Origin: a virus
Length of the DNA stretch: 51,608 nucleotides
Virus record (IMG/VR): IMGVR_UViG_3300020215_000010
Strand: one strand, 5' to 3'
Shown here: positions 1 through 51,608 of the stretch, piece after piece
How the letters are laid out: each line of letters starts with the position of its first letter
Numbering within the stretch: the first letter of the stretch is position 1
Program-made: the position numbers and the translations under genes
Notes under the pieces: generated by a model
What the model was told of the DNA's origin: nothing
Databases searched by the model: none
Seen by the model: the letters and a program-made list of their open reading frames with translations, nothing else

Positions 1-127
1 GGTCGGCGCAATAAGCGTCGTGCAAATGAGTAGCCAGAAAACCAGCCGGTAAATTTGCTCATCGGTCATGCGATCTGGCCCGCTGCCTGTACGCGGCGCT
101 TCAGGTCTTTGCGCTTCTCTCCGTTCA
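1..127. repeat. 127-bp terminal direct repeat identical to 51482..51608 (circular-assembly overlap or terminal redundancy)
   Basis: Base-by-base comparison of window start and end; ORFs read through the junction intact. Confidence 0.9.
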
Positions 128-458
128 CCCGCAACTCACGGTCCCGGTAGAGCGCGCGGAACAGCTTCTCCTTGAGCTTGAAATCCGGTGTCTCGAATCC
201 CTTCACGTCCTCGACCACCTCGTAGGGTGTTCCTGGCTCCCGATAGGCGAAGTCCGCGATGTAGTCGCAGATGTGGAAGCCCTCCACGTCGAGCGGGTAA
301 CGCGGGTGGACTTTCAGGCCCCGGATTTCCTTCGCGCTCTCCAGCAACTTCAGTTCTCCGTAACGCTTGGCTTCGACCTTCGAGTCAAAAACGATCCCGT
401 CAACCTGGGTCTTGACGGCGTTGAACTTGTGCTTGCGCTTGGCGAACCAGCCCATCAA
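66..458 (-). CDS. DUF1064-like protein (nuclease-fold family common in phage early modules)
   Basis: 130 aa; KHKFNAVKTQVDGIVFDSKVEAKRYGEL pattern; stop overlaps (ATGA) the start of the small membrane ORF across the junction. Confidence 0.6.
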   Translation of the reverse strand: MMGWFAKRKHKFNAVKTQVDGIVFDSKVEAKRYGELKLLESAKEIRGLKVHPRYPLDVEGFHICDYIADFAYREPGTPYEVVEDVKGFETPDFKLKEKLFRALYRDRELRVNGEKRKDLKRRVQAAGQIA

Positions 459-784
459 GCGGCCACCATCTCCGCTAGTGCATCGAGTGCCGGCGAGAGC
501 TTGTTCACCGCCTGGATCGCCGCCGCCTTGCGCGCATCGCTCATCTTGGCGACGACCACGCCGTGGAGGCCGTAAACCTCGTTGGCGAATCCTGCGTCGA
601 AGAACTGGATCATCAGGCCCATCACGTAACCGTCCGGTTGCGAATATTCGTTGAGGTAATTGTCGATGGTGTCCTCGTCCTTCCCCAAAGCATCGGCAAG
701 GTGCCTCCGGGTTACGCCTGTATTCGGGTAGAGGCGAGTTCGGATGGCATTCGATAAGGCTTTTCGGAAGTCATGCCGTGTCAC
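455..784 (-). CDS. hypothetical early protein
   Basis: Track ORF 455..850; GTG at 784 makes a GTGA overlap with the upstream stop; 850 is an alternative start. Confidence 0.5.
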   Translation of the reverse strand: MTRHDFRKALSNAIRTRLYPNTGVTRRHLADALGKDEDTIDNYLNEYSQPDGYVMGLMIQFFDAGFANEVYGLHGVVVAKMSDARKAAAIQAVNKLSPALDALAEMVAA

Positions 785-1107
785 GCTGCGTCCGTTGGTG
801 CTGGTGAGTTCGGGGAAGGTTCTCCCTGGGGCGGGGGAAGTGTCGCGCACTGGTTGTCTCCACGATGTGACTCGTGAAGACCACCGAACGACGCAATGTG
901 AGCGGCCCAGATCGCCGCGAGATCGAAACCAAAGGTCAGGATGTTGAATGCCCGGTCCTCGTAGACTCCAGCTTGGCGGCAGTGGTCATCGAGCCGGGCG
1001 TTGAACGAACGATATTCGGTGAGGGGGACAACGTCGGCCCCCGGCACGTGAAGCACGCGGTTGGTGCGATACTGGCGCGGTTGAAGGGTGAATAGCTGTG
1101 CGGTCAT
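781..1107 (-). CDS. hypothetical early protein
   Basis: ATG 1107 in ATGA overlap with upstream stop; high third-position GC for most of its length. Confidence 0.5.
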   Translation of the reverse strand: MTAQLFTLQPRQYRTNRVLHVPGADVVPLTEYRSFNARLDDHCRQAGVYEDRAFNILTFGFDLAAIWAAHIASFGGLHESHRGDNQCATLPPPQGEPSPNSPAPTDAA

Positions 1108-1268
1108 GCCAAGGCCAGCCACACATAGGCGCCGCTCGTGGCGATACCGGACAAGCCGAGCCCGAGCTTCATCACGTTCGGCCGCCCATCGACGTAGTAG
1201 TCGTGAAGGATGACGGCCGCACAACCCAGGCTGAACACCGAAAGCAAAAGGAGACCGGCGGCAACCAT
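1104..1268 (-). CDS. small membrane / lipoprotein-like peptide (54 aa)
   Basis: Below track cutoff; AAGGAG 9 nt upstream of ATG 1268; MVAAGLLLLSVFSLGC lipobox-like N-terminus; high GC3. Confidence 0.5.
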   Translation of the reverse strand: MVAAGLLLLSVFSLGCAAVILHDYYVDGRPNVMKLGLGLSGIATSGAYVWLALA

Positions 1269-1498
1269 CTAAAACCCGCTCCTTCGCTCGGCCCTGTCCA
1301 TTTCCAAGCGGGGTGGAGCAACACGACGCGCTTGAGATCGGAGTCTATCCTGTTGCAGGCGATGACTTGATCGGCGGTGGTGGGCTTGGTCCAGCCCCAG
1401 CGCATGTGATCGTGCGATATCGTGAACATGATTTCAGAGACGGTCGGCGGGACTGCCGGCGTCCGCAGATTGTCCCAGAGATGGCTGGTATCGGTCAT
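1172..1498 (-). CDS. hypothetical early protein with run-on 3' tail
   Basis: ATG 1498 in ATGA overlap with DUF551 stop; GC3 high only down to about 1270, then the frame runs over the next gene. Confidence 0.45.
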   Translation of the reverse strand: MTDTSHLWDNLRTPAVPPTVSEIMFTISHDHMRWGWTKPTTADQVIACNRIDSDLKRVVLLHPAWKWTGPSEGAGFRWLPPVSFCFRCSAWVVRPSSFTTTTSMGGRT

Positions 1499-1752
1499 GG
1501 CTTCGGGGCCTCGGGGAGAGGCATCCAATGAGTGGGGTCGCCCGCATCAACCACATAGAAATCGTTGCCGGCGTTCCAGATGAGCCAGCCGCCGTATTTG
1601 GCGTACCCCCGATACCCAAGCTCCTCCGCGTCCTTTCCGCTGATGCGGCCGCCAACGCGAATGTCGGGCATTTCTGGAATCGTCTCGCCAAGCAAAAGCA
1701 GGACGCTCTTGCTACCCTTCGGCGCGCTGTCGATGGTGCGCCACTTGCTCAC
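1495..1752 (-). CDS. DUF551-like protein
   Basis: WRTIDSAPKG ... PTHWMPLPEAP signature; GTG 1752 in GTGA overlap with upstream stop (1791 also possible). Confidence 0.6.
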   Translation of the reverse strand: MSKWRTIDSAPKGSKSVLLLLGETIPEMPDIRVGGRISGKDAEELGYRGYAKYGGWLIWNAGNDFYVVDAGDPTHWMPLPEAPKP

Positions 1753-2030
1753 GGCGTCCCCGCAAACGGCTGCTCGCCGCAATCGCACCACTCAATCCAG
1801 GCACCGGGATACGAGTTGTCGCTGCTGAAATTCAGGGCGGCACCCAAGGGGGATCGGATGCCGCCCACGCCACCGACCCCAGGGAGGGCGAAGGTCGGAG
1901 CGGAAGCGAATGAGGGTGCCGGGCTGTCTGCCCCGTGCCCGGCGACGGGTGCAAAGGAAGGGGGCGGCCCGAAAGGTGACGTACCCACCGCCCTCGTCCT
2001 GCAGATTGTTGAGTGCGGGCCGGGCTTCAT
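1749..2030 (-). CDS. hypothetical Pro/Gly/Ala-rich protein
   Basis: 93 aa, ATGA overlap with upstream stop, GC3 high. Confidence 0.4.
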   Translation of the reverse strand: MKPGPHSTICRTRAVGTSPFGPPPSFAPVAGHGADSPAPSFASAPTFALPGVGGVGGIRSPLGAALNFSSDNSYPGAWIEWCDCGEQPFAGTP

Positions 2031-2482
2031 GCGCGGGCCGCCTGAAGTTCGGCCGCCAGCGCGGTCATATCAACTGCGCCGGTCCGATCACAAAGCTGGA
2101 GAGCTATCTCGGCCTCTCGGCGCTTCGTCACCAGATAAGGCAGCACCAACGTGAGGAATTGCTTGGAGCCCAGCGTATCCAGCGACCATCGCCACTGCGG
2201 CCGGATGCTCCAGCCGGATATCTGCCCGCGTGCGACACGCCCAGGGAAAAGGCGGTTGACGACCTCTATGGTTTCCCGGTGCGTCATCTTGATCTCGACG
2301 ATGACGTTCTTTCGCTTTGGCCACCGGCACCACACCGTGCCTTCGCCGTCGAACAGGCCGGCCAGCCAAGCAACGTCCGTGTCCTTGCGGGAACTCGAAA
2401 TGATTTCTGCCGTTGTTGATTGCAGGCGCCCTACGCCCTCGCCAGCGGCGGCCAAGCTTGGGATGTGGCCCCCGGGACGCAT
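2027..2482 (-). CDS. LAGLIDADG-family homing endonuclease, single-motif type (about 151 aa)
   Basis: WLAGLFDGEGTV motif; I-CreI-like size; ATG 2482 lies 3 nt after the cro stop. Confidence 0.7.
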   Translation of the reverse strand: MRPGGHIPSLAAAGEGVGRLQSTTAEIISSSRKDTDVAWLAGLFDGEGTVWCRWPKRKNVIVEIKMTHRETIEVVNRLFPGRVARGQISGWSIRPQWRWSLDTLGSKQFLTLVLPYLVTKRREAEIALQLCDRTGAVDMTALAAELQAARA

Positions 2483-2484
2483 TG

Positions 2485-2712
2485 CTAAGCGTCCGCCTTC
2501 TCGAAGAAATCGGCGTAGGTGAGCTTGCCCTCGGCCTTCCGCAGGAGCGTGTCTTGGTGCCGCGTGGGCACCTTGCCACCGGTGCCGCCTCGAGCCTTCG
2601 GGTACGTCCACCGGTGGACATTGGAAACGTCGAGATCGAGCAGCTTGGCGACGGCCTGGGCGCCTCCGAGCTTGCGAATTACATTGTGGGCGGGTGTGAC
2701 CATCCCCGCCAT
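2485..2712 (-). CDS. Cro-like HTH regulator
   Basis: KLGGAQAVAKLLDLDVSNVHRW helix-turn-helix; divergent from cI; starts at 2712 or 2703 avoid the operator. Confidence 0.7.
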   Translation of the reverse strand: MAGMVTPAHNVIRKLGGAQAVAKLLDLDVSNVHRWTYPKARGGTGGKVPTRHQDTLLRKAEGKLTYADFFEKADA

Positions 2713-2722
2713 TCTGCACATT

Positions 2723-2739
2723 CTTGCGGTTATCGCAAG
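2723..2739. promoter_or_regulatory. operator, perfect 17-bp palindrome CTTGCG-N5-CGCAAG
   Basis: Read directly; lies between the divergent cro and cI starts. Confidence 0.65.
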
Positions 2740-2745
2740 CCCCAA

Positions 2746-2762
2746 AATGCGGAATTCGCACT
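2746..2762. promoter_or_regulatory. second operator-like site AATGCG-GAATT-CGCACT
   Basis: TGCG/CGCA core half-sites with the same 5-bp spacer, centre 23 bp from the first site. Confidence 0.5.
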
Positions 2763-2798
2763 TACGGCCGCAAGCCTTGCCGGACTACTTATGAACCT

Positions 2799-3137
2799 AT
2801 GGATCTGGAGTGGATTCGTAAGGGCTTGAGCAAGCCCGGGAAAACGCAAGCTGGACTGGCGAAAGCCATCGGCCGCAGCGAATCCGTGGCATCCCGCATA
2901 CTTTCGGGAGAACGCGAGATAAAATCGCGCGAAATCCCCAAGATCGAGGCGTATCTAGGCGACAGCCCCAACGGCCACGCCAAAGCCATGCCCAGCGGCG
3001 GCCTGCCGACCCCGGAGGAAATTGCCGAGGCCCGCAAGGTTCAGGAGATCCTGCTCAAGATCGCGGGCGTGCCCCAGGACGATAAGAGCTTGGCCGCTTC
3101 CCTCGAAATCGTGCGCCGGGTGAAGGCGGGCAGCTAA
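2799..3137 (+). CDS. CI-like XRE-family repressor (112 aa, no S24 peptidase domain)
   Basis: GKTQAGLAKAIGRSESVASRILSGER HTH; ATG 2799 in frame within track ORF 2724..3137. Confidence 0.7.
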   Translation: MDLEWIRKGLSKPGKTQAGLAKAIGRSESVASRILSGEREIKSREIPKIEAYLGDSPNGHAKAMPSGGLPTPEEIAEARKVQEILLKIAGVPQDDKSLAASLEIVRRVKAGS

Positions 3138-3304
3138 GCGCCTTCCGTACCGCCCGGCGCACCAGAACGCACAGGCGGGCCAATTTACGGCCCTTAAGCC
3201 CCGTCCTCTCCGCAAGCACCGCTCGGATGAGCTGGTCAGCCGTGGAGCCGGGCCTACTAACTACGTCAGTAGTCATTTATTAACGCCCCCTTCCTTATCG
3301 TCCC

Positions 3305-3406
3305 GCCGCCCGAAAGGGCCGGCGGCCTCGCGAAAGCCTGGGGCGCGAGCATAATTCGCGCTGGATCAGGTGGTTAACGCCACCTGCCCCGCCGACCCCT
3401 CGGCGG
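3305..3406 (+). promoter_or_regulatory. array of four consecutive GC-rich stem-loops
   Basis: GCCGCC/GGCGGC 3305-3326; CTCGCG/CGCGAG 3327-3349; AGGTGG/CCACCT 3368-3385; CCGCCGA-CCCC-TCGGCGG 3389-3406. Confidence 0.5.
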
Positions 3407-3477
3407 AACGCCTCCGTATCTTAGCACTAAAGTTTAGCTGGCCAACGTTCACGTTTTGGACATGTGTGCGGTTTCCC

Positions 3478-3492
3478 ACCGCAAACGTGCGG
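3478..3492. promoter_or_regulatory. 15-nt element ACCGCAAACGTGCGG (palindrome CCGCA-AACG-TGCGG), identical copy at 45993..46007
   Basis: Exact repeat found by eye at two control regions. Confidence 0.6.
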
Positions 3493-3523
3493 GCGATGTG
3501 CCGTCACAAATATTTTGCACGGG

Positions 3524-3540
3524 CTTGCGTTTTCCGCATT
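3524..3540. promoter_or_regulatory. operator-like site CTTGCG-TTTTC-CGCATT
   Basis: Same left half-site and spacing as 2723..2739. Confidence 0.45.
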
Positions 3541-3567
3541 GACCGATCTTGCGATTAATGCAAGTAT
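3539..3567 (+). promoter_or_regulatory. candidate early-left promoter (-35 TTGACC, 17-nt spacer, -10 AAGTAT)
   Basis: Hexamers read from sequence; spacer is occupied by operator 3548..3564; about 55 nt upstream of the first early gene. Confidence 0.4.
3548..3564. promoter_or_regulatory. operator CTTGCG-ATTAA-TGCAAG (one mismatch from a perfect palindrome)
   Basis: Same 6-5-6 architecture as 2723..2739; centre 24 bp from 3524..3540. Confidence 0.6.
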
Positions 3568-3622
3568 GCTCCCCATCGCCCCTCACCCGAGGGCAGCAGC
3601 AGGAAAAGGGGAGCAGCGGAAC

Positions 3623-3823
3623 ATGGCGAACACAATCCAGATCAACAGCGGCAAGCGCGCGGTGGTCGCCATGCGGAACGACGCGGGCTCGCCGTGGTCC
3701 GCACGCCTGTACGTCAACGTGGCTGGCGGCGATGTCGTGACCGGCGATGCGACCCTCGTGTGCACCAAGCGGGCGACCGAGGCGGGCGTTCGTAAGTGGG
3801 CCGAGAAGGTGATGGCGGCATGA
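3623..3823 (+). CDS. hypothetical early protein (66 aa)
   Basis: ATG 3623 preceded by AGGAAAAGGGGAG; in frame within track ORF 3464..3823. Confidence 0.55.
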   Translation: MANTIQINSGKRAVVAMRNDAGSPWSARLYVNVAGGDVVTGDATLVCTKRATEAGVRKWAEKVMAA

Positions 3824-3981
3824 GCGACGACCGGGCCGCCGAGATGGAGCGCATCCGCAACAAGCCGATGACCGAACTGACCTCGGCCGAGTTCGACATG
3901 CTGACGGCCGAGGAGCGGCGCTGGGTGCTTTCGGCGCTGAACGATGACCAGCGACGCGCCCTCGCCAAGCCAACCCGCTAA
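3820..3981 (+). CDS. hypothetical early protein (53 aa)
   Basis: ATGA overlap with previous stop. Confidence 0.5.
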   Translation: MSDDRAAEMERIRNKPMTELTSAEFDMLTAEERRWVLSALNDDQRRALAKPTR

Positions 3982-4013
3982 CCCCAATCCAGCAGCAGGG
4001 AGGACAAGCAGAC

Positions 4014-4316
4014 ATGGCGACGACAATCAAAACGGTTGGCACCTACATGGGTTTCGCCGGCCCCGGCGTGACGGTTCGGCGCTTCCGCATTCAGAGCGAG
4101 AAGGGCTATTGCGAATTCGCCGTCACTGACGGCTCGCGGATGGTCATGACCTTCGGCGGCTCTTTGTGGCCTGACAGCTTCCCCGAGGTTTTCCAGCACT
4201 TCGGCCCGGACGCTGGGCAGCTCACGGCGCGAAGCGGCTACGAGCTAACCGACGCGGGCGCCGCGCGCATCGCTCGCCTCGATCAGGCCGCCACAGCCGA
4301 TCAGCCCGCCGTCTAA
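4014..4316 (+). CDS. hypothetical early protein
   Basis: 100-aa ORF with GGGAGG upstream. Confidence 0.55.
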   Translation: MATTIKTVGTYMGFAGPGVTVRRFRIQSEKGYCEFAVTDGSRMVMTFGGSLWPDSFPEVFQHFGPDAGQLTARSGYELTDAGAARIARLDQAATADQPAV

Positions 4317-4346
4317 CCCAGGGACACAGGGAGAAGGAACAAACCG

Positions 4347-4733
4347 ATGGCGACGAAAGCGAAAAGGAACGTGAAGGCGCTGCGCAGACTGCGGGCCGTG
4401 TTCGCCAAGGTGCCGGCGCACAAGGTGCACATGCGCGTCATCAATGGTCACAGCAAGTGCGGCACCGTTCATTGCCTGCTTGGCTGGGCCTACACAGACG
4501 CGAAGCTCGTCTCGCTCGGCTTGGACTGGGGAAGCCATGACATCATGAAGAACGCGGCGCGGACATTCGGCCTCCGCCTCGATGAGGCCAAGCGGATTTT
4601 CCTGAACGACCCTGCGCGTTTCGGGAGCGTGCTGATAACCGACCCCCACGCCATCGACAAGGCACAGGTCATGGACCGCCTGGACGACGCAATCGCCGGC
4701 AAGCGGATCAAGCCCTACGTCGTGAAGTCCTAA
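4347..4733 (+). CDS. hypothetical early protein
   Basis: 128-aa ORF with GGGAGAAGG upstream. Confidence 0.55.
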   Translation: MATKAKRNVKALRRLRAVFAKVPAHKVHMRVINGHSKCGTVHCLLGWAYTDAKLVSLGLDWGSHDIMKNAARTFGLRLDEAKRIFLNDPARFGSVLITDPHAIDKAQVMDRLDDAIAGKRIKPYVVKS

Positions 4734-4758
4734 CCCCTCACCCGAGGAATCAAACCCG

Positions 4759-5004
4759 ATGGCTGGGAAAGTGAAAGAAGAAGGGCATACGCCGACACCT
4801 GAGAAATGGGAGTGCGCTGGGTGCGGCGAGCGAAACGTCATGAGCTTTCGCGAGTGCCCGCGATGTGGTCGTCCAAAGGCCCTCGCTGGCCAGCAGGTTA
4901 CCGAATTCGCGCGTGATGCGTGCTCCGTTTGCGGTTGGGTCGTGGATTACGGATGTGGCTGCCCAAAGCCGACCATCCAAAACCGCTCTTTCCAAGGTGA
5001 TTGA
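4759..5004 (+). CDS. zinc-ribbon protein with a RanBP2-type finger pattern
   Basis: WECAGCGERNVMSFRECPRC fits W-x-C-x2-C-x3-N-x6-C-x2-C; second Cys cluster CSVCGW...GCGC. Confidence 0.55.
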   Translation: MAGKVKEEGHTPTPEKWECAGCGERNVMSFRECPRCGRPKALAGQQVTEFARDACSVCGWVVDYGCGCPKPTIQNRSFQGD

Positions 5005-5009
5005 GGGTA

Positions 5010-5243
5010 ATGGCAATGGCTGATTTCAAACGGATGGCGGAGGAGTACGCGGCGGCATTTCGCGAGAAGCAGTCGAAGGCGCTCCTGTTCTACACGGAAG
5101 CGACTGGCGAATTTATGGGGCGGGTGACCAGCGATGCCTACCTCGCTGGCGTGAACGCGGCGCTGGAAGCGGCGGCGAAAAGAGTGGCGACGGAGTCCGA
5201 TTACTTCGCCACCGCCATCCGCGCCCTCAAGCCCCAGCCATAG
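5010..5243 (+). CDS. hypothetical early protein
   Basis: Track ORF 5001..5243 (TTG); ATG at 5010 or 5016 more likely. Confidence 0.5.
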   Translation: MAMADFKRMAEEYAAAFREKQSKALLFYTEATGEFMGRVTSDAYLAGVNAALEAAAKRVATESDYFATAIRALKPQP

Positions 5244-5251
5244 AAAGGACA

Positions 5252-5551
5252 ATGAACGACATGGGCGCGCGATATGAAGTCGGCATGAACGTTGTGTGTG
5301 TGGATGCATCGATTGAGCCGGGCCAGCAATGGGAGACAGGCGCCGAACTGCACGAGCGCTCCGTCTACACCATCGCCACGATTATCCCAGAATACAACGG
5401 GAAGGTTGGCTTGCTGCTTGAGGAAACCCGGCGCGAGGATGGGTGGGCATACCGCGCCTCTCGCTTCCGCCCGTGCCAGCGCACCGACATCAGCGAGCTA
5501 AAGAAATTGGTGGTCAACCCGCCGCGCGAACTCGTGCGCGAAACCGCCTAG
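5252..5551 (+). CDS. hypothetical early protein
   Basis: 99-aa ORF, GAAAGGA upstream. Confidence 0.55.
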   Translation: MNDMGARYEVGMNVVCVDASIEPGQQWETGAELHERSVYTIATIIPEYNGKVGLLLEETRREDGWAYRASRFRPCQRTDISELKKLVVNPPRELVRETA

Positions 5552-5581
5552 CCCTGACCACCGAGGAGGCAAGGTAGGAAG

Positions 5582-5758
5582 ATGAGCGATTACCGCCATA
5601 TGTACAACGAACTGAAGGGCGCGAACTTCGGTGCCTACGAGAAGGCCATCGCGTATTCGGAGGGCATCGCGCTCAAGAACGATTTGAGCACCAAGCTTGC
5701 CGCCGAAATCGAAACGGCGATGGTCAGCCTCGCCCTGGACTTGATCAAGGGCCACTAG
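5582..5758 (+). CDS. hypothetical small protein (58 aa)
   Basis: Below track cutoff; GGAGGCAAGGTAGGAAG upstream of ATG; fills an otherwise empty gap. Confidence 0.5.
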   Translation: MSDYRHMYNELKGANFGAYEKAIAYSEGIALKNDLSTKLAAEIETAMVSLALDLIKGH

Positions 5759-5760
5759 CC

Positions 5761-6090
5761 ATGACCGCCCTCCCTCTCCCCACCCGCACCCTGGAACAGG
5801 CGAAGAAGGATTGCGCGTTCTCCGCTCTCCAGCGCGCCCTCGTCATCTCCCAGAACGCCCGCCTCAATCTCATGGACTGCAAGCGATCCGCTGAAAACGC
5901 AGGGTCCAAGTTCCTCGCCGCCGTCATCCAGGGCGCGGTTGAGCGGCAGGACGACAACATCGCGGAGCTTCGGTCTGAAGTCTCCACCATCGAATACGAG
6001 GAGCACCGCGAAGAGATCGAGCGCGAGGAGCGGGCAGAGTTCGTCAACGCCCTGGCCCTCGCCAGCCCTTCCAAGACGGGGAGGATCTGA
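5761..6090 (+). CDS. hypothetical early protein (coiled-coil, acidic C-terminus)
   Basis: 109-aa ORF. Confidence 0.5.
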   Translation: MTALPLPTRTLEQAKKDCAFSALQRALVISQNARLNLMDCKRSAENAGSKFLAAVIQGAVERQDDNIAELRSEVSTIEYEEHREEIEREERAEFVNALALASPSKTGRI

Positions 6091-6362
6091 TGATCACCCT
6101 CCCCCAGTTCTGCATCGCCTTATCGGCTGCCTGTTCTCTCACCTTCGGCTTGGCGAGATGGGACATGGACGAGCAGGTGAGCCAGCAAGTCTCAATCGAG
6201 ATTAGAGAGCTGGAGCGCTACGCCGACAGTTGGAATGCCTCCCTCTCTCGCTGGCAAGCCTTCGGGGAAGTAGCGGAGGCGGTCTGCGGGGACAGGGTGG
6301 CGGCTTCTCAGGTGGTGAGGGTGCAGAACGAACAGAAGACTGTGGCGAGGGCGTGCGAATGA
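6090..6362 (+). CDS. hypothetical protein with hydrophobic N-terminus
   Basis: 90 aa; MITLPQFCIALSAACSLTFGLA signal/TM-like start; TGATG junction. Confidence 0.5.
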   Translation: MITLPQFCIALSAACSLTFGLARWDMDEQVSQQVSIEIRELERYADSWNASLSRWQAFGEVAEAVCGDRVAASQVVRVQNEQKTVARACE

Positions 6363-6850
6363 TCTGGCAGCTCTCACATAGAGCGGATCGCGCGGCCCTC
6401 CCCTTGGCTGACCGGCATTACAACCGGCAGAAAGTCGGCTCGCCGCAATTCGTCCCGCCCGGCCGCTGCATCGTCCTGCTGTCTCGCTGCGAGCGGGCCT
6501 TGTGGGTCACCAGCTGGCCCTTCGCGGAGTACGTCCGCCACGAATGGGCGGGCGCGTGGGTCAATAGCCTGTTCCGCAACGAAGGTGCTGGCCTCTCCAG
6601 CGAGCTTATCCAAGAAGCGGTGTCTGTGACGCGGCATTTCTGGGGCGACGGCCCCGAGCCACACGGCATCATCACCTTTGTAGATGCTGGCGAAATCCGC
6701 AGCACCAACCCGGGCTACTGCTACACGCGCGCCGGCTGGAAGCACATCGGCTTTTCCAAGGGTGGCCTCAAGGCGTTCGGGCAGGCCCCCGCCGAAATGC
6801 CTGCTGCTGAGCGCCCCTACTCCCCTCAAACGGAGTTCGCCTTCGCATGA
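6359..6850 (+). CDS. hypothetical enzyme-like protein; possible GNAT-fold Mom-like family (tentative)
   Basis: ATGA-coupled ATG 6359; ADRHYNRQK near the N-terminus and ITFVD...NPGYCYTRAGWKHIGFSKGG near the C-terminus. Confidence 0.5.
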   Translation: MIWQLSHRADRAALPLADRHYNRQKVGSPQFVPPGRCIVLLSRCERALWVTSWPFAEYVRHEWAGAWVNSLFRNEGAGLSSELIQEAVSVTRHFWGDGPEPHGIITFVDAGEIRSTNPGYCYTRAGWKHIGFSKGGLKAFGQAPAEMPAAERPYSPQTEFAFA

Positions 6851-6929
6851 TCTACCCCCTCACTTACCAGCCCCAATACGCAACAGGCGAGAGGGTCGGC
6901 AGCAACTACAGGATCGTGGATGCGGAGCA

Positions 6930-7778
6930 ATGATGATGCGCGAGCCGATTGAACGAGACCTTTTGGAGGAACCGATGCCCGATACAGGAACCGAGATCGC
7001 CGTGGCCGCGCCCGAGAAGGTGCCGGCCCTGCCGGCCGAGGCCCCCGCCAGCCCCGTGCTGCAGGCCATCATCGCGCTCGCCAAGGACCCGTCCGTGGAC
7101 GGCGCCAAGTTCAAGGACCTTGTCCTCCTGCAGGAGCATATGGAGGATCGGCAGGCGGTCGCCGCCTTCAACGCCGCCTTCGTCGTGATGCAGCCGAAGC
7201 TCCCGAGGATCAAAAAGAACGGCGTCCTCGAATACCCGGTAGACAAGAACAAGCCGGAAGGGGCCAAGCGGAAGGTCGCCAACTTCGCCACCTGGGAGGA
7301 CATCGACGCCGAAATTCGGCCGATCCTCACCGAGCACGGGTTCGCGCTGTCTTTCAGTCGGACCATCGAGGGAAGCACTCTGACCGTGACCGCCGTCCTG
7401 CGGCACTCGGCGGGGCACTCGACCGAAACCCCCGGCCCGCCCCTGCCCTGCGATTCCTCGGGCGGCAAGAACAACATCCAGGGCTGGGGCTCGGCCCTGT
7501 CTTACGGCAAGCGCTACGCGGCAACCATGGCCCTCAACATCGTCACCGAGAATCAGGATGACGACGGCAAGCTGGCGGGCATGTCCTTCCTCAAGTCGGA
7601 GCAGATCGAGGATTTGAGAATCCTGATCACCGAGACCGGCACCGACGAGCGGCGCTTCCTTGACTTGTTCGGGGTGGCCGATCTGGCCGATCTCCAGCAA
7701 AGCCACCATGTCGTGGCCCGCAACATGCTGCTGCAGAAGCGCGAGATGGCCAGCAAGAAGAAGGGCGCCGGGGCGTGA
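6930..7778 (+). CDS. erf: ERF-family single-strand annealing protein
   Basis: GWGSALSYGKRYAATMALNI motif; ATG triplet at 6930. Confidence 0.75.
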   Translation: MMMREPIERDLLEEPMPDTGTEIAVAAPEKVPALPAEAPASPVLQAIIALAKDPSVDGAKFKDLVLLQEHMEDRQAVAAFNAAFVVMQPKLPRIKKNGVLEYPVDKNKPEGAKRKVANFATWEDIDAEIRPILTEHGFALSFSRTIEGSTLTVTAVLRHSAGHSTETPGPPLPCDSSGGKNNIQGWGSALSYGKRYAATMALNIVTENQDDDGKLAGMSFLKSEQIEDLRILITETGTDERRFLDLFGVADLADLQQSHHVVARNMLLQKREMASKKKGAGA

Positions 7779-8509
7779 AGCTCTACCTCAACTTCGCGCA
7801 GGGCTCCGAGGACTGGTACCGGGCGCGGCTCGGCATACCCACGGCTTCGTCATTCGACCAGATCGTGACGCCGAAGAAGTGCGAGCCCTCCAAGTCCGCG
7901 GCGCGGTATGCCCTCAAACTGGTGGCCGAACGGCTGCTCAATATGCCGACCGATTCCATCGAGGGTCAGGCATGGATGGAGCGCGGCAAGGAGCTGGAGC
8001 CCGACGCCGTGCTGCAATACGAGTTTACCCACGAGGTGAAAACCGTCCCGGTCGGCTTCATCACCACGGATGACGGGAGAATCGGCTGCTCGCCTGACCG
8101 TATCGTGCTCAACGACCAGCGTATCGGACTGGAGATCAAGTGCCCGGCCCCGCACGTCCACCTCGGCTACCTGTTTGCCAACCTGGCCGACGAGTACAAG
8201 CCGCAAGTTCAGGGACAAATCCTCGTGGCCGAACTCGACCACGCGGACCTGTACTCCTATCACCCCCGGATGCCCCCGGCCCTGATCCGGTCGGAGCGCG
8301 AGGGCGACTACATCGCCAAGCTATCCGAGGGGCTTAAGGAGTTTGTCCATCTTCTGGACGACATGACGGAGCGGGCCAAGAAGCTCGGGGCCTATCAGGC
8401 CCTCCCGCGCCCGGCCAGCCCGCCAGAGGTTTACGAGGCGCAAGTCATTCACCGGACGCTTGAGGACGAGACTATCGCAACCTTCGCCAAACAAGGATTT
8501 GAGGCATAG
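7775..8509 (+). CDS. YqaJ-type (lambda Exo-like) recombination exonuclease
   Basis: [20 protein letters not shown]-terminus, LEIKCP motif; GTGA overlap with erf. Confidence 0.75.
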
Positions 8510-8511
8510 CC

Positions 8512-8967
8512 ATGGCTGGATCGGTCAACAAGGTAATCATCGTTGGCAACCTCGGGCGCGACCCCGAGGTCAAGACGTTTCAGAACGGCGGCAAGGTCTG
8601 CAACCTGTCCGTCGCCACCTCCGAGAACTGGCGCGACAAGGCGACCGGCGAGCGCAAGGAGCGCACCGAGTGGCACCGCGTCGCCATCTTCAATGAGCGC
8701 CTGGTCGATGTGGCCGAGAAGTATCTGCGCAAGGGGGCGAAGGTCTACCTCGAAGGCCAGCTTGAGACCCGCAAGTGGACGGACCAAAGCGGCGTCGAGA
8801 AGTATTCGACCGAGGTTGTGCTTCGCCAGTTTCGCGGCGAGCTGACGATGCTGGACAGCGGGCAGCGGCGCGACGAGGAGGACGACTCCCAGGCCGACTA
8901 CGGGGCGGCCACGGGCAAGAGCGAGCGTCGGCCGGTTGGCGACCTCGACGACGATATCCCGTTCTGA
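8512..8967 (+). CDS. ssb: single-stranded DNA-binding protein
   Basis: [17 protein letters not shown]-fold start, TEWHRV, acidic DDDIPF tail. Confidence 0.9.
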
Positions 8968-8969
8968 CG

Positions 8970-9386
8970 ATGCGCCTCGCCCCCCGCATCCCCCGCTCCG
9001 TCCCCGAGATACCGGATAAGGACGCATGGAAGAAGGCCCCCGACCATCTGGAATTGGTCAAGAAGCTGCCGTGTGCGGTCAGCGGGTGCAGCATCCAGCC
9101 GGTCGATCCCCACCACCTGATGAAACCGGAGGGCGAGTTCCGCGGCGGCATGAAGGCCGAGGACCGCTACACGATTCCGCTCTGCCGCGACCACCACACA
9201 ACCGGCCGTGACGCCGTGCACAAGAAAGGCACCGCCGACTACGAAGGCTACCTCACGAAGACCTGGGGCATCCTCGGTCGTGAGCTGGCCGATGCCCTGT
9301 GGGCTGTACGGGGTGATCTGGACGCCATGCAGCGTGTCGTGTTCCGCGCCCGCCAATCCGCAAACCTGAAGGAAATAGATCGATGA
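8970..9386 (+). CDS. Cys/His-rich putative nuclease (HNH / DUF968-like)
   Basis: LPCAVSGC...VDPHHL...IPLCRDHH pattern; ATG 8970 2 nt after the ssb stop. Confidence 0.5.
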   Translation: MRLAPRIPRSVPEIPDKDAWKKAPDHLELVKKLPCAVSGCSIQPVDPHHLMKPEGEFRGGMKAEDRYTIPLCRDHHTTGRDAVHKKGTADYEGYLTKTWGILGRELADALWAVRGDLDAMQRVVFRARQSANLKEIDR

Positions 9387-9445
9387 AGCCGATTCTAGAA
9401 GGCGCCGCTCTCTCCAGGGCGCGCGAATTGAGAGGGAGATAGGGG

Positions 9446-9685
9446 ATGTTTTTCGGCGGCGGCAACAGTTCAGAGCGCGATGACATTGGGCGCCTGTACG
9501 AGCGTATCGGCCGGGGCCTTATCGACCTGCAATTTGGTCGGACAATCGACACGCACCCGATTATGGCGGAGCTTGTGTCCTTGGGCCGGGAGGTGGCGCG
9601 GCTTCGCGAAGATATCAGCGCGCTCCGAAATTCTCTCGTCTCCTGGCACCCCCAGGCACCCAAGCCCCGCAAGGTGAAGAAGTGA
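9446..9685 (+). CDS. hypothetical protein
   Basis: 79-aa ORF, GAGGGAGATAGGGG upstream. Confidence 0.5.
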   Translation: MFFGGGNSSERDDIGRLYERIGRGLIDLQFGRTIDTHPIMAELVSLGREVARLREDISALRNSLVSWHPQAPKPRKVKK

Positions 9686-9882
9686 GCGACACCCTAAAAC
9701 CATCGCCGGCATTGCTCTGCAAACTCGGCAGCATCGCGGTCCACGTTGACGAGATGCTTTCGGCGGACGGTCACGCCTTTGACCGTGTCGCGCTGCAAGC
9801 CCTGATGGACGACCCCGACGTGAAGGAATGGCTCGCCGCGATGGACAAGATGGCGATGGTGCCAAGGAAGAGGAAGCCATGA
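9682..9882 (+). CDS. hypothetical protein
   Basis: GTGA overlap with previous stop. Confidence 0.45.
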   Translation: MSDTLKPSPALLCKLGSIAVHVDEMLSADGHAFDRVALQALMDDPDVKEWLAAMDKMAMVPRKRKP

Positions 9883-10253
9883 CCCCCGCCCCCCTGCCCG
9901 CCCCGGGCCTGTCGGAAGAGAAGCTGGCCGAATTGCTGGAGGGCATCACTTGGCGCTTCGCCACATTCGGCGGCGGCCACGTCAATACCGGCAACCCAAT
10001 CTCCGTGGCGACGAAAGACATGCCGCTGATGTTCTCAGCCAGCGTCGATGTGGCGGAAGTCGTCAAGTATGTCGCCGCCGTCTTGCTCAGCAAGGACCCG
10101 CAGATTTCCGAAGAGATGGTGGCGCGTGGCGCGAAGGGCCTGGCGCTTCTGTCGTGTCACCCGTCAAAGCTAACAGACGAGATGGTGGAAAGCCGGAAAC
10201 ACATGTCCCGCGCCTGCTTATCCGCCGCCCTCTCCAAGGAGCCCCAGCCATGA
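9879..10253 (+). CDS. hypothetical protein
   Basis: ATGA-coupled ATG 9879 inside track ORF 9828..10253. Confidence 0.5.
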   Translation: MTPAPLPAPGLSEEKLAELLEGITWRFATFGGGHVNTGNPISVATKDMPLMFSASVDVAEVVKYVAAVLLSKDPQISEEMVARGAKGLALLSCHPSKLTDEMVESRKHMSRACLSAALSKEPQP

Positions 10254-10672
10254 GCGACGTGAGTGACCTACTGGAGAGGTTGGAGAAGGCGACGGAGGGA
10301 AGCCGGGGCCTCTCGGACGCCGTTCTGTTCGCCGCCGGCTGGCGCATCAATTACGGCGCGGAGCAACTCAAGGGACTGTCGCCCGAAGACTTAGCCGACG
10401 CCTACGACGGCGGTTGCTGGTATCCGCCCGGCGAAAAGTTCAACTGGATACACGGCCACCTGCGGCCCGATCCGACCCGCAGCCTAGACGCGGCGATGAC
10501 GCTGCTAGAGCCCGGCGTCGAATACGAGATCAGCACGCTCTATGGCCTCGGCCACGCGACCGTCGGACTTAACCTGTCCGACGAGGGGGGTCCGTGGAGC
10601 GTGCGGCGCAAGGACGGCAACGTGATCCTGGCGCTTGTGACAGCCGCCCTCAAATCCCGGAGCCCCCGATGA
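10250..10672 (+). CDS. phage ABA-sandwich-domain-like protein
   Basis: ATGA-coupled; LLERLEKATEGSRGLSDAVLFAAGW ... PDPTRSLDAAMTLL pattern. Confidence 0.5.
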   Translation: MSDVSDLLERLEKATEGSRGLSDAVLFAAGWRINYGAEQLKGLSPEDLADAYDGGCWYPPGEKFNWIHGHLRPDPTRSLDAAMTLLEPGVEYEISTLYGLGHATVGLNLSDEGGPWSVRRKDGNVILALVTAALKSRSPR

Positions 10673-10893
10673 GCGCGAGGACACGACGGTTGAGCCGGGA
10701 TGCTGTCCTGCGCTGCGACCAATGCGCGTATATCGGCGTACTCAACCTGAGCAAGCTCCTGGCCGGCAGGAAGAAGCCTGTTTGGGAAGGGCGCGACGAG
10801 GCCCATCTGACCGGGTTCTACCCGCTCAAGTGCCAAGATGGCCTGTCGTCGCGAGCCTGCCAGATGCAATTCGAGACACGGAGCCCCCGATGA
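10669..10893 (+). CDS. hypothetical Cys-containing protein
   Basis: ATGA-coupled ATG 10669. Confidence 0.45.
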   Translation: MSARTRRLSRDAVLRCDQCAYIGVLNLSKLLAGRKKPVWEGRDEAHLTGFYPLKCQDGLSSRACQMQFETRSPR

Positions 10894-11072
10894 CCGCAGC
10901 CAAGGATACCCCCGAGTATTGGGCAAACTGGCTGGTCGATGCTGTCGCTACCGCCACACAGGACAGACGCTTCCTGCGAGATGATCCCGCAGAAGACAAG
11001 GTTGCCACCGAAGCGATCTATCTAAACGGGAAAAGGGCGATGGAGCGTCTTTTGCAGGAGTTACGTACATGA
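10890..11072 (+). CDS. hypothetical protein (60 aa)
   Basis: ATGA-coupled ATG 10890. Confidence 0.45.
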   Translation: MTAAKDTPEYWANWLVDAVATATQDRRFLRDDPAEDKVATEAIYLNGKRAMERLLQELRT

Positions 11073-12259
11073 CCGCAGCCAATACACCGTGCCCGGCGAC
11101 GCTTCGCTATGTTTCCGCAGCACTCTACATAGGCGCCAAGGAATATGCCCGGGGCGGGACCCCAGACACGGCCCTCCTAACCGCGCGCGACCACCTCAGC
11201 GCGAAAGCCGACGCTATCGAGGCCTCCGCCATAGAGCGCGCCGAGGGGGCGGAACAGCCTTCATTGTCACTCGTCTGCGGCCACGCGCCCCGGAAGAAGG
11301 GGTGTCGGTTTTGCGATGAAATTGCAGAGCCACCCGCCCCGGCACCGGCTATTTCTGGTGCCGACCAGACCAGGGCGTTTAACGAAGTCGTGGCCGCCTG
11401 CTCGCCCCCCTCAGAGACGAGTTACCGATTCGAGCCCGTCCCGCCGCATATGCTGTTGGCACTTCGGGAACGGCTGCGCGACGCGATGCACGGCAGGATT
11501 CGCGGCTGGCAAGGCGACCCGCCGGCCAAGAATTACGCGGCTTACGGAATGCAGACGGCCATCGAGATCGTCTGGAGCGTACTTAAGCCGCCGACCTACA
11601 TCGCCTTGGCGCAGGACGGCACCGCTACTGACATCGGCTTTGACCGCCGCACCCCCACCCCGCCAGCCGATGAGGCGGTGAGGGAGGTGGTGAAGCGGTT
11701 ACGCATTGATGCGGCGGCATGGCGCAACGCGCCCCCGGCTATTAGCTACGCCGGGACGGCCAAACTAGAAGACGAAGCCGCCGACCTGATCGACAAGCTC
11801 GCCGCACGGGTGGGGGCACTGGAAGCCGCCGACGTTCAGCGCGTCAAGGATATCTGCCGATTGACCGAGCAACGAGATGCCGCCGAAGCTGCCCTAGCGG
11901 CGGAGAGGGAGAGGGCGCGGGATAATCAAACGAGATACGAAACTGCCGAAGACAGGGTGCACAACATTGCGCGCGAAGCCTTTACCCTGTCTGAACGGCT
12001 GAATTCCGCCGAAGCCCTGGCCGAGCAGTACAGGGTGGTGGTGGAGGCTGCCGTCACCGAACTGGAGGAAGCCGAGGACAAGTTCTGGGTGATGCACTGC
12101 AATCATCCGGGCGGCAGCAAGTTTGAAGGGCTCACCGCAAAGCAACTCGACGAAGACAAGGCGTTCATGGCGTCGCACTCGAAGCGCATGGGTGAGGCCG
12201 CGCGGAAGGCCCGCCAAGTCGTTTCCGCCCTCCCTTCCGAAGGAGGCAAGCGTGGGTGA
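11069..12259 (+). CDS. hypothetical coiled-coil protein (396 aa)
   Basis: Largest early ORF; Ala/Glu-rich heptad-like C-terminal half. Confidence 0.6.
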   Translation: MTAANTPCPATLRYVSAALYIGAKEYARGGTPDTALLTARDHLSAKADAIEASAIERAEGAEQPSLSLVCGHAPRKKGCRFCDEIAEPPAPAPAISGADQTRAFNEVVAACSPPSETSYRFEPVPPHMLLALRERLRDAMHGRIRGWQGDPPAKNYAAYGMQTAIEIVWSVLKPPTYIALAQDGTATDIGFDRRTPTPPADEAVREVVKRLRIDAAAWRNAPPAISYAGTAKLEDEAADLIDKLAARVGALEAADVQRVKDICRLTEQRDAAEAALAAERERARDNQTRYETAEDRVHNIAREAFTLSERLNSAEALAEQYRVVVEAAVTELEEAEDKFWVMHCNHPGGSKFEGLTAKQLDEDKAFMASHSKRMGEAARKARQVVSALPSEGGKRG

Positions 12260-12331
12260 GCTTCTCATCAGCGTCATCGCCGCCGCTTTAGTTGTCGGCG
12301 TTATCTATCTAATCGCAAGGATCCATGAGCC

Positions 12332-12718
12332 ATGACCACCCGGGAGCAGCAGATGGCGACGGCGTTGCGGCGCTGCGAACGGCTTTTACCGCTTACCGTC
12401 ATCCACCTTGGGGCGGGCACCGGCAAAAGCCAGATTTTCGACAGCACGGGCGCTGTGCGCGCCATCGTCCATGACTGTCCCCCGCTGGCGGATGCCATTG
12501 TCGAAGCCCTATCCCCCTCAGTCTCGCCGGCAGGGACGGTGGAGGTGCCGCTTCATGTGGTTGAGGCCGCCGCCATCGCGATGGATGGCTATATCGAGGC
12601 AACCAAGAGGCTGGCTGAACTCAGCGGCGGCAAGGGCGAACTGCCGCCTGAATGTCAGAGCTTCGTCGAGGTGCGCGACCAGTTACGCGCCCTCCTGGCG
12701 GGGAAGGAGAAGGGATGA
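12332..12718 (+). CDS. hypothetical protein
   Basis: 128-aa ORF. Confidence 0.5.
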   Translation: MTTREQQMATALRRCERLLPLTVIHLGAGTGKSQIFDSTGAVRAIVHDCPPLADAIVEALSPSVSPAGTVEVPLHVVEAAAIAMDGYIEATKRLAELSGGKGELPPECQSFVEVRDQLRALLAGKEKG

Positions 12719-13044
12719 TGGGCGACGAAAAGGAACGTGAAGATTTCTACGACAAGGAGATCGCGCCCGAGTTAGCTAAGCTGCGCGACCGTTGCGTGGA
12801 ACGTGGCTTACAGTTCCTCGCCTTGGTCGAGTGGGAGCCGGGGGAGTACGGCCGAACTACAGGCCTTAAGGCGCCGCTGGGCCTCGCTATCGAGTGGGCG
12901 AATTGGGCCGGGCAGAGCAACGGCAACATTGACTCGTTCATGATCGCAGTAATGCGGCAAGCCCACGAGCGCGGACACTCGTCGGCAGTTCTATCAATGC
13001 TCGGCGTGCCGACCTCCCCAGTCAAAAGCGAGGTTGCCCCATGA
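12715..13044 (+). CDS. hypothetical protein
   Basis: ATGA-coupled ATG 12715. Confidence 0.5.
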   Translation: MMGDEKEREDFYDKEIAPELAKLRDRCVERGLQFLALVEWEPGEYGRTTGLKAPLGLAIEWANWAGQSNGNIDSFMIAVMRQAHERGHSSAVLSMLGVPTSPVKSEVAP

Positions 13045-13250
13045 CTGACGCTCTGAGGCAGAAGGCGTGGAACATGAAAGAGCGAGACGCCCTATTGGAG
13101 TCAGCGGCGGCTTATCACGACGGCTGCGTTCACACACAATCGACAGGCTTTCGAGGCGGCATCGTAGCCGGGTGCGGTTGTGGTTCGTGCTGCAAGCACC
13201 GCGAAGCCGCCACCGCCATCCGCTCCCTGAAAACCCCCACCCCTTCGTGA
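13041..13250 (+). CDS. hypothetical Cys-rich protein
   Basis: 69 aa, ATGA-coupled; GCGCGSCCKH cluster. Confidence 0.45.
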   Translation: MTDALRQKAWNMKERDALLESAAAYHDGCVHTQSTGFRGGIVAGCGCGSCCKHREAATAIRSLKTPTPS

Positions 13251-13286
13251 GCGAGAGAATGACATTGCGAGAAATGGAGTAGCGTT

Positions 13287-13640
13287 GTGGACGACCCCTG
13301 GCTGACAGCAGACGAGGCCGCCAAGGAGCTGCGCTGTTCCCCGGGAACGGTGCGCCGGGAGCGGCTGGACGGCAGGCTCGGCTATGCTACCGTGCGCGGC
13401 CGGGTGTTCTACCCCCTCTCCCAAATCGAAGCCTACAAAGCGGCACAGGTTAAAGCGCCATGCCAGACTACCGACTCGCCAAGATCCCCGGCAGTCCCCG
13501 TTGGTACATCACGTGGACCGAGGGACACCGTAGCTTTCGCAGAACGACAGGCACGGCGGATCGCGAGCAGGCTACCCAAGTCCTCGCGGCTTTCGTCCTC
13601 GAAGCTGCGCGTGGTCCAGTCGTCGAACCGGCCGACGTAG
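13287..13640 (+). CDS. excisionase-like HTH protein
   Basis: WLTADEAAKELRCSPGTVRRERLDGRL MerR/Xis-type HTH; directly upstream of int; tail overlaps int by 181 nt. Confidence 0.6.
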   Translation: MDDPWLTADEAAKELRCSPGTVRRERLDGRLGYATVRGRVFYPLSQIEAYKAAQVKAPCQTTDSPRSPAVPVGTSRGPRDTVAFAERQARRIASRLPKSSRLSSSKLRVVQSSNRPT

Positions 13641-14641
13641 AGGTTCGGGAGGTGCTGGAAACCTACTACCGCGAGCACGCCTCCAAGCGCCCCAGCGCCG
13701 AACAGGCCAGGATCGCCAAGGCGCACCTGATTGCCTTCTACGGTGTGGCCCGGGGCACGGCCGTAACCGCAAAATCTCATTCTATGTATGAGGAAAAGCG
13801 GCGGTTGCAGGGGGCCGGGTTCCAGACCATCAACCGGGAGCGCATGGTGCTCCGGGCGGCCTTTAATCACTCCCGCAGGCACCACGGGCTGACCGTGGTC
13901 CCCTACGTGCCGACCATCCCAGAGGATCACCCGGACAACGACCCGGTAGAGCCCAAGGGCAGGCCGCTGAAGCTGGGCGAGGTGACGGCCCTGCTCAAGG
14001 CGTGCGCCTACGTCCACGAGTGGCGGTTCCTGCAAATGCTGATCGGCACCCTCTGCCGGCCGGATGCCGCCTTCGACTTCGAACCCGACAAACAGGCCGA
14101 CTTCGAGCACGGGCTTATCGACCTGAGCCCGCCGGGTCGGAAGCAGACCAAGAAGTTCCGGCCGGTGGTGCCCATGCCGCGATTCCTGCGGGATGAGTTC
14201 AAGCGGGCCGGCAAGGGGCCGTTTATCGCGTATCACGGGGAGGGCATCCGAAGCAGCAAGACGGCGTTCCGCCGGATGCGGGCGGATGCGGGGCTGGATG
14301 AGAGGGTCAACCCCTACTCGCTCCGCCATACGATAGCGCGGGAGCTGCGCCGTCGCGGGGTCCCGGGCGACCAGATCAGCATCATGCTCGGCCACCGCCC
14401 GCCGAACACCAAGCGGACCGACCTTATCTATGCTCCCTACGAGCCCGGCTATTGCCAGGATGCGAAGCGGGCCATCGAATCGATATGGGCTACCGTTGCG
14501 CGCAACTTGCGCGCTCCGGCCGGGCCTGCGGAAATCTTGAAACCTGCAAGAAAGGCCCGTAGAATAATGGTGGGTGCGACAGGGATTGAACCTGTGACCC
14601 CTACCATGTCAAGGCACCGCCCTAGGTTTCAGAGGAGCTAA
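13460..14641 (+). CDS. int: tyrosine integrase
   Basis: YSLRHTIAREL (HxxR), MLGH, LIYAPY catalytic region; arm-type N-terminus; last about 25 codons run through the attP core. Confidence 0.85.
   Translation: MPDYRLAKIPGSPRWYITWTEGHRSFRRTTGTADREQATQVLAAFVLEAARGPVVEPADVEVREVLETYYREHASKRPSAEQARIAKAHLIAFYGVARGTAVTAKSHSMYEEKRRLQGAGFQTINRERMVLRAAFNHSRRHHGLTVVPYVPTIPEDHPDNDPVEPKGRPLKLGEVTALLKACAYVHEWRFLQMLIGTLCRPDAAFDFEPDKQADFEHGLIDLSPPGRKQTKKFRPVVPMPRFLRDEFKRAGKGPFIAYHGEGIRSSKTAFRRMRADAGLDERVNPYSLRHTIARELRRRGVPGDQISIMLGHRPPNTKRTDLIYAPYEPGYCQDAKRAIESIWATVARNLRAPAGPAEILKPARKARRIMVGATGIEPVTPTMSRHRPRFQRS
14568..14614 (-). other. attP core: 47-nt 3' part of a tRNA-Val(GAC)-like gene (anticodon loop to CCA), not a complete tRNA
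   Basis: Minus strand reads TTGACAT loop, GGTAG, GGGTC, ACAGG-TTCAATC-CCTGT T-arm, CGCACCC-A-CCA; the 5' anticodon-stem partner is absent. Confidence 0.75.
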
Positions 14642-14675
14642 GGCCTTGATGCAACTAGCCCGGGGTAATCCATAA

Positions 14676-15143
14676 ATGTCAGAATCAGGCAGATCAAACC
14701 GCGAACAGCGCGCAAGTTGCGCGCGTTGCATTTACTTCGTCCGGGCGGGGGCCAAAGGGCCGGTCAAGATCGGGTATGCCGTCAGCGTGGCGGAGCGGGT
14801 GGCGCTCCTACAAACCGGGAACCACCTCCCCCTGCTGCTCCTCGGCGTCTACCCCGGGACGGTAGCCCTTGAGTCGATGCTTCACGCAAAGTTCGCGCGC
14901 GAGCGCATACGCGGCGAGTGGTTCAAGCCGAGCGCCCGGCTACTGCGCTACATCGCCAACCTGAACACCGACTTCGATGCTCACGGCCACGACAAAATTT
15001 GGCGGGAGGAGATGATTAAGCGCATGGCCCGGGAGCACAGAGACGAAGGCTACCGTAAACGGGCGGCCCGGTCCTTCGGCATCAAGCTGCCCGGGAGGCC
15101 GGCGTTGCCGGGCGAAGGGCAGGGCCGGGTATCAGCGGTATAA
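14676..15143 (+). CDS. T5orf172 / MUG113-type (GIY-YIG superfamily) domain protein
   Basis: IYFVRAGAKGPVKIGYA...LQTGNHLPL...LHAKFARERIRGEWF. Confidence 0.65.
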   Translation: MSESGRSNREQRASCARCIYFVRAGAKGPVKIGYAVSVAERVALLQTGNHLPLLLLGVYPGTVALESMLHAKFARERIRGEWFKPSARLLRYIANLNTDFDAHGHDKIWREEMIKRMAREHRDEGYRKRAARSFGIKLPGRPALPGEGQGRVSAV

Positions 15144-15199
15144 TGCCGAAGCCGCCGTGTTCCGGCGCACAACCGAGATCAAGTAGGAGCCCCCAGTCC

Positions 15200-15427
15200 A
15201 TGACAGGTGAGGAGCGGGAGCTATGTACGAATTGTGATGACACCGGCTGGGTGTGTGAGAGTCACCATGACCGCCCATGGGGCGGCGTGAGCAACGCGGC
15301 GAATGCCTGCGAGTGCGGCCCGGGCGATCCGTGCCCGGTCTGCAACCCGTGCTCCGGCCGGGATGATCCCCCTCGAATGCCGCCGGGCTCGCGCACGATC
15401 ATCGACAAAGACGGCTGGAGGCACTGA
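15200..15427 (+). CDS. Cys-rich putative zinc-binding protein
   Basis: CTNCDDTGWVCESHHDRPW...CECGPGDPCPVCNPC; AGGAG upstream of ATG 15200. Confidence 0.5.
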   Translation: MTGEERELCTNCDDTGWVCESHHDRPWGGVSNAANACECGPGDPCPVCNPCSGRDDPPRMPPGSRTIIDKDGWRH

Positions 15428-15684
15428 TGCCCACCCCCGCAGAGAAGGCGATGGAGGAGGCGCGAGAAATGTACGCGTCAACCATCAAGCGCGGGCACTC
15501 GCTGACGATCCGCGAATTCGAAGAATCACAGGACGCGGCGCTTAAAGCCGCCGTCCTCTCCTTTCTCAAGAAATTGCAGAAACAGGATCTGGGGCTGTTG
15601 CCGGGCATGGAGAGCGCGGGCGAAGATGGCGAGGGCTGGTGCAAAGCCATGCTCGCCGCCCTGATATCCCAGGTGGAGAGGTAG
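15427..15684 (+). CDS. hypothetical cargo protein
   Basis: 85-aa ORF, TGATG junction. Confidence 0.5.
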   Translation: MPTPAEKAMEEAREMYASTIKRGHSLTIREFEESQDAALKAAVLSFLKKLQKQDLGLLPGMESAGEDGEGWCKAMLAALISQVER

Positions 15685-15687
15685 AGG

Positions 15688-15957
15688 ATGACAAGCAGGC
15701 TTCGGCGCAACGCCCGAGAAGCGAAAATTATGCTGGGCGAAACCGGGACCCTAAACCGCGTGGCCGCGACCGCCACCGTATTTAAGGACCCGGAGTCCGC
15801 CGATTGGATTGTCTCGTCTATCGACTCTTCCGGTGACGGCGGGGTCTACACCGTCATTTTCAGCGGCCCCTTCGCCCGCGAACGGTCTGTCGAGTACGCG
15901 TCCGAAAAGTATTCCGGACTTCTGCTGCGTGAGTCTGATCTACCAGAGTATCTGTGA
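15688..15957 (+). CDS. hypothetical cargo protein
   Basis: 89-aa ORF. Confidence 0.5.
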   Translation: MTSRLRRNAREAKIMLGETGTLNRVAATATVFKDPESADWIVSSIDSSGDGGVYTVIFSGPFARERSVEYASEKYSGLLLRESDLPEYL

Positions 15958-15971
15958 GCTGAGAAGGGCCA

Positions 15972-16256
15972 ATGGCGCGCGACATTATCAAAGAGCTTGA
16001 CGCGAAGGCGTGGCAAAGTAGTCGCCGCAACAAGAGCCACCGCGATCACGTTTGCTGGCGCGCCGCACGGGAGATAGAGCGCCTGCGTAAGATCGAGAAC
16101 GCTAGCGACGCCGAGAAGAGCTGGCTGACGTTCTGGCGTGCCTTTTCTGATCACTTGGGGCTCTCGCGCTACCAGCGCACTTACGGGTGGCACGACCTGA
16201 TGGACGCGTGTTCAAAGGGCATGGATGCCGTCAAAGCGGCCTGTGCCGGCAAGTGA
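15972..16256 (+). CDS. hypothetical cargo protein
   Basis: 94-aa ORF; last plus-strand gene before the convergence zone. Confidence 0.5.
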   Translation: MARDIIKELDAKAWQSSRRNKSHRDHVCWRAAREIERLRKIENASDAEKSWLTFWRAFSDHLGLSRYQRTYGWHDLMDACSKGMDAVKAACAGK

Positions 16257-16363
16257 GGGCTGGGTGAATTCGCCTGCCGCCGATTTCTTTAAGGCCTTTG
16301 CCGTTGCCTTCGCAATCTGGTGGTTGCTCTGCCTGCTTTGGTAAGCCCCTAGTCACGCAGAAA

Positions 16364-16394
16364 GGGCCGCCCCCGGTGTGAAGGAGAGCGGCCC
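16364..16394 (-). terminator. stem-loop GGGCCGC/GCGGCCC with a short T-run on the minus strand
   Basis: 7-bp GC stem, 17-nt loop, then TTTCT on the minus strand; about 280 nt past the holin stop. Confidence 0.4.
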
Positions 16395-16676
16395 TATACA
16401 CCGAGGCTTGCCCGGTGGGGGAATTACTCACCCGGCGATCAACCCGGATGCCTCCGAGCGGGAGGTTTTAGACGCCGATCACCTTGCGGTGAGAGCGGCT
16501 GACGAAAAGCACTGCGGAACGATCCGGCCGAACCTTTATCGCGTCCGGGTTCCCAAGGTTAAGGGCGATCCCCGGAAGGTGCCCACCCGACCTCGATGTA
16601 CGGTAAACCGCCATCCGTGTCGCGACGCGACCGCAGCACTCAAGATTCTAAACGAGACGCCCCGTAGCGACAAGGG

Positions 16677-17186
16677 TTACTTGCGAATCAGCGCGTCGGT
16701 TTTCTGGATGCTGCCGTAGCTCGATCCCGTCCAGAAGGCGATGACACCGCCGAGGGCTGCCAAGAGGGAGCCGGCGTACAGCATGGCCAGGTCTTTGTTC
16801 CCGGCCGGGATCGCATCCGTGAAGATATAGTAGCCCATGGCGCAATTCGCGATGACCACGGCGAGAGACACGGCAGCCGCGCCCCAGGCGAGCTTTGAGC
16901 CCTGCCCCGCCAGCGTCACCATCGTGCCCCGGGCGTTCTGGATATCCGCCAGTACCGCCCGCATGACTTCGGTGTGCTGTTCCTGAACCGCCTTCTGGAA
17001 TTCGATCAGCTTGTCCGGGTTGGCCTTCAGGGCTTCGATCAACTGGTCCTTGGGCGTGCCCGGCAGGACGGCGGAGGCGATATCGACAACCTTCTGCGCG
17101 TTCTCCTGCACCTTGGAGCCGCCGAACCAACCAGCCACTATCGGAGCCAGTTGCGCAAGGCCGAGGGCTATGGTGATGGGGTCCAT
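16677..17186 (-). CDS. holin (3-TM, GTA-holin-like)
   Basis: Hydrophobic N-terminus plus two C-terminal TM segments; directly after the endolysin; last gene of the late operon. Confidence 0.6.
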   Translation of the reverse strand: MDPITIALGLAQLAPIVAGWFGGSKVQENAQKVVDIASAVLPGTPKDQLIEALKANPDKLIEFQKAVQEQHTEVMRAVLADIQNARGTMVTLAGQGSKLAWGAAAVSLAVVIANCAMGYYIFTDAIPAGNKDLAMLYAGSLLAALGGVIAFWTGSSYGSIQKTDALIRK

Positions 17187-17191
17187 GCAAG

Positions 17192-17491
17192 CTATTCCTT
17201 CGGATCGTACTCAAGGTGGATGTGGGTGGCTTCAAGGATCACGTCGTAATTCCTTCCCAGCGTTGCCTTGATGGCGGCCACCACCGCGTCTTTCTTCTCG
17301 TCCGGTATGTGCTTCGAGCGGATGTCCACGGCGAATCCCTTGTAGTGCAGGGAGCCTTGCTTGTGCTTGCCGTCGAGGCAGGCCGTGAGGGTGAACTGTC
17401 CCGTCCCTTCCATCAGGTGATGGATCTTGGCGCAGGCTTCCAGTATCTCGGGCTGTACGCCGTTCATATCGACGCCGGGCTTGAGGTTCAT
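17192..17491 (-). CDS. endolysin, peptidase M15 (VanY-like zinc peptidase)
   Basis: SLHYKGFAVD (H-x6-D) and THIHLEYD (HxH) zinc ligands. Confidence 0.7.
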   Translation of the reverse strand: MNLKPGVDMNGVQPEILEACAKIHHLMEGTGQFTLTACLDGKHKQGSLHYKGFAVDIRSKHIPDEKKDAVVAAIKATLGRNYDVILEATHIHLEYDPKE

Positions 17492-17754
17492 CGATCCGTC
17501 ACCATCACGCCGGTCCGGGCATAGCCGGCGATGTCCTGCCACGAGTCCAGATGCGCCGGGTTCTCAATCAATCGGGATATCTTGACCGCGATGCTGTCGA
17601 GCGCCTCCCTCGCTTCTGGGTGCGGGCACTCGGCAATGATGGCCTTGAGCTTCTGGATGCGGGCGAAGTTGGCCGAGGGGTGGCCGTAGTCCTCCCCCCT
17701 CACCCGCACGAGGTCCTGAACGGCAGCGTCGAATTTGGCTAGGCGTTCGCTCAT
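17488..17754 (-). CDS. DUF6378-like protein
   Basis: VRVRGEDYGHPSANFARIQKL pattern; ATGA-coupled at both ends. Confidence 0.5.
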   Translation of the reverse strand: MSERLAKFDAAVQDLVRVRGEDYGHPSANFARIQKLKAIIAECPHPEAREALDSIAVKISRLIENPAHLDSWQDIAGYARTGVMVTDR

Positions 17755-18131
17755 GCGTAGACCCTGACGATGTTGTCGGGCACGATGCCGGGCGTCATAT
17801 GGATGATCGGCTTGCCCCATTTCTTGAACCAGCCGATTTCCTGCGTGACGCCGTGGCTGGTGTCCCAGCCCTCCAGCAGCAGGACGAGCAGCACATCGGA
17901 GCGGGCGGCCAGAGCCTCATCGACCCTTAGCCACAGTTCGTAGTCCCTGCGGTTGACCGGCGTATCGTGCGCGTGGGCAATCGGGCAGAACACGTTGAGT
18001 CCGGCTGAGAGAAGCAGCCCGTGGTTGGCGCGGGCCAGCCTTGCGGCTTCGTCCAGTCCGCCGGGGAACTTACTGTACGGGCTGGCGAGATAGAGGAGCG
18101 GTTTCACGTTATCGGCCTTACCTTTCGCCAT
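17751..18131 (-). CDS. DUF1937 / nucleoside 2-deoxyribosyltransferase-like protein
   Basis: LYLASPYS...VFCPIAHAH...LLLEGWDTSHGVTQEI. Confidence 0.55.
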   Translation of the reverse strand: MAKGKADNVKPLLYLASPYSKFPGGLDEAARLARANHGLLLSAGLNVFCPIAHAHDTPVNRRDYELWLRVDEALAARSDVLLVLLLEGWDTSHGVTQEIGWFKKWGKPIIHMTPGIVPDNIVRVYA

Positions 18132-18575
18132 TTACGATGGCGCTTCACGGATTGAGATTGCCTTGACGCTGCCGCCACAGCCCTCGTCGCAAAGGATGGC
18201 GATCTCAACCGCTCGTCTGGCGTCGGCGCCCATGTGCATTGCGGCGGTCGCAGCGACGGCACCGGAGCCGATGGCATAGAACTCGTCCTCAATGGGGACG
18301 GATATCCGCTCGTCCTCCCACTCTTCGAGCTTGCCGTCCGGGGAGAGGACGAGGGCATGGAAGCGCTCGCGGTCCTTCTCGGCAAAGGTCGGGCGGTCGC
18401 CCTCGTTTTCGAGGAACCGCTTGAACAGGTAGAAGTTCGTCGGGTTGCCGGCGAAGCCGCAGATACGGCCATCCGATAGCTGGAATACCTTGGTCCCGTA
18501 TGACTTCAACCCACGGTCCCCGGTGAACAGAGTGTCGGCAGCGAGGATGCCGGCGCGGTAGGCAATGATGGTCAT
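18132..18575 (-). CDS. HslV / proteasome-beta-like Ntn peptidase
   Basis: Met-Thr start (MTIIAYRAGILAADT), GFAG, YAIGSGAVAATAAM align with the HslV TTIV..., GFAGG, AIGSGG blocks. Confidence 0.6.
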   Translation of the reverse strand: MTIIAYRAGILAADTLFTGDRGLKSYGTKVFQLSDGRICGFAGNPTNFYLFKRFLENEGDRPTFAEKDRERFHALVLSPDGKLEEWEDERISVPIEDEFYAIGSGAVAATAAMHMGADARRAVEIAILCDEGCGGSVKAISIREAPS

Positions 18576-19612
18576 GCTTTGGCCCGCTTGCGCCGAAAGC
18601 GCAGGTAGTCCACCGCCTCGTCCATGTCGGCAAAGCACTGGACGAATCCCGCCATGCTCTTGGCCTCGGGATCGATGATTGCGGTGATCGCCGCGCCTTC
18701 CTGCTGACCGGCGTGCCCCAGCTTCTCCGCGTGATCGTCGATGAACTTGTAGCCGCGCGAGCGGATGAGCCAGTAGACGAAGCCCTTGGACGCGGACTCC
18801 TCCTGATGCACCGCCCAGTTATGGGTGTGCCCGGCCGCATAGATATCCGCCGCGTCCTTGGTGTGTGCGGCTTTCTGGGGGCCGTGAAGGGTGTTCCACA
18901 TCGAGTGGCCGGCGAAGTTGTGCGCGGCCCAGACCCGGCACTCCCTCCCCTTGGGAAACACCAATCTGAACTGGGCCTGCCAGTCGTGCATCGGGACGAC
19001 ATGCCCGGCCATCGCCTCAAGGATGGCGGCGCCGTCGTTCCAGTCATCGTGGTTGCCGAAGAGGTTGGCGAGCCAGGTCACACCGCTATCGAGAAGCAGC
19101 CACTTGGCGAGCTTGCGGGCGGAGGACTGCGAGGTGTCAGACTTTGCCGCCAGCCGAAGGAGCCGGCCCATCCAGTTGTCCGTGGTGTCACCGATGTTGA
19201 CCGCGAACAGGGCGTCGTTCTTCCGGTGCAGGTCGCAATGATGATCGAGCAGCGGCCAGTTGCAGCCGTTGTTATCGACGTGCGGGTCTCCGAAGAACGA
19301 GACGCCGATGGGCCCCGCGACGTTGACCTTGATCGGGAACCATTTGCGGGCAGTGGCGTGGGCTTCCCGTTTGACGAACCTCTTCTTGTTGATCTCGATC
19401 AGGTCGCGGACAGGTAGATCGTCCTCGGGGAACTCCGGCAGGGTGATGGGTTTGAGCGAGTCCTTTCGCGCCAGCGCGTTCACCAGCCGGCTACAGAAGG
19501 TCTTGCGGTTGAGGCCGAGGAGCTTTGCCGCCTCCGTCTTGTTCCCCTCGCAAGCCTCCAGTGCGTCGATTGCTTTCCTACAGTCATCGTCAGATAGGGC
19601 GGCCTGGGTCAT
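18572..19612 (-). CDS. Fis-type HTH fused to a calcineurin-like metallophosphoesterase
   Basis: GNKTEAAKLLGLNRKTFCSRL HTH; GDPHVD, GDTTDN, GNHDD, GHTH phosphoesterase motifs. Confidence 0.7.
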   Translation of the reverse strand: MTQAALSDDDCRKAIDALEACEGNKTEAAKLLGLNRKTFCSRLVNALARKDSLKPITLPEFPEDDLPVRDLIEINKKRFVKREAHATARKWFPIKVNVAGPIGVSFFGDPHVDNNGCNWPLLDHHCDLHRKNDALFAVNIGDTTDNWMGRLLRLAAKSDTSQSSARKLAKWLLLDSGVTWLANLFGNHDDWNDGAAILEAMAGHVVPMHDWQAQFRLVFPKGRECRVWAAHNFAGHSMWNTLHGPQKAAHTKDAADIYAAGHTHNWAVHQEESASKGFVYWLIRSRGYKFIDDHAEKLGHAGQQEGAAITAIIDPEAKSMAGFVQCFADMDEAVDYLRFRRKRAKA

Positions 19613-19870
19613 CTACTCGCCCCCTCGTCCGCCCTGCCGTCTTTGCTCGGCCGCGACGAGGAAGCGGACTTGGGCTCTCAGTTCCGCGATGTCCGCCGCG
19701 AAGCCTTCCATGCGATCCAGCCGCCGCTCGATCTGGGCCACGGCGGATTTCTGGCCGCCGTTTGCCTCGGCCACCGCGTAGGCCGCTGTCAGGATGGCGA
19801 GGACGACGCCCACCGCCTGCCAGTTGATCTTGCCGTTGCCGTTACGGCGCTCGTTGCTGGGGTCGCTCAC
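19613..19870 (-). CDS. N-terminal TM plus coiled-coil protein (i-spanin-like architecture)
   Basis: WQAVGVVLAILTAAYAV TM then heptad-like region; GTGA-coupled start 19870. Confidence 0.45.
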   Translation of the reverse strand: MSDPSNERRNGNGKINWQAVGVVLAILTAAYAVAEANGGQKSAVAQIERRLDRMEGFAADIAELRAQVRFLVAAEQRRQGGRGGE

Positions 19871-20256
19871 GACGGCTGCCCCGGCCCGCGCTTGAGCTTC
19901 TGATAGTCTTTCTGCGCCCAGCCCTGCGTTGTGACCACGCATCCTTCGTTCGAGACGATCACCATCACGACATCGGGGAAATGCGGGGAGAAAAACGTGG
20001 TGATCAGGTCAGCCGTTTCGTTCGTCGGGGGCGGTTCCTCGTTCCACGCCTCCATAAATCTGGTGGCTGCTTCGCCGGTCAAGGTCTCGGCGATCTGAAC
20101 GTCGGGCGCGGACATTTGTATGCGCGCGACTTGGATTGCGAGTGGAAAACAGCCCTGGCTGTGACCCGGCGCACTTCCGAGAAGCAGCGGAATCAGGCAG
20201 GCTATATAGGCCGATGTACGTCGGTAGGCGGGGGATCTGAGCGCGCGTAGGATCAT
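19867..20256 (-). CDS. secreted/periplasmic protein
   Basis: ATG 20256; signal-like YIACLIPLLLGSAPGHS. Confidence 0.45.
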   Translation of the reverse strand: MILRALRSPAYRRTSAYIACLIPLLLGSAPGHSQGCFPLAIQVARIQMSAPDVQIAETLTGEAATRFMEAWNEEPPPTNETADLITTFFSPHFPDVVMVIVSNEGCVVTTQGWAQKDYQKLKRGPGQPS

Positions 20257-20277
20257 GCAGGTACACTCCTGTATTCG

Positions 20278-20297
20278 GCCGCGTCTGAACACGCGGC
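20278..20297 (-). promoter_or_regulatory. stem-loop GCCGCGT-N6-ACGCGGC after the fibre genes
   Basis: Perfect 7-bp stem, no U-run. Confidence 0.3.
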
Positions 20298-20308
20298 TGG
20301 CCCCGCCG

Positions 20309-20956
20309 TTAAGCCGGCCCCCAAGAAGCGGCAACGAGGCCCTGGTCGCTGGAGGCGCTGGGGTCGCACGAGATGGCTAGTCCGGTCTGTGTCGTGGCGA
20401 AGGCATCCGAGGCGCCCGTGTGGGTGTTGGCACCCTCAACCACCTCGTCATAGTTCTCGGTCACGCCGGCCCATGTGAAAGTTGAGCCGTTGGAATTGAA
20501 GGCTGCGGCGATGACCACGCCGCCGGCCGGGCAGTTGAGGCTTACGCTCAGCGGGTCGGAGCCGTCCGAATCCGCGGCCGTGGCATGGGCGGAGGATTCG
20601 GCGCCGTACACCGCCCAGACGCCGATGCCGCAGCGCAGGACGCCCGCCGACCACGTGACCACGATGTCTGCCGTGGTGCCGGATGGGACATCGATCTGGA
20701 ACAGGCGGATTTCGCCGCCGCCGTTGGTGACGCTGGCGATCTGCGTCGCGGCGTTGCCGCCCAGTGTGGCCGTGGCGTTGGCCGGGCCGTTGCTGGCATA
20801 GGCCGCGAAGACCACCTTGCGATTCGAGGCCGCCGTGCCGATGGCTTGGCCCGAGAAGGTGTAGACCGTGCCGTTGGTCGCATCGACGGACGAGTCGGTG
20901 AAGGTGACCGTCGCGGGAGCGCCGCCGGCTGCCGAGAAGAATTGCCAGCGCCTCAT
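20309..20956 (-). CDS. tail fibre-associated / receptor-binding candidate
   Basis: 215 aa, Ser/Thr/Ala/Gly-rich beta-type composition; ATGA-coupled to the fibre gene. Confidence 0.5.
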   Translation of the reverse strand: MRRWQFFSAAGGAPATVTFTDSSVDATNGTVYTFSGQAIGTAASNRKVVFAAYASNGPANATATLGGNAATQIASVTNGGGEIRLFQIDVPSGTTADIVVTWSAGVLRCGIGVWAVYGAESSAHATAADSDGSDPLSVSLNCPAGGVVIAAAFNSNGSTFTWAGVTENYDEVVEGANTHTGASDAFATTQTGLAISCDPSASSDQGLVAASWGPA

Positions 20957-21627
20957 GTGCGGGTGGTCTTGATGGTGAACCAGAAATCCGCCGCCGAGGT
21001 CAGGCCGGTGGGGATGAGGACAACCCGGGCAGAGGTTGCCACCGAATTGCCGCCGGTCGCCGCCGCCGAATTGGAGCTGCCGGCCGAAACGCCGACCGCG
21101 GCGAGGCCGGAGACGTCTACCCCGTCCACCTTGACCGCCACGGTCCCGGTCCCGGCGGACGCTTTGATGACCAGCGAGTTGATCTGGTAGGAGAACGGTG
21201 CCGCCTGATCCAGGACATAGGACTTGCCCGAGGTCGGGGATTCGATGTGCCCGGTGATCGCCTCCGTGAGGCCGTTGAAGACCGAAGCGGTGACCACCGC
21301 CTGGAACACCGTGCGTCCGAACGCCCCTATCCCAAGCTTGTCCTGGGCCGAGGCCGTGTTGGTCGCGGTAAAGACGCTCTGCCCCACCGTCGATCCACCG
21401 AGGTTCCCCAGCGCCGAGGCGGTGGTGCCGGCTCCGATCAGGATCGCCCCGAGAGCCCCGAGTGTTCGGGTGGTGGCCGAGGCGGTGCTTTCCACCTCGA
21501 CAATCCCCGTGGCCCCCGCCGTGGGGATGAACACGCAGGAATCGATCCAGTCGGCGAACTGCTGTTGCGTCGGCTTGTCGCCGGATTCAAAGAAAGCCTG
21601 GATGGCGGATTTCGTGCGTATGGCCAT
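20953..21627 (-). CDS. tail fibre protein
   Basis: N-terminal FFESGDKPTQQQFADWIDS fibre-anchor motif; Gly/Ala/Thr-rich body. Confidence 0.6.
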   Translation of the reverse strand: MAIRTKSAIQAFFESGDKPTQQQFADWIDSCVFIPTAGATGIVEVESTASATTRTLGALGAILIGAGTTASALGNLGGSTVGQSVFTATNTASAQDKLGIGAFGRTVFQAVVTASVFNGLTEAITGHIESPTSGKSYVLDQAAPFSYQINSLVIKASAGTGTVAVKVDGVDVSGLAAVGVSAGSSNSAAATGGNSVATSARVVLIPTGLTSAADFWFTIKTTRT

Positions 21628-21630
21628 GAA

Positions 21631-21656
21631 TCAAAAGGGCGCCCGAAGGCGCCCTC
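21631..21656 (-). terminator. rho-independent terminator
   Basis: Minus strand GGGCGCC-TTCG-GGCGCCC followed by TTTTGATT. Confidence 0.7.
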
Positions 21657-21678
21657 TCCGTCTGTTATTCGGGCTCTG

Positions 21679-21801
21679 TTACTTCATCGCGCCGTTGTAG
21701 GTCGGCGACTTCTTCGAGCCCTTGAGGCCGCCGGAAACGGTCGGACCCTTGCCGCCGTTGCCGCCGCCCTGCTTGGTCTTCTGCGTCGGACGATAACCCA
21801 T
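21679..21801 (-). CDS. small basic Gly-rich peptide (40 aa)
   Basis: Below track cutoff; GGAGAAATAGC upstream of ATG; MGYRPTQKTKQGGGNGGKGPTVSGGLKGSKKSPTYNGAMK. Confidence 0.45.
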   Translation of the reverse strand: MGYRPTQKTKQGGGNGGKGPTVSGGLKGSKKSPTYNGAMK

Positions 21802-21802
21802 G

Positions 21803-23881
21803 CTATTTCTCCTGTGATTCACCGCCAAGATTGGCGATGTAGGTTTGCAGGCGTACTCGTGCGCGGTCGCCCTCCCGCGTCCTCAGATTGGCCAATAGGT
21901 CTTTGGCCAGTTGAGGATTCAATACGGCATCCCTGACCAGCTCGCCGAATTTCTCGTCAGAGCGTTCCGCAACCTCGAAAAGAAGCTGCCGACCAAGCCG
22001 CTTGAGGCTCAGAGGCTGTAGCTGACCAACCTGCCGTATCGGGGTTTCCGCCAGCCGCTTGGCAATCGAGTATTTCGCCATCGTGTCCGAGCCGGAGCCC
22101 AGCGGCTTCTGGGCCGTCTCAAGTCTCGCCACCAAGTTGCGGATCTGGTGCAGGCTCGCGACGTGCCCTTGCCCGTAGACCTCTTTCAGCAAGGACACAT
22201 TGCTCCCGATGAAGTTACCCAGGCGGAAGGCGGAGATTTTGTCGTTTGAGGAAGACTCGCGGACCAGCCGCTGGTTGAGGACGTTCTTCGCTGCTTCAAC
22301 GGCTTTCGATCTCTCCCCGGTCGCCTTGACGAGCTGTTTCCAGTCTTCGGGCTTGGCCGTCTTGCCGACGAAGAGTTTCGGCACGTCAACTTCCGCGACG
22401 TTGTAGCTTTTAGCGTATGACTCCGGCTTCTCGATAGCCTTGGCCACTGTCGGCGCGTCGGGATCCTCAAATCTGGAGACCGGCGGCGACATCTCCTTGA
22501 ACTTGGCCTGCGCGGCGGAGAAGCTGGGCTCCGCCTCAAGGGCATTGTCCAGATCGTCGCGGACACGCAAGAGCATCCGCTTGGTATTGCTGTCGTAGGC
22601 GTCGGGGCCTCGCTTGTCGATCAGGCGGTTGATCTCTTTGCGGGCGGCGTTGAGTCCCCGGGCCGAGGTATCGGGCTTGTCCCCCGCCATAAGGGCCTTG
22701 CGCGCCGCGTCCAAAGCGGCGGCGGCCTCGCCCTTCGCGCCCTTCGCAAGATCGTCGATGGACGCGAAGACGTTCGCGGTGTCGATCTCGGTGGGTGATT
22801 CCTCAGCCGCCCTGTAAAGGGGCGATACGGCTCTGGTTCTCTCAGAAACCACGCGGGCGTATCTGTCGGCGATATCCTGCCGGATGACCTGCCCCGCGCG
22901 GTCGGGGTCCAGATCTGTGGTCTGGTCGCCCCTGAGTCTGTCACGCACGGCGGCGCTTTGGGCGGCGTATCTGTCGGCAAACTGCCCCTGCTGCTGGGGT
23001 GCCCCCGTCTGGGCCATTGTGCGTTCGAGAGCGGCCAAGCCCTTGTCGTCGGCCGCCTGCGATAGGGTCGGGCGCACAGAGGGAAGCTTCTCGCCGAATT
23101 CTGACAGGCCGGCTTCCAGCCTGGGCTCCAGCTCACCCTGCGCGCTCGACTGCTCGCGCAGCATCTGGGCGGTTTTTTCCTCCCGGGCCTGCTGGCCGAC
23201 ACGGGGGCGGGCGACCTGTTTAAGCGCGGCGGCCGTACCGCCAGCCAACTGTCCGCCCGCTTCAGCAAGGTCACTTCCGGGAGCGACTTCGCGGGCGACC
23301 TGAGCGCCCGCCCCCGCCCCAACCGCGATTCCCAATTCATCGACAAGGAAGCGTCCCGGGTTCTCATATGCCTTGGCAAATAGCTGCTGGATGACGTTGC
23401 GGCTGCCGTCGAGACCGCGCGATACATAACGACCCGTAGCGGCAGCCGCACCACCGGGCACAGCCGTTGCGCCAAGCTCCTGCCCGATGCGGTTGGCGAA
23501 TCTCTGCGTAACGGTCTGCGGATCTATCCCGCCCGTCATGCCGAGCCGCTTGGCAAGATCGCTGAAGGCGCGAGACCCCGTCAAAAGATCGCCGATGTTG
23601 GCGACGCCTTGGTTGAAGCCCTCGACCCCGGTCCCGACGAGCCGGCCGATCTCTCTATCGGGCTGGGTCATCTGCTGCCACGGAACCGACTTCACAAAGT
23701 CTGTGGCGCGCTCGATGTGGCCCTTGGGCGGCCCCTCGATAGCAGGCTCGGCGGTGGTGCCGGCCTCGCCTGCCATACCGGGCACCAGTCCCCGGCGCCT
23801 TGCCTCTTCCAGCAGCGGGCGCTTGTCCGCCGGCAGGATGCCGCGCCGCTCCGCCTCCAGAATGAGGTCCAAGCTCGGCAT
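21803..23881 (-). CDS. internal virion / ejection protein (692 aa)
   Basis: Position after the nozzle gene as in T7 gp14-16; repeated RRG(I/L)(L/V)P N-terminus. Confidence 0.5.
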   Translation of the reverse strand: MPSLDLILEAERRGILPADKRPLLEEARRRGLVPGMAGEAGTTAEPAIEGPPKGHIERATDFVKSVPWQQMTQPDREIGRLVGTGVEGFNQGVANIGDLLTGSRAFSDLAKRLGMTGGIDPQTVTQRFANRIGQELGATAVPGGAAAATGRYVSRGLDGSRNVIQQLFAKAYENPGRFLVDELGIAVGAGAGAQVAREVAPGSDLAEAGGQLAGGTAAALKQVARPRVGQQAREEKTAQMLREQSSAQGELEPRLEAGLSEFGEKLPSVRPTLSQAADDKGLAALERTMAQTGAPQQQGQFADRYAAQSAAVRDRLRGDQTTDLDPDRAGQVIRQDIADRYARVVSERTRAVSPLYRAAEESPTEIDTANVFASIDDLAKGAKGEAAAALDAARKALMAGDKPDTSARGLNAARKEINRLIDKRGPDAYDSNTKRMLLRVRDDLDNALEAEPSFSAAQAKFKEMSPPVSRFEDPDAPTVAKAIEKPESYAKSYNVAEVDVPKLFVGKTAKPEDWKQLVKATGERSKAVEAAKNVLNQRLVRESSSNDKISAFRLGNFIGSNVSLLKEVYGQGHVASLHQIRNLVARLETAQKPLGSGSDTMAKYSIAKRLAETPIRQVGQLQPLSLKRLGRQLLFEVAERSDEKFGELVRDAVLNPQLAKDLLANLRTREGDRARVRLQTYIANLGGESQEK

Positions 23882-25227
23882 TACTGAGCCCCCAACTGGC
23901 GCAGCAATTCCTCGTCAGACATTTCTGCGGGCGGCTTGGGCTGGCTTGCGCCGGCCTTCCGCTCATAGATGACCGGCGCCTTGCTGTCGGGCGACCACGT
24001 CTTATAGAGAATGTCCAACTCCTTCTGGGCGTCGCCCTTCACGTCTTCCAGCACGGCCGCGAGTTGTCCCCGTGAGCCGGCGGCGCCGATGCGTTGCAGA
24101 GCGTCTTGCACGTCGCCCTTTGAGAGCGGACCGGGTCCGTTCTGGAGCCGAGCCACCACATAAGCCAGCTTGACGAGATTGGATTGAAACACGGCCGAGC
24201 CCTTGGCCATCTCGCCGAGACCGGAAAGGTTGTAGTTGGCGGGGTCGGCCAAGCCCCGGTCCACCTTGTAACCGTAAGTCTCCGAAACCTGGGCCAACTG
24301 ATCGACCATGTTGTCCAGCCCGCGTATGACGCGCCCGAACACCCCCGTGGACGGACTGCTGGCCAGTTGCTGCTGGATGCTGTTGGCGGTCTCGATAACC
24401 CGCCTGCCGGCAAGCTCGGTCTTCTTCAGATCCTCAACCACCTTGCCCTGCTGGTTCTTGGCCATGCCGCTCAGGTCGATCTTTATGGGGCCGTCTGGGG
24501 TGGGGATTTCAATGCTGCCGCCCGCCCCGCCAGCGCCCAACATTCTCTGAACGCGCTGCTGCTGCTCAGGCGTGCGCTGGCCTTCAGGAATGGCCGACAA
24601 GCGCTCGAATTCGCTTCCGCCAGAAGGGGGCGGCGACCCCGTAATCACCCCTTCCGAGAAGGCATCCGAGGCAAGCTGGCGGGCCATCTGGGCGGCATTG
24701 GCCAAAGTGATCTGGCCGTACCGCTGCTTGTTCTTGTCCATGTAGTTGAGGATGGCCAGCTTGTCGCGGGGCTGGGTGACGAACCGGGTCAGCTCTCCGT
24801 CGAATATCTTGGCCGGCTGGTTGCCCATCTCGACCATCAGCTTCAACTGGGACAGGGAGTTGTGCGATTCCTGGATATTCAGGCGCCTTTCGTCCCGCTG
24901 CGACGAACGCTCGCGGTCGAGCATGTTGTAGAGGTTGGAGGCGGAAGCGCGCTCGCTGGCCCGCAGCGTGTTCATCGCCTCGCCGTAGGTGGACTTGCCG
25001 CCTACCGCTCTGGCGATGGCTCTGGTCACCGTGTCGGAAGACGGCCGGTCGCTGGTCAGCAGCTTGGTGATCTTGTCCTTGTGCTGCATCAACTGGCCGG
25101 CGAAGTCGATGGGCTGGACCGGACCCCCGTTCGCCATGTCGGAGGCAGCCCCCGGCATGTTCCGCTTGAGCACTTCCGAGAGAACGATGGTGGTCGGGTC
25201 GCCATCGCCCGGAAACATCTCAGGCAT
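23881..25227 (-). CDS. internal virion protein (448 aa)
   Basis: Synteny; no enzymatic motif seen. Confidence 0.5.
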   Translation of the reverse strand: MPEMFPGDGDPTTIVLSEVLKRNMPGAASDMANGGPVQPIDFAGQLMQHKDKITKLLTSDRPSSDTVTRAIARAVGGKSTYGEAMNTLRASERASASNLYNMLDRERSSQRDERRLNIQESHNSLSQLKLMVEMGNQPAKIFDGELTRFVTQPRDKLAILNYMDKNKQRYGQITLANAAQMARQLASDAFSEGVITGSPPPSGGSEFERLSAIPEGQRTPEQQQRVQRMLGAGGAGGSIEIPTPDGPIKIDLSGMAKNQQGKVVEDLKKTELAGRRVIETANSIQQQLASSPSTGVFGRVIRGLDNMVDQLAQVSETYGYKVDRGLADPANYNLSGLGEMAKGSAVFQSNLVKLAYVVARLQNGPGPLSKGDVQDALQRIGAAGSRGQLAAVLEDVKGDAQKELDILYKTWSPDSKAPVIYERKAGASQPKPPAEMSDEELLRQLGAQ

Positions 25228-25915
25228 AGTTGTAATCCCGGCGGATGTCAGGCTTGGAGAGCTTGGGGTCGGCGCCCGCCCAGTTGTTCGCGGGCTGGCT
25301 GCCCCCCGGCGTGGAGTTGGGCCACCAGCTTATGTTCTGGCCGATGCTGGGCTGATTGCCCCGGAGGTTGAAGATATCGCCCACCATGCCGATGGAGTCC
25401 TGCGCCGCCTCCAGGAAATCCCCCTGCCGCTGGCGGCCCATGTTGGCGTAGGCCAACTGGGAATTTATCTGCGGATAGAAGGACTGGGCGGAGCGCATGG
25501 CGGCATTCGAGGCGGCCATCAGCTTGTCGGTCGCCAATCGCTTTGCTCTTTCCCCGGCATCGGCGAAGGCACGCGCCACCGCCTGGGAGCGGAACTCGTC
25601 CCGCCTCTCCGGGTTGACCGAGAACCCCACCCGTCCAGTTGCAGCCGCTCTGCGGTTGGCCTTCATGATCTCCTCGATGGAGGTCACGAGGTCGTGCTTG
25701 ATGCGCTGCTCCTCGATGGTGGCGAGGTTCTTGAACTCGGGGGAATCGGGGTTGGCCGCCGCGTCGGCGTATCTCCGCGCGGCAAGGGATGCCTCCTCCG
25801 CCTGGCGGAGGGCGGGCGAATCCTCGTAAGGGTCGGGCTTGTCGAAAAGGTTCTTGAGGCCGACGGCCGCGCCGACCAGCTTCGCGCCGCCCTCGAAGAT
25901 ATCGAATAGTGACAT
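25220..25915 (-). CDS. internal virion protein (231 aa)
   Basis: ATG 25915 in TAATG junction with the nozzle gene. Confidence 0.5.
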   Translation of the reverse strand: MSLFDIFEGGAKLVGAAVGLKNLFDKPDPYEDSPALRQAEEASLAARRYADAAANPDSPEFKNLATIEEQRIKHDLVTSIEEIMKANRRAAATGRVGFSVNPERRDEFRSQAVARAFADAGERAKRLATDKLMAASNAAMRSAQSFYPQINSQLAYANMGRQRQGDFLEAAQDSIGMVGDIFNLRGNQPSIGQNISWWPNSTPGGSQPANNWAGADPKLSKPDIRRDYNYA

Positions 25916-27969
25916 TAGCGGACTCCGAACGTCGTGCCGTAAAGGGTGAAACGGGAGATCACGTCGGGACCGTTGGCGTCCTCGGTCGTGATCGTGATGC
26001 GCGCCTGCTCGCCCCTCCACCTCAAGGCATACTTCCGGTCCTGGATGGAGGAGCCGCCGATCGTGAAGGGGATGGTAGCGATGCCGATGGGCTGGGAACC
26101 GCCCGAGGTGGCAACCGTGATGGTCTCGCGGGAGTCGGGCATGAACCCGCCCTCCGCCGTGATCGAGTAGGTGACATCCCCGCCCACGTCGAGGAGCGGC
26201 TTGATATACAGCCCCTCCTTCTGGATCGTGCTTTTCTTGGGCTCCGTCAGGGTGAGCCAGGACGAGGTGAACTCGGTCTTGTAGACCTCGCCGTCATCCG
26301 AGAAGGTGCCGGCGTCGAACTTGTAGACCTTGCCGCCCGAGCCGACACAGATCAGGTCGGAATTGGCTCTGACAAAGTACCCGTTCTGGCGGGCGAACTT
26401 GCCGTCGAACAGCGACCATGACCCGGTCTGGGGGTTGATGTTCTTGACCTCGTTCAGCCGGTCGTCCCCGAGATAGGACGTGTAGTTGAAGACGTACATC
26501 TGCGAGCCGATCTTGATCAGCAGCCATGAACGCCTGGGGTAGTGGATCAGGATGATCTGGGACTCCGAGGTGTCCTCGATCTCGTTTCTGAGCGTGGTCT
26601 TGATCGCTTCCGAGATGTTCGCTCGTCCGAGGGATGAGGCATCCGAGACCATCGCCGCGGTCTGCACGCCGTCCTTGGTGACGAACACCAGATCGTTACC
26701 GATGGACAGCATCCCGTCCTTCGATACCGTGCCCTGGGGAAACAGGCCGACGATGCCGAAGGACTTGGCGTTCGCCGAGGTGTCAATGATCGGGTCCGTT
26801 CCCTCGAAGAGGAACAGGTTTGATTTACCGGCGATACCGAGGAATCTCTGGAACGAGTGCAGCGCCTTGATCACGTCGCCCTTGGGCTGCAGCTCGCCGA
26901 ACTTGAAGGTCGAGGAATCCAGCGTGGCCGCGTCGGTGGTCATGTCGTCGGACGCACCGGGACCAGAGATGCGGATCAGCCGCTCGTCCCGGGCATCGAC
27001 GTAGTACACCCGCCCGAAATGAGAGTGGATGTTTGAGGCAATGGGCATCGCCGATTTGAGGAAGACCAGCGAATCGGCTGATACCTGCCCGGCAATCGAG
27101 GTAACGGTCAGGGCCGTGGCCACCGCACTGACCTTGGCCACCGCCGAGCGGGTGGTGTTGGAGACGTAGTCACCAACCCGGATATCGGTGTTGGCGAAGT
27201 TCAGGCCCGAGACGGCTATGGTCCGGGCGCTGGTTCCCGGTCCTGCGACCGCCACATTGTCCAGCCCTGTAGCCGCCGAAACGATGTTCAACTCGACAAG
27301 GTCGATGACCTCGTAACGGTCCCCCGCCTTCTGGTTGTCGGTGGTCTGCCCCAATCCGGTGGCGGCCGTTCCAATGGCCGTATGCGTGACGTTGGCCGTG
27401 GTGACCGTGAGGGCCAGCCCGTAGGCGTTCTTGCTGACGTTGTGGATCAGGTCGTTGGCCACCGTGTCGGTGTTGGTGACCCAGTCCGTCACATCCGAAT
27501 CGTCGATGCCGGCGGCGGAGACAGCGCCCGCTGTTTCCCCCTTGATGATGACCGCCTGGTGCTCCTGGAAGACCGTCCCGTCCTCGGTGTAGATATTCCG
27601 GTCCACGCCGTTGATGAAGATCAGTCGCGCGCCGAACTGGACCGAGCGATAGATGGCGCTGGAGTTCCCCCCGGAATAAACCTCGGTGTAAGTGGAGGCG
27701 CCGTCGAACTTCCAGATTTTGCCCTCGCCCGAGACGAACAGGGTCTCGGTTCCGTCAGAACCCACCAGTTCGTGAGCGGCCGTCAGGTTCGGGGTTCCGG
27801 TGATCGTTGACCCGAGCTGCGACATGCCGGGGCGCTTCTCGGCACCACCGGCAGAGTTGATGAAGCGGTTGCGGAAGCGCAGCGCGTACTGGACGGGGGT
27901 CTCGGATTCGGTGAAGGAGGTCGCCAGCCCGAAGCGCGGGATGGGGTAGGACGCCTCGATGCGCCCCAT
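25915..27969 (-). CDS. tail tubular protein B-like (nozzle)
   Basis: 684 aa, follows the gp11-like gene; size and order as T7 gp12. Confidence 0.55.
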   Translation of the reverse strand: MGRIEASYPIPRFGLATSFTESETPVQYALRFRNRFINSAGGAEKRPGMSQLGSTITGTPNLTAAHELVGSDGTETLFVSGEGKIWKFDGASTYTEVYSGGNSSAIYRSVQFGARLIFINGVDRNIYTEDGTVFQEHQAVIIKGETAGAVSAAGIDDSDVTDWVTNTDTVANDLIHNVSKNAYGLALTVTTANVTHTAIGTAATGLGQTTDNQKAGDRYEVIDLVELNIVSAATGLDNVAVAGPGTSARTIAVSGLNFANTDIRVGDYVSNTTRSAVAKVSAVATALTVTSIAGQVSADSLVFLKSAMPIASNIHSHFGRVYYVDARDERLIRISGPGASDDMTTDAATLDSSTFKFGELQPKGDVIKALHSFQRFLGIAGKSNLFLFEGTDPIIDTSANAKSFGIVGLFPQGTVSKDGMLSIGNDLVFVTKDGVQTAAMVSDASSLGRANISEAIKTTLRNEIEDTSESQIILIHYPRRSWLLIKIGSQMYVFNYTSYLGDDRLNEVKNINPQTGSWSLFDGKFARQNGYFVRANSDLICVGSGGKVYKFDAGTFSDDGEVYKTEFTSSWLTLTEPKKSTIQKEGLYIKPLLDVGGDVTYSITAEGGFMPDSRETITVATSGGSQPIGIATIPFTIGGSSIQDRKYALRWRGEQARITITTEDANGPDVISRFTLYGTTFGVR

Positions 27970-28214
27970 TATGCGCCCCTCAGGCGGCGCATCAGCGCCT
28001 CAAGCATCATCAGAAAATCGCCGTCCCTGACGGTTGGCATCAGCGCCGTGCGCGGACCGCCATAGATTTCCATGTCATCCGCGAACGACCTGCTGGGGAC
28101 GCCAAAGCCGCGCCCTCCAGGCCCAACTGGTCCCTGGAAATCCTCATCCGGAGCAAAAACGCTCTCGTCATCGGCCCGTAGCCGGCGCGGGCTGAAGATG
28201 CGACCGCGAGGCAT
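27969..28214 (-). CDS. hypothetical virion-module protein (81 aa)
   Basis: TAATG junctions on both sides. Confidence 0.45.
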   Translation of the reverse strand: MPRGRIFSPRRLRADDESVFAPDEDFQGPVGPGGRGFGVPSRSFADDMEIYGGPRTALMPTVRDGDFLMMLEALMRRLRGA

Positions 28215-28900
28215 TACATCCCGCCCGTGGGGACGAACTGCACATCGCCCCCGGTATCCGCCGTGAGCCGGTTCAGGGCTTCCTTCCTCATGCGGAGGTA
28301 TTCCTGGTAGGCCGTCTCATACTGGCGGCTTCGCTCCTCGCCGGATTCCTTCAGCACCGCCTTGGCGTAAAGACCCTGAACAAGGACTCGGGACGGATAG
28401 TGCGGGATGGCTGAATTGTCCGACGTGGTGTAGAGCCGGTTCTTCTCGTAGACGGCGACATCGAACAGTCTTCCATCGTCCGCCGAGGTTGGGATGGGAC
28501 TGGTCCTGAACTTGGCGTTGACCCCCGAGACCTTGGTCACCGCCACATTACGCGGGGTGCCGAAGCTGCGGGTCTTCTGCAGCCTGCGGATATCCGCCAC
28601 GTTGACGATGTTCAGCGGCGATATCTCGTTGTGGAAATGGATCTCGTGGATGCGCTTTATGGGAGCGGAGGACTTGACCTCGAACTCCTCGACCGAGGAG
28701 GAGGCGGTGACCGAAATCTCGTTGAACATATGGGGCCAGTCCCCATAGTCGTTGAGCTCGTCTATCACGTCGTTGGTGAAGTCGAGCAGCATCTTGGAGA
28801 ACGAGGTCGAACCCAGAGAGGTGGATTCGCTCAGGCCAAGCTTTCTCTCGACCTCGTTGACGATGCCGATCAGGCTCTTGTTGACATCTTCCGTAGCCAT
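28214..28900 (-). CDS. tail tubular protein A-like (adaptor)
   Basis: 228 aa; N-terminal LIGIVNEVERKLGL...DWPHM resembles the T7 gp11 N-terminal logic. Confidence 0.5.
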   Translation of the reverse strand: MATEDVNKSLIGIVNEVERKLGLSESTSLGSTSFSKMLLDFTNDVIDELNDYGDWPHMFNEISVTASSSVEEFEVKSSAPIKRIHEIHFHNEISPLNIVNVADIRRLQKTRSFGTPRNVAVTKVSGVNAKFRTSPIPTSADDGRLFDVAVYEKNRLYTTSDNSAIPHYPSRVLVQGLYAKAVLKESGEERSRQYETAYQEYLRMRKEALNRLTADTGGDVQFVPTGGM

Positions 28901-29676
28901 TATTGGCGCTTCACATAGAAGATGTGGATACGCCCCGAGGCGGCGGAGGCGATAGCCCCGGAGGCGGCGGTCGTATGGACGTAGAGCTGGGCATTCGCAC
29001 CAGAGACCGAGAGCCAGCCCGAGGTCCTGACCGAGCTTGAAACCCGGTAGTAGCCCTGCGCGGAGACGTTGTTGAAGCGGGCCACGCGGTCGTCATGCGC
29101 CGACGTGCCCAGGATGATATTGGTCTGTGACAGGGCCGAGGTGGAGGTCGGGTTCTGGACGAACATCGTCACGTCCACGATATCCGCCCCGTTGGGCAGC
29201 GGCGTCACCGCCACCTTGGTATTGTTGGCGGGGATGGTGACCTGCCGGCAGAGCAGGGTATCCCCAAGATCGGCCGCCGAGCTGCCGACCCGCAACCGTC
29301 CCGAATAGGTCCCGCTGGAGGCGGATACCGATTGCACGTTCAGGATATTGACGGTGGCGGCCGAGGCGGAGACAAGCTGCACATTCAGGGTGTTGATGTT
29401 GGCAATCGAGGCGGAGACCGTCGCGGCGTTCACCCGGTCGATATTGCCTATCGCCGCGTTGACCACCGAGGCCGACACTTCCGTGGTGTTGACCTGGGGG
29501 GAGGAGACCTCCGTCGTCCCGATCAGCTTGATCGCCGAGAGGTCGGACGACAGCGCCTGGGCGGTGGTGTCGGCGATGGCGACGAAGGAGTCGATGAGGT
29601 CGGCGTAGTTCGAGCCGGTGGGCTTGTCGCCGTCCTCGAACCGGGCCTTGTTGACTGTGCGTGTCTGAACAGTAAT
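28900..29676 (-). CDS. fibre/decoration-like protein with a non-canonical (ATT) start
   Basis: First canonical start is GTG 29478, but 66 upstream in-frame codons have high GC3 and encode FEDGDKPTGSNYADLIDSF; AAGGAG 8 nt upstream of ATT 29676. Confidence 0.6.
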   Translation of the reverse strand: MTVQTRTVNKARFEDGDKPTGSNYADLIDSFVAIADTTAQALSSDLSAIKLIGTTEVSSPQVNTTEVSASVVNAAIGNIDRVNAATVSASIANINTLNVQLVSASAATVNILNVQSVSASSGTYSGRLRVGSSAADLGDTLLCRQVTIPANNTKVAVTPLPNGADIVDVTMFVQNPTSTSALSQTNIILGTSAHDDRVARFNNVSAQGYYRVSSSVRTSGWLSVSGANAQLYVHTTAASGAIASAASGRIHIFYVKRQ

Positions 29677-29688
29677 TGTCGTTACTCC

Positions 29689-30024
29689 TTAGCGAACGAT
29701 AAAGCTGTTCTCGATCTCCATGTCCCCGATGCCGGGGTCGAAGAGATGCGTGGCGGGGCCGGTGCCGGTTCGTATGGTGGTATTGCCGATGAATAGCGGC
29801 TGGACGAGATCGGGCTCCTCCACCAGGACATCGGGAAAGACATTCCGCAGGGGCTTCGGGTCTTTGCGCGCCCGAATGAACTCCTGCGGATGCCGCGTCT
29901 CGGTATTGGTCCAGTGGCGCCAGGTGCCGTTCCAGATTTTCACCATCTCGTCGTCGTAGTGAACCAGTCCCGATTCGCTATCGACCATGAGATGGCGGCC
30001 GGGCCGCCATGTGTTGCGTATCAC
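29689..30024 (-). CDS. hypothetical virion-module protein
   Basis: GTGA-coupled GTG 30024. Confidence 0.45.
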   Translation of the reverse strand: MIRNTWRPGRHLMVDSESGLVHYDDEMVKIWNGTWRHWTNTETRHPQEFIRARKDPKPLRNVFPDVLVEEPDLVQPLFIGNTTIRTGTGPATHLFDPGIGDMEIENSFIVR

Positions 30025-30362
30025 GTACCGGCCTGCGTCACGCGGAAGCTGAGATTGGACGAGGCCGAAGCGCTGACCACCTGGACCCGGATGGCTCTCA
30101 TGGGGGTCTGTGTATTGCCGGCGACGCTGGTGGCCGCCGAGGCGGTGATGTCGAAAGTGACGGCGCTGGTGATGGCGGGGTCGAGGATGTTGTCGAGCGT
30201 TCCCTGGACCTTGAAGTTGATCTGCCCGCTGGCCGACTTCTTGCCCACGTAAGCGACGCGGAAATCGGACAGATGGATGTCCAGGGGAATCCACGGGAGA
30301 GAGGTGACGGGGGTGGCGGCTTGCGCCGACACCGCCACGTCCTGCTTTGCTTCCACAGGCAT
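30021..30362 (-). CDS. hypothetical virion-module protein (beta-rich)
   Basis: 113-aa ORF. Confidence 0.5.
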   Translation of the reverse strand: MPVEAKQDVAVSAQAATPVTSLPWIPLDIHLSDFRVAYVGKKSASGQINFKVQGTLDNILDPAITSAVTFDITASAATSVAGNTQTPMRAIRVQVVSASASSNLSFRVTQAGT

Positions 30363-30371
30363 AGCGCTAGC

Positions 30372-30935
30372 TCACTGTTTGCGGATGTACTTGATGCCGA
30401 TGAACCCGGACGTACCGGAGGCAATGGCACCAGAGACCGCCGTGGTATGGACGAGGAACTTCGAGTTGACGCCCGAGACGTTCGACCACGCCGAGGTCTG
30501 GGACAGGGTGTTGCGGTCGTAGTAGCCCTGGGTGCTGACGTTGGTCAGGGCCAGCAACCGCCCATCGTGGGCGGAGGTGCCGACCAGGATGTGGCAGGTT
30601 GATTGTGCTGAACCGCCGGGCGGGGTCTGGACAAAGGCCATGCAGCCGATGATGTCCGAACCCTCCGGCACTTCCGCCGTGACCTTGGTGTTGTTGGCCG
30701 GGATGGTGACGCGCTTGACGCACAAGACCTCGCTAAGCGTGGCCGCGGCGTCGGCACCGGCCTGGATGCGTCCCTTGAACGCAACCGAGCCGCTGACCTC
30801 TACCGTGTTGGCGACAAGCACGCCGCCGACGTTGAGGCCCTGGGCGAAAGAGGCCGAGCCGGAGGCGTCGAACGACACGACGGTGGTTTCCGTCTGGTGC
30901 CGCTTGATGTTGAAAGGAGCTGCGTGTGTGGTCAT
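30372..30935 (-). CDS. decoration/fibre-like protein, paralog of the 28900..29676 C-domain
   Basis: Shared blocks VTIPANNTKV, (V/L)GTSAHD, VS(T/A)QGYY, VHTTA.SGAIAS. Confidence 0.6.
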   Translation of the reverse strand: MTTHAAPFNIKRHQTETTVVSFDASGSASFAQGLNVGGVLVANTVEVSGSVAFKGRIQAGADAAATLSEVLCVKRVTIPANNTKVTAEVPEGSDIIGCMAFVQTPPGGSAQSTCHILVGTSAHDGRLLALTNVSTQGYYDRNTLSQTSAWSNVSGVNSKFLVHTTAVSGAIASGTSGFIGIKYIRKQ

Positions 30936-30956
30936 CTGGTTCTCCTGAAAGAGAGT

Positions 30957-30980
30957 GGGGAGGAGACGAATCCCCTCCCC
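30957..30980 (-). terminator. stem-loop 6 nt after the capsid gene stop (attenuator/terminator candidate)
   Basis: Minus strand GGGGAGG-N10-CCTCCCC then ACTCTCTTTC. Confidence 0.45.
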
Positions 30981-30986
30981 GTTCCC

Positions 30987-31883
30987 TTACGCGCCCGGGG
31001 TGAAGTAGAAGCCCCGGGGATCGGTCCAGCCGGACGAGAACCGGCGGGTCGTGAGCATCTTCAAGTTCTGGGTGTCGAACTCGTTGTCGCGCACGATCTC
31101 CGCGGCTCGCCGGTCGTACCAGACCAGACCGTTCGGAACGTCGGTGATGATCGACCAGGCGTCCGGATCGGTGAGCCAGGGCGAAACCACCAGGTCCTTG
31201 AACAGGCCCTTGATGACGCTCTTGTCGTTGTCCGCCGTGCCGACCACGAAGTCGGTCTCCAGCAGCTTGACGGCGGTGTGGTTGTTGGCCGTCGCCACGA
31301 CGAGGCACTTCGGCATGACGCGGATTTTCAGGCCCTGGTCATCGACGAAGTCCATCAGGTTCTGCGTGGCCGTCTCCAGCGAGGTGTTGGTCAGGTCCGC
31401 CGGAGTGGCGAGCTGGTTGGAGTACGTCCCGCCCGCAACCAGCGGGTGGGAGGCACTGGCCAGCGTCACGCCGTCCGCACCATTGATGCCCGAGGTCTGG
31501 GCATTGTTGATGTGGTTGAACGCGATGGTCTCCTCGGTCTGGTGCATGGACCGCGCGAGCATCTTCGGAAGATCGTTGATGTAGTTGTAGAGATCATCCT
31601 CGTGCATCTCGCGCGTCACCGACGTGCCCAGGGCATACGTCACGTTGACGTATTCCTTCTGGAAGCCCTGGAACGGGTCGGAATAGGAGGCGTTCTTGCC
31701 TTCATCCTTCACCGCGGCCAGGGGCAGGCCGGTAAGGCCCTGCTCCTTCTCGAAGCGCTTGTCAGACTGCTTGATCTGGAAGATCTTCTTGTAGAGCGGG
31801 GGGTAGTCGTTGTAGCTGGTGCCGAACTTGTCCGCGATGCCGGGCCAGAGGAGTTCGGCGAAGTTGCCGGTTCCGATTGTCAT
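30987..31883 (-). CDS. major capsid protein (HK97-fold type)
   Basis: 298 aa after scaffold-like genes; composition and position typical. Confidence 0.7.
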   Translation of the reverse strand: MTIGTGNFAELLWPGIADKFGTSYNDYPPLYKKIFQIKQSDKRFEKEQGLTGLPLAAVKDEGKNASYSDPFQGFQKEYVNVTYALGTSVTREMHEDDLYNYINDLPKMLARSMHQTEETIAFNHINNAQTSGINGADGVTLASASHPLVAGGTYSNQLATPADLTNTSLETATQNLMDFVDDQGLKIRVMPKCLVVATANNHTAVKLLETDFVVGTADNDKSVIKGLFKDLVVSPWLTDPDAWSIITDVPNGLVWYDRRAAEIVRDNEFDTQNLKMLTTRRFSSGWTDPRGFYFTPGA

Positions 31884-31898
31884 TTGTGATTACTCCTC

Positions 31899-32504
31899 TT
31901 AGAACGCGCCGATGCGCTTGAACATGCGGCGGAACTCGTGATCGGCGATGATCACCTCGACATCGTTGCCGCCCGCGAACTCGGTGCCCGAAGGCCCGAG
32001 ACGTTCCGCGGGGGAGACGCCGAGAATCTTGAAGCGGTGACCCACGGACGAAGCCGAGGAATCAACCATCTTCACGCCCATGCCCGAGATGCCCGCCGCC
32101 GTGGTGCCGGCGCCTGCCGTGACACGGACGAACATGCCCGTGTTGCCGGCCGAGGCCGTGCCGTCGGCGTCCGCGACATAGACGATGTCGGGGTCGTCGT
32201 AGACGTAGGCCCAGCCCGCCGTCGAGGCGGGGAGCAGGTTGCCGGTCGCCGGCAGGTTGTGGGTCAGCGGCCGGTCGTTGGAGTTGTGGACGCGCGCCAC
32301 GACACCAAGGGTGCCCCGCTCGTTGACCGAGACGGCCGAGGTGTCGATGACGCGAATGTTGCCGTCGCCCAGAAGCTCGACCACGTCGCCCGGCATGACC
32401 GAGCGCGCATGGTTGGCTGAGACGGGATAGCGACCGGTGTTGAAGCTCGTGATCCCGTGGAGGTGACGGCTCGGGCGAAACCCGTAGCGTGCTGTGGTAG
32501 GCAT
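31899..32504 (-). CDS. head-module structural protein
   Basis: 201-aa ORF immediately upstream of the capsid gene. Confidence 0.5.
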   Translation of the reverse strand: MPTTARYGFRPSRHLHGITSFNTGRYPVSANHARSVMPGDVVELLGDGNIRVIDTSAVSVNERGTLGVVARVHNSNDRPLTHNLPATGNLLPASTAGWAYVYDDPDIVYVADADGTASAGNTGMFVRVTAGAGTTAAGISGMGVKMVDSSASSVGHRFKILGVSPAERLGPSGTEFAGGNDVEVIIADHEFRRMFKRIGAF

Positions 32505-32516
32505 TGTCTTGAATCC

Positions 32517-32954
32517 TTATTCGATGACGACTCGTCCTTCGGCCTTCAATCCGAGGCCGGTCTTGTCGAGGTCTGTCTGCAAATTGCGCTTGATCTGCGC
32601 GGTGCGCTGGTTGGTCTCGTTCTGGTAATAGGCGTCGCGCGCTTCCTTGATCTCCATCGGGAGACCCATCAGCGCCAGCTCTCCGACACGCTTCGCTCCG
32701 GTGATGTCGCTCGCTTCCTTGGCCACCTTGTCCACGCCCGGGTGTTTCTCGGGAATCTGGGAGGTGGTCGTCTTGTTGACGTAGAAGTAGCCGCGCTCGA
32801 GGCGCTGCTCGTTCTTGATCTCGCTCTTGGTATCGACCCATCGGTAATGGGTGTCCGGGTCTTTCTTGCTCAAAGTCAGTTGGTCCCTGAGGGGCGCCCA
32901 CACCGCGTTGCCCTTCTTCTTCGGCTTGTCAGTGGTCTCCGGTGTTTTGCTCAT
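32517..32954 (-). CDS. head-module protein
   Basis: 145-aa ORF, ATGA-coupled. Confidence 0.5.
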   Translation of the reverse strand: MSKTPETTDKPKKKGNAVWAPLRDQLTLSKKDPDTHYRWVDTKSEIKNEQRLERGYFYVNKTTTSQIPEKHPGVDKVAKEASDITGAKRVGELALMGLPMEIKEARDAYYQNETNQRTAQIKRNLQTDLDKTGLGLKAEGRVVIE

Positions 32955-33754
32955 GACGCCCTTCCGTATTTCTGCTTGGCTTCGCGGTAGCGCTCCTCGG
33001 CCTTGAGCCTCGGAAGCTCCGAGTACATGCGGTGTGCGATCAGCTTCTCGTCCTGCGAGAGCGGTGCGGCACGGGTTGACGGTCGCGCGCCCGCGTCATC
33101 GGACAGCACGTTCGCGGCGGTGCGCTGCACGGTCGGCGTGCCCATCAGGCGGTCCACCTCGCGCAGGCAGGCGGCAACACCCTGGGTCGTGAACTCCGGG
33201 TCCTCGAACACGCCGGCCGCCGTGCTCACGGCGCGCCTGTTCTTTGGATGACCGGCCTGTGCCCACGGGCGCTTGAAGTTGCCGTTGGCATCCGTTTCGG
33301 CCTGCCACGCCTGAATCGCGACCTGAACATCGGGGGGCAATAAGGCGGGCTCCGCTTGGCCGTTTCCGGCCGGCGGCTTTTTGGCCGCCAGCTTTTCCTC
33401 GGCCTTCAGCTCGGCGATGCTTTCGGCGGCATCCCCGGCGGCCTTGAAGTCGGCCCGCTCCAGGGCGGCGGTGTGCTTCTCTTTCAGCTCGGCAATCGCC
33501 TTGGCCCGGCCGCGCTGCTCGGCTTCCGCCTCCAGGCGCTGCTGGTTCTCGACGATCAGCCGCATCTGCGACGCCATCGAATCGATGACGCGCTCGTTCT
33601 GCTTCATGTGGCCGTAGACGCGGTTGAACCGGGCCTGCGTGTCCGGGTCCATCGGGACCGGCTTGCGGCCCTCTTCGCCCTGTGTGGGAGCCGGAGCCTG
33701 TTCGGCGGCCGGCTTGCTGTCAGGCGCCGGGGCCTGCTCCTGGGTGTCGCTCAT
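32951..33754 (-). CDS. scaffolding protein candidate
   Basis: Ala/Glu/Lys-rich coiled-coil; between portal and capsid genes. Confidence 0.55.
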   Translation of the reverse strand: MSDTQEQAPAPDSKPAAEQAPAPTQGEEGRKPVPMDPDTQARFNRVYGHMKQNERVIDSMASQMRLIVENQQRLEAEAEQRGRAKAIAELKEKHTAALERADFKAAGDAAESIAELKAEEKLAAKKPPAGNGQAEPALLPPDVQVAIQAWQAETDANGNFKRPWAQAGHPKNRRAVSTAAGVFEDPEFTTQGVAACLREVDRLMGTPTVQRTAANVLSDDAGARPSTRAAPLSQDEKLIAHRMYSELPRLKAEERYREAKQKYGRAS

Positions 33755-34041
33755 GATTCGATGCACCACGCCCCGAGGATGTCCTCCTCGTGGCAGATGA
33801 AGCGCTCGACACCGTCGATCTTGATCCAGTCGCCGCTGTTCTTCTTGAACAGCACCTTCTGGCCCTTGAGGCGCTTGATATCGTCATCGGCCGTCTTGCC
33901 GACCGCGATGATGATCCCCTCGGCCGGGGCGTTGCGCTTCTCCGCTGTCTCGGGAATGATCAGGGAGGTGGTCTTCTGGATGGACTCGCGCTCAAGCAGC
34001 ACAAAAGCCCAGAAGGGGTGAAACCCCTGGGTAACGCTCAT
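33751..34041 (-). CDS. GroES-like co-chaperonin
   Basis: LIIPETAEKRNAPAEGIIIAVG...KGQKVLFKK...EEDILG aligns with GroES blocks. Confidence 0.65.
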   Translation of the reverse strand: MSVTQGFHPFWAFVLLERESIQKTTSLIIPETAEKRNAPAEGIIIAVGKTADDDIKRLKGQKVLFKKNSGDWIKIDGVERFICHEEDILGAWCIES

Positions 34042-34115
34042 GACACACTCGTAAGTTGTTGATCCGACGCGCTGATTACCCGTGCGGAAGCGTCGATTTT
34101 CCGCCGGGATTCGGC

Positions 34116-34121
34116 TATAAT
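34116..34121 (+). promoter_or_regulatory. perfect TATAAT -10 box 6 nt upstream of the lipoprotein ATG (leaderless-type promoter)
   Basis: ggcTATAATccgggcATG read directly; the -35 is weak. Confidence 0.45.
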
Positions 34122-34127
34122 CCGGGC

Positions 34128-34700
34128 ATGGCAAAGCGCCTCGGATTAGTCCTGGCTCTGGCAATTTCGCTGGGGGGTTGTGCGGCTTCAGCGCCGCACG
34201 AGATCGACCCGTCGTCTATCAGGCCGCTCGTGGAGTTCGTCGAGCGCGAGACGGGTTACAGGCTCGATCCACTGCCCAGAATCATCGTGGACAGGGAGAG
34301 AATGTCGAAAGACTGGTCAGGTTCGGCCAGTGTGTTTGCTTACGTGCCCCAGGCATCGTTCTCCGCGTTCAGCGGCGAACCGATTGTCTACCTTGACCAC
34401 ACCCGCTATATGCCCGGCACCTCACAATGGAATGCCGCCATCGTCCACGAGCTGGTGCACTACGGCCAGTATCTGACCTACATGGCGGCGGTGCGGGCAG
34501 GACCCGCCGCTGTCACCGAATTACGCAGCCGCAAGGGCTGGGTCTGTACAAGGTCAACAGAGATCGAGGCAACGAACGCCGAGATCCGGTATCTCCGAAA
34601 CCACGATCCCGTTTATGCCCGCCGCATGGAGGCAGTAAATCTTGCCGAGTATTCCGCCTGCGTCAGCGGCTACAAGCCAACGCTATTTGGCCGACCCTAG
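34128..34700 (+). CDS. lipoprotein with HExxH zinc-metallopeptidase motif
   Basis: MAKRLGLVLALAISLGGC lipobox; VHELVHYGQ; opposite strand to the surrounding operon. Confidence 0.6.
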   Translation: MAKRLGLVLALAISLGGCAASAPHEIDPSSIRPLVEFVERETGYRLDPLPRIIVDRERMSKDWSGSASVFAYVPQASFSAFSGEPIVYLDHTRYMPGTSQWNAAIVHELVHYGQYLTYMAAVRAGPAAVTELRSRKGWVCTRSTEIEATNAEIRYLRNHDPVYARRMEAVNLAEYSACVSGYKPTLFGRP

Positions 34701-34708
34701 GGGGCGAA

Positions 34709-34882
34709 ATGAAACCGTTTTTGGCCGCTATGTTTCTTGTCGCTGCGGCGCTGCCGGCGCTCGCTCAAACCCTGGCTTGCGGGATTCCCCCGCTCGCGCC
34801 GCTCGGCTGCATCACCGGCCGACCCGTCTGTGTGTGTGATGCCGCCGGTAATTGCGGTTGGGTTTTTGTCGGCTGCTTCTAG
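34709..34882 (+). CDS. secreted Cys-rich peptide (57-aa precursor)
   Basis: Signal MKPFLAAMFLVAAALPALA; 6 Cys in the 38-aa mature part; GGGGGCGAA upstream. Confidence 0.5.
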   Translation: MKPFLAAMFLVAAALPALAQTLACGIPPLAPLGCITGRPVCVCDAAGNCGWVFVGCF

Positions 34883-36195
34883 GAGCTGAGTATCGCTTCC
34901 AACAGCGCCCGCGTCTGGTTCGGGGCGGCAATGCCCCGCGAGCCCAGATAGCCGAGTTCCGTACCCAGCAGGTTGGCAAAGTCCGGCATCTGGCCGGCGT
35001 CTGAGATCAGCCCGCGCTGGGTCAGGTTCTTCCAGTAATCGAATGCTTCGTCGGTGGCCCACTTGCCGCCCGTGCCCTGTGTGGCGAAGGTGGCGATCTT
35101 GGCGCGGCGCTGGAGCGGATCGTCGGACTCGAAGTCGAGGAACGACGGCGCATCCATCGCCGCGGGGCGGCTGAGGCTGGTCGGCGCGGCAACATTGCTC
35201 GGCTTAACGAAGGGGGAACCAACGCCGCCCTCGCTGCCGCCAGTATCGCCGCCGGGCGCGGGATCGGCCTTGCCGGTTCGCGCGCTGTCCCGTTCCATTG
35301 TCGCGTCCAGTAGCGAGACAAGTCCGTTGATTGCCGTGCCGGGCCCAAGGCCCAATACAGAGTTGACCACGGCCTGCTGCGACATCATACCGGGGTTTTG
35401 CGGGAAACCCGCCTTCTCGGCGGCTTTCTCCATGACGCTGCGAAACCCGCCGACCGGTGCTTGGCCCGGAGCCTGACCCGAACCGCCGCCGGTTCCGCCA
35501 GTAGCTCCGCCCGGACCCGGGCCGCCGACGCTGCCGGCCTGCCCGCCCTGGTGGCCGGGGGCGCCACCCGGATTGGGACCACCAATTGCGCCTTCGCCAA
35601 ATCCGCCCATGCCGTGAGGATCGCTGACATTGCCGCCGAGCCCTCGCCCGCCGGCACCCGTGTTGCCGCCCTGTGTGCCGGCGCCGTCCGGGCTGTCTTG
35701 GCTGTTGTCGTTGGAGGTGCTGTCCGTTGTGCCGCCGCCGCCCATGCCGCTGGAATCCTGCCCGCCCTGTCCGCCGGGACCACCGGGGCCGTCGCTCCAG
35801 AACTCCAGCAATCCGGTCTGCGGGTTGATCGAGCCGCCGTCCGTGTTCTGGTGAAGCATCTGCGCTTCTTGCGGATTGATGTGCGCCAGCACGGTATCGC
35901 CCATGCGGCCCTGCTGCTGCAGGGCAAACGCCATCCGCTTCAGTTCGTCCTGATACCCGCTGCCCATGCCGGGCATCGGACCCATGCCGGCGGGGTTGCC
36001 TCCCAATGCACGCAGGAAGGCCGCCGCCGTCGCATCGCTGGGCGCGGAACCAACCGCCTGACGCGCCATCTCCGCGCCTCGGCCGCTGACCTTCCCCGCG
36101 TTGGGATCGCGGTACCGGCCCATGCCCATCGTGCGCGCCATCTCCGGGATCATCCGGGAGCGTGACGAGCCGTAATTCGCCGCCTGGGTATGCAT
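34879..36195 (-). CDS. Gly-rich virion-associated protein
   Basis: 438 aa; GDTVLAHINPQEAQML...GSINPQTGLLEF motif, then a low-complexity Gly region of about 150 aa. Confidence 0.55.
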   Translation of the reverse strand: MHTQAANYGSSRSRMIPEMARTMGMGRYRDPNAGKVSGRGAEMARQAVGSAPSDATAAAFLRALGGNPAGMGPMPGMGSGYQDELKRMAFALQQQGRMGDTVLAHINPQEAQMLHQNTDGGSINPQTGLLEFWSDGPGGPGGQGGQDSSGMGGGGTTDSTSNDNSQDSPDGAGTQGGNTGAGGRGLGGNVSDPHGMGGFGEGAIGGPNPGGAPGHQGGQAGSVGGPGPGGATGGTGGGSGQAPGQAPVGGFRSVMEKAAEKAGFPQNPGMMSQQAVVNSVLGLGPGTAINGLVSLLDATMERDSARTGKADPAPGGDTGGSEGGVGSPFVKPSNVAAPTSLSRPAAMDAPSFLDFESDDPLQRRAKIATFATQGTGGKWATDEAFDYWKNLTQRGLISDAGQMPDFANLLGTELGYLGSRGIAAPNQTRALLEAILSS

Positions 36196-36197
36196 CG

Positions 36198-36404
36198 CTA
36201 TTCGTCCTTCGGTAACTCGTTGCTAAGCTGGAGGGGCAGCTCCCTGAGAAAGTCCGCCACTTCCCGCCATCCCTGGACCTTGCTCAGCCTGTCCTGCGTA
36301 GCTGCCGTCTTCCATGCCTGCTCCGGGAACCTCCGGTCCAGGGCGGCCAGCACCCACCGGGTCGTCGGCTCCTGGAGCCAGTCCTTGAGCGTTTGCCTGT
36401 CCAT
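36198..36404 (-). CDS. hypothetical protein (68 aa) nested over the portal 3' tail
   Basis: GC3 very high in this frame and about half in the portal frame over the same bases. Confidence 0.55.
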   Translation of the reverse strand: MDRQTLKDWLQEPTTRWVLAALDRRFPEQAWKTAATQDRLSKVQGWREVADFLRELPLQLSNELPKDE

Positions 36405-38331
36405 TCATCTGCATCCCTTGGTTCATCACCCCCGACATCATCACCGCATGGGCCTTGACGTGCTCCATCAGCAGCGAGCGGCCGAGCGAGGACAGCGCCG
36501 ATACCGGGTTGTTCAACTCCGCCATGTGAAGTTGGAGGTGCATCTGGTGGTCCTGGTCCGGGAAGGCCATCGGCATCATCGGCGTCTGCTGGAGCGCCAG
36601 TAGATTTTCCATCCCCGGATCGTCGATCCGCATCATCATGGTATTGCCCGGGTTGGGCAGGATTTCGTCGATGTTCTCCGACTGCATCGCTTCCAGGTAA
36701 CGGCGCGAGGCGTTGTAGAGGTGCTGGGGCGAGTTCAGGACCAGCGGGTTGGTTGACAGGAACTGCCACTCCGCATTTGCTTTTGTAAGCCGCTGCTGCT
36801 CCGTCGCCATCTTGGGGTCGGCAACCGGAAGGATCTGAAGGTCGGGCGCGTAGTCCTCTCTCGCGACGGTGAACTGCTTGAGTTCCCCGGCGACATCGAG
36901 GACCGCGAAGTATTCCTTCGGGTCGAGGAATTTGTGGTTGAGGCGGTAGAGCTTTGAAAGCTCGTTCGACCACGCCTCGTTGATCCGCTCGTAGACCGAG
37001 GAGAAGACCTGTAGCGACTGCTCGATAAGAGCCAGCAAGGCGGTAGGCTGAACAACCTTGTCGGTCTGCCCCGTGATCGCCTCGGTTACCGTTGCCAATC
37101 GGTCGGAGCGGGCCGCGAGCAATTCGATGGCCTGGAGCATCGAGACCTGGGGGCCGGGATACTTGGGGACCCAGATGCCCTTTTGCAAATCTTCCACAGA
37201 GCCGGGGACCTTGACGAACTGGCCCAGCTTCATCTGGATTTCCCGGCCTTCGATGCCCCCAAGCTGCTGGGACATGAATCCGGAATTGTTGCCGACATTG
37301 GCCAGCGTGGCCGCGTCGATGAACTGGCGGAGAAGCTTGTTCACGCTCGCGTTGGGCTGGGAGATCAGATGCCCCAGTCCAAGGCCATAGAACCCGTCCG
37401 GGTTCTCCATATAGGGGTAGTGGGTGAAGTACTCGACTGGCTCCTTGTCCGCCGTGGGATTACCCAGCTCATCCGTATCGTAACGGACGACAATGCGGAG
37501 CACCTTCCGGGTCGCGGCGTCAACCGTGACGACGTAGGGCTCCTCTATTCCATCGTCGTCCAGATCGAGCAGCCGGTGCTGCTCCAGCAGGACCACGGGC
37601 TGATAGACGATCATCCCGGGCTCGGTCAGGCCATGCGACTGGTCGTGCGCCCGGTCGATGTTGTTCTTGGCCTCATCCCATACAGCGGGAGTGCCTTCGT
37701 CGATGAAGACGCCCTTCTCCTTGAGGATGCGCGTCTTGTTGACCGACATACGGATGATGTGCGTCTTGCGCTCTATGTCCTCCAATTCACGGGGACCCAC
37801 CCCGTAGGAAACCGTGAGGTCGATGGCGCGGACGTTATCGACGATGTTCCGCTTGCGGGCCGGGCAGTAGTACGACTTGGTGAACACCGAGCCGTGGAGG
37901 GGAACGCCGAGCAGAAGGCGGTCCTTGCCCCGCTTGTAGAGCTTGTCCTTGACGGTGCACTGCCAGGCCATATGCGCGCCCACGCGCTTGGCCCGCTCAA
38001 TCGAATGGGAGTCGTCCTTGCCAACCGGGATGGCCTTGATGAAGTTCCGGCTGGGGAACATGGCCTTGTAGGCTCTGGCTGCAAACTGGGTGCAGCCCTC
38101 GGCCAGCAGCGGTAATGATTCGCTCGAAGAGCCTTCCCACGGGGGGTTCTTCGGCTTGTCGTCCTGGTAATACATCTTGAGCCAGAAAGCGTGCTTCTCG
38201 ATCCATTGCTTTCTTGACTCCTCGTCGTGCCGCCACTCCTCGTAGACCCGGTTGCCGATCTCGGTCAGTTCTTTCTCGTCGAGCTTTGCCGCGATATTCC
38301 GTGTTTCTGGGTGCAGGAATTCGTCGCTCAT
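36223..38331 (-). CDS. portal protein
   Basis: 702 aa; PPWEGSSSESLPLLAEGCTQFAARAYKAMFP resembles the podovirus portal N-region; position upstream of scaffold and capsid. Confidence 0.7.
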   Translation of the reverse strand: MSDEFLHPETRNIAAKLDEKELTEIGNRVYEEWRHDEESRKQWIEKHAFWLKMYYQDDKPKNPPWEGSSSESLPLLAEGCTQFAARAYKAMFPSRNFIKAIPVGKDDSHSIERAKRVGAHMAWQCTVKDKLYKRGKDRLLLGVPLHGSVFTKSYYCPARKRNIVDNVRAIDLTVSYGVGPRELEDIERKTHIIRMSVNKTRILKEKGVFIDEGTPAVWDEAKNNIDRAHDQSHGLTEPGMIVYQPVVLLEQHRLLDLDDDGIEEPYVVTVDAATRKVLRIVVRYDTDELGNPTADKEPVEYFTHYPYMENPDGFYGLGLGHLISQPNASVNKLLRQFIDAATLANVGNNSGFMSQQLGGIEGREIQMKLGQFVKVPGSVEDLQKGIWVPKYPGPQVSMLQAIELLAARSDRLATVTEAITGQTDKVVQPTALLALIEQSLQVFSSVYERINEAWSNELSKLYRLNHKFLDPKEYFAVLDVAGELKQFTVAREDYAPDLQILPVADPKMATEQQRLTKANAEWQFLSTNPLVLNSPQHLYNASRRYLEAMQSENIDEILPNPGNTMMMRIDDPGMENLLALQQTPMMPMAFPDQDHQMHLQLHMAELNNPVSALSSLGRSLLMEHVKAHAVMMSGVMNQGMQMNGQANAQGLAPGADDPVGAGRPGPEVPGAGMEDGSYAGQAEQGPGMAGSGGLSQGAAPPA

Positions 38332-38855
38332 TTACGCGGCTGCGCTAGGTAATGGCGCATGGCTTCGAGCAGATATGTCTGCTTGTCCGTGTACGTCCCG
38401 GACTTGCGCCACTCGTCCCTCTCATCGGGCGCGAGGTAGCCTCTGATGTATGCGTCAAGCCATGACCTATCCATCCAGTCATCGTAGGAACGGGTTTCCT
38501 TGCCGCTGCTGTGAAGCTGGTTGTATTTGCGCCTGTCGAATTCGCGCTGCTCTGGCGTAAGAGAGCCCCGGAACTGTTCTCGAAAATCCCTGAACTTGGG
38601 ATCGACCTGCGGCATGTAGTGCAGCATGTCGCCAAAAACCGCGCGCTGGAGCGCGTCGCCCGTTAGGTTCTTGTCGTAAACTTCGATGGTGGGTCGGCCG
38701 GGGTACGGATTTGTCGGCTCGTCCGGGTTGAAAAATTCAAGGCTGCCGCCGTATTGCGACACATCACCGCGACGAGCGGCCCAGTTATGCCCAGAGAGGG
38801 CGGGGTACTGGTTCAGAATATTCGAGATGACTGGGGCGAACTCGTCCTCAGACAA
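38328..38855 (-). CDS. hypothetical protein upstream of portal
   Basis: 175-aa ORF, ATGA-coupled. Confidence 0.5.
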   Translation of the reverse strand: MSEDEFAPVISNILNQYPALSGHNWAARRGDVSQYGGSLEFFNPDEPTNPYPGRPTIEVYDKNLTGDALQRAVFGDMLHYMPQVDPKFRDFREQFRGSLTPEQREFDRRKYNQLHSSGKETRSYDDWMDRSWLDAYIRGYLAPDERDEWRKSGTYTDKQTYLLEAMRHYLAQPRK

Positions 38856-40401
38856 CTACGTCGCTCATCTCGGCGCGTCTGCGAACACGGGAATTCCAGA
38901 TATGCGGCACCATGCCGGGGCCGTACATCTCGACATCGATCATATAAGGCATGTCGAGGACCCGGGCGATGTCCTGGCACTGGGCGATCTTTTCATGGTC
39001 GGTGACGAATTCCTTGCCGTCGATGGTGACCTTGACGAATTTCGGCTGGCCGCGCTTGTCGAGCGTCGAGAAGTCGATCTTGTCCGTGTCGGGATAGGAG
39101 CAGTCGTAGCCGTAGCCCTTGAACTTCCTGAAGCCGATGGCGTGCAGGATCGAGATGCCGCGCATGGCCGCCGAGCAGCCGCCGGGAATGAGAAAATGCC
39201 CCTCGCCCAATCGCTGGGCGACGACATCCTGCTCTCCCGCTCCGACCTGGGCATGGTAGCCATAGACCCTCGCTTTCTTCTCGATGAGGCGGTCAATCGT
39301 GGTTGGATGGACCATTGAGGCGACGAGGTAGCGCACCTCGGGATGGGGGTTCTCGATAAAGTCCTGGACGTGCGAGCGGGGATCGAGGAGCACGCAGGCC
39401 CACGGGATTATTCCCTGGGCAATCAGGTCGTCATGCGCCGACTTGACGCAGACGACGTAGTGGTTGGGCTTCTGCTGAAGCTCCTTGATGGTCTCGTAGT
39501 AGTCCTTGAGGCTGGGGCCGCCGGAGCAGAACACGGCGATGCCGTCGTGAATCTTGCACTCGACCAGCCAGTCCTTGAGCAACGTGGCCGAATAATGGAC
39601 GTTGGCCCGGATGTTGACCTCGGGGACGCAGTTCTTGGTCTTGACCATGATCTCCATCCCTCCAGCGGAGGTATGGGCGATGGCCCCGATGCCCTTCATG
39701 CCGTCGGGGCGCTTCTGCTTCATCTTCTTCTTGGCGACCGGCCCCTTGTCGTGGCGCATCCTTGTGCCGAGGATGGACTGGTTGAATACCTCCAGCCCGG
39801 ATAGGTCGGCGCTGATGTTGTGCCACCAGCCTTCACGAAGCTGGTCGAACACGTAGGAGTCGTGCCACTCCTTCATGTTGAAGATTTCGCCCGTGACATA
39901 GGCGTTCCTGAACTTCGCCAGGAACTCGTCCGCCCGGTATTGAGTATTGAACCCGACGAAGCCGCACTCCGAATGCGGCCAGTCCTTGCGACCGAGGTAG
40001 GAGCCCGCGAATCCCTCGGGGCAGACCGCTTCGACGAATTCCTCGTCCACCTTGGCGTGGGTCTCTATGTCGGCATCGAGCCAGATCCACCACTGAGCCG
40101 CTTTGCTGGCGATCCGCTTGGGATCGGTCAGGGCAAAGACCTTGTGGCTGAAGCGCACGGCCTGGAAGCGGTAGTCCGACGAGGTGTCGAACTTCTCGTC
40201 CATGAACTTCTGCCGGTCCGCGTCCTGGTCGAGATCGACATAGGTAATGCGCGGGGACTGGATATCCGGCTTCGTCCCCTCGTAGTAGACCCACAGGGGG
40301 ATCGAGACGGGCCAGTGCTTCAAGTAGGATTCGATGAAGCGTCTGCCGTAAAGCCCGTAGTGCTTCCGGCCGAACGTGGTGACGCAGGCAAAGCGTGTCA
40401 T
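38848..40401 (-). CDS. two-domain glycosyltransferase: GT-A-like N-domain plus MptE/Maf (DUF115)-like C-domain
   Basis: WLDADIE (DxD); AVFCSGGPSLKD, VVCVKSAHDDLIAQGIIPWACVLLDPR, GGCSAAMRGISILHAIGF..GYGYDCSY. Confidence 0.6.
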   Translation of the reverse strand: MTRFACVTTFGRKHYGLYGRRFIESYLKHWPVSIPLWVYYEGTKPDIQSPRITYVDLDQDADRQKFMDEKFDTSSDYRFQAVRFSHKVFALTDPKRIASKAAQWWIWLDADIETHAKVDEEFVEAVCPEGFAGSYLGRKDWPHSECGFVGFNTQYRADEFLAKFRNAYVTGEIFNMKEWHDSYVFDQLREGWWHNISADLSGLEVFNQSILGTRMRHDKGPVAKKKMKQKRPDGMKGIGAIAHTSAGGMEIMVKTKNCVPEVNIRANVHYSATLLKDWLVECKIHDGIAVFCSGGPSLKDYYETIKELQQKPNHYVVCVKSAHDDLIAQGIIPWACVLLDPRSHVQDFIENPHPEVRYLVASMVHPTTIDRLIEKKARVYGYHAQVGAGEQDVVAQRLGEGHFLIPGGCSAAMRGISILHAIGFRKFKGYGYDCSYPDTDKIDFSTLDKRGQPKFVKVTIDGKEFVTDHEKIAQCQDIARVLDMPYMIDVEMYGPGMVPHIWNSRVRRRAEMSDVVV

Positions 40402-41852
40402 TTCAGCCCAAATAGTGGGGAGTCAACCTCCCCGATGATGTTGATGTATTTCCGGTAGCCATCGCCCTTCAGTCGAGGAGCGACCCCGTGCACCGAGTCC
40501 GGCGTGTTGAGGAAGAACAGAACGGTTCCGGGAAGGCACTCAATCGTCTCGACGATCTCGACGCTTCCGGGCTCCGCTTCCGCTTTCTTGACCATGCCCT
40601 CGCGGCCGACAAACGAGCGCGGACCCTTCCAGCGATAGATTTCAAGCTCGCCGCCGCCGAGATAAACCAGGCCCGCATAAAGTTCCTTCGGGTCATCGAT
40701 GTGGGGTCCTCTCACCGATGAGGTTTCCTCGACCGGTGTATTCACCGCGAACTGGCAGTCGAGGCGGAACGGTTGCTTATCCCTGCCCCTAACCCCGGCG
40801 GTGAGCGGGAGGGACCCCAGTTGCGGATAGAGACGACGGATCTCGGGGGCGAAGATGAGGAACAGCTCGTTGAGGAACTGCTCCCCGGTGTGAAGCTCGA
40901 AAAACTCGCGCCAGAAGGCGGAGGTGGATTCGTCGCCGAGGACTTCGCGGGCCGAGCGCTGGTAGAGGGTGTTCTGTTTTGCCGGTCGGCCGAGGATGAT
41001 GTCCGCAGGATCGGGGAAATTCTTTTCAAGCTGTTCCAGGTAAACCGGGTCAAGCCGGCCAGCAATGTAAGGGAATGGCTTGACACGGTCCCTCCTTTCA
41101 ACAAGGGCGCCAAGAACGGATTTCAGCCGAACGCCTGGGTTATGCCGTAGCGGTTCAGCAGGTTTTGCTCCCACGTCAGCCGGGGCGTGGTGGCGGTACT
41201 TGCCCTGGACCGGGACCTTGAATCCTTCGTCGCTCGTTTTTCTGAGGGCGCAGACGAGCATGATGTTCTTGTCGGTCGGTTCCGGTCTTTTGATCTCTTT
41301 CGGGTCGATGTTTTCGATGAGGACATTGCCATCCCGATCCCCGGCGTACATCTCAAGGATTTCGTAGCCGTTGGCGTGAGCAAGATCGAAGAACAGGACG
41401 GGGTTGAAGTTGTAGAAACCGTGGTTCCGCCAGTTGATCCACGGCAGCACGTGCAGGATCACCCCCCTTCGTTTGCAGAGGTTGTGACAGGTCTCGAAGA
41501 TGGCCGCCTGGTTGAAGATGTGCTCGCCGGTTCCGTTGTTGGTGACGAGGTCGGCCGGCTCTAGATGCGGGTACGGTGTCGTCGCAGCGCTGGTGGCAAT
41601 TTCGATCTCCTTCGGGATACTGATAACCGTTCGATTCAAATCGAGGCTAACCGTCCCCTTCCCGTCGAAGTCGATGGACTCGTAGCGGGTAAACCCGAGG
41701 AAATCGTAGTAGTCGGGCACGTCCTTGAACGTGCGGTCCTTCAACTGGAAGGTCAGGGTCTGCGAGCCAAGCTCGATCACCGAGAGGTCCTGGCCCTCGA
41801 TGTGCTGGCGGACTTTCATCACCGCCTTGCCGGCCATCGGATTGAATGTCAT
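40398..41852 (-). CDS. class-I SAM methyltransferase fused to a P4H-like 2OG-Fe(II) oxygenase
   Basis: VIELGSQ, ADLVTNNGTGEHIFNQ...GVILHVLP; C-domain PHIDDP (HxD), YAGLVYLGGGELEIY, DSVHGV. Confidence 0.55.
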   Translation of the reverse strand: MTFNPMAGKAVMKVRQHIEGQDLSVIELGSQTLTFQLKDRTFKDVPDYYDFLGFTRYESIDFDGKGTVSLDLNRTVISIPKEIEIATSAATTPYPHLEPADLVTNNGTGEHIFNQAAIFETCHNLCKRRGVILHVLPWINWRNHGFYNFNPVLFFDLAHANGYEILEMYAGDRDGNVLIENIDPKEIKRPEPTDKNIMLVCALRKTSDEGFKVPVQGKYRHHAPADVGAKPAEPLRHNPGVRLKSVLGALVERRDRVKPFPYIAGRLDPVYLEQLEKNFPDPADIILGRPAKQNTLYQRSAREVLGDESTSAFWREFFELHTGEQFLNELFLIFAPEIRRLYPQLGSLPLTAGVRGRDKQPFRLDCQFAVNTPVEETSSVRGPHIDDPKELYAGLVYLGGGELEIYRWKGPRSFVGREGMVKKAEAEPGSVEIVETIECLPGTVLFFLNTPDSVHGVAPRLKGDGYRKYINIIGEVDSPLFGLK

Positions 41853-42457
41853 TCAAACACCATCACGCAGTCGCGGTTCACCTTGTCGGCGCGTCTCCAG
41901 CCCCAGGACTGGAGGATCAGCACGCCATCGTTGACGTTCGTCGCGTTCTCCTCGATCAGGATCACGGGGCGGTGCTTCAGCAATGTCTGCCGTCCGCCCT
42001 CAAGTACGTGTTCCTCGAAGCCCTGAACGTCGATCTTCACGAAGTCCGGGGCGAGGTCGTAGGTGTCGAGTGGCATGACGGGGACTAACTCGACGTTGTC
42101 GTATTTCATTTCTTTCGTTTCCCAAGCGCCGGAGTTTTCCGCCTTGGGCGTGTCCAGTGCTCCCCAGCACTGCCGTGAGCCGAGCGCGACGTTGTGCAGG
42201 ACGGCGTTATCCGGCCGGTTCTTCTTCAGGCAGGCGAAGTTCTCGGGTTGAGGCTCAAAAGCCACCACCTTCTCGAATCTCTTGCCCAGCGCGCGGGTGA
42301 AGAACCCGACATGCGCGCCGATGTCGATGGCTAGCCCGAAGCGCTTGACGTGCCTTAGAGCCGCTTCAAGCTGTTTAGACTGATAGGTGCCGGCGAGGGC
42401 GAAGGGGGCGAAGTGCGTGTCATCGTCGGGAAGCCAGAACTGGCCGGCCTGTTTCAC
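41849..42457 (-). CDS. FkbM-family methyltransferase
   Basis: AIDIGAHVGFFT and FVKIDVQGFEEHVLEG. Confidence 0.65.
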   Translation of the reverse strand: MKQAGQFWLPDDDTHFAPFALAGTYQSKQLEAALRHVKRFGLAIDIGAHVGFFTRALGKRFEKVVAFEPQPENFACLKKNRPDNAVLHNVALGSRQCWGALDTPKAENSGAWETKEMKYDNVELVPVMPLDTYDLAPDFVKIDVQGFEEHVLEGGRQTLLKHRPVILIEENATNVNDGVLILQSWGWRRADKVNRDCVMVFE

Positions 42458-43212
42458 GCGCTTTCCTTCAGCCTGTCCCAGATTGAGGGTCTGGGGTTTC
42501 TCATCCGGGAGCGTTCAAGCTCCCACAGCCCGCCGTGCTCGATAAACCACGGGGCCTTTTCCGAGTAGTGGACCGCCTTGGGTGTTACATCCGGTGACAC
42601 ACCCTGTATCCAGTTCCACTCGGGAGGTAGCTCTCCGATATCCTCGTCCTTCAGCCAGGAGAAGGAATGCAACCACGAGCCGGGTTTGTGGTTCACCACG
42701 TCAACCGTCAGATCGGCGTTGAGCGGGTGCTGGAGGTTGAACAGCACGAGGCTCGACCAGTTTTTGCGGTGGTATGAAGTCTGGGCTACCCCGTCCATCT
42801 TTACAGAGTCAGTAGGGGTGTGACGGTGCTTGACACACATCACCGCAAATCTTTCGTCCGCGAGAGCGAACAATTCCTTGATATTGGCCTGAAACAGAAA
42901 GTCGCAGTCCATGAACGCCGCCCATTTGGCAGAGGGCACGTCGCGCTTCGCCAGCAGGTAAGTCAGCCAGCGAGAATGGGAGAACTCGGTCGAGAATGGC
43001 TTTCCATCACGCTCGTCAACGTATTGACCTGTCTCCCCAACTCTCCAGGGTCGGTCGAACAGGCCCTCCGCTCTCAAGGTGCGGTGCTTCAGGGGCCGGA
43101 TATAGGTTGAGGCTTTGGTGCGGTCGATGATCGAGAAGCGGCAGACCTCGTAGGCGTCCTGTTCGCGACTGTCCCACCCGATATAGATCGGCAAGACCTC
43201 AGAATCGGTCAT
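42454..43212 (-). CDS. GT8-like (GT-A fold) glycosyltransferase
   Basis: PIYIGWDSRE start, FMDCDFLF DxD, KNWSSLVLFN. Confidence 0.55.
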   Translation of the reverse strand: MTDSEVLPIYIGWDSREQDAYEVCRFSIIDRTKASTYIRPLKHRTLRAEGLFDRPWRVGETGQYVDERDGKPFSTEFSHSRWLTYLLAKRDVPSAKWAAFMDCDFLFQANIKELFALADERFAVMCVKHRHTPTDSVKMDGVAQTSYHRKNWSSLVLFNLQHPLNADLTVDVVNHKPGSWLHSFSWLKDEDIGELPPEWNWIQGVSPDVTPKAVHYSEKAPWFIEHGGLWELERSRMRNPRPSIWDRLKESA

Positions 43213-43957
43213 TCAGTATTCTCCACGCCGTCCCGTTCCTCATCTCATCGAGGCGAAACTGGTGATAAGCGAGCGCGTGGCACCAGCGCTCGCGCGGCGG
43301 CCACCAGGGTTTTTCGATGTCCTCGAACACCCACGAAACCGTCTCGCACGCCGACTCGCCCAGCACCACGGCCGGAACCCCCGCCAGCAGCGCATCGACG
43401 GCGCTGTTCGATGAATGCGTGACGACGCACCAGCAATCGCGCAACGCGTCCGAAATCTCCCCCTCTCCCTTGGGCTTGACCACGATAGGCCGGGAGGTGT
43501 TGCGGCTAATCTCCGTCGTCACTGTCCGCAACCACTGATCCGCATTGATGCCGTAGAACCCGGCGATAGCCCCGGTCAACGGGATGACCAGCACGTGCCG
43601 GCCGTCCTTGCGCCACGGGCTCAAGCCGAGGTTCAGGTCTTTCCAGCGGTTCTCGGGGTAGACGTATTCCCCCTGGTCAGGGAGGTCGGCCTGCCGGCCG
43701 TTCTTCGTCACCCGGTAGAAGCCTTCATAATGTCCGGGCTTGAAATACCCGTGGTCGATGTAGAAGAAATCCCGCTGCACCCACTCGCATTGCTTCAGGA
43801 TTTCCCCCGTTCCCCGCAGGATGCCGTACATGGCGGCGGGTCCCTCTAGGAGCTGCGTAGGAGGGACGATCCTGCCCTTACACCCTTCGGCAAACGCACT
43901 CATGATCACCTTGGAGTGCTGGTGGTCGGTGGTGTAGCAGCAGGGTTGGCTAGTCAT
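43199..43957 (-). CDS. GT-B-like / capsule-synthesis-like glycosyltransferase
   Basis: HVLVIPLTG...VVTHSSNSAVDALLAGVPAVVLGES Rossmann-type C-terminal block; ATG 43957. Confidence 0.45.
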   Translation of the reverse strand: MTSQPCCYTTDHQHSKVIMSAFAEGCKGRIVPPTQLLEGPAAMYGILRGTGEILKQCEWVQRDFFYIDHGYFKPGHYEGFYRVTKNGRQADLPDQGEYVYPENRWKDLNLGLSPWRKDGRHVLVIPLTGAIAGFYGINADQWLRTVTTEISRNTSRPIVVKPKGEGEISDALRDCWCVVTHSSNSAVDALLAGVPAVVLGESACETVSWVFEDIEKPWWPPRERWCHALAYHQFRLDEMRNGTAWRILNDRF

Positions 43958-44150
43958 GCAACACCGGGATATCGAACTCCACTCGCGGCCATAGCGTGAA
44001 CGAACGGCCGTCGCCATCCGGCGTGGCGAAGTATTCCAGTGCCAGGCGTTGCGCTTCCCATTCGTGCGGCGCGGCGACGACGTAGGAGACGCGCTTTCTG
44101 GTCCCCGTCCCGGAGACAAAGGTGACGGGGCAGCGCCAGGCGGTTGTCAT
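43950..44150 (-). CDS. hypothetical protein (66 aa)
   Basis: ATGA overlap with the terL stop. Confidence 0.45.
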   Translation of the reverse strand: MTTAWRCPVTFVSGTGTRKRVSYVVAAPHEWEAQRLALEYFATPDGDGRSFTLWPRVEFDIPVLHD

Positions 44151-45649
44151 GACAGGGCGTAGGGGTCCTCGGTCTTCCCCCTGGCGCGCTTCATGTCTTC
44201 ATGGTTCTCGGCAAGCCAGCGGTCTTCTTCGGTCGTCACGAAAGGCCTCGATCTCAAGGCATAGGCCACTTCGTCATAAACGTGATTCTCATCCGAGGGC
44301 TTATCCCCCGGCCCCTTCTCGCCATCGATCTCGTCGAGCAATAGGGTGGGGCAGGTTCTCCAGAACTGGGTACAATCAGCCGTGACAAAGAACATCGGGT
44401 CGTTGAAGGATTCGCCTGTTTCGAGATAGCGGTCGTTGCCCGCTAACCTTGAGATCACCTCGTTGTAGTTCCGCTTGCGGTCCTTCTTGGCTTTTCGCAT
44501 CACCAGGCGCGGATCGGTCTGGAACAGGGTTTCTGCGACACATGTACCCCCCCGGTCGGCCCACATCTCCGTGTCCCCGACCCGGTAGTCCATGCGCTCG
44601 CCCATGCGCTCCAGCTCACGCTTGATGATGCCCTTCCCCACTTCCTGGGGACTCAGCCTCAAGCCTTCGTTCGGCCGGCCGTTCCAGCCGTACCATTCGG
44701 CGTAGCGGATCAGGGCTCCGGCCGGTAACCAGCGGCTCGGCCAATTTCCTTTTGCCGCAAGCTCAACCCCCTCGCTGACGCAGTACCAGCCAATCGAGAA
44801 GGGGCGGACGACGCCCCAGTCGATGACCATGAAGCGTGTCCAGTGCTTCGGAGGGGTAAAAGCCCTCAACATATGCCTGTCGCGGGACAGGTTGAACAAA
44901 GCCTGCCCAACCACCGCGTCCCAGTCGCCCTCTCGTAGCTGCTTCGCCAATTCCGGCGGCAACCCCGAGAACTGACCGGCATACCCCTTATCCAGATAAC
45001 TGTTGTCCTGCATCCGGGCGGGGATATAGACCGTCGCCCAACCCTTCGATTCAGGATCCGAGGGGTCCGACATCGTCTTGTCCCAGAACAGCGTCTCCGC
45101 CGGGGCAGGGTCGATCATGGTTTTTTTCAGGAACGAATGACCGGGGCCGCCGGGGTTCGAGCACAGCACCACTCTTGGCAGCAGATGCTTGCAGGCTTCC
45201 GCGGGTTTGTATCTTCCCAACCGGACGCGGGTTCTCAGATAGTTGATCTGGAACGCCGTTAAGTGTGCCGCCTCATCGATCCCGAGCCAGTGAATCTCGG
45301 CGCCTTGGTACCGGGTGACATCGTCCTCTTTTTCGCAGTACGCGAGGTTGATCCCGGCCCCGTTGTAGAACTCGAACCGCTTCTTGGTGTCGTTGTAGGA
45401 CCCCAATTCAGTGGGGATCTCCGCCTTGATCTTGCGGATGTGGTTCGCCTCGAGCTCCGGCAGGGTCCGCCTGAATATGAACGCATCCAGCCCGGGGTTG
45501 CTGAGGCAGAAGCCTATCGCGTCCCACCTCAGGCTGTGCGACTTCCCGCCTCCCGCAGCACCCCCATAGAAAATCTGCCGGGCCAGGGACGCGTGTAGCA
45601 GCCTCTGCCGGCTCTGCGGCTCATAGTCGAGCCGTATCGTTTGCTGCAA
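44147..45649 (-). CDS. terL: terminase large subunit
   Basis: Walker A GGAAGGGKS, IDEAAH Walker B-like; 500 aa; TTG start per track. Confidence 0.85.
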   Translation of the reverse strand: MQQTIRLDYEPQSRQRLLHASLARQIFYGGAAGGGKSHSLRWDAIGFCLSNPGLDAFIFRRTLPELEANHIRKIKAEIPTELGSYNDTKKRFEFYNGAGINLAYCEKEDDVTRYQGAEIHWLGIDEAAHLTAFQINYLRTRVRLGRYKPAEACKHLLPRVVLCSNPGGPGHSFLKKTMIDPAPAETLFWDKTMSDPSDPESKGWATVYIPARMQDNSYLDKGYAGQFSGLPPELAKQLREGDWDAVVGQALFNLSRDRHMLRAFTPPKHWTRFMVIDWGVVRPFSIGWYCVSEGVELAAKGNWPSRWLPAGALIRYAEWYGWNGRPNEGLRLSPQEVGKGIIKRELERMGERMDYRVGDTEMWADRGGTCVAETLFQTDPRLVMRKAKKDRKRNYNEVISRLAGNDRYLETGESFNDPMFFVTADCTQFWRTCPTLLLDEIDGEKGPGDKPSDENHVYDEVAYALRSRPFVTTEEDRWLAENHEDMKRARGKTEDPYALS

Positions 45650-46035
45650 GGTTCAGTCGGGCTCTGTGTGAAGCCGCGTCACCCGCACAGAGGCGTCGGG
45701 GACTGAGCATTGCGCGGCCCTAAACCCCTTCGGGGCCGAAACGTGACGCAAGCTTCACCTCGTGGTTTTACAAGTCGGCGATATAGCCCGTAGCCGGCGC
45801 GGCGAGGCCCCGGCTCGACCCCAAAGGGGGTGGCATTACCCTAGCCAGATCAATGCTTTAGCCCGTAGCTGACCGGCTCAATGCGTCCTGGCCCAGCAAT
45901 AACAGGCAGATAGGGGTGCCCTCCAGCAACCCATTGATACGATTGAGCTAAATGCTCATCGCATAAGATGCATTATCGTAAGTGTTAACGAAACCGCAAA
46001 CGTGCGGCGAGAGGCGCAAGTGCGGGCGGGCTATC
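45650..46035 (-). other. 386-bp structured non-coding spacer upstream of terL (candidate pac/cos or late control region)
   Basis: No credible ORF; several hairpins; TAGCCCGTAGC at 45784 and 45859; 15-mer at 45993. Confidence 0.5.
45993..46007. promoter_or_regulatory. second copy of ACCGCAAACGTGCGG
   Basis: Identical to 3478..3492. Confidence 0.6.
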
Positions 46036-46308
46036 TCAATCTGTCGCCTTGCCGATGTCTCCCCGCTTCTCGGCCTGCGCGATCTTTGCCGTGATGTCCC
46101 GCGTCGCGATGCAATTGGCTTCGTGGTCCCAGTAGGTGATGAAGAATGCCGTGCCGAAGACCGTGGCGTGCCGCACATCGGAGATGGCTGCATCGGCCAT
46201 GCCGCCTTCGGGCTTTCCGCCGTGGGCGTACTGAGCAAGTGGTGCATCGGCCGGGCATTGGCCGGCGTCCATCATCGCGTCAAAGCGCGCATCGAATTCC
46301 TTGTTCAC
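46036..46308 (-). CDS. hypothetical protein
   Basis: 90-aa ORF, ATGA-coupled. Confidence 0.5.
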   Translation of the reverse strand: MNKEFDARFDAMMDAGQCPADAPLAQYAHGGKPEGGMADAAISDVRHATVFGTAFFITYWDHEANCIATRDITAKIAQAEKRGDIGKATD

Positions 46309-46505
46309 TGGCTCTGCCCCTCAGAGCCGCACATCGGGCATGGCGTGACTGGTACCCAGCAGTTATCGGCCGCGTTTAGCCAGTGCGGTCCCTTGTCGGT
46401 GACGATAACCACCAGGCCGTTCCATTCCGTGACGCGGCTTATGTGGCCATCGAACACGGGGCCGACTTGCGACATGCCGCTGCGCCTCTGGGGCTCGTCG
46501 GTCAT
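46305..46505 (-). CDS. hypothetical protein with C-terminal CPMCG
   Basis: 66-aa ORF, ATGA-coupled to terS. Confidence 0.5.
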   Translation of the reverse strand: MTDEPQRRSGMSQVGPVFDGHISRVTEWNGLVVIVTDKGPHWLNAADNCWVPVTPCPMCGSEGQSQ

Positions 46506-47182
46506 TCCGCCTGCCCCTCTATCACAATAGCATTGTCCCCCGGCTGTTCGGCCCTGGGGATGTTGAGCACAACCTGGATGTTTACTCCGCCCTTGCCTGC
46601 TGATTCGGGGGGCTTGAAGTCGTCTCGCGTGTGGGCCGATCTCTCAACGAGATAGGCTCCTGCCTTCCAGTCGCCTCGCTTTCGGGCGTCGTGGATGTCG
46701 GTCAGGTTGTCCCGCCTGAACTTGGCCTTGGCCCCCTCGACGAGGGCCAAGAATTCGGGGTCGTCCTTCTTCCAGTTCAGGATGGTCTGATCGGATACGC
46801 CTGCGTGCTCCGCGGCCCGGGCCTCTGATAGCCCCAACTCCAGATCCGTAACGATCTTGGCGATGGTCTCGGGGGTCTTCTTGCCCCAACCCCTCATGAC
46901 CGCTACCGAGCGGGGGACCTTGATGTTCGGTACTTGCGCCTGTGCTTGCGCGATGGCTTGGAGCGCTTGCGACGCTTGCATCCCCCTTGCGGCCTCTATC
47001 GCCTCGGGGCTGGCGCCTTTTACCCAGTGTTCCCGCCTGGCCCGGTCGTCTATCGCCTGGCGGGTGAGCTGCCTGCCATCGGGGAGAGCTGGCAATGTCT
47101 TGGCAATCGCGCTCGATCCCTCTCCTGCACACCAGCGCCTTTGGATGGTTGCCCAGTCAGCGGGTGCGGTGGGGAATGGCAT
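46502..47182 (-). CDS. terS: terminase small subunit
   Basis: Two HTH-like segments (GSSAIAKTL; LSEARAAEHAGVSDQTILNWKKDDPEF); position. Confidence 0.6.
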   Translation of the reverse strand: MPFPTAPADWATIQRRWCAGEGSSAIAKTLPALPDGRQLTRQAIDDRARREHWVKGASPEAIEAARGMQASQALQAIAQAQAQVPNIKVPRSVAVMRGWGKKTPETIAKIVTDLELGLSEARAAEHAGVSDQTILNWKKDDPEFLALVEGAKAKFRRDNLTDIHDARKRGDWKAGAYLVERSAHTRDDFKPPESAGKGGVNIQVVLNIPRAEQPGDNAIVIEGQAE

Positions 47183-47358
47183 TAGTCACCAAGCTCAACG
47201 CTGAAGGCCGACCACGTGAAGCGGTTGCGGTCATGCCGATCAACCAGCGCCTCGAAAACAGTGTCCTCGCAGTCTCGCGAGCGATAGTAGCGGTTGGGCT
47301 CCGGGCTCCCGGTGATGTCCTCACGGAAAGGAAGGCGCCGGAAGGACCGCCTGCTCAT
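47182..47358 (-). CDS. hypothetical small protein
   Basis: ATG 47358 (TTG 47394 alternative); TAATG junction with terS. Confidence 0.4.
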   Translation of the reverse strand: MSRRSFRRLPFREDITGSPEPNRYYRSRDCEDTVFEALVDRHDRNRFTWSAFSVELGD

Positions 47359-47422
47359 TTCGACATTCACGGGCTTACCCCCATCCGGGCGCAACTCGTC
47401 TCAGTTTATGGATGTGCGCCTA

Positions 47423-47450
47423 ACTCTATAGAATCCCTAGGGGGCGTCAA
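47423..47450 (-). promoter_or_regulatory. candidate promoter for the packaging/late genes (-35 TTGACG, 16 nt, -10 TAGAGT) with CCCTAGGG in the spacer
   Basis: Read on the minus strand in the 180-bp AT-richer gap 47395..47575. Confidence 0.4.
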
Positions 47451-47575
47451 CACTTATTTTGGCCGCCACGCGACACGCGTTTTTGTGCCCTACCGCGCAG
47501 CCACGCATCAAGCCAGAGCTCGAGCCGTAGCAGCATGGCTGATAATGAGATTCGTAACTTCATCTAGGCCGCTCT

Positions 47576-47812
47576 CTATTCAGGAAGGGGCGACCAAGGA
47601 AGCCCCTTAGACGCGCGCCACATCGCCCGGTAGACGAGCGGAGCCCAATAGGCCTCGGTCGAAAACCGGCGCTCGAACGCTTCAAGCACGCGCGCGCCCG
47701 CCTCGATCATCTCGGGCGTGATTTCAGGCCCGTCGAATTCTTCGGCCAGCATCAGATACAGCTCCTCCCAACTAACATCCCGCATGCCGGGGCGGCGGAC
47801 GGTCTCGGTCAT
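47576..47812 (-). CDS. hypothetical protein
   Basis: 78-aa ORF. Confidence 0.5.
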   Translation of the reverse strand: MTETVRRPGMRDVSWEELYLMLAEEFDGPEITPEMIEAGARVLEAFERRFSTEAYWAPLVYRAMWRASKGLPWSPLPE

Positions 47813-47838
47813 ACTGGCCTCGCTATTGAGTGTAATTG

Positions 47839-47877
47839 GCGGGCCACGACTCTCGGTTCTAGGGTTTCGTGGCCCGC
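47839..47877. promoter_or_regulatory. perfect 10-bp inverted repeat GCGGGCCACG-N19-CGTGGCCCGC
   Basis: Intergenic between 47890 and 47812; no U-run. Confidence 0.5.
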
Positions 47878-47889
47878 GAAGCTTGCAGA

Positions 47890-48135
47890 TTAGGCCGGCG
47901 CGGCTGGCTCCCCGATGGGCAGCTTCCCGAGTTCGTGCATTGTCTTGCCGGCCTCGATCCTGACTTTTCCGGTCTTCACTTCCGAATAGAACGATTCGTT
48001 GATTTGGCCGGCCATCTTGATGATTCGGGCAGCGGCCGTGTCGTTGATCTGCTCATCGCGGATCGCGAGCATCATGTTCGCCATGAACTCACGCAGCTTT
48101 CCGGTCGTGTCGATGCTTGCTGTTCCTGCCTTCAC
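47890..48135 (-). CDS. hypothetical protein
   Basis: GTG 48135 with AAAGGAG 6 nt upstream. Confidence 0.5.
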   Translation of the reverse strand: MKAGTASIDTTGKLREFMANMMLAIRDEQINDTAAARIIKMAGQINESFYSEVKTGKVRIEAGKTMHELGKLPIGEPAAPA

Positions 48136-48619
48136 GGTGCACTCCTTTTAGCTCTCGATAGAGGCGCATGTAGAACAACTGCCTGCGCTTCGCCTCGATA
48201 AGCGCAGGCGGCATCTCTCTCGGCTGGGGTGCGCTGGTGGCGCGAATGACCTGTTTGACGTAAGTATCCCCCAGCCCGGCACGGTAATTCTTTTGTTTGG
48301 CAAGAATTGCCGGCCGGTTCGCAGCGTAGTGAGAGGCGCGGTAGCGAACCGCGTGTTGCTTATTCTTCCTGTGCCAAGCTTTGCTTTCCTTTAGGCGCTT
48401 GGCGCGGCGCTTGGCCCTGTAATACAAATCAAGGGCTCGCCACAAAATCGGGTTTGCTAAGCGGCGCTGGCGATTGTAGGCCGAGACGCGGTCTCGGTTT
48501 TTTTCATACCACTCTTTATTGGCGAGAATGCACTTTTTTCTGTGCCGCCTATAAAATCTGCCGGATGCGCTCAGGCTTCTGAGCGGCTTCTGCGGACGCA
48601 ATTTCGCTAGACTGCTCAC
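48089..48619 (-). CDS. highly basic protein with repeated W/Y-x2-(K/R)N motifs (possible DNA binding)
   Basis: 176 aa; KEWYEKNRDRVSAYNRQRR, KAWHRKNKQHAVRYR; GTGA-coupled. Confidence 0.5.
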   Translation of the reverse strand: MSSLAKLRPQKPLRSLSASGRFYRRHRKKCILANKEWYEKNRDRVSAYNRQRRLANPILWRALDLYYRAKRRAKRLKESKAWHRKNKQHAVRYRASHYAANRPAILAKQKNYRAGLGDTYVKQVIRATSAPQPREMPPALIEAKRRQLFYMRLYRELKGVHREGRNSKHRHDRKAA

Positions 48620-49146
48620 GCCGCCCTCGCCGCGTCATACCCGAAATGCCGGGCCAGCGCTGTCAGCCCATTGAGAAGCGATAATCTCTCCGCCTCCGCC
48701 ATCGGCGTTACCAGCCTCACACGCCTGACCCAATTGGGGGTGTCGAGATACACAGCACAGCGCATGACGACGTGCAGGGATGAGCTGCCGGCGGTCTTTA
48801 GGGCGTTCACCGCATTGAGATAGGCGATCTCCTGCCGCTCGTCCCTGGCTGATCCGGGTTCAGGGGGTGTTGATCCTGAATAGAACCCACTGACCATGCG
48901 CTTGTAGACCTCGCACGCCCAGCCCTTCGGCCGCCCGTAGACCTGGTATCTCAAGCGGCATAGTTCTTTAGCTGACCTCGCCTGCGCCTCGCTGATGATT
49001 CCAAGGCGGTGCATCACGTCGATGGGGTTGTCGTGCTGGATGCTCGCATCCCCGCTGGCCTCTAGCCGGTGTCTACGCAATTCGTCGGTTCCTTTGTCGA
49101 TCAATGGGCGGAACTTGTAACGCTTGGTCTTTCTCGGCCGGCTCAT
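48616..49146 (-). CDS. hypothetical protein
   Basis: ATG 49146 with GGAGAGG upstream. Confidence 0.5.
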   Translation of the reverse strand: MSRPRKTKRYKFRPLIDKGTDELRRHRLEASGDASIQHDNPIDVMHRLGIISEAQARSAKELCRLRYQVYGRPKGWACEVYKRMVSGFYSGSTPPEPGSARDERQEIAYLNAVNALKTAGSSSLHVVMRCAVYLDTPNWVRRVRLVTPMAEAERLSLLNGLTALARHFGYDAARAA

Positions 49147-50450
49147 GCTGCTGCCTCTCCGGTGCGGGAATTCTGGCGTGCCCAGTCGAGTCCTGCGTCT
49201 AGTTCGCTGTCGCGGTCGTATCCCGCTTGCTCCGCCACTGGCGCATGATCTCGGCCACACGCTGGCGCTCCGCCTCCGTTGCTTTCGGGGATGGCCCTTC
49301 CACCGGGCAGCGCTTGGCCATCTCCAGCTTGAGCAAGAGCGATCTCCGCTCCGCCATCTGCTCGGCTACCGAGTTCAGGATCTCGCTCGGTAAGGGCAGC
49401 CTCATGCCCCATTTGTGCGTTGCCCGGATGGTCCTGAACGCCTCCGCGAGCAGGTCGGGCGGCAGGTGGCTCAACGCTTCCGTGTAGGACACCGCGGCGG
49501 TTTTCAGGTCGCTTGCCGGGATGCTGAACGCCTTGGCCCAATCCCCGAGTTTGCGAATCTCCACCGCCAGGATTTCCGGCGTCGTCGGTTCGAGCTGGCG
49601 CTTCGCCGCATACAGCGCCACCGGCACCATCGCCGCTTTCGCCGCTGGTATGCGCTCCTCGCTGCTCACGATACCCAGCAGCCACCCCCGCAAGGATGTC
49701 AGCGTTCTCGCGGCTTCGTGCGGATTGTGAATCTTCGGCAGTGTGGTCATCGTAGTTGCCTTCCATCACGCGGGTAAATCCACGCTGCGACACGAGAAAA
49801 TCGAAGGTGCAGCGCCAGTTCGGATTGCTCTTCGAGGGCTTGTCCCCGGTCAGCCAGGGGTTCACGGCGATCTTTTCGAGCGCCGCCTGCCAGCCGAGGA
49901 TGCCCCCGGATTCGCGCAAGCGGGCCGCCAGCGCCGCGCGCCGTGCGTCGGTCAGGCGTTGGACAGCGGGCAATCGAGGAAAGCGGCTTGCGAGTTCGTT
50001 CCAAGCCTCGACGGCCAGCGGAACCTCGCTTTGGACGGGGTCGGGCAAATTCTTATTTGCCCCTTGCCTCTTATCTCCCTCTGTCTCTGCTCTGTCTCTG
50101 CTCTGTCTCTCTCTCTGGTCTAGCGCCTTGCTAGCAGATTGCTCCACTGGCTTTGGTTCTTCTGGAGCGCCTTGTTCGACAATGATAAATCCAGCTTTCG
50201 CCAAGGCGTCGAGATCGACGGGCTCGCGCGCCCCAATCTTCCCGCCGACCCAAACTGCATCGTATGGAATACGGTTGTCGGAGCGACTTGCTAGCAACCA
50301 GATAGCAATTAAGTGTGCCTTGCTGGCGTCGGCCAAGGACGCAAAGTCGTAATCCTCCAGAATTCGCCCGTAGAGCTTGATCCATGGCGGGGAGCGGTCC
50401 CGGTAGTGCTGGAACTCGTCAAAGTTCTTGACGGAGAAGAAGCGGGCCAT
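49143..50450 (-). CDS. replication-organizer-like protein; conserved part 49750..50450, then an about 200-codon run-on frame
   Basis: MARFFSVKNFDEFQHYRDRSPPWIKLY N-domain and NPWLTGD...WRCTFDFLVSQRGFTRVMEGNY C-domain; no stop until 49143. Confidence 0.5.
   Translation of the reverse strand: MARFFSVKNFDEFQHYRDRSPPWIKLYGRILEDYDFASLADASKAHLIAIWLLASRSDNRIPYDAVWVGGKIGAREPVDLDALAKAGFIIVEQGAPEEPKPVEQSASKALDQRERQSRDRAETEGDKRQGANKNLPDPVQSEVPLAVEAWNELASRFPRLPAVQRLTDARRAALAARLRESGGILGWQAALEKIAVNPWLTGDKPSKSNPNWRCTFDFLVSQRGFTRVMEGNYDDHTAEDSQSARSRENADILAGVAAGYREQRGAHTSGESGDGAGGAVCGEAPARTDDAGNPGGGDSQTRGLGQGVQHPGKRPENRRGVLHGSVEPPAARPARGGVQDHPGNAQMGHEAALTERDPELGSRADGGAEIALAQAGDGQALPGGRAIPESNGGGAPACGRDHAPVAEQAGYDRDSELDAGLDWARQNSRTGEAAA
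49199..49750 (-). CDS. hypothetical replication-module protein
   Basis: 183 aa; GC3 very high in this frame; GGAAGG upstream of the ATG. Confidence 0.6.
   Translation of the reverse strand: MTTLPKIHNPHEAARTLTSLRGWLLGIVSSEERIPAAKAAMVPVALYAAKRQLEPTTPEILAVEIRKLGDWAKAFSIPASDLKTAAVSYTEALSHLPPDLLAEAFRTIRATHKWGMRLPLPSEILNSVAEQMAERRSLLLKLEMAKRCPVEGPSPKATEAERQRVAEIMRQWRSKRDTTATAN
50079..50110. repeat. 11-bp tandem repeat CTCTGTCTCTG x about 2.9 inside a coding sequence
   Basis: Read directly; encodes the QRERQSRDRAETE linker. Confidence 0.8.
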
Positions 50451-50788
50451 CAGGGGACCACCCATTGCGCCCAGAAGGTCAGCACCTCTTGCGGGGCGGC
50501 GGCTATCCACTCTCCGCGCACCGACACAGCGCGGAACTCCGCCAGGGTTGCTCGCTCGATATACCGGCAGTCTTCGCGGAGGCCGCTGAATACGGCGACG
50601 AAGTGCAGCCGGCGAGGGTTGCCGCACTGAAGGGTGGACATGCGGCGCACAGGATGCTGGCACAACCCCACCTTCACGGGGCCGCCCTCCTCGCGAAGCA
50701 GATAGAGCGAGTCTCCGAACGACCACGCCTCGTTAAGCACGGGCATCTTGGCCAAGTCGAACGGCTTGATGGTGCGGATGCGTGCCAT
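50450..50788 (-). CDS. second T5orf172 / MUG113-type domain protein
   Basis: LYLLREEGGPVKVGL...LQCGNPRRL...RGEWI; ATG 50788 (50872 alternative); ATGA-coupled downstream. Confidence 0.55.
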   Translation of the reverse strand: MARIRTIKPFDLAKMPVLNEAWSFGDSLYLLREEGGPVKVGLCQHPVRRMSTLQCGNPRRLHFVAVFSGLREDCRYIERATLAEFRAVSVRGEWIAAAPQEVLTFWAQWVVP

Positions 50789-50840
50789 TGTCTCAGTCCA
50801 ATTCGAGTCGCGCGCTAATGATGATTCTAACCCGCGCCGT

Positions 50841-51110
50841 TCAGCCAACACGCCACAGTCGAATTGCGCCATTTTCGTGCCGTACGCTTATCTTCGCCCC
50901 CGCCCTGAACTCGTAGCGCTCCCGCCAGCGGTGGAACGCCTTGTGGATGCGCTTCTCTGCCGCCGTGATGGTCTCGCCCGCGTACATGCGGCAGACGATT
51001 GAGTCCCCAACCTCAAGCCGCCCGAAGTCATAGGCCGTGTGCCTGGGTATCGGCAGCGGAACGCCGCGCTCCACCTCGGGTGTTCGCATGTAGTGCGTCG
51101 GACTTTCCAT
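50841..51110 (-). CDS. hypothetical protein
   Basis: 89-aa ORF. Confidence 0.5.
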   Translation of the reverse strand: MESPTHYMRTPEVERGVPLPIPRHTAYDFGRLEVGDSIVCRMYAGETITAAEKRIHKAFHRWRERYEFRAGAKISVRHENGAIRLWRVG

Positions 51111-51137
51111 TACCCCACACCCCCGCCGCGCTGCCCG

Positions 51138-51422
51138 TCAGGCGGCTGATTTCACAATGCGATAACGATGCAACCCGTTCTCGACATGCTCGCGAATGAC
51201 CGTGTATCCGGCCCGCCGAAGATCGCGCAGACGGGCGCTCGCCGATGCTTCCGGTGTCCCCGTGCCCTTGGAGATTTCTGCCAGGGTGTGCCATGCGCCA
51301 TCGGATACAAAGTTGAGAACACGTTGCGCCTGCTCGGCCAAGCGCTTCCCGTCGCGCGGTTGGTTGAACGTCGCGCCCAAGGGGGTTGGCGTCCACGACA
51401 GCAAGGGAAGCGCGTCGGTCAT
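51138..51422 (-). CDS. winged-helix DNA-binding protein
   Basis: WHTLAEISKGTGTPEASASARLRDLRRAGYTV; ATG 51422. Confidence 0.55.
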   Translation of the reverse strand: MTDALPLLSWTPTPLGATFNQPRDGKRLAEQAQRVLNFVSDGAWHTLAEISKGTGTPEASASARLRDLRRAGYTVIREHVENGLHRYRIVKSAA

Positions 51423-51550
51423 GCGAGCTTGCCCAGCAGCACGGCGACCGCAAGCCCCCAAGCCACCGCGCGGCCCCATACGGTCGGCGCAATAAGCGTC
51501 GTGCAAATGAGTAGCCAGAAAACCAGCCGGTAAATTTGCTCATCGGTCAT
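51419..51550 (-). CDS. small membrane protein (43 aa) spanning the repeat/junction
   Basis: MTDEQIYRLVFWLLICTTLIAPTVWGRAVAWGLAVAVLLGKLA; ATGA-coupled at both ends. Confidence 0.45.
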   Translation of the reverse strand: MTDEQIYRLVFWLLICTTLIAPTVWGRAVAWGLAVAVLLGKLA

Positions 51551-51608
51551 GCGATCTGGCCCGCTGCCTGTACGCGGCGCTTCAGGTCTTTGCGCTTCTC
51601 TCCGTTCA
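51482..51608. repeat. second copy of the 127-bp terminal repeat
   Basis: Identical to 1..127. Confidence 0.9.

Follow-up and report, generated by a model that had tools for sequence, protein, structure and literature searches.

A phage late-operon fusion of a methyltransferase-fold domain to an Fe(II)/2-oxoglutarate oxygenase and its putative role in sugar tailoring

Introduction

The described enzymes closest in fold to the oxygenase considered here are PasI of Photorhabdus asymbiotica and PolD of Streptomyces cacaoi, Fe(II)/2-oxoglutarate (2OG) oxygenases of pathways to high-carbon sugar nucleoside antibiotics. They act on an acidic 8-carbon sugar derivative, and an octanosyl ligand, 5-amino-6-hydroxy-octanosyl acid 2-phosphate, is bound in PDB entry 9ei7 of this group. 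Both are stand-alone proteins of ~210 aa encoded in secondary-metabolite clusters, without a fused methyltransferase or a glycosyltransferase cassette. Among 2OG oxygenases, to our knowledge only one is well known for hydroxylating a sugar residue in a bacterial surface glycan: KdoO (Pfam PF11004; reviewed in PMC8533242), the Fe(II)/2OG-dependent Kdo 3-hydroxylase of LPS in Burkholderia and Yersinia. It too has no fused methyltransferase.

A methyltransferase and an AlkB-type 2OG oxygenase are united in ALKBH8, where they act consecutively on the tRNA wobble uridine. This is a precedent for a SAM methyltransferase and a 2OG oxygenase working in turn on the same moiety, but the domain order is opposite, the oxygenase is AlkB-type, the substrate is RNA, there is no glycan context and kinship with the protein described here exists only at the superfamily level.

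Viruses, for their part, decorate virion proteins by means of soluble, virus-coded glycosyltransferases and methyltransferases, as with the Che8-type genes of mycobacteriophages and the capsid glycosylation of giant viruses. Those systems employ other enzyme families and occupy another genome position than the putative glycan cassette described below; we know of no 2OG oxygenase-methyltransferase fusion or Maf-like transferase in them. Mycobacteriophage virion glycosylation is mentioned in PMC11256854. TET-like 5mYOX oxygenases also accompany glycosyltransferases in phages, sometimes near structural genes (PMC8256090).

The fusion gene and its two domains

The window analysed is the whole 51,608-nucleotide stretch of the viral record IMGVR_UViG_3300020215_000010. 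Its fusion gene (Table 1) has been called independently, with the same 484-aa product, on public contigs of the same phage, and ~40 full-length homologues (35-80% identity) all have the two-domain architecture. Because these homologues retain both domains, the frame is not a chance ORF; it represents an uncharacterised subfamily. A preliminary description of this DNA had proposed that a class I methyltransferase and an HxD...H Fe/2OG oxygenase share this one ORF, and AF2 models, Foldseek and Pfam support both folds. All motifs quoted there are found in the checked translation: VIELGSQ (aa 24-30), NNGTGEHIFNQ (aa 105-115), ILHVLP (aa 132-137), PHIDDP (aa 383-388), YAGLVYLGGGELEIY (aa 392-406) and DSVHGV (aa 452-457).

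Table 1. Positions of the fusion gene, its parts and the neighbouring genes in the window
Feature	Position	Strand	Basis
Portal protein (SU10 type), downstream cassette boundary	36223..38331	-	PF23899; phrog_1216
517-aa two-domain protein	38848..40401	-	PF01973 E=3.4e-16 (aa 287-438); NCBIfam PseD E=3.6e-5
Fusion ORF, 484 aa, ATG start	40398..41852	-	ORF listing; methyltransferase-fold domain and Fe(II)/2OG oxygenase domain
Fe(II)/2OG oxygenase domain, aa ~245-484	40401..41117	-	AF2; PDB fold matches; PF13640
H455 (predicted distal iron ligand) through R467, with R460 between	40452..40490	-	Translation HGVAPRLKGDGYR; family conservation
H384-I-D386, predicted first two iron ligands of the facial triad	40695..40703	-	Translation HID; family conservation
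Variable inter-domain linker, ~aa 221-245	41118..41192	-	Length-variable and poorly conserved in homologue alignment; first residues of C-domain model of low pLDDT
Class I SAM-methyltransferase-fold domain, aa 1-220	41193..41852	-	AF2; Foldseek; PF13489; stand-alone homologues
FkbM-family methyltransferase, 202 aa	41849..42457	-	PF05050 E=7.6e-17; TIGR01444 E=5.7e-26; phrog_8156
GT8-like glycosyltransferase, 252 aa	42454..43212	-	phrog_28018 E=5e-59; GT8 E=0.092 (weak)
Putative glycosyltransferase, DUF6716-like, 252 aa	43199..43957	-	Weak repeated DUF6716 matches, same profile region; TIGR04396 E=0.017
66-aa ORF between TerL and cassette	43950..44150	-	ATGA overlap with TerL stop; called as gene on public contigs
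Terminase large subunit (TerL), upstream cassette boundary	44147..45649	-	PF03237; phrog_979

The Foldseek matches of the N-terminal domain (AF2 model, pLDDT 89) are class I SAM methyltransferases throughout, among them BioC, PNMT/NNMT and the sugar C-methyltransferases KijD1 and MtmC. Methyltransf_23 (PF13489) is matched by 34 of the 35 family members, with a best E of 2.4e-8, and stand-alone homologues of ~282 aa cover aa 1-219. Conserved positions include D61, N73, D101 and the NNGTGEH block, the invariant residues being G29, Q31, D61, N73, V103, N105, G107, T108, E110, H111, N143 and H144. Motif I is non-canonical (ELGSQT), which makes SAM binding by this domain putative.

In the model of the C-terminal domain (pLDDT 94, pTM 0.90) a helical extension at the N-terminal end leads into a double-stranded beta-helix. 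A fold search against the PDB gave 247 matches at E<=1e-3, and Fe/2OG oxygenases make up 49 of the 50 matches listed. The triad is conserved: in a set of 216 sequences (the query domain and 215 homologues of 200-340 aa), H384 and H455 are present in all and D386 in 215. R467, predicted to pair with the C5 carboxylate of 2OG, is likewise found in 216/216 and R460 in 211/216; R355, N371 and N449, as well as R460, exceed 95% conservation. The family comprises 539 clusters at E<=1e-30.

What does the oxygenase act on? The preliminary description saw a P4H-type hydroxylase that creates the acceptor for glycosyltransferases, by analogy with collagen, where this order of events is established, and with giant viruses. 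In such a scheme a P4H-, lysyl- or ribosomal-oxygenase-type domain would hydroxylate a virion protein, the neighbouring glycosyltransferases would decorate it, and the methyltransferase would modify the same protein or sugar. The only Pfam signal of the domain is the generic PF13640 (2OG-FeII_Oxy_3), the family that holds P4H domains. With those enzymes, including phage and giant-virus ones, the domain shares the HxD...H...basic pattern and the Y..(G)GG.L strand, and P3H1, MINA53/NO66, OGFOD1/Tpa1 and bacterial P4H are among its significant fold matches. The cassette, moreover, is soluble, presumably expressed late, and adjoins structural genes. But PF13640 is matched weakly, by 22 of 27 family members, and the window protein falls below threshold (15.8-16.8 bits against a cut-off of 27). 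The best fold matches act instead on a sugar acid: PasI (9ei6/9ei7) and PolD (9blq) come first, at E ~4e-8 to 5e-8 and TM 0.54-0.64, with the double-stranded beta-helix core and HxD...H iron site in common, although identity is just 13-16%. P4H (TM 0.31-0.44), P3H1 and the ribosomal oxygenases rank below them with poorer TM.

DNA is another candidate substrate. A TET/JBP-type 5mYOX would oxidise a 5-methylpyrimidine (thymine or 5mC), glycosyltransferases would add sugars, methyltransferases would methylate these, and the genome would be protected from restriction. Clusters of 5mYOX and glycosyltransferase genes are indeed known from phages, in some cases close to structural or terminase genes, and just 20-30% of them have a methyltransferase as neighbour (bioRxiv 10.1101/2023.12.21.572611; PMC8256090). 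One bacterial module of the present family, too, adjoins type I R-M and McrBC genes. The domain is nevertheless not TET/JBP-like by sequence or by fold rank: none of 27 family members matches Tet_JBP or AlkB in Pfam at E<=1, and the 50 best of the 247 fold matches contain no TET/JBP structure, with ALKBH6 at rank 37. No ORF in the window holds both the PCQ and ENV motifs of cytosine-C5 methyltransferases. The case made at the outset against a TET/5mC pathway, from the missing C5 motifs, holds. The bacterial homologues lie in polysaccharide-export clusters and the transferase associated with the phage fusion is Maf/MptE-like rather than JGT-like or T4-like, all of which makes DNA hypermodification highly improbable.

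Homologues in bacteria

The domains fused in ~40 phage proteins are found as separate genes in bacteria, and their repeated pairing speaks for functional coupling. The N gene directly precedes the C gene in a Planctomycetia MAG, where they overlap by 4 nt, and at locus L020; the order is reversed in a Bacteriovoracia genome, and in a marine single-cell genome the two are convergent neighbours. Proteins P0275, P0230 and P0231 carry the oxygenase fused to FkbM, Methyltransf_11/12 and GT8, respectively; the oxygenase has independently been fused to three methyltransferase families and to GT8.

A glycan context is present at six of the eight bacterial loci. Neighbouring genes encode Wzm, Wzt (with a Wzt_C domain), a DegT sugar aminotransferase, a hexapeptide acetyltransferase, TylF, a protein combining MptE-like and GT1 parts, GT8 and GT2; judged by gene content, the clusters with Wzm and Wzt, in which FkbM methyltransferase genes and, at some loci, Kdo-pathway genes also occur, are ABC-transporter polysaccharide clusters. 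Elsewhere a C-domain homologue is accompanied by GT8 and GT2, by GT2, PMT_2 and MBOAT, or by an FkbM/RfbT-like gene and a homologue of the phage DUF6716-like protein. One locus has CTP_transf_3 and an SIS+CBS isomerase, an architecture shared with the Kdo-pathway arabinose-5-phosphate isomerases, near the C-domain homologue; another has CTP_transf_3 and a Kdo-transferase N-domain protein. This proximity of two homologues to Kdo-pathway or Kdo-transferase-like genes recalls KdoO, but PF11004 is matched by none of 27 family members and KdoO is absent from the best 50 of the 247 fold matches. The Algihabitans homologue (L019) has no glycan neighbours, and the genes beside the L012 homologue carry no annotation.

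Since a sugar acid is the substrate of the best fold matches and the split bacterial genes sit in polysaccharide clusters, a sugar, rather than protein or DNA, is by association the most likely substrate of the oxygenase. A protein-hydroxylation step would have no obvious role in clusters predicted to serve polysaccharide export. Given also that the family is fused to GT8 and three methyltransferase families, that the contexts of the family are not those of protein-modification systems, and that the cassette-bearing phages share no conserved collagen-like or Pro-rich acceptor, hydroxylation of a virion protein in the manner of P4H appears distinctly unlikely, and the collagen-type analogy is not supported. 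The related suggestion that the oxygenase works with glycosyltransferases fared better: GT8-like, FkbM and MptE-like genes accompany it in ~20 phage contigs as well as in several unrelated bacteria, and a fusion to GT8 itself exists.

The phage cassette and the late operon

Three glycosyltransferases had been counted beside the fusion, a number that is confirmed in part. The 517-aa protein is significantly MptE/Maf-like, and the GT8-like protein, although weak itself, has a homologue in phage L004 that clears the GT8 threshold (25.8 bits); the third has weak DUF6716 matches only. By our reading the GT8-like protein carries the motifs FMDCDF, of the DxD type, and HYSEKAPW, and in bacteria such genes flank C-domain homologues or are fused to them. 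The DUF6716-like protein starts at M55 of a 306-aa ORF (43199-44119), and a 100%-identical 252-aa protein is present in public data; homologues adjoin the split domains at bacterial locus L010 and in phage L033. The FkbM gene overlaps the fusion ORF by 4 nt, and its family takes in sugar O-methyltransferases, e.g. V. cholerae RfbT.

The C half of the 517-aa protein is kin to flagellin nonulosonic-acid transferases. The N half, which matches no Pfam family, may be GT-A-like and contains the DxD motif WLDADIE; phages L005 and L009 encode the two halves in separate genes. The cassette resembles Maf/PseD/PseE systems, which are likewise soluble, cytoplasmic and associated with methyltransferases (PMC3426422, PMC4065374), and the 517-aa protein matches PseD, but its additional N-terminal domain sets it apart.

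The packaging genes (TerS-like, TerL), the cassette, and the genes for portal, capsid, adaptor and tail share the minus strand, with ATGA overlaps at several junctions. The late-operon placement given earlier is thus upheld, and the cassette appears to be translationally coupled within the operon. Its position between TerL and portal is kept in phages L001-L009 and in 9/12 IMG/VR contigs; in the closest cultured relative, which lacks the cassette, TerL abuts portal.

Could the same sugar chemistry be directed at the host instead? The target would then be an envelope glycan (the LPS core/Kdo region, or intermediates of O-antigen or capsule on the cytoplasmic side) or flagellin, and the outcome receptor masking, superinfection exclusion or the keeping of progeny off debris. 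The phage is temperate (integrase, ERF and YqaJ genes are present), temperate phages commonly alter surface glycans, and the bacterial homologues belong to cell-surface polysaccharide clusters. Lysogenic-conversion genes, however, usually adjoin the integrase, whereas this cassette is ~24 kb from it, embedded in the late packaging/head operon, and has no internal promoter-like signal above chance. Nor does it contain membrane, flippase or Gtr-type components, none of its proteins having a transmembrane segment, and an envelope change made in the late lytic phase would have little time left to take effect. Flagellin is the usual target of Maf-type enzymes, which glycosylate it in the cytoplasm before export (PMC3426422, PMC4065374). 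A host glycan as target is, on this evidence, a possible but rather unlikely alternative.

A proposed role in sugar tailoring

On balance, and with moderate confidence, we regard the fusion as a hydroxylase and O-methyltransferase that together tailor a sugar of a phage glycan expressed late. The oxygenase domain would bind Fe(II) through H384, D386 and H455, and 2OG through R467; with O2 it would oxidise a C-H bond in the sugar, most likely by hydroxylation. The fused SAM-dependent methyltransferase would then methylate the same residue, most probably at the newly made hydroxyl, to give a methoxy group. The reverse order may also be envisaged, with methylation first and oxidation of the methyl group afterwards.

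In the order of its genes, the cassette would combine the DUF6716-like putative glycosyltransferase, the GT8-like glycosyltransferase, the FkbM O-methyltransferase, the fusion, and the protein with the DxD-motif domain and Maf/MptE-like transferase, with the fusion as a core component, and late in infection these enzymes would assemble a methylated oligosaccharide in the cytoplasm of the host. This would most probably be attached to a virion protein, although a search for structural proteins specific to cassette-bearing phages found none and yielded no acceptor candidate. The window encodes no nucleotide-sugar synthesis genes, including those for pseudaminic or legionaminic acid, and the sugars may be drawn from host CMP-sugar pools. 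Because of the bacterial contexts (2-3 loci) and the Maf-like neighbour, the glycan may contain an acidic sugar of the Kdo or nonulosonic type.

The fusion gene and the late operon

The preliminary description of this phage reported a single ORF that joins a methyltransferase-like domain (the N-domain, here delimited as aa 1-220) to an oxygenase-like one (the C-domain, here from about aa 245). The ORF is real: it has an ATG start, gene callers give the same product on several public contigs of the same phage, and all the motifs quoted at that time are present in the protein. Translation of the key codons places HID at nt 40695-40703 and HGVAPRLKGDGYR at nt 40452-40490. About 40 full-length homologs, with identities of 35-80%, keep the two-domain layout, with an inter-domain linker of variable length at about aa 221-245; a chance ORF or pseudogene is ruled out by these conserved homologs and by the invariant catalytic residues. 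A search of 50,697 deposited phage genomes gave no DNA or protein match to the fusion, and thus no cultured phage that carries it. Searches of PDB sequences with the fusion protein, a C-domain profile and three neighbours returned noise only, and PHROGs and NCBIfam contain no family for the ORF.

The window represents a temperate phage of the SU10/Mu-gpT type, with integrase, ERF, YqaJ, SU10-type portal and adaptor, Phage_capsid_4 and a GroES homolog. Its late genes are all on the minus strand, several junctions overlap as ATGA, and the neighbours of the fusion are glycosyltransferases, methyltransferases, terminase and portal (see table). The Maf/MptE-like domain of the 517-aa neighbour is above threshold (59.9 bits, cut-off 34.6) and is found in all full phage cassettes examined. 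No cassette protein has a transmembrane-like segment. In a promoter and terminator scan of 34-48 kb, promoter-like sites were at chance level (3 vs 3.2 expected), and no tRNA genes were found in the window.

Features of the late region and of the lysogeny module
Feature	Size (aa)	Position (nt)	Strand	Basis or remark
TerS-like	226		-	weak Sf6_terminase match
TerL	500		-	PF03237
Small ORF	66	43950-44150	-	called on public contigs; overlaps TerL stop as ATGA
DUF6716-like putative glycosyltransferase	252	start M55 (nt 43957)	-	start from homologs and public gene calls
GT8-like transferase	252		-	homolog passes GT8 threshold
FkbM methyltransferase	202		-	PF05050 E=7.6e-17
Methyltransferase-oxygenase fusion	484	40398-41852	-	two-domain ORF
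DxD-motif domain joined to Maf/MptE-like domain	517		-	PF01973 E=3.4e-16; PseD E=3.6e-5
Small ORF	175	38328-38855	-	insertion relative to closest relative
Portal	702		-	PF23899
Gly-rich protein	438	34879-36195	-	right after portal
ORF on opposite strand		34056-34700	+	inside minus-strand late operon
GroES/Cpn10 homolog		33754-34041	-	within head-morphogenesis module
Lysogeny/recombination module		6684-8509, 13460-15143	+	ERF, YqaJ exonuclease, tyrosine integrase, MUG113/T5orf172-domain protein

The lysogeny and recombination module marks the phage as temperate. A 306-aa version of the first cassette gene, with a TTG start (43199-44150 region), is probably mis-started, as homologs and gene callers use M55; the 66-aa ORF fills the gap left once the DUF6716-like gene begins there. 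The 175-aa ORF represents an insertion of about 520 bp relative to the closest relative (locus L001), which is elsewhere 83% identical in DNA. It has no family match; a homolog lies upstream of TerL in an IMG/VR contig (L025), and the ORF looks like a small mobile gene.

The two domains

AlphaFold models of both domains were built on family alignments. The C-domain model (AF2 pLDDT 94, pTM 0.90) consists of a helical extension followed by eight core strands and displays the DSBH (jelly-roll) core of the Fe(II)/2OG oxygenase superfamily. Foldseek comparison with the PDB gave 247 matches at E<=1e-3, and 49 of the best 50 are Fe/2OG oxygenases. PasI and PolD rank highest; the PDB entry includes octanosyl acid phosphate as a ligand. 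Among BFVD viral structures the matches were confined to generic 2OG oxygenases, with TM values not above about 0.5.

Residue conservation was assessed in 216 sequences, the query C-domain and 215 stand-alone homologs of 200-340 aa. The HxD/E...H facial triad is found almost without exception (H384 and H455 in 216/216, D386 in 215/216), and the three residues are invariant in 34 fusion proteins as well. The check proposed with the original observation, which concerned the DSBH core of a model and conservation of the triad, was thus carried out, and the observation stands. R467, twelve residues beyond H455, is present in all 216 sequences and, by its position, is predicted to be the basic residue that binds the 2OG C5 carboxylate. 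Other near-invariant polar residues are R355, N371, N449 and R460 (the last in 211/216).

Is the C-domain a prolyl-hydroxylase-like oxygenase, as was initially suggested? The DSBH fold and HxD...H triad are in keeping with this, but the PF13640/P4Hc gathering threshold is missed: the fusion protein scores 15.8-16.8 bits against PF13640 (2OG-FeII_Oxy_3; E=0.028), where the cut-off is 27. Weak matches to PF13640 occur in 22 of 27 C-domain relatives (best E 3e-5), and only some distant homologs pass the threshold, e.g. P0214 at 29.3 bits. The C-domain profile matches P0214 (627 aa) in three stretches, and this protein may be a tandem repeat.

The PF13640 signal, together with fold matches to P3H1, P4H, OGFOD1 and ribosomal oxygenases, raises the prospect that the oxygenase acts on a protein residue. 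The homologs, however, reside in polysaccharide clusters and the oxygenase family is found fused to GT8 and to methyltransferases, and a protein hydroxylase is considered quite improbable.

Modification of DNA is a further alternative, since phage clusters of 5mYOX genes and glycosyltransferases are a real precedent for hypermodification (PMC8256090), and a nearby methyltransferase, present in only 20-30% of 5mYOX contigs, is not obligatory (bioRxiv 10.1101/2023.12.21.572611). A TET/JBP-like DNA oxygenase was nevertheless rejected: 27 C-domain family members gave no Tet_JBP match at E<=1, no TET/JBP chain is among the best 50 of the 247 PDB fold matches, and, as the preliminary description had pointed out, no cytosine-C5 methyltransferase is apparent, with no window ORF carrying both PCQ and ENV motifs. 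With the bacterial homologs located in export clusters in addition, hypermodification of DNA by the cassette is very unlikely. Membership in the KdoO family was also rejected, as PF11004 is absent at E<=1 from the Pfam matches of all 27 family members.

The N-domain model (AF2 pLDDT 89, pTM 0.88) has 100 PDB matches at E<=1e-3 by Foldseek; those listed are class-I SAM methyltransferases or SAM-binding proteins and include BioC, PNMT, NNMT, SAMTOR and the sugar C-methyltransferases KijD1 and MtmC. The modelled fold is the Rossmann-like seven-strand methyltransferase fold. By itself the window N-domain is below the cut-off of PF13489 (Methyltransf_23; E=0.09, 12.9 bits, cut-off 27); 34 of 35 relatives match this family, with a best E of 2.4e-8. 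Motif I, ELGSQT, is non-canonical (not GxGxG), with G29 and Q31 invariant, and we take it to resemble the DIGSGPT motif of the PNMT/NNMT family. D61, D71/N73 and D101 are conserved; the domain retains acidic residues where they would be expected, behind strands 2-4, and an NNGTGEH block is invariant in the family. The domain is likely to bind SAM. The fusion thus belongs to the Fe/2OG oxygenase superfamily and has a class-I methyltransferase fold, and by the tests available it is not in the P4H, TET/JBP, AlkB or KdoO families.

The cassette in other phages

Exact-protein look-ups gave nine phage loci with the sugar cassette between TerL and portal, and 9 of 12 IMG/VR contigs have it there too; portal identities across all of these are 46 to 90%. 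The cassette varies in composition: FkbM is sometimes absent, and some cassettes have an extra NAD-dependent epimerase/dehydratase or FAD oxidoreductase. More distant phages encode the halves of the 517-aa protein as two genes, and in L030, L032 and L033 (the first and last being IMG/VR contigs) the fusion is split into two neighbouring ORFs, one per domain. The nearest cultured relatives have only the portal in common with the window phage, at 25-34% identity. In the closest, Alcaligenes phage vB_Af_QDWS535 (portal 34% identical), TerL is followed directly by portal, and the cassette therefore represents an insertion in the window lineage.

What might a temperate phage gain from such an insertion? 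Remodelling of the host envelope is plausible because the phage is temperate, but the cassette is coupled to the late operon, is remote from the integrase gene and encodes no membrane components; this role is deemed unlikely.

Related gene groups are found elsewhere. Contig L033 (117.7 kb, positions 6200-13500) and contig L032 represent a much larger, apparently unrelated phage, where the split domains are accompanied by FkbM, DUF6716-like and DxD-motif genes, the last similar to the N-terminal half of the 517-aa protein; no Maf-like gene was detected by BLAST in these two contigs. The methyltransferase-oxygenase module appears to move between phage lineages. In a podophage from Manatee Spring (MW202713.1), a related sugar cassette is immediately upstream, not downstream, of TerL. 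Besides a methyltransferase and a DegT sugar aminotransferase, it includes homologs of the DxD-motif half and the DUF6716-like protein, and also a gene whose deposited name, 'glycosyltransferase tibC', is not confirmed by Pfam.

Bacterial homologs

Both domain families are abundant as stand-alone proteins, of about 282 aa for the N-domain and about 250-300 aa for the C-domain, the latter with at least 539 clusters (50% identity) at E<=1e-30. As a pattern scan of genome contigs gave only three loci, the bacterial contexts come mostly from exact-protein look-ups. In a Planctomycetia MAG and in locus L020 the N gene comes first and its stop overlaps the start of the C gene; the order is reversed in a Bacteriovoracia genome, and a marine single-cell genome has the two genes in convergent orientation.

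For function, the bacterial relatives are the main evidence: six of the eight loci are polysaccharide clusters. Two of them (L013 and L020) encode Wzm, Wzt with Wzt_C, a hexapeptide acetyltransferase, TylF and FkbM methyltransferases, MptE-like, GT1 and GT8 proteins; DegT and GT2 are in L013 only. L020 has in addition an SIS+CBS isomerase and a CTP_transf_3 cytidylyltransferase, which we take to be the domain layouts of, respectively, the isomerase of the Kdo pathway and the synthetases for CMP-Kdo or CMP-sialate. L021 carries a Kdo-transferase N-domain protein, CTP_transf_3 and a weak GT8+methyltransferase protein. Two tandem oxygenase paralogs are flanked by GT8 and GT2 in L018, and GT2, PMT_2 and MBOAT genes are present in L017. 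In L010 there are an FkbM/RfbT-like gene, another methyltransferase and one more 2OG oxygenase, along with a protein homologous to the DUF6716-like one of the phage. The homolog in Algihabitans (L019) has no glycan neighbours, and the neighbours in L012 are without annotation.

The oxygenase family is also fused to GT8 (P0231), FkbM (P0275), a Methyltransf_11/12-type methyltransferase (P0230) and a D-2-hydroxyacid dehydrogenase (P0295). That the oxygenase has been fused independently to methyltransferases of three families is an argument for oxidation and methylation being successive reactions on the same substrate.

In two marine single-cell genomes (GCA_902570155.1 and GCA_902573435.1, positions 1-7300), the split-gene island adjoins McrBC and a PD-(D/E)XK nuclease; type I R-M genes come next in the first and carotenoid genes instead in the second. 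The genes may have come together by chance in a variable island, or their proximity may hint at a connection with defence.

Proposed function and significance

At the domain level, the joining of a methyltransferase to a 2OG oxygenase is ordinary; all statements on function are what we infer. The C-domain would hydroxylate a sugar C-H and the methyltransferase would then methylate the same residue, most simply at the new hydroxyl. Late in infection, the cassette glycosyltransferases would build the glycan in the cytoplasm. We infer both the sugar type and the acceptor. The sugar may be an acidic one of the Kdo or nonulosonic type, taken from host CMP-sugar pools; hints come from the best structural neighbours (PasI/PolD with octanosyl acid phosphate), from the several conserved oxygenase-domain arginines, and from a transferase partner that is Maf-like together with two bacterial loci that have Kdo-type genes.

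A possible role of the cassette, whose genes are late and next to structural ones and whose products are soluble, is to glycosylate virion proteins. Maf enzymes glycosylate flagellin in the cytoplasm (PMC4065374), and a soluble cassette that acts on virion proteins fits with this. In its most complete form the proposal is that a temperate podophage lineage glycosylates its own virion proteins, by means of a Maf-like transferase that it encodes, with an ulosonic or nonulosonic sugar that the host supplies in CMP-activated form. The fusion would be the founding member of a new sugar C-H hydroxylase/O-methyltransferase class (at least 500 sequence clusters), and such enzymes would add a methoxy group to that acidic sugar, on the phage particle and also where it caps bacterial polysaccharides exported by ABC transporters. 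Taken as a whole, this is a tentative proposal, conceivable though rather unlikely to hold in every part.

Known systems resemble parts of the arrangement. ALKBH8, like the fusion, is a two-enzyme protein with methyltransferase and oxygenase; KdoO is a sugar hydroxylase, as the oxygenase of the fusion would be, but its PF11004 is not matched by the fusion's family. The whole phage cassette is similar to Maf-type glycosylation islands and to mycobacteriophage virion glycosylation. None of these four covers the combination found here. To our knowledge, KdoO is essentially the only example to date of sugar C-H hydroxylation in bacterial surface glycans.

Of the accessory phage genes that lack an explanation, those for 2OG oxygenases rank with the most frequent, and here one can be linked to a defined pathway, through a recurrent module (oxygenase, methyltransferase, GT8-like and Maf-like transferases) common to phages and bacterial polysaccharide clusters. 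If the proposal is correct, an uncharacterised oxygenase subfamily of at least 539 clusters at 50% identity couples sugar C-H hydroxylation to O-methylation, and a phage of Gram-negative hosts has elaborate late-expressed glycosylation, possibly on the virion, with consequences for the stability of the particles, for their binding to receptors and for escape from immunity or defence. It would also provide candidate terminal-cap chemistry read by Wzt carbohydrate-binding domains in ABC-transporter O-antigen export. Experiments would be worthwhile on the cassette conserved in these phages and on the large, uncharacterised subfamily of oxygenases that it brings to light.

Structural genes adjacent to the cassette

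Which virion protein might be the acceptor? No structural protein specific to the cassette-bearing phages emerged as a candidate; the capsid protein is common to the cassette-less Alcaligenes phage too. The Gly-rich protein contains 21% glycine and long low-complexity tracts rich in Gly, Ser, Thr, Pro and Gln. It is not conserved across the lineage, its C-terminal third alone being conserved in relatives, and it may serve in ejection, scaffolding or decoration, or may accept a glycan.

Two other genes in this region were noted. The GroES/Cpn10 homolog is 94% identical to the gene in L001 and is kept across the whole lineage, phage vB_Af_QDWS535 included. The plus-strand ORF is 68% identical to a 233-aa L001 gene in the same place, and may be a moron or a lysogen-expressed gene.
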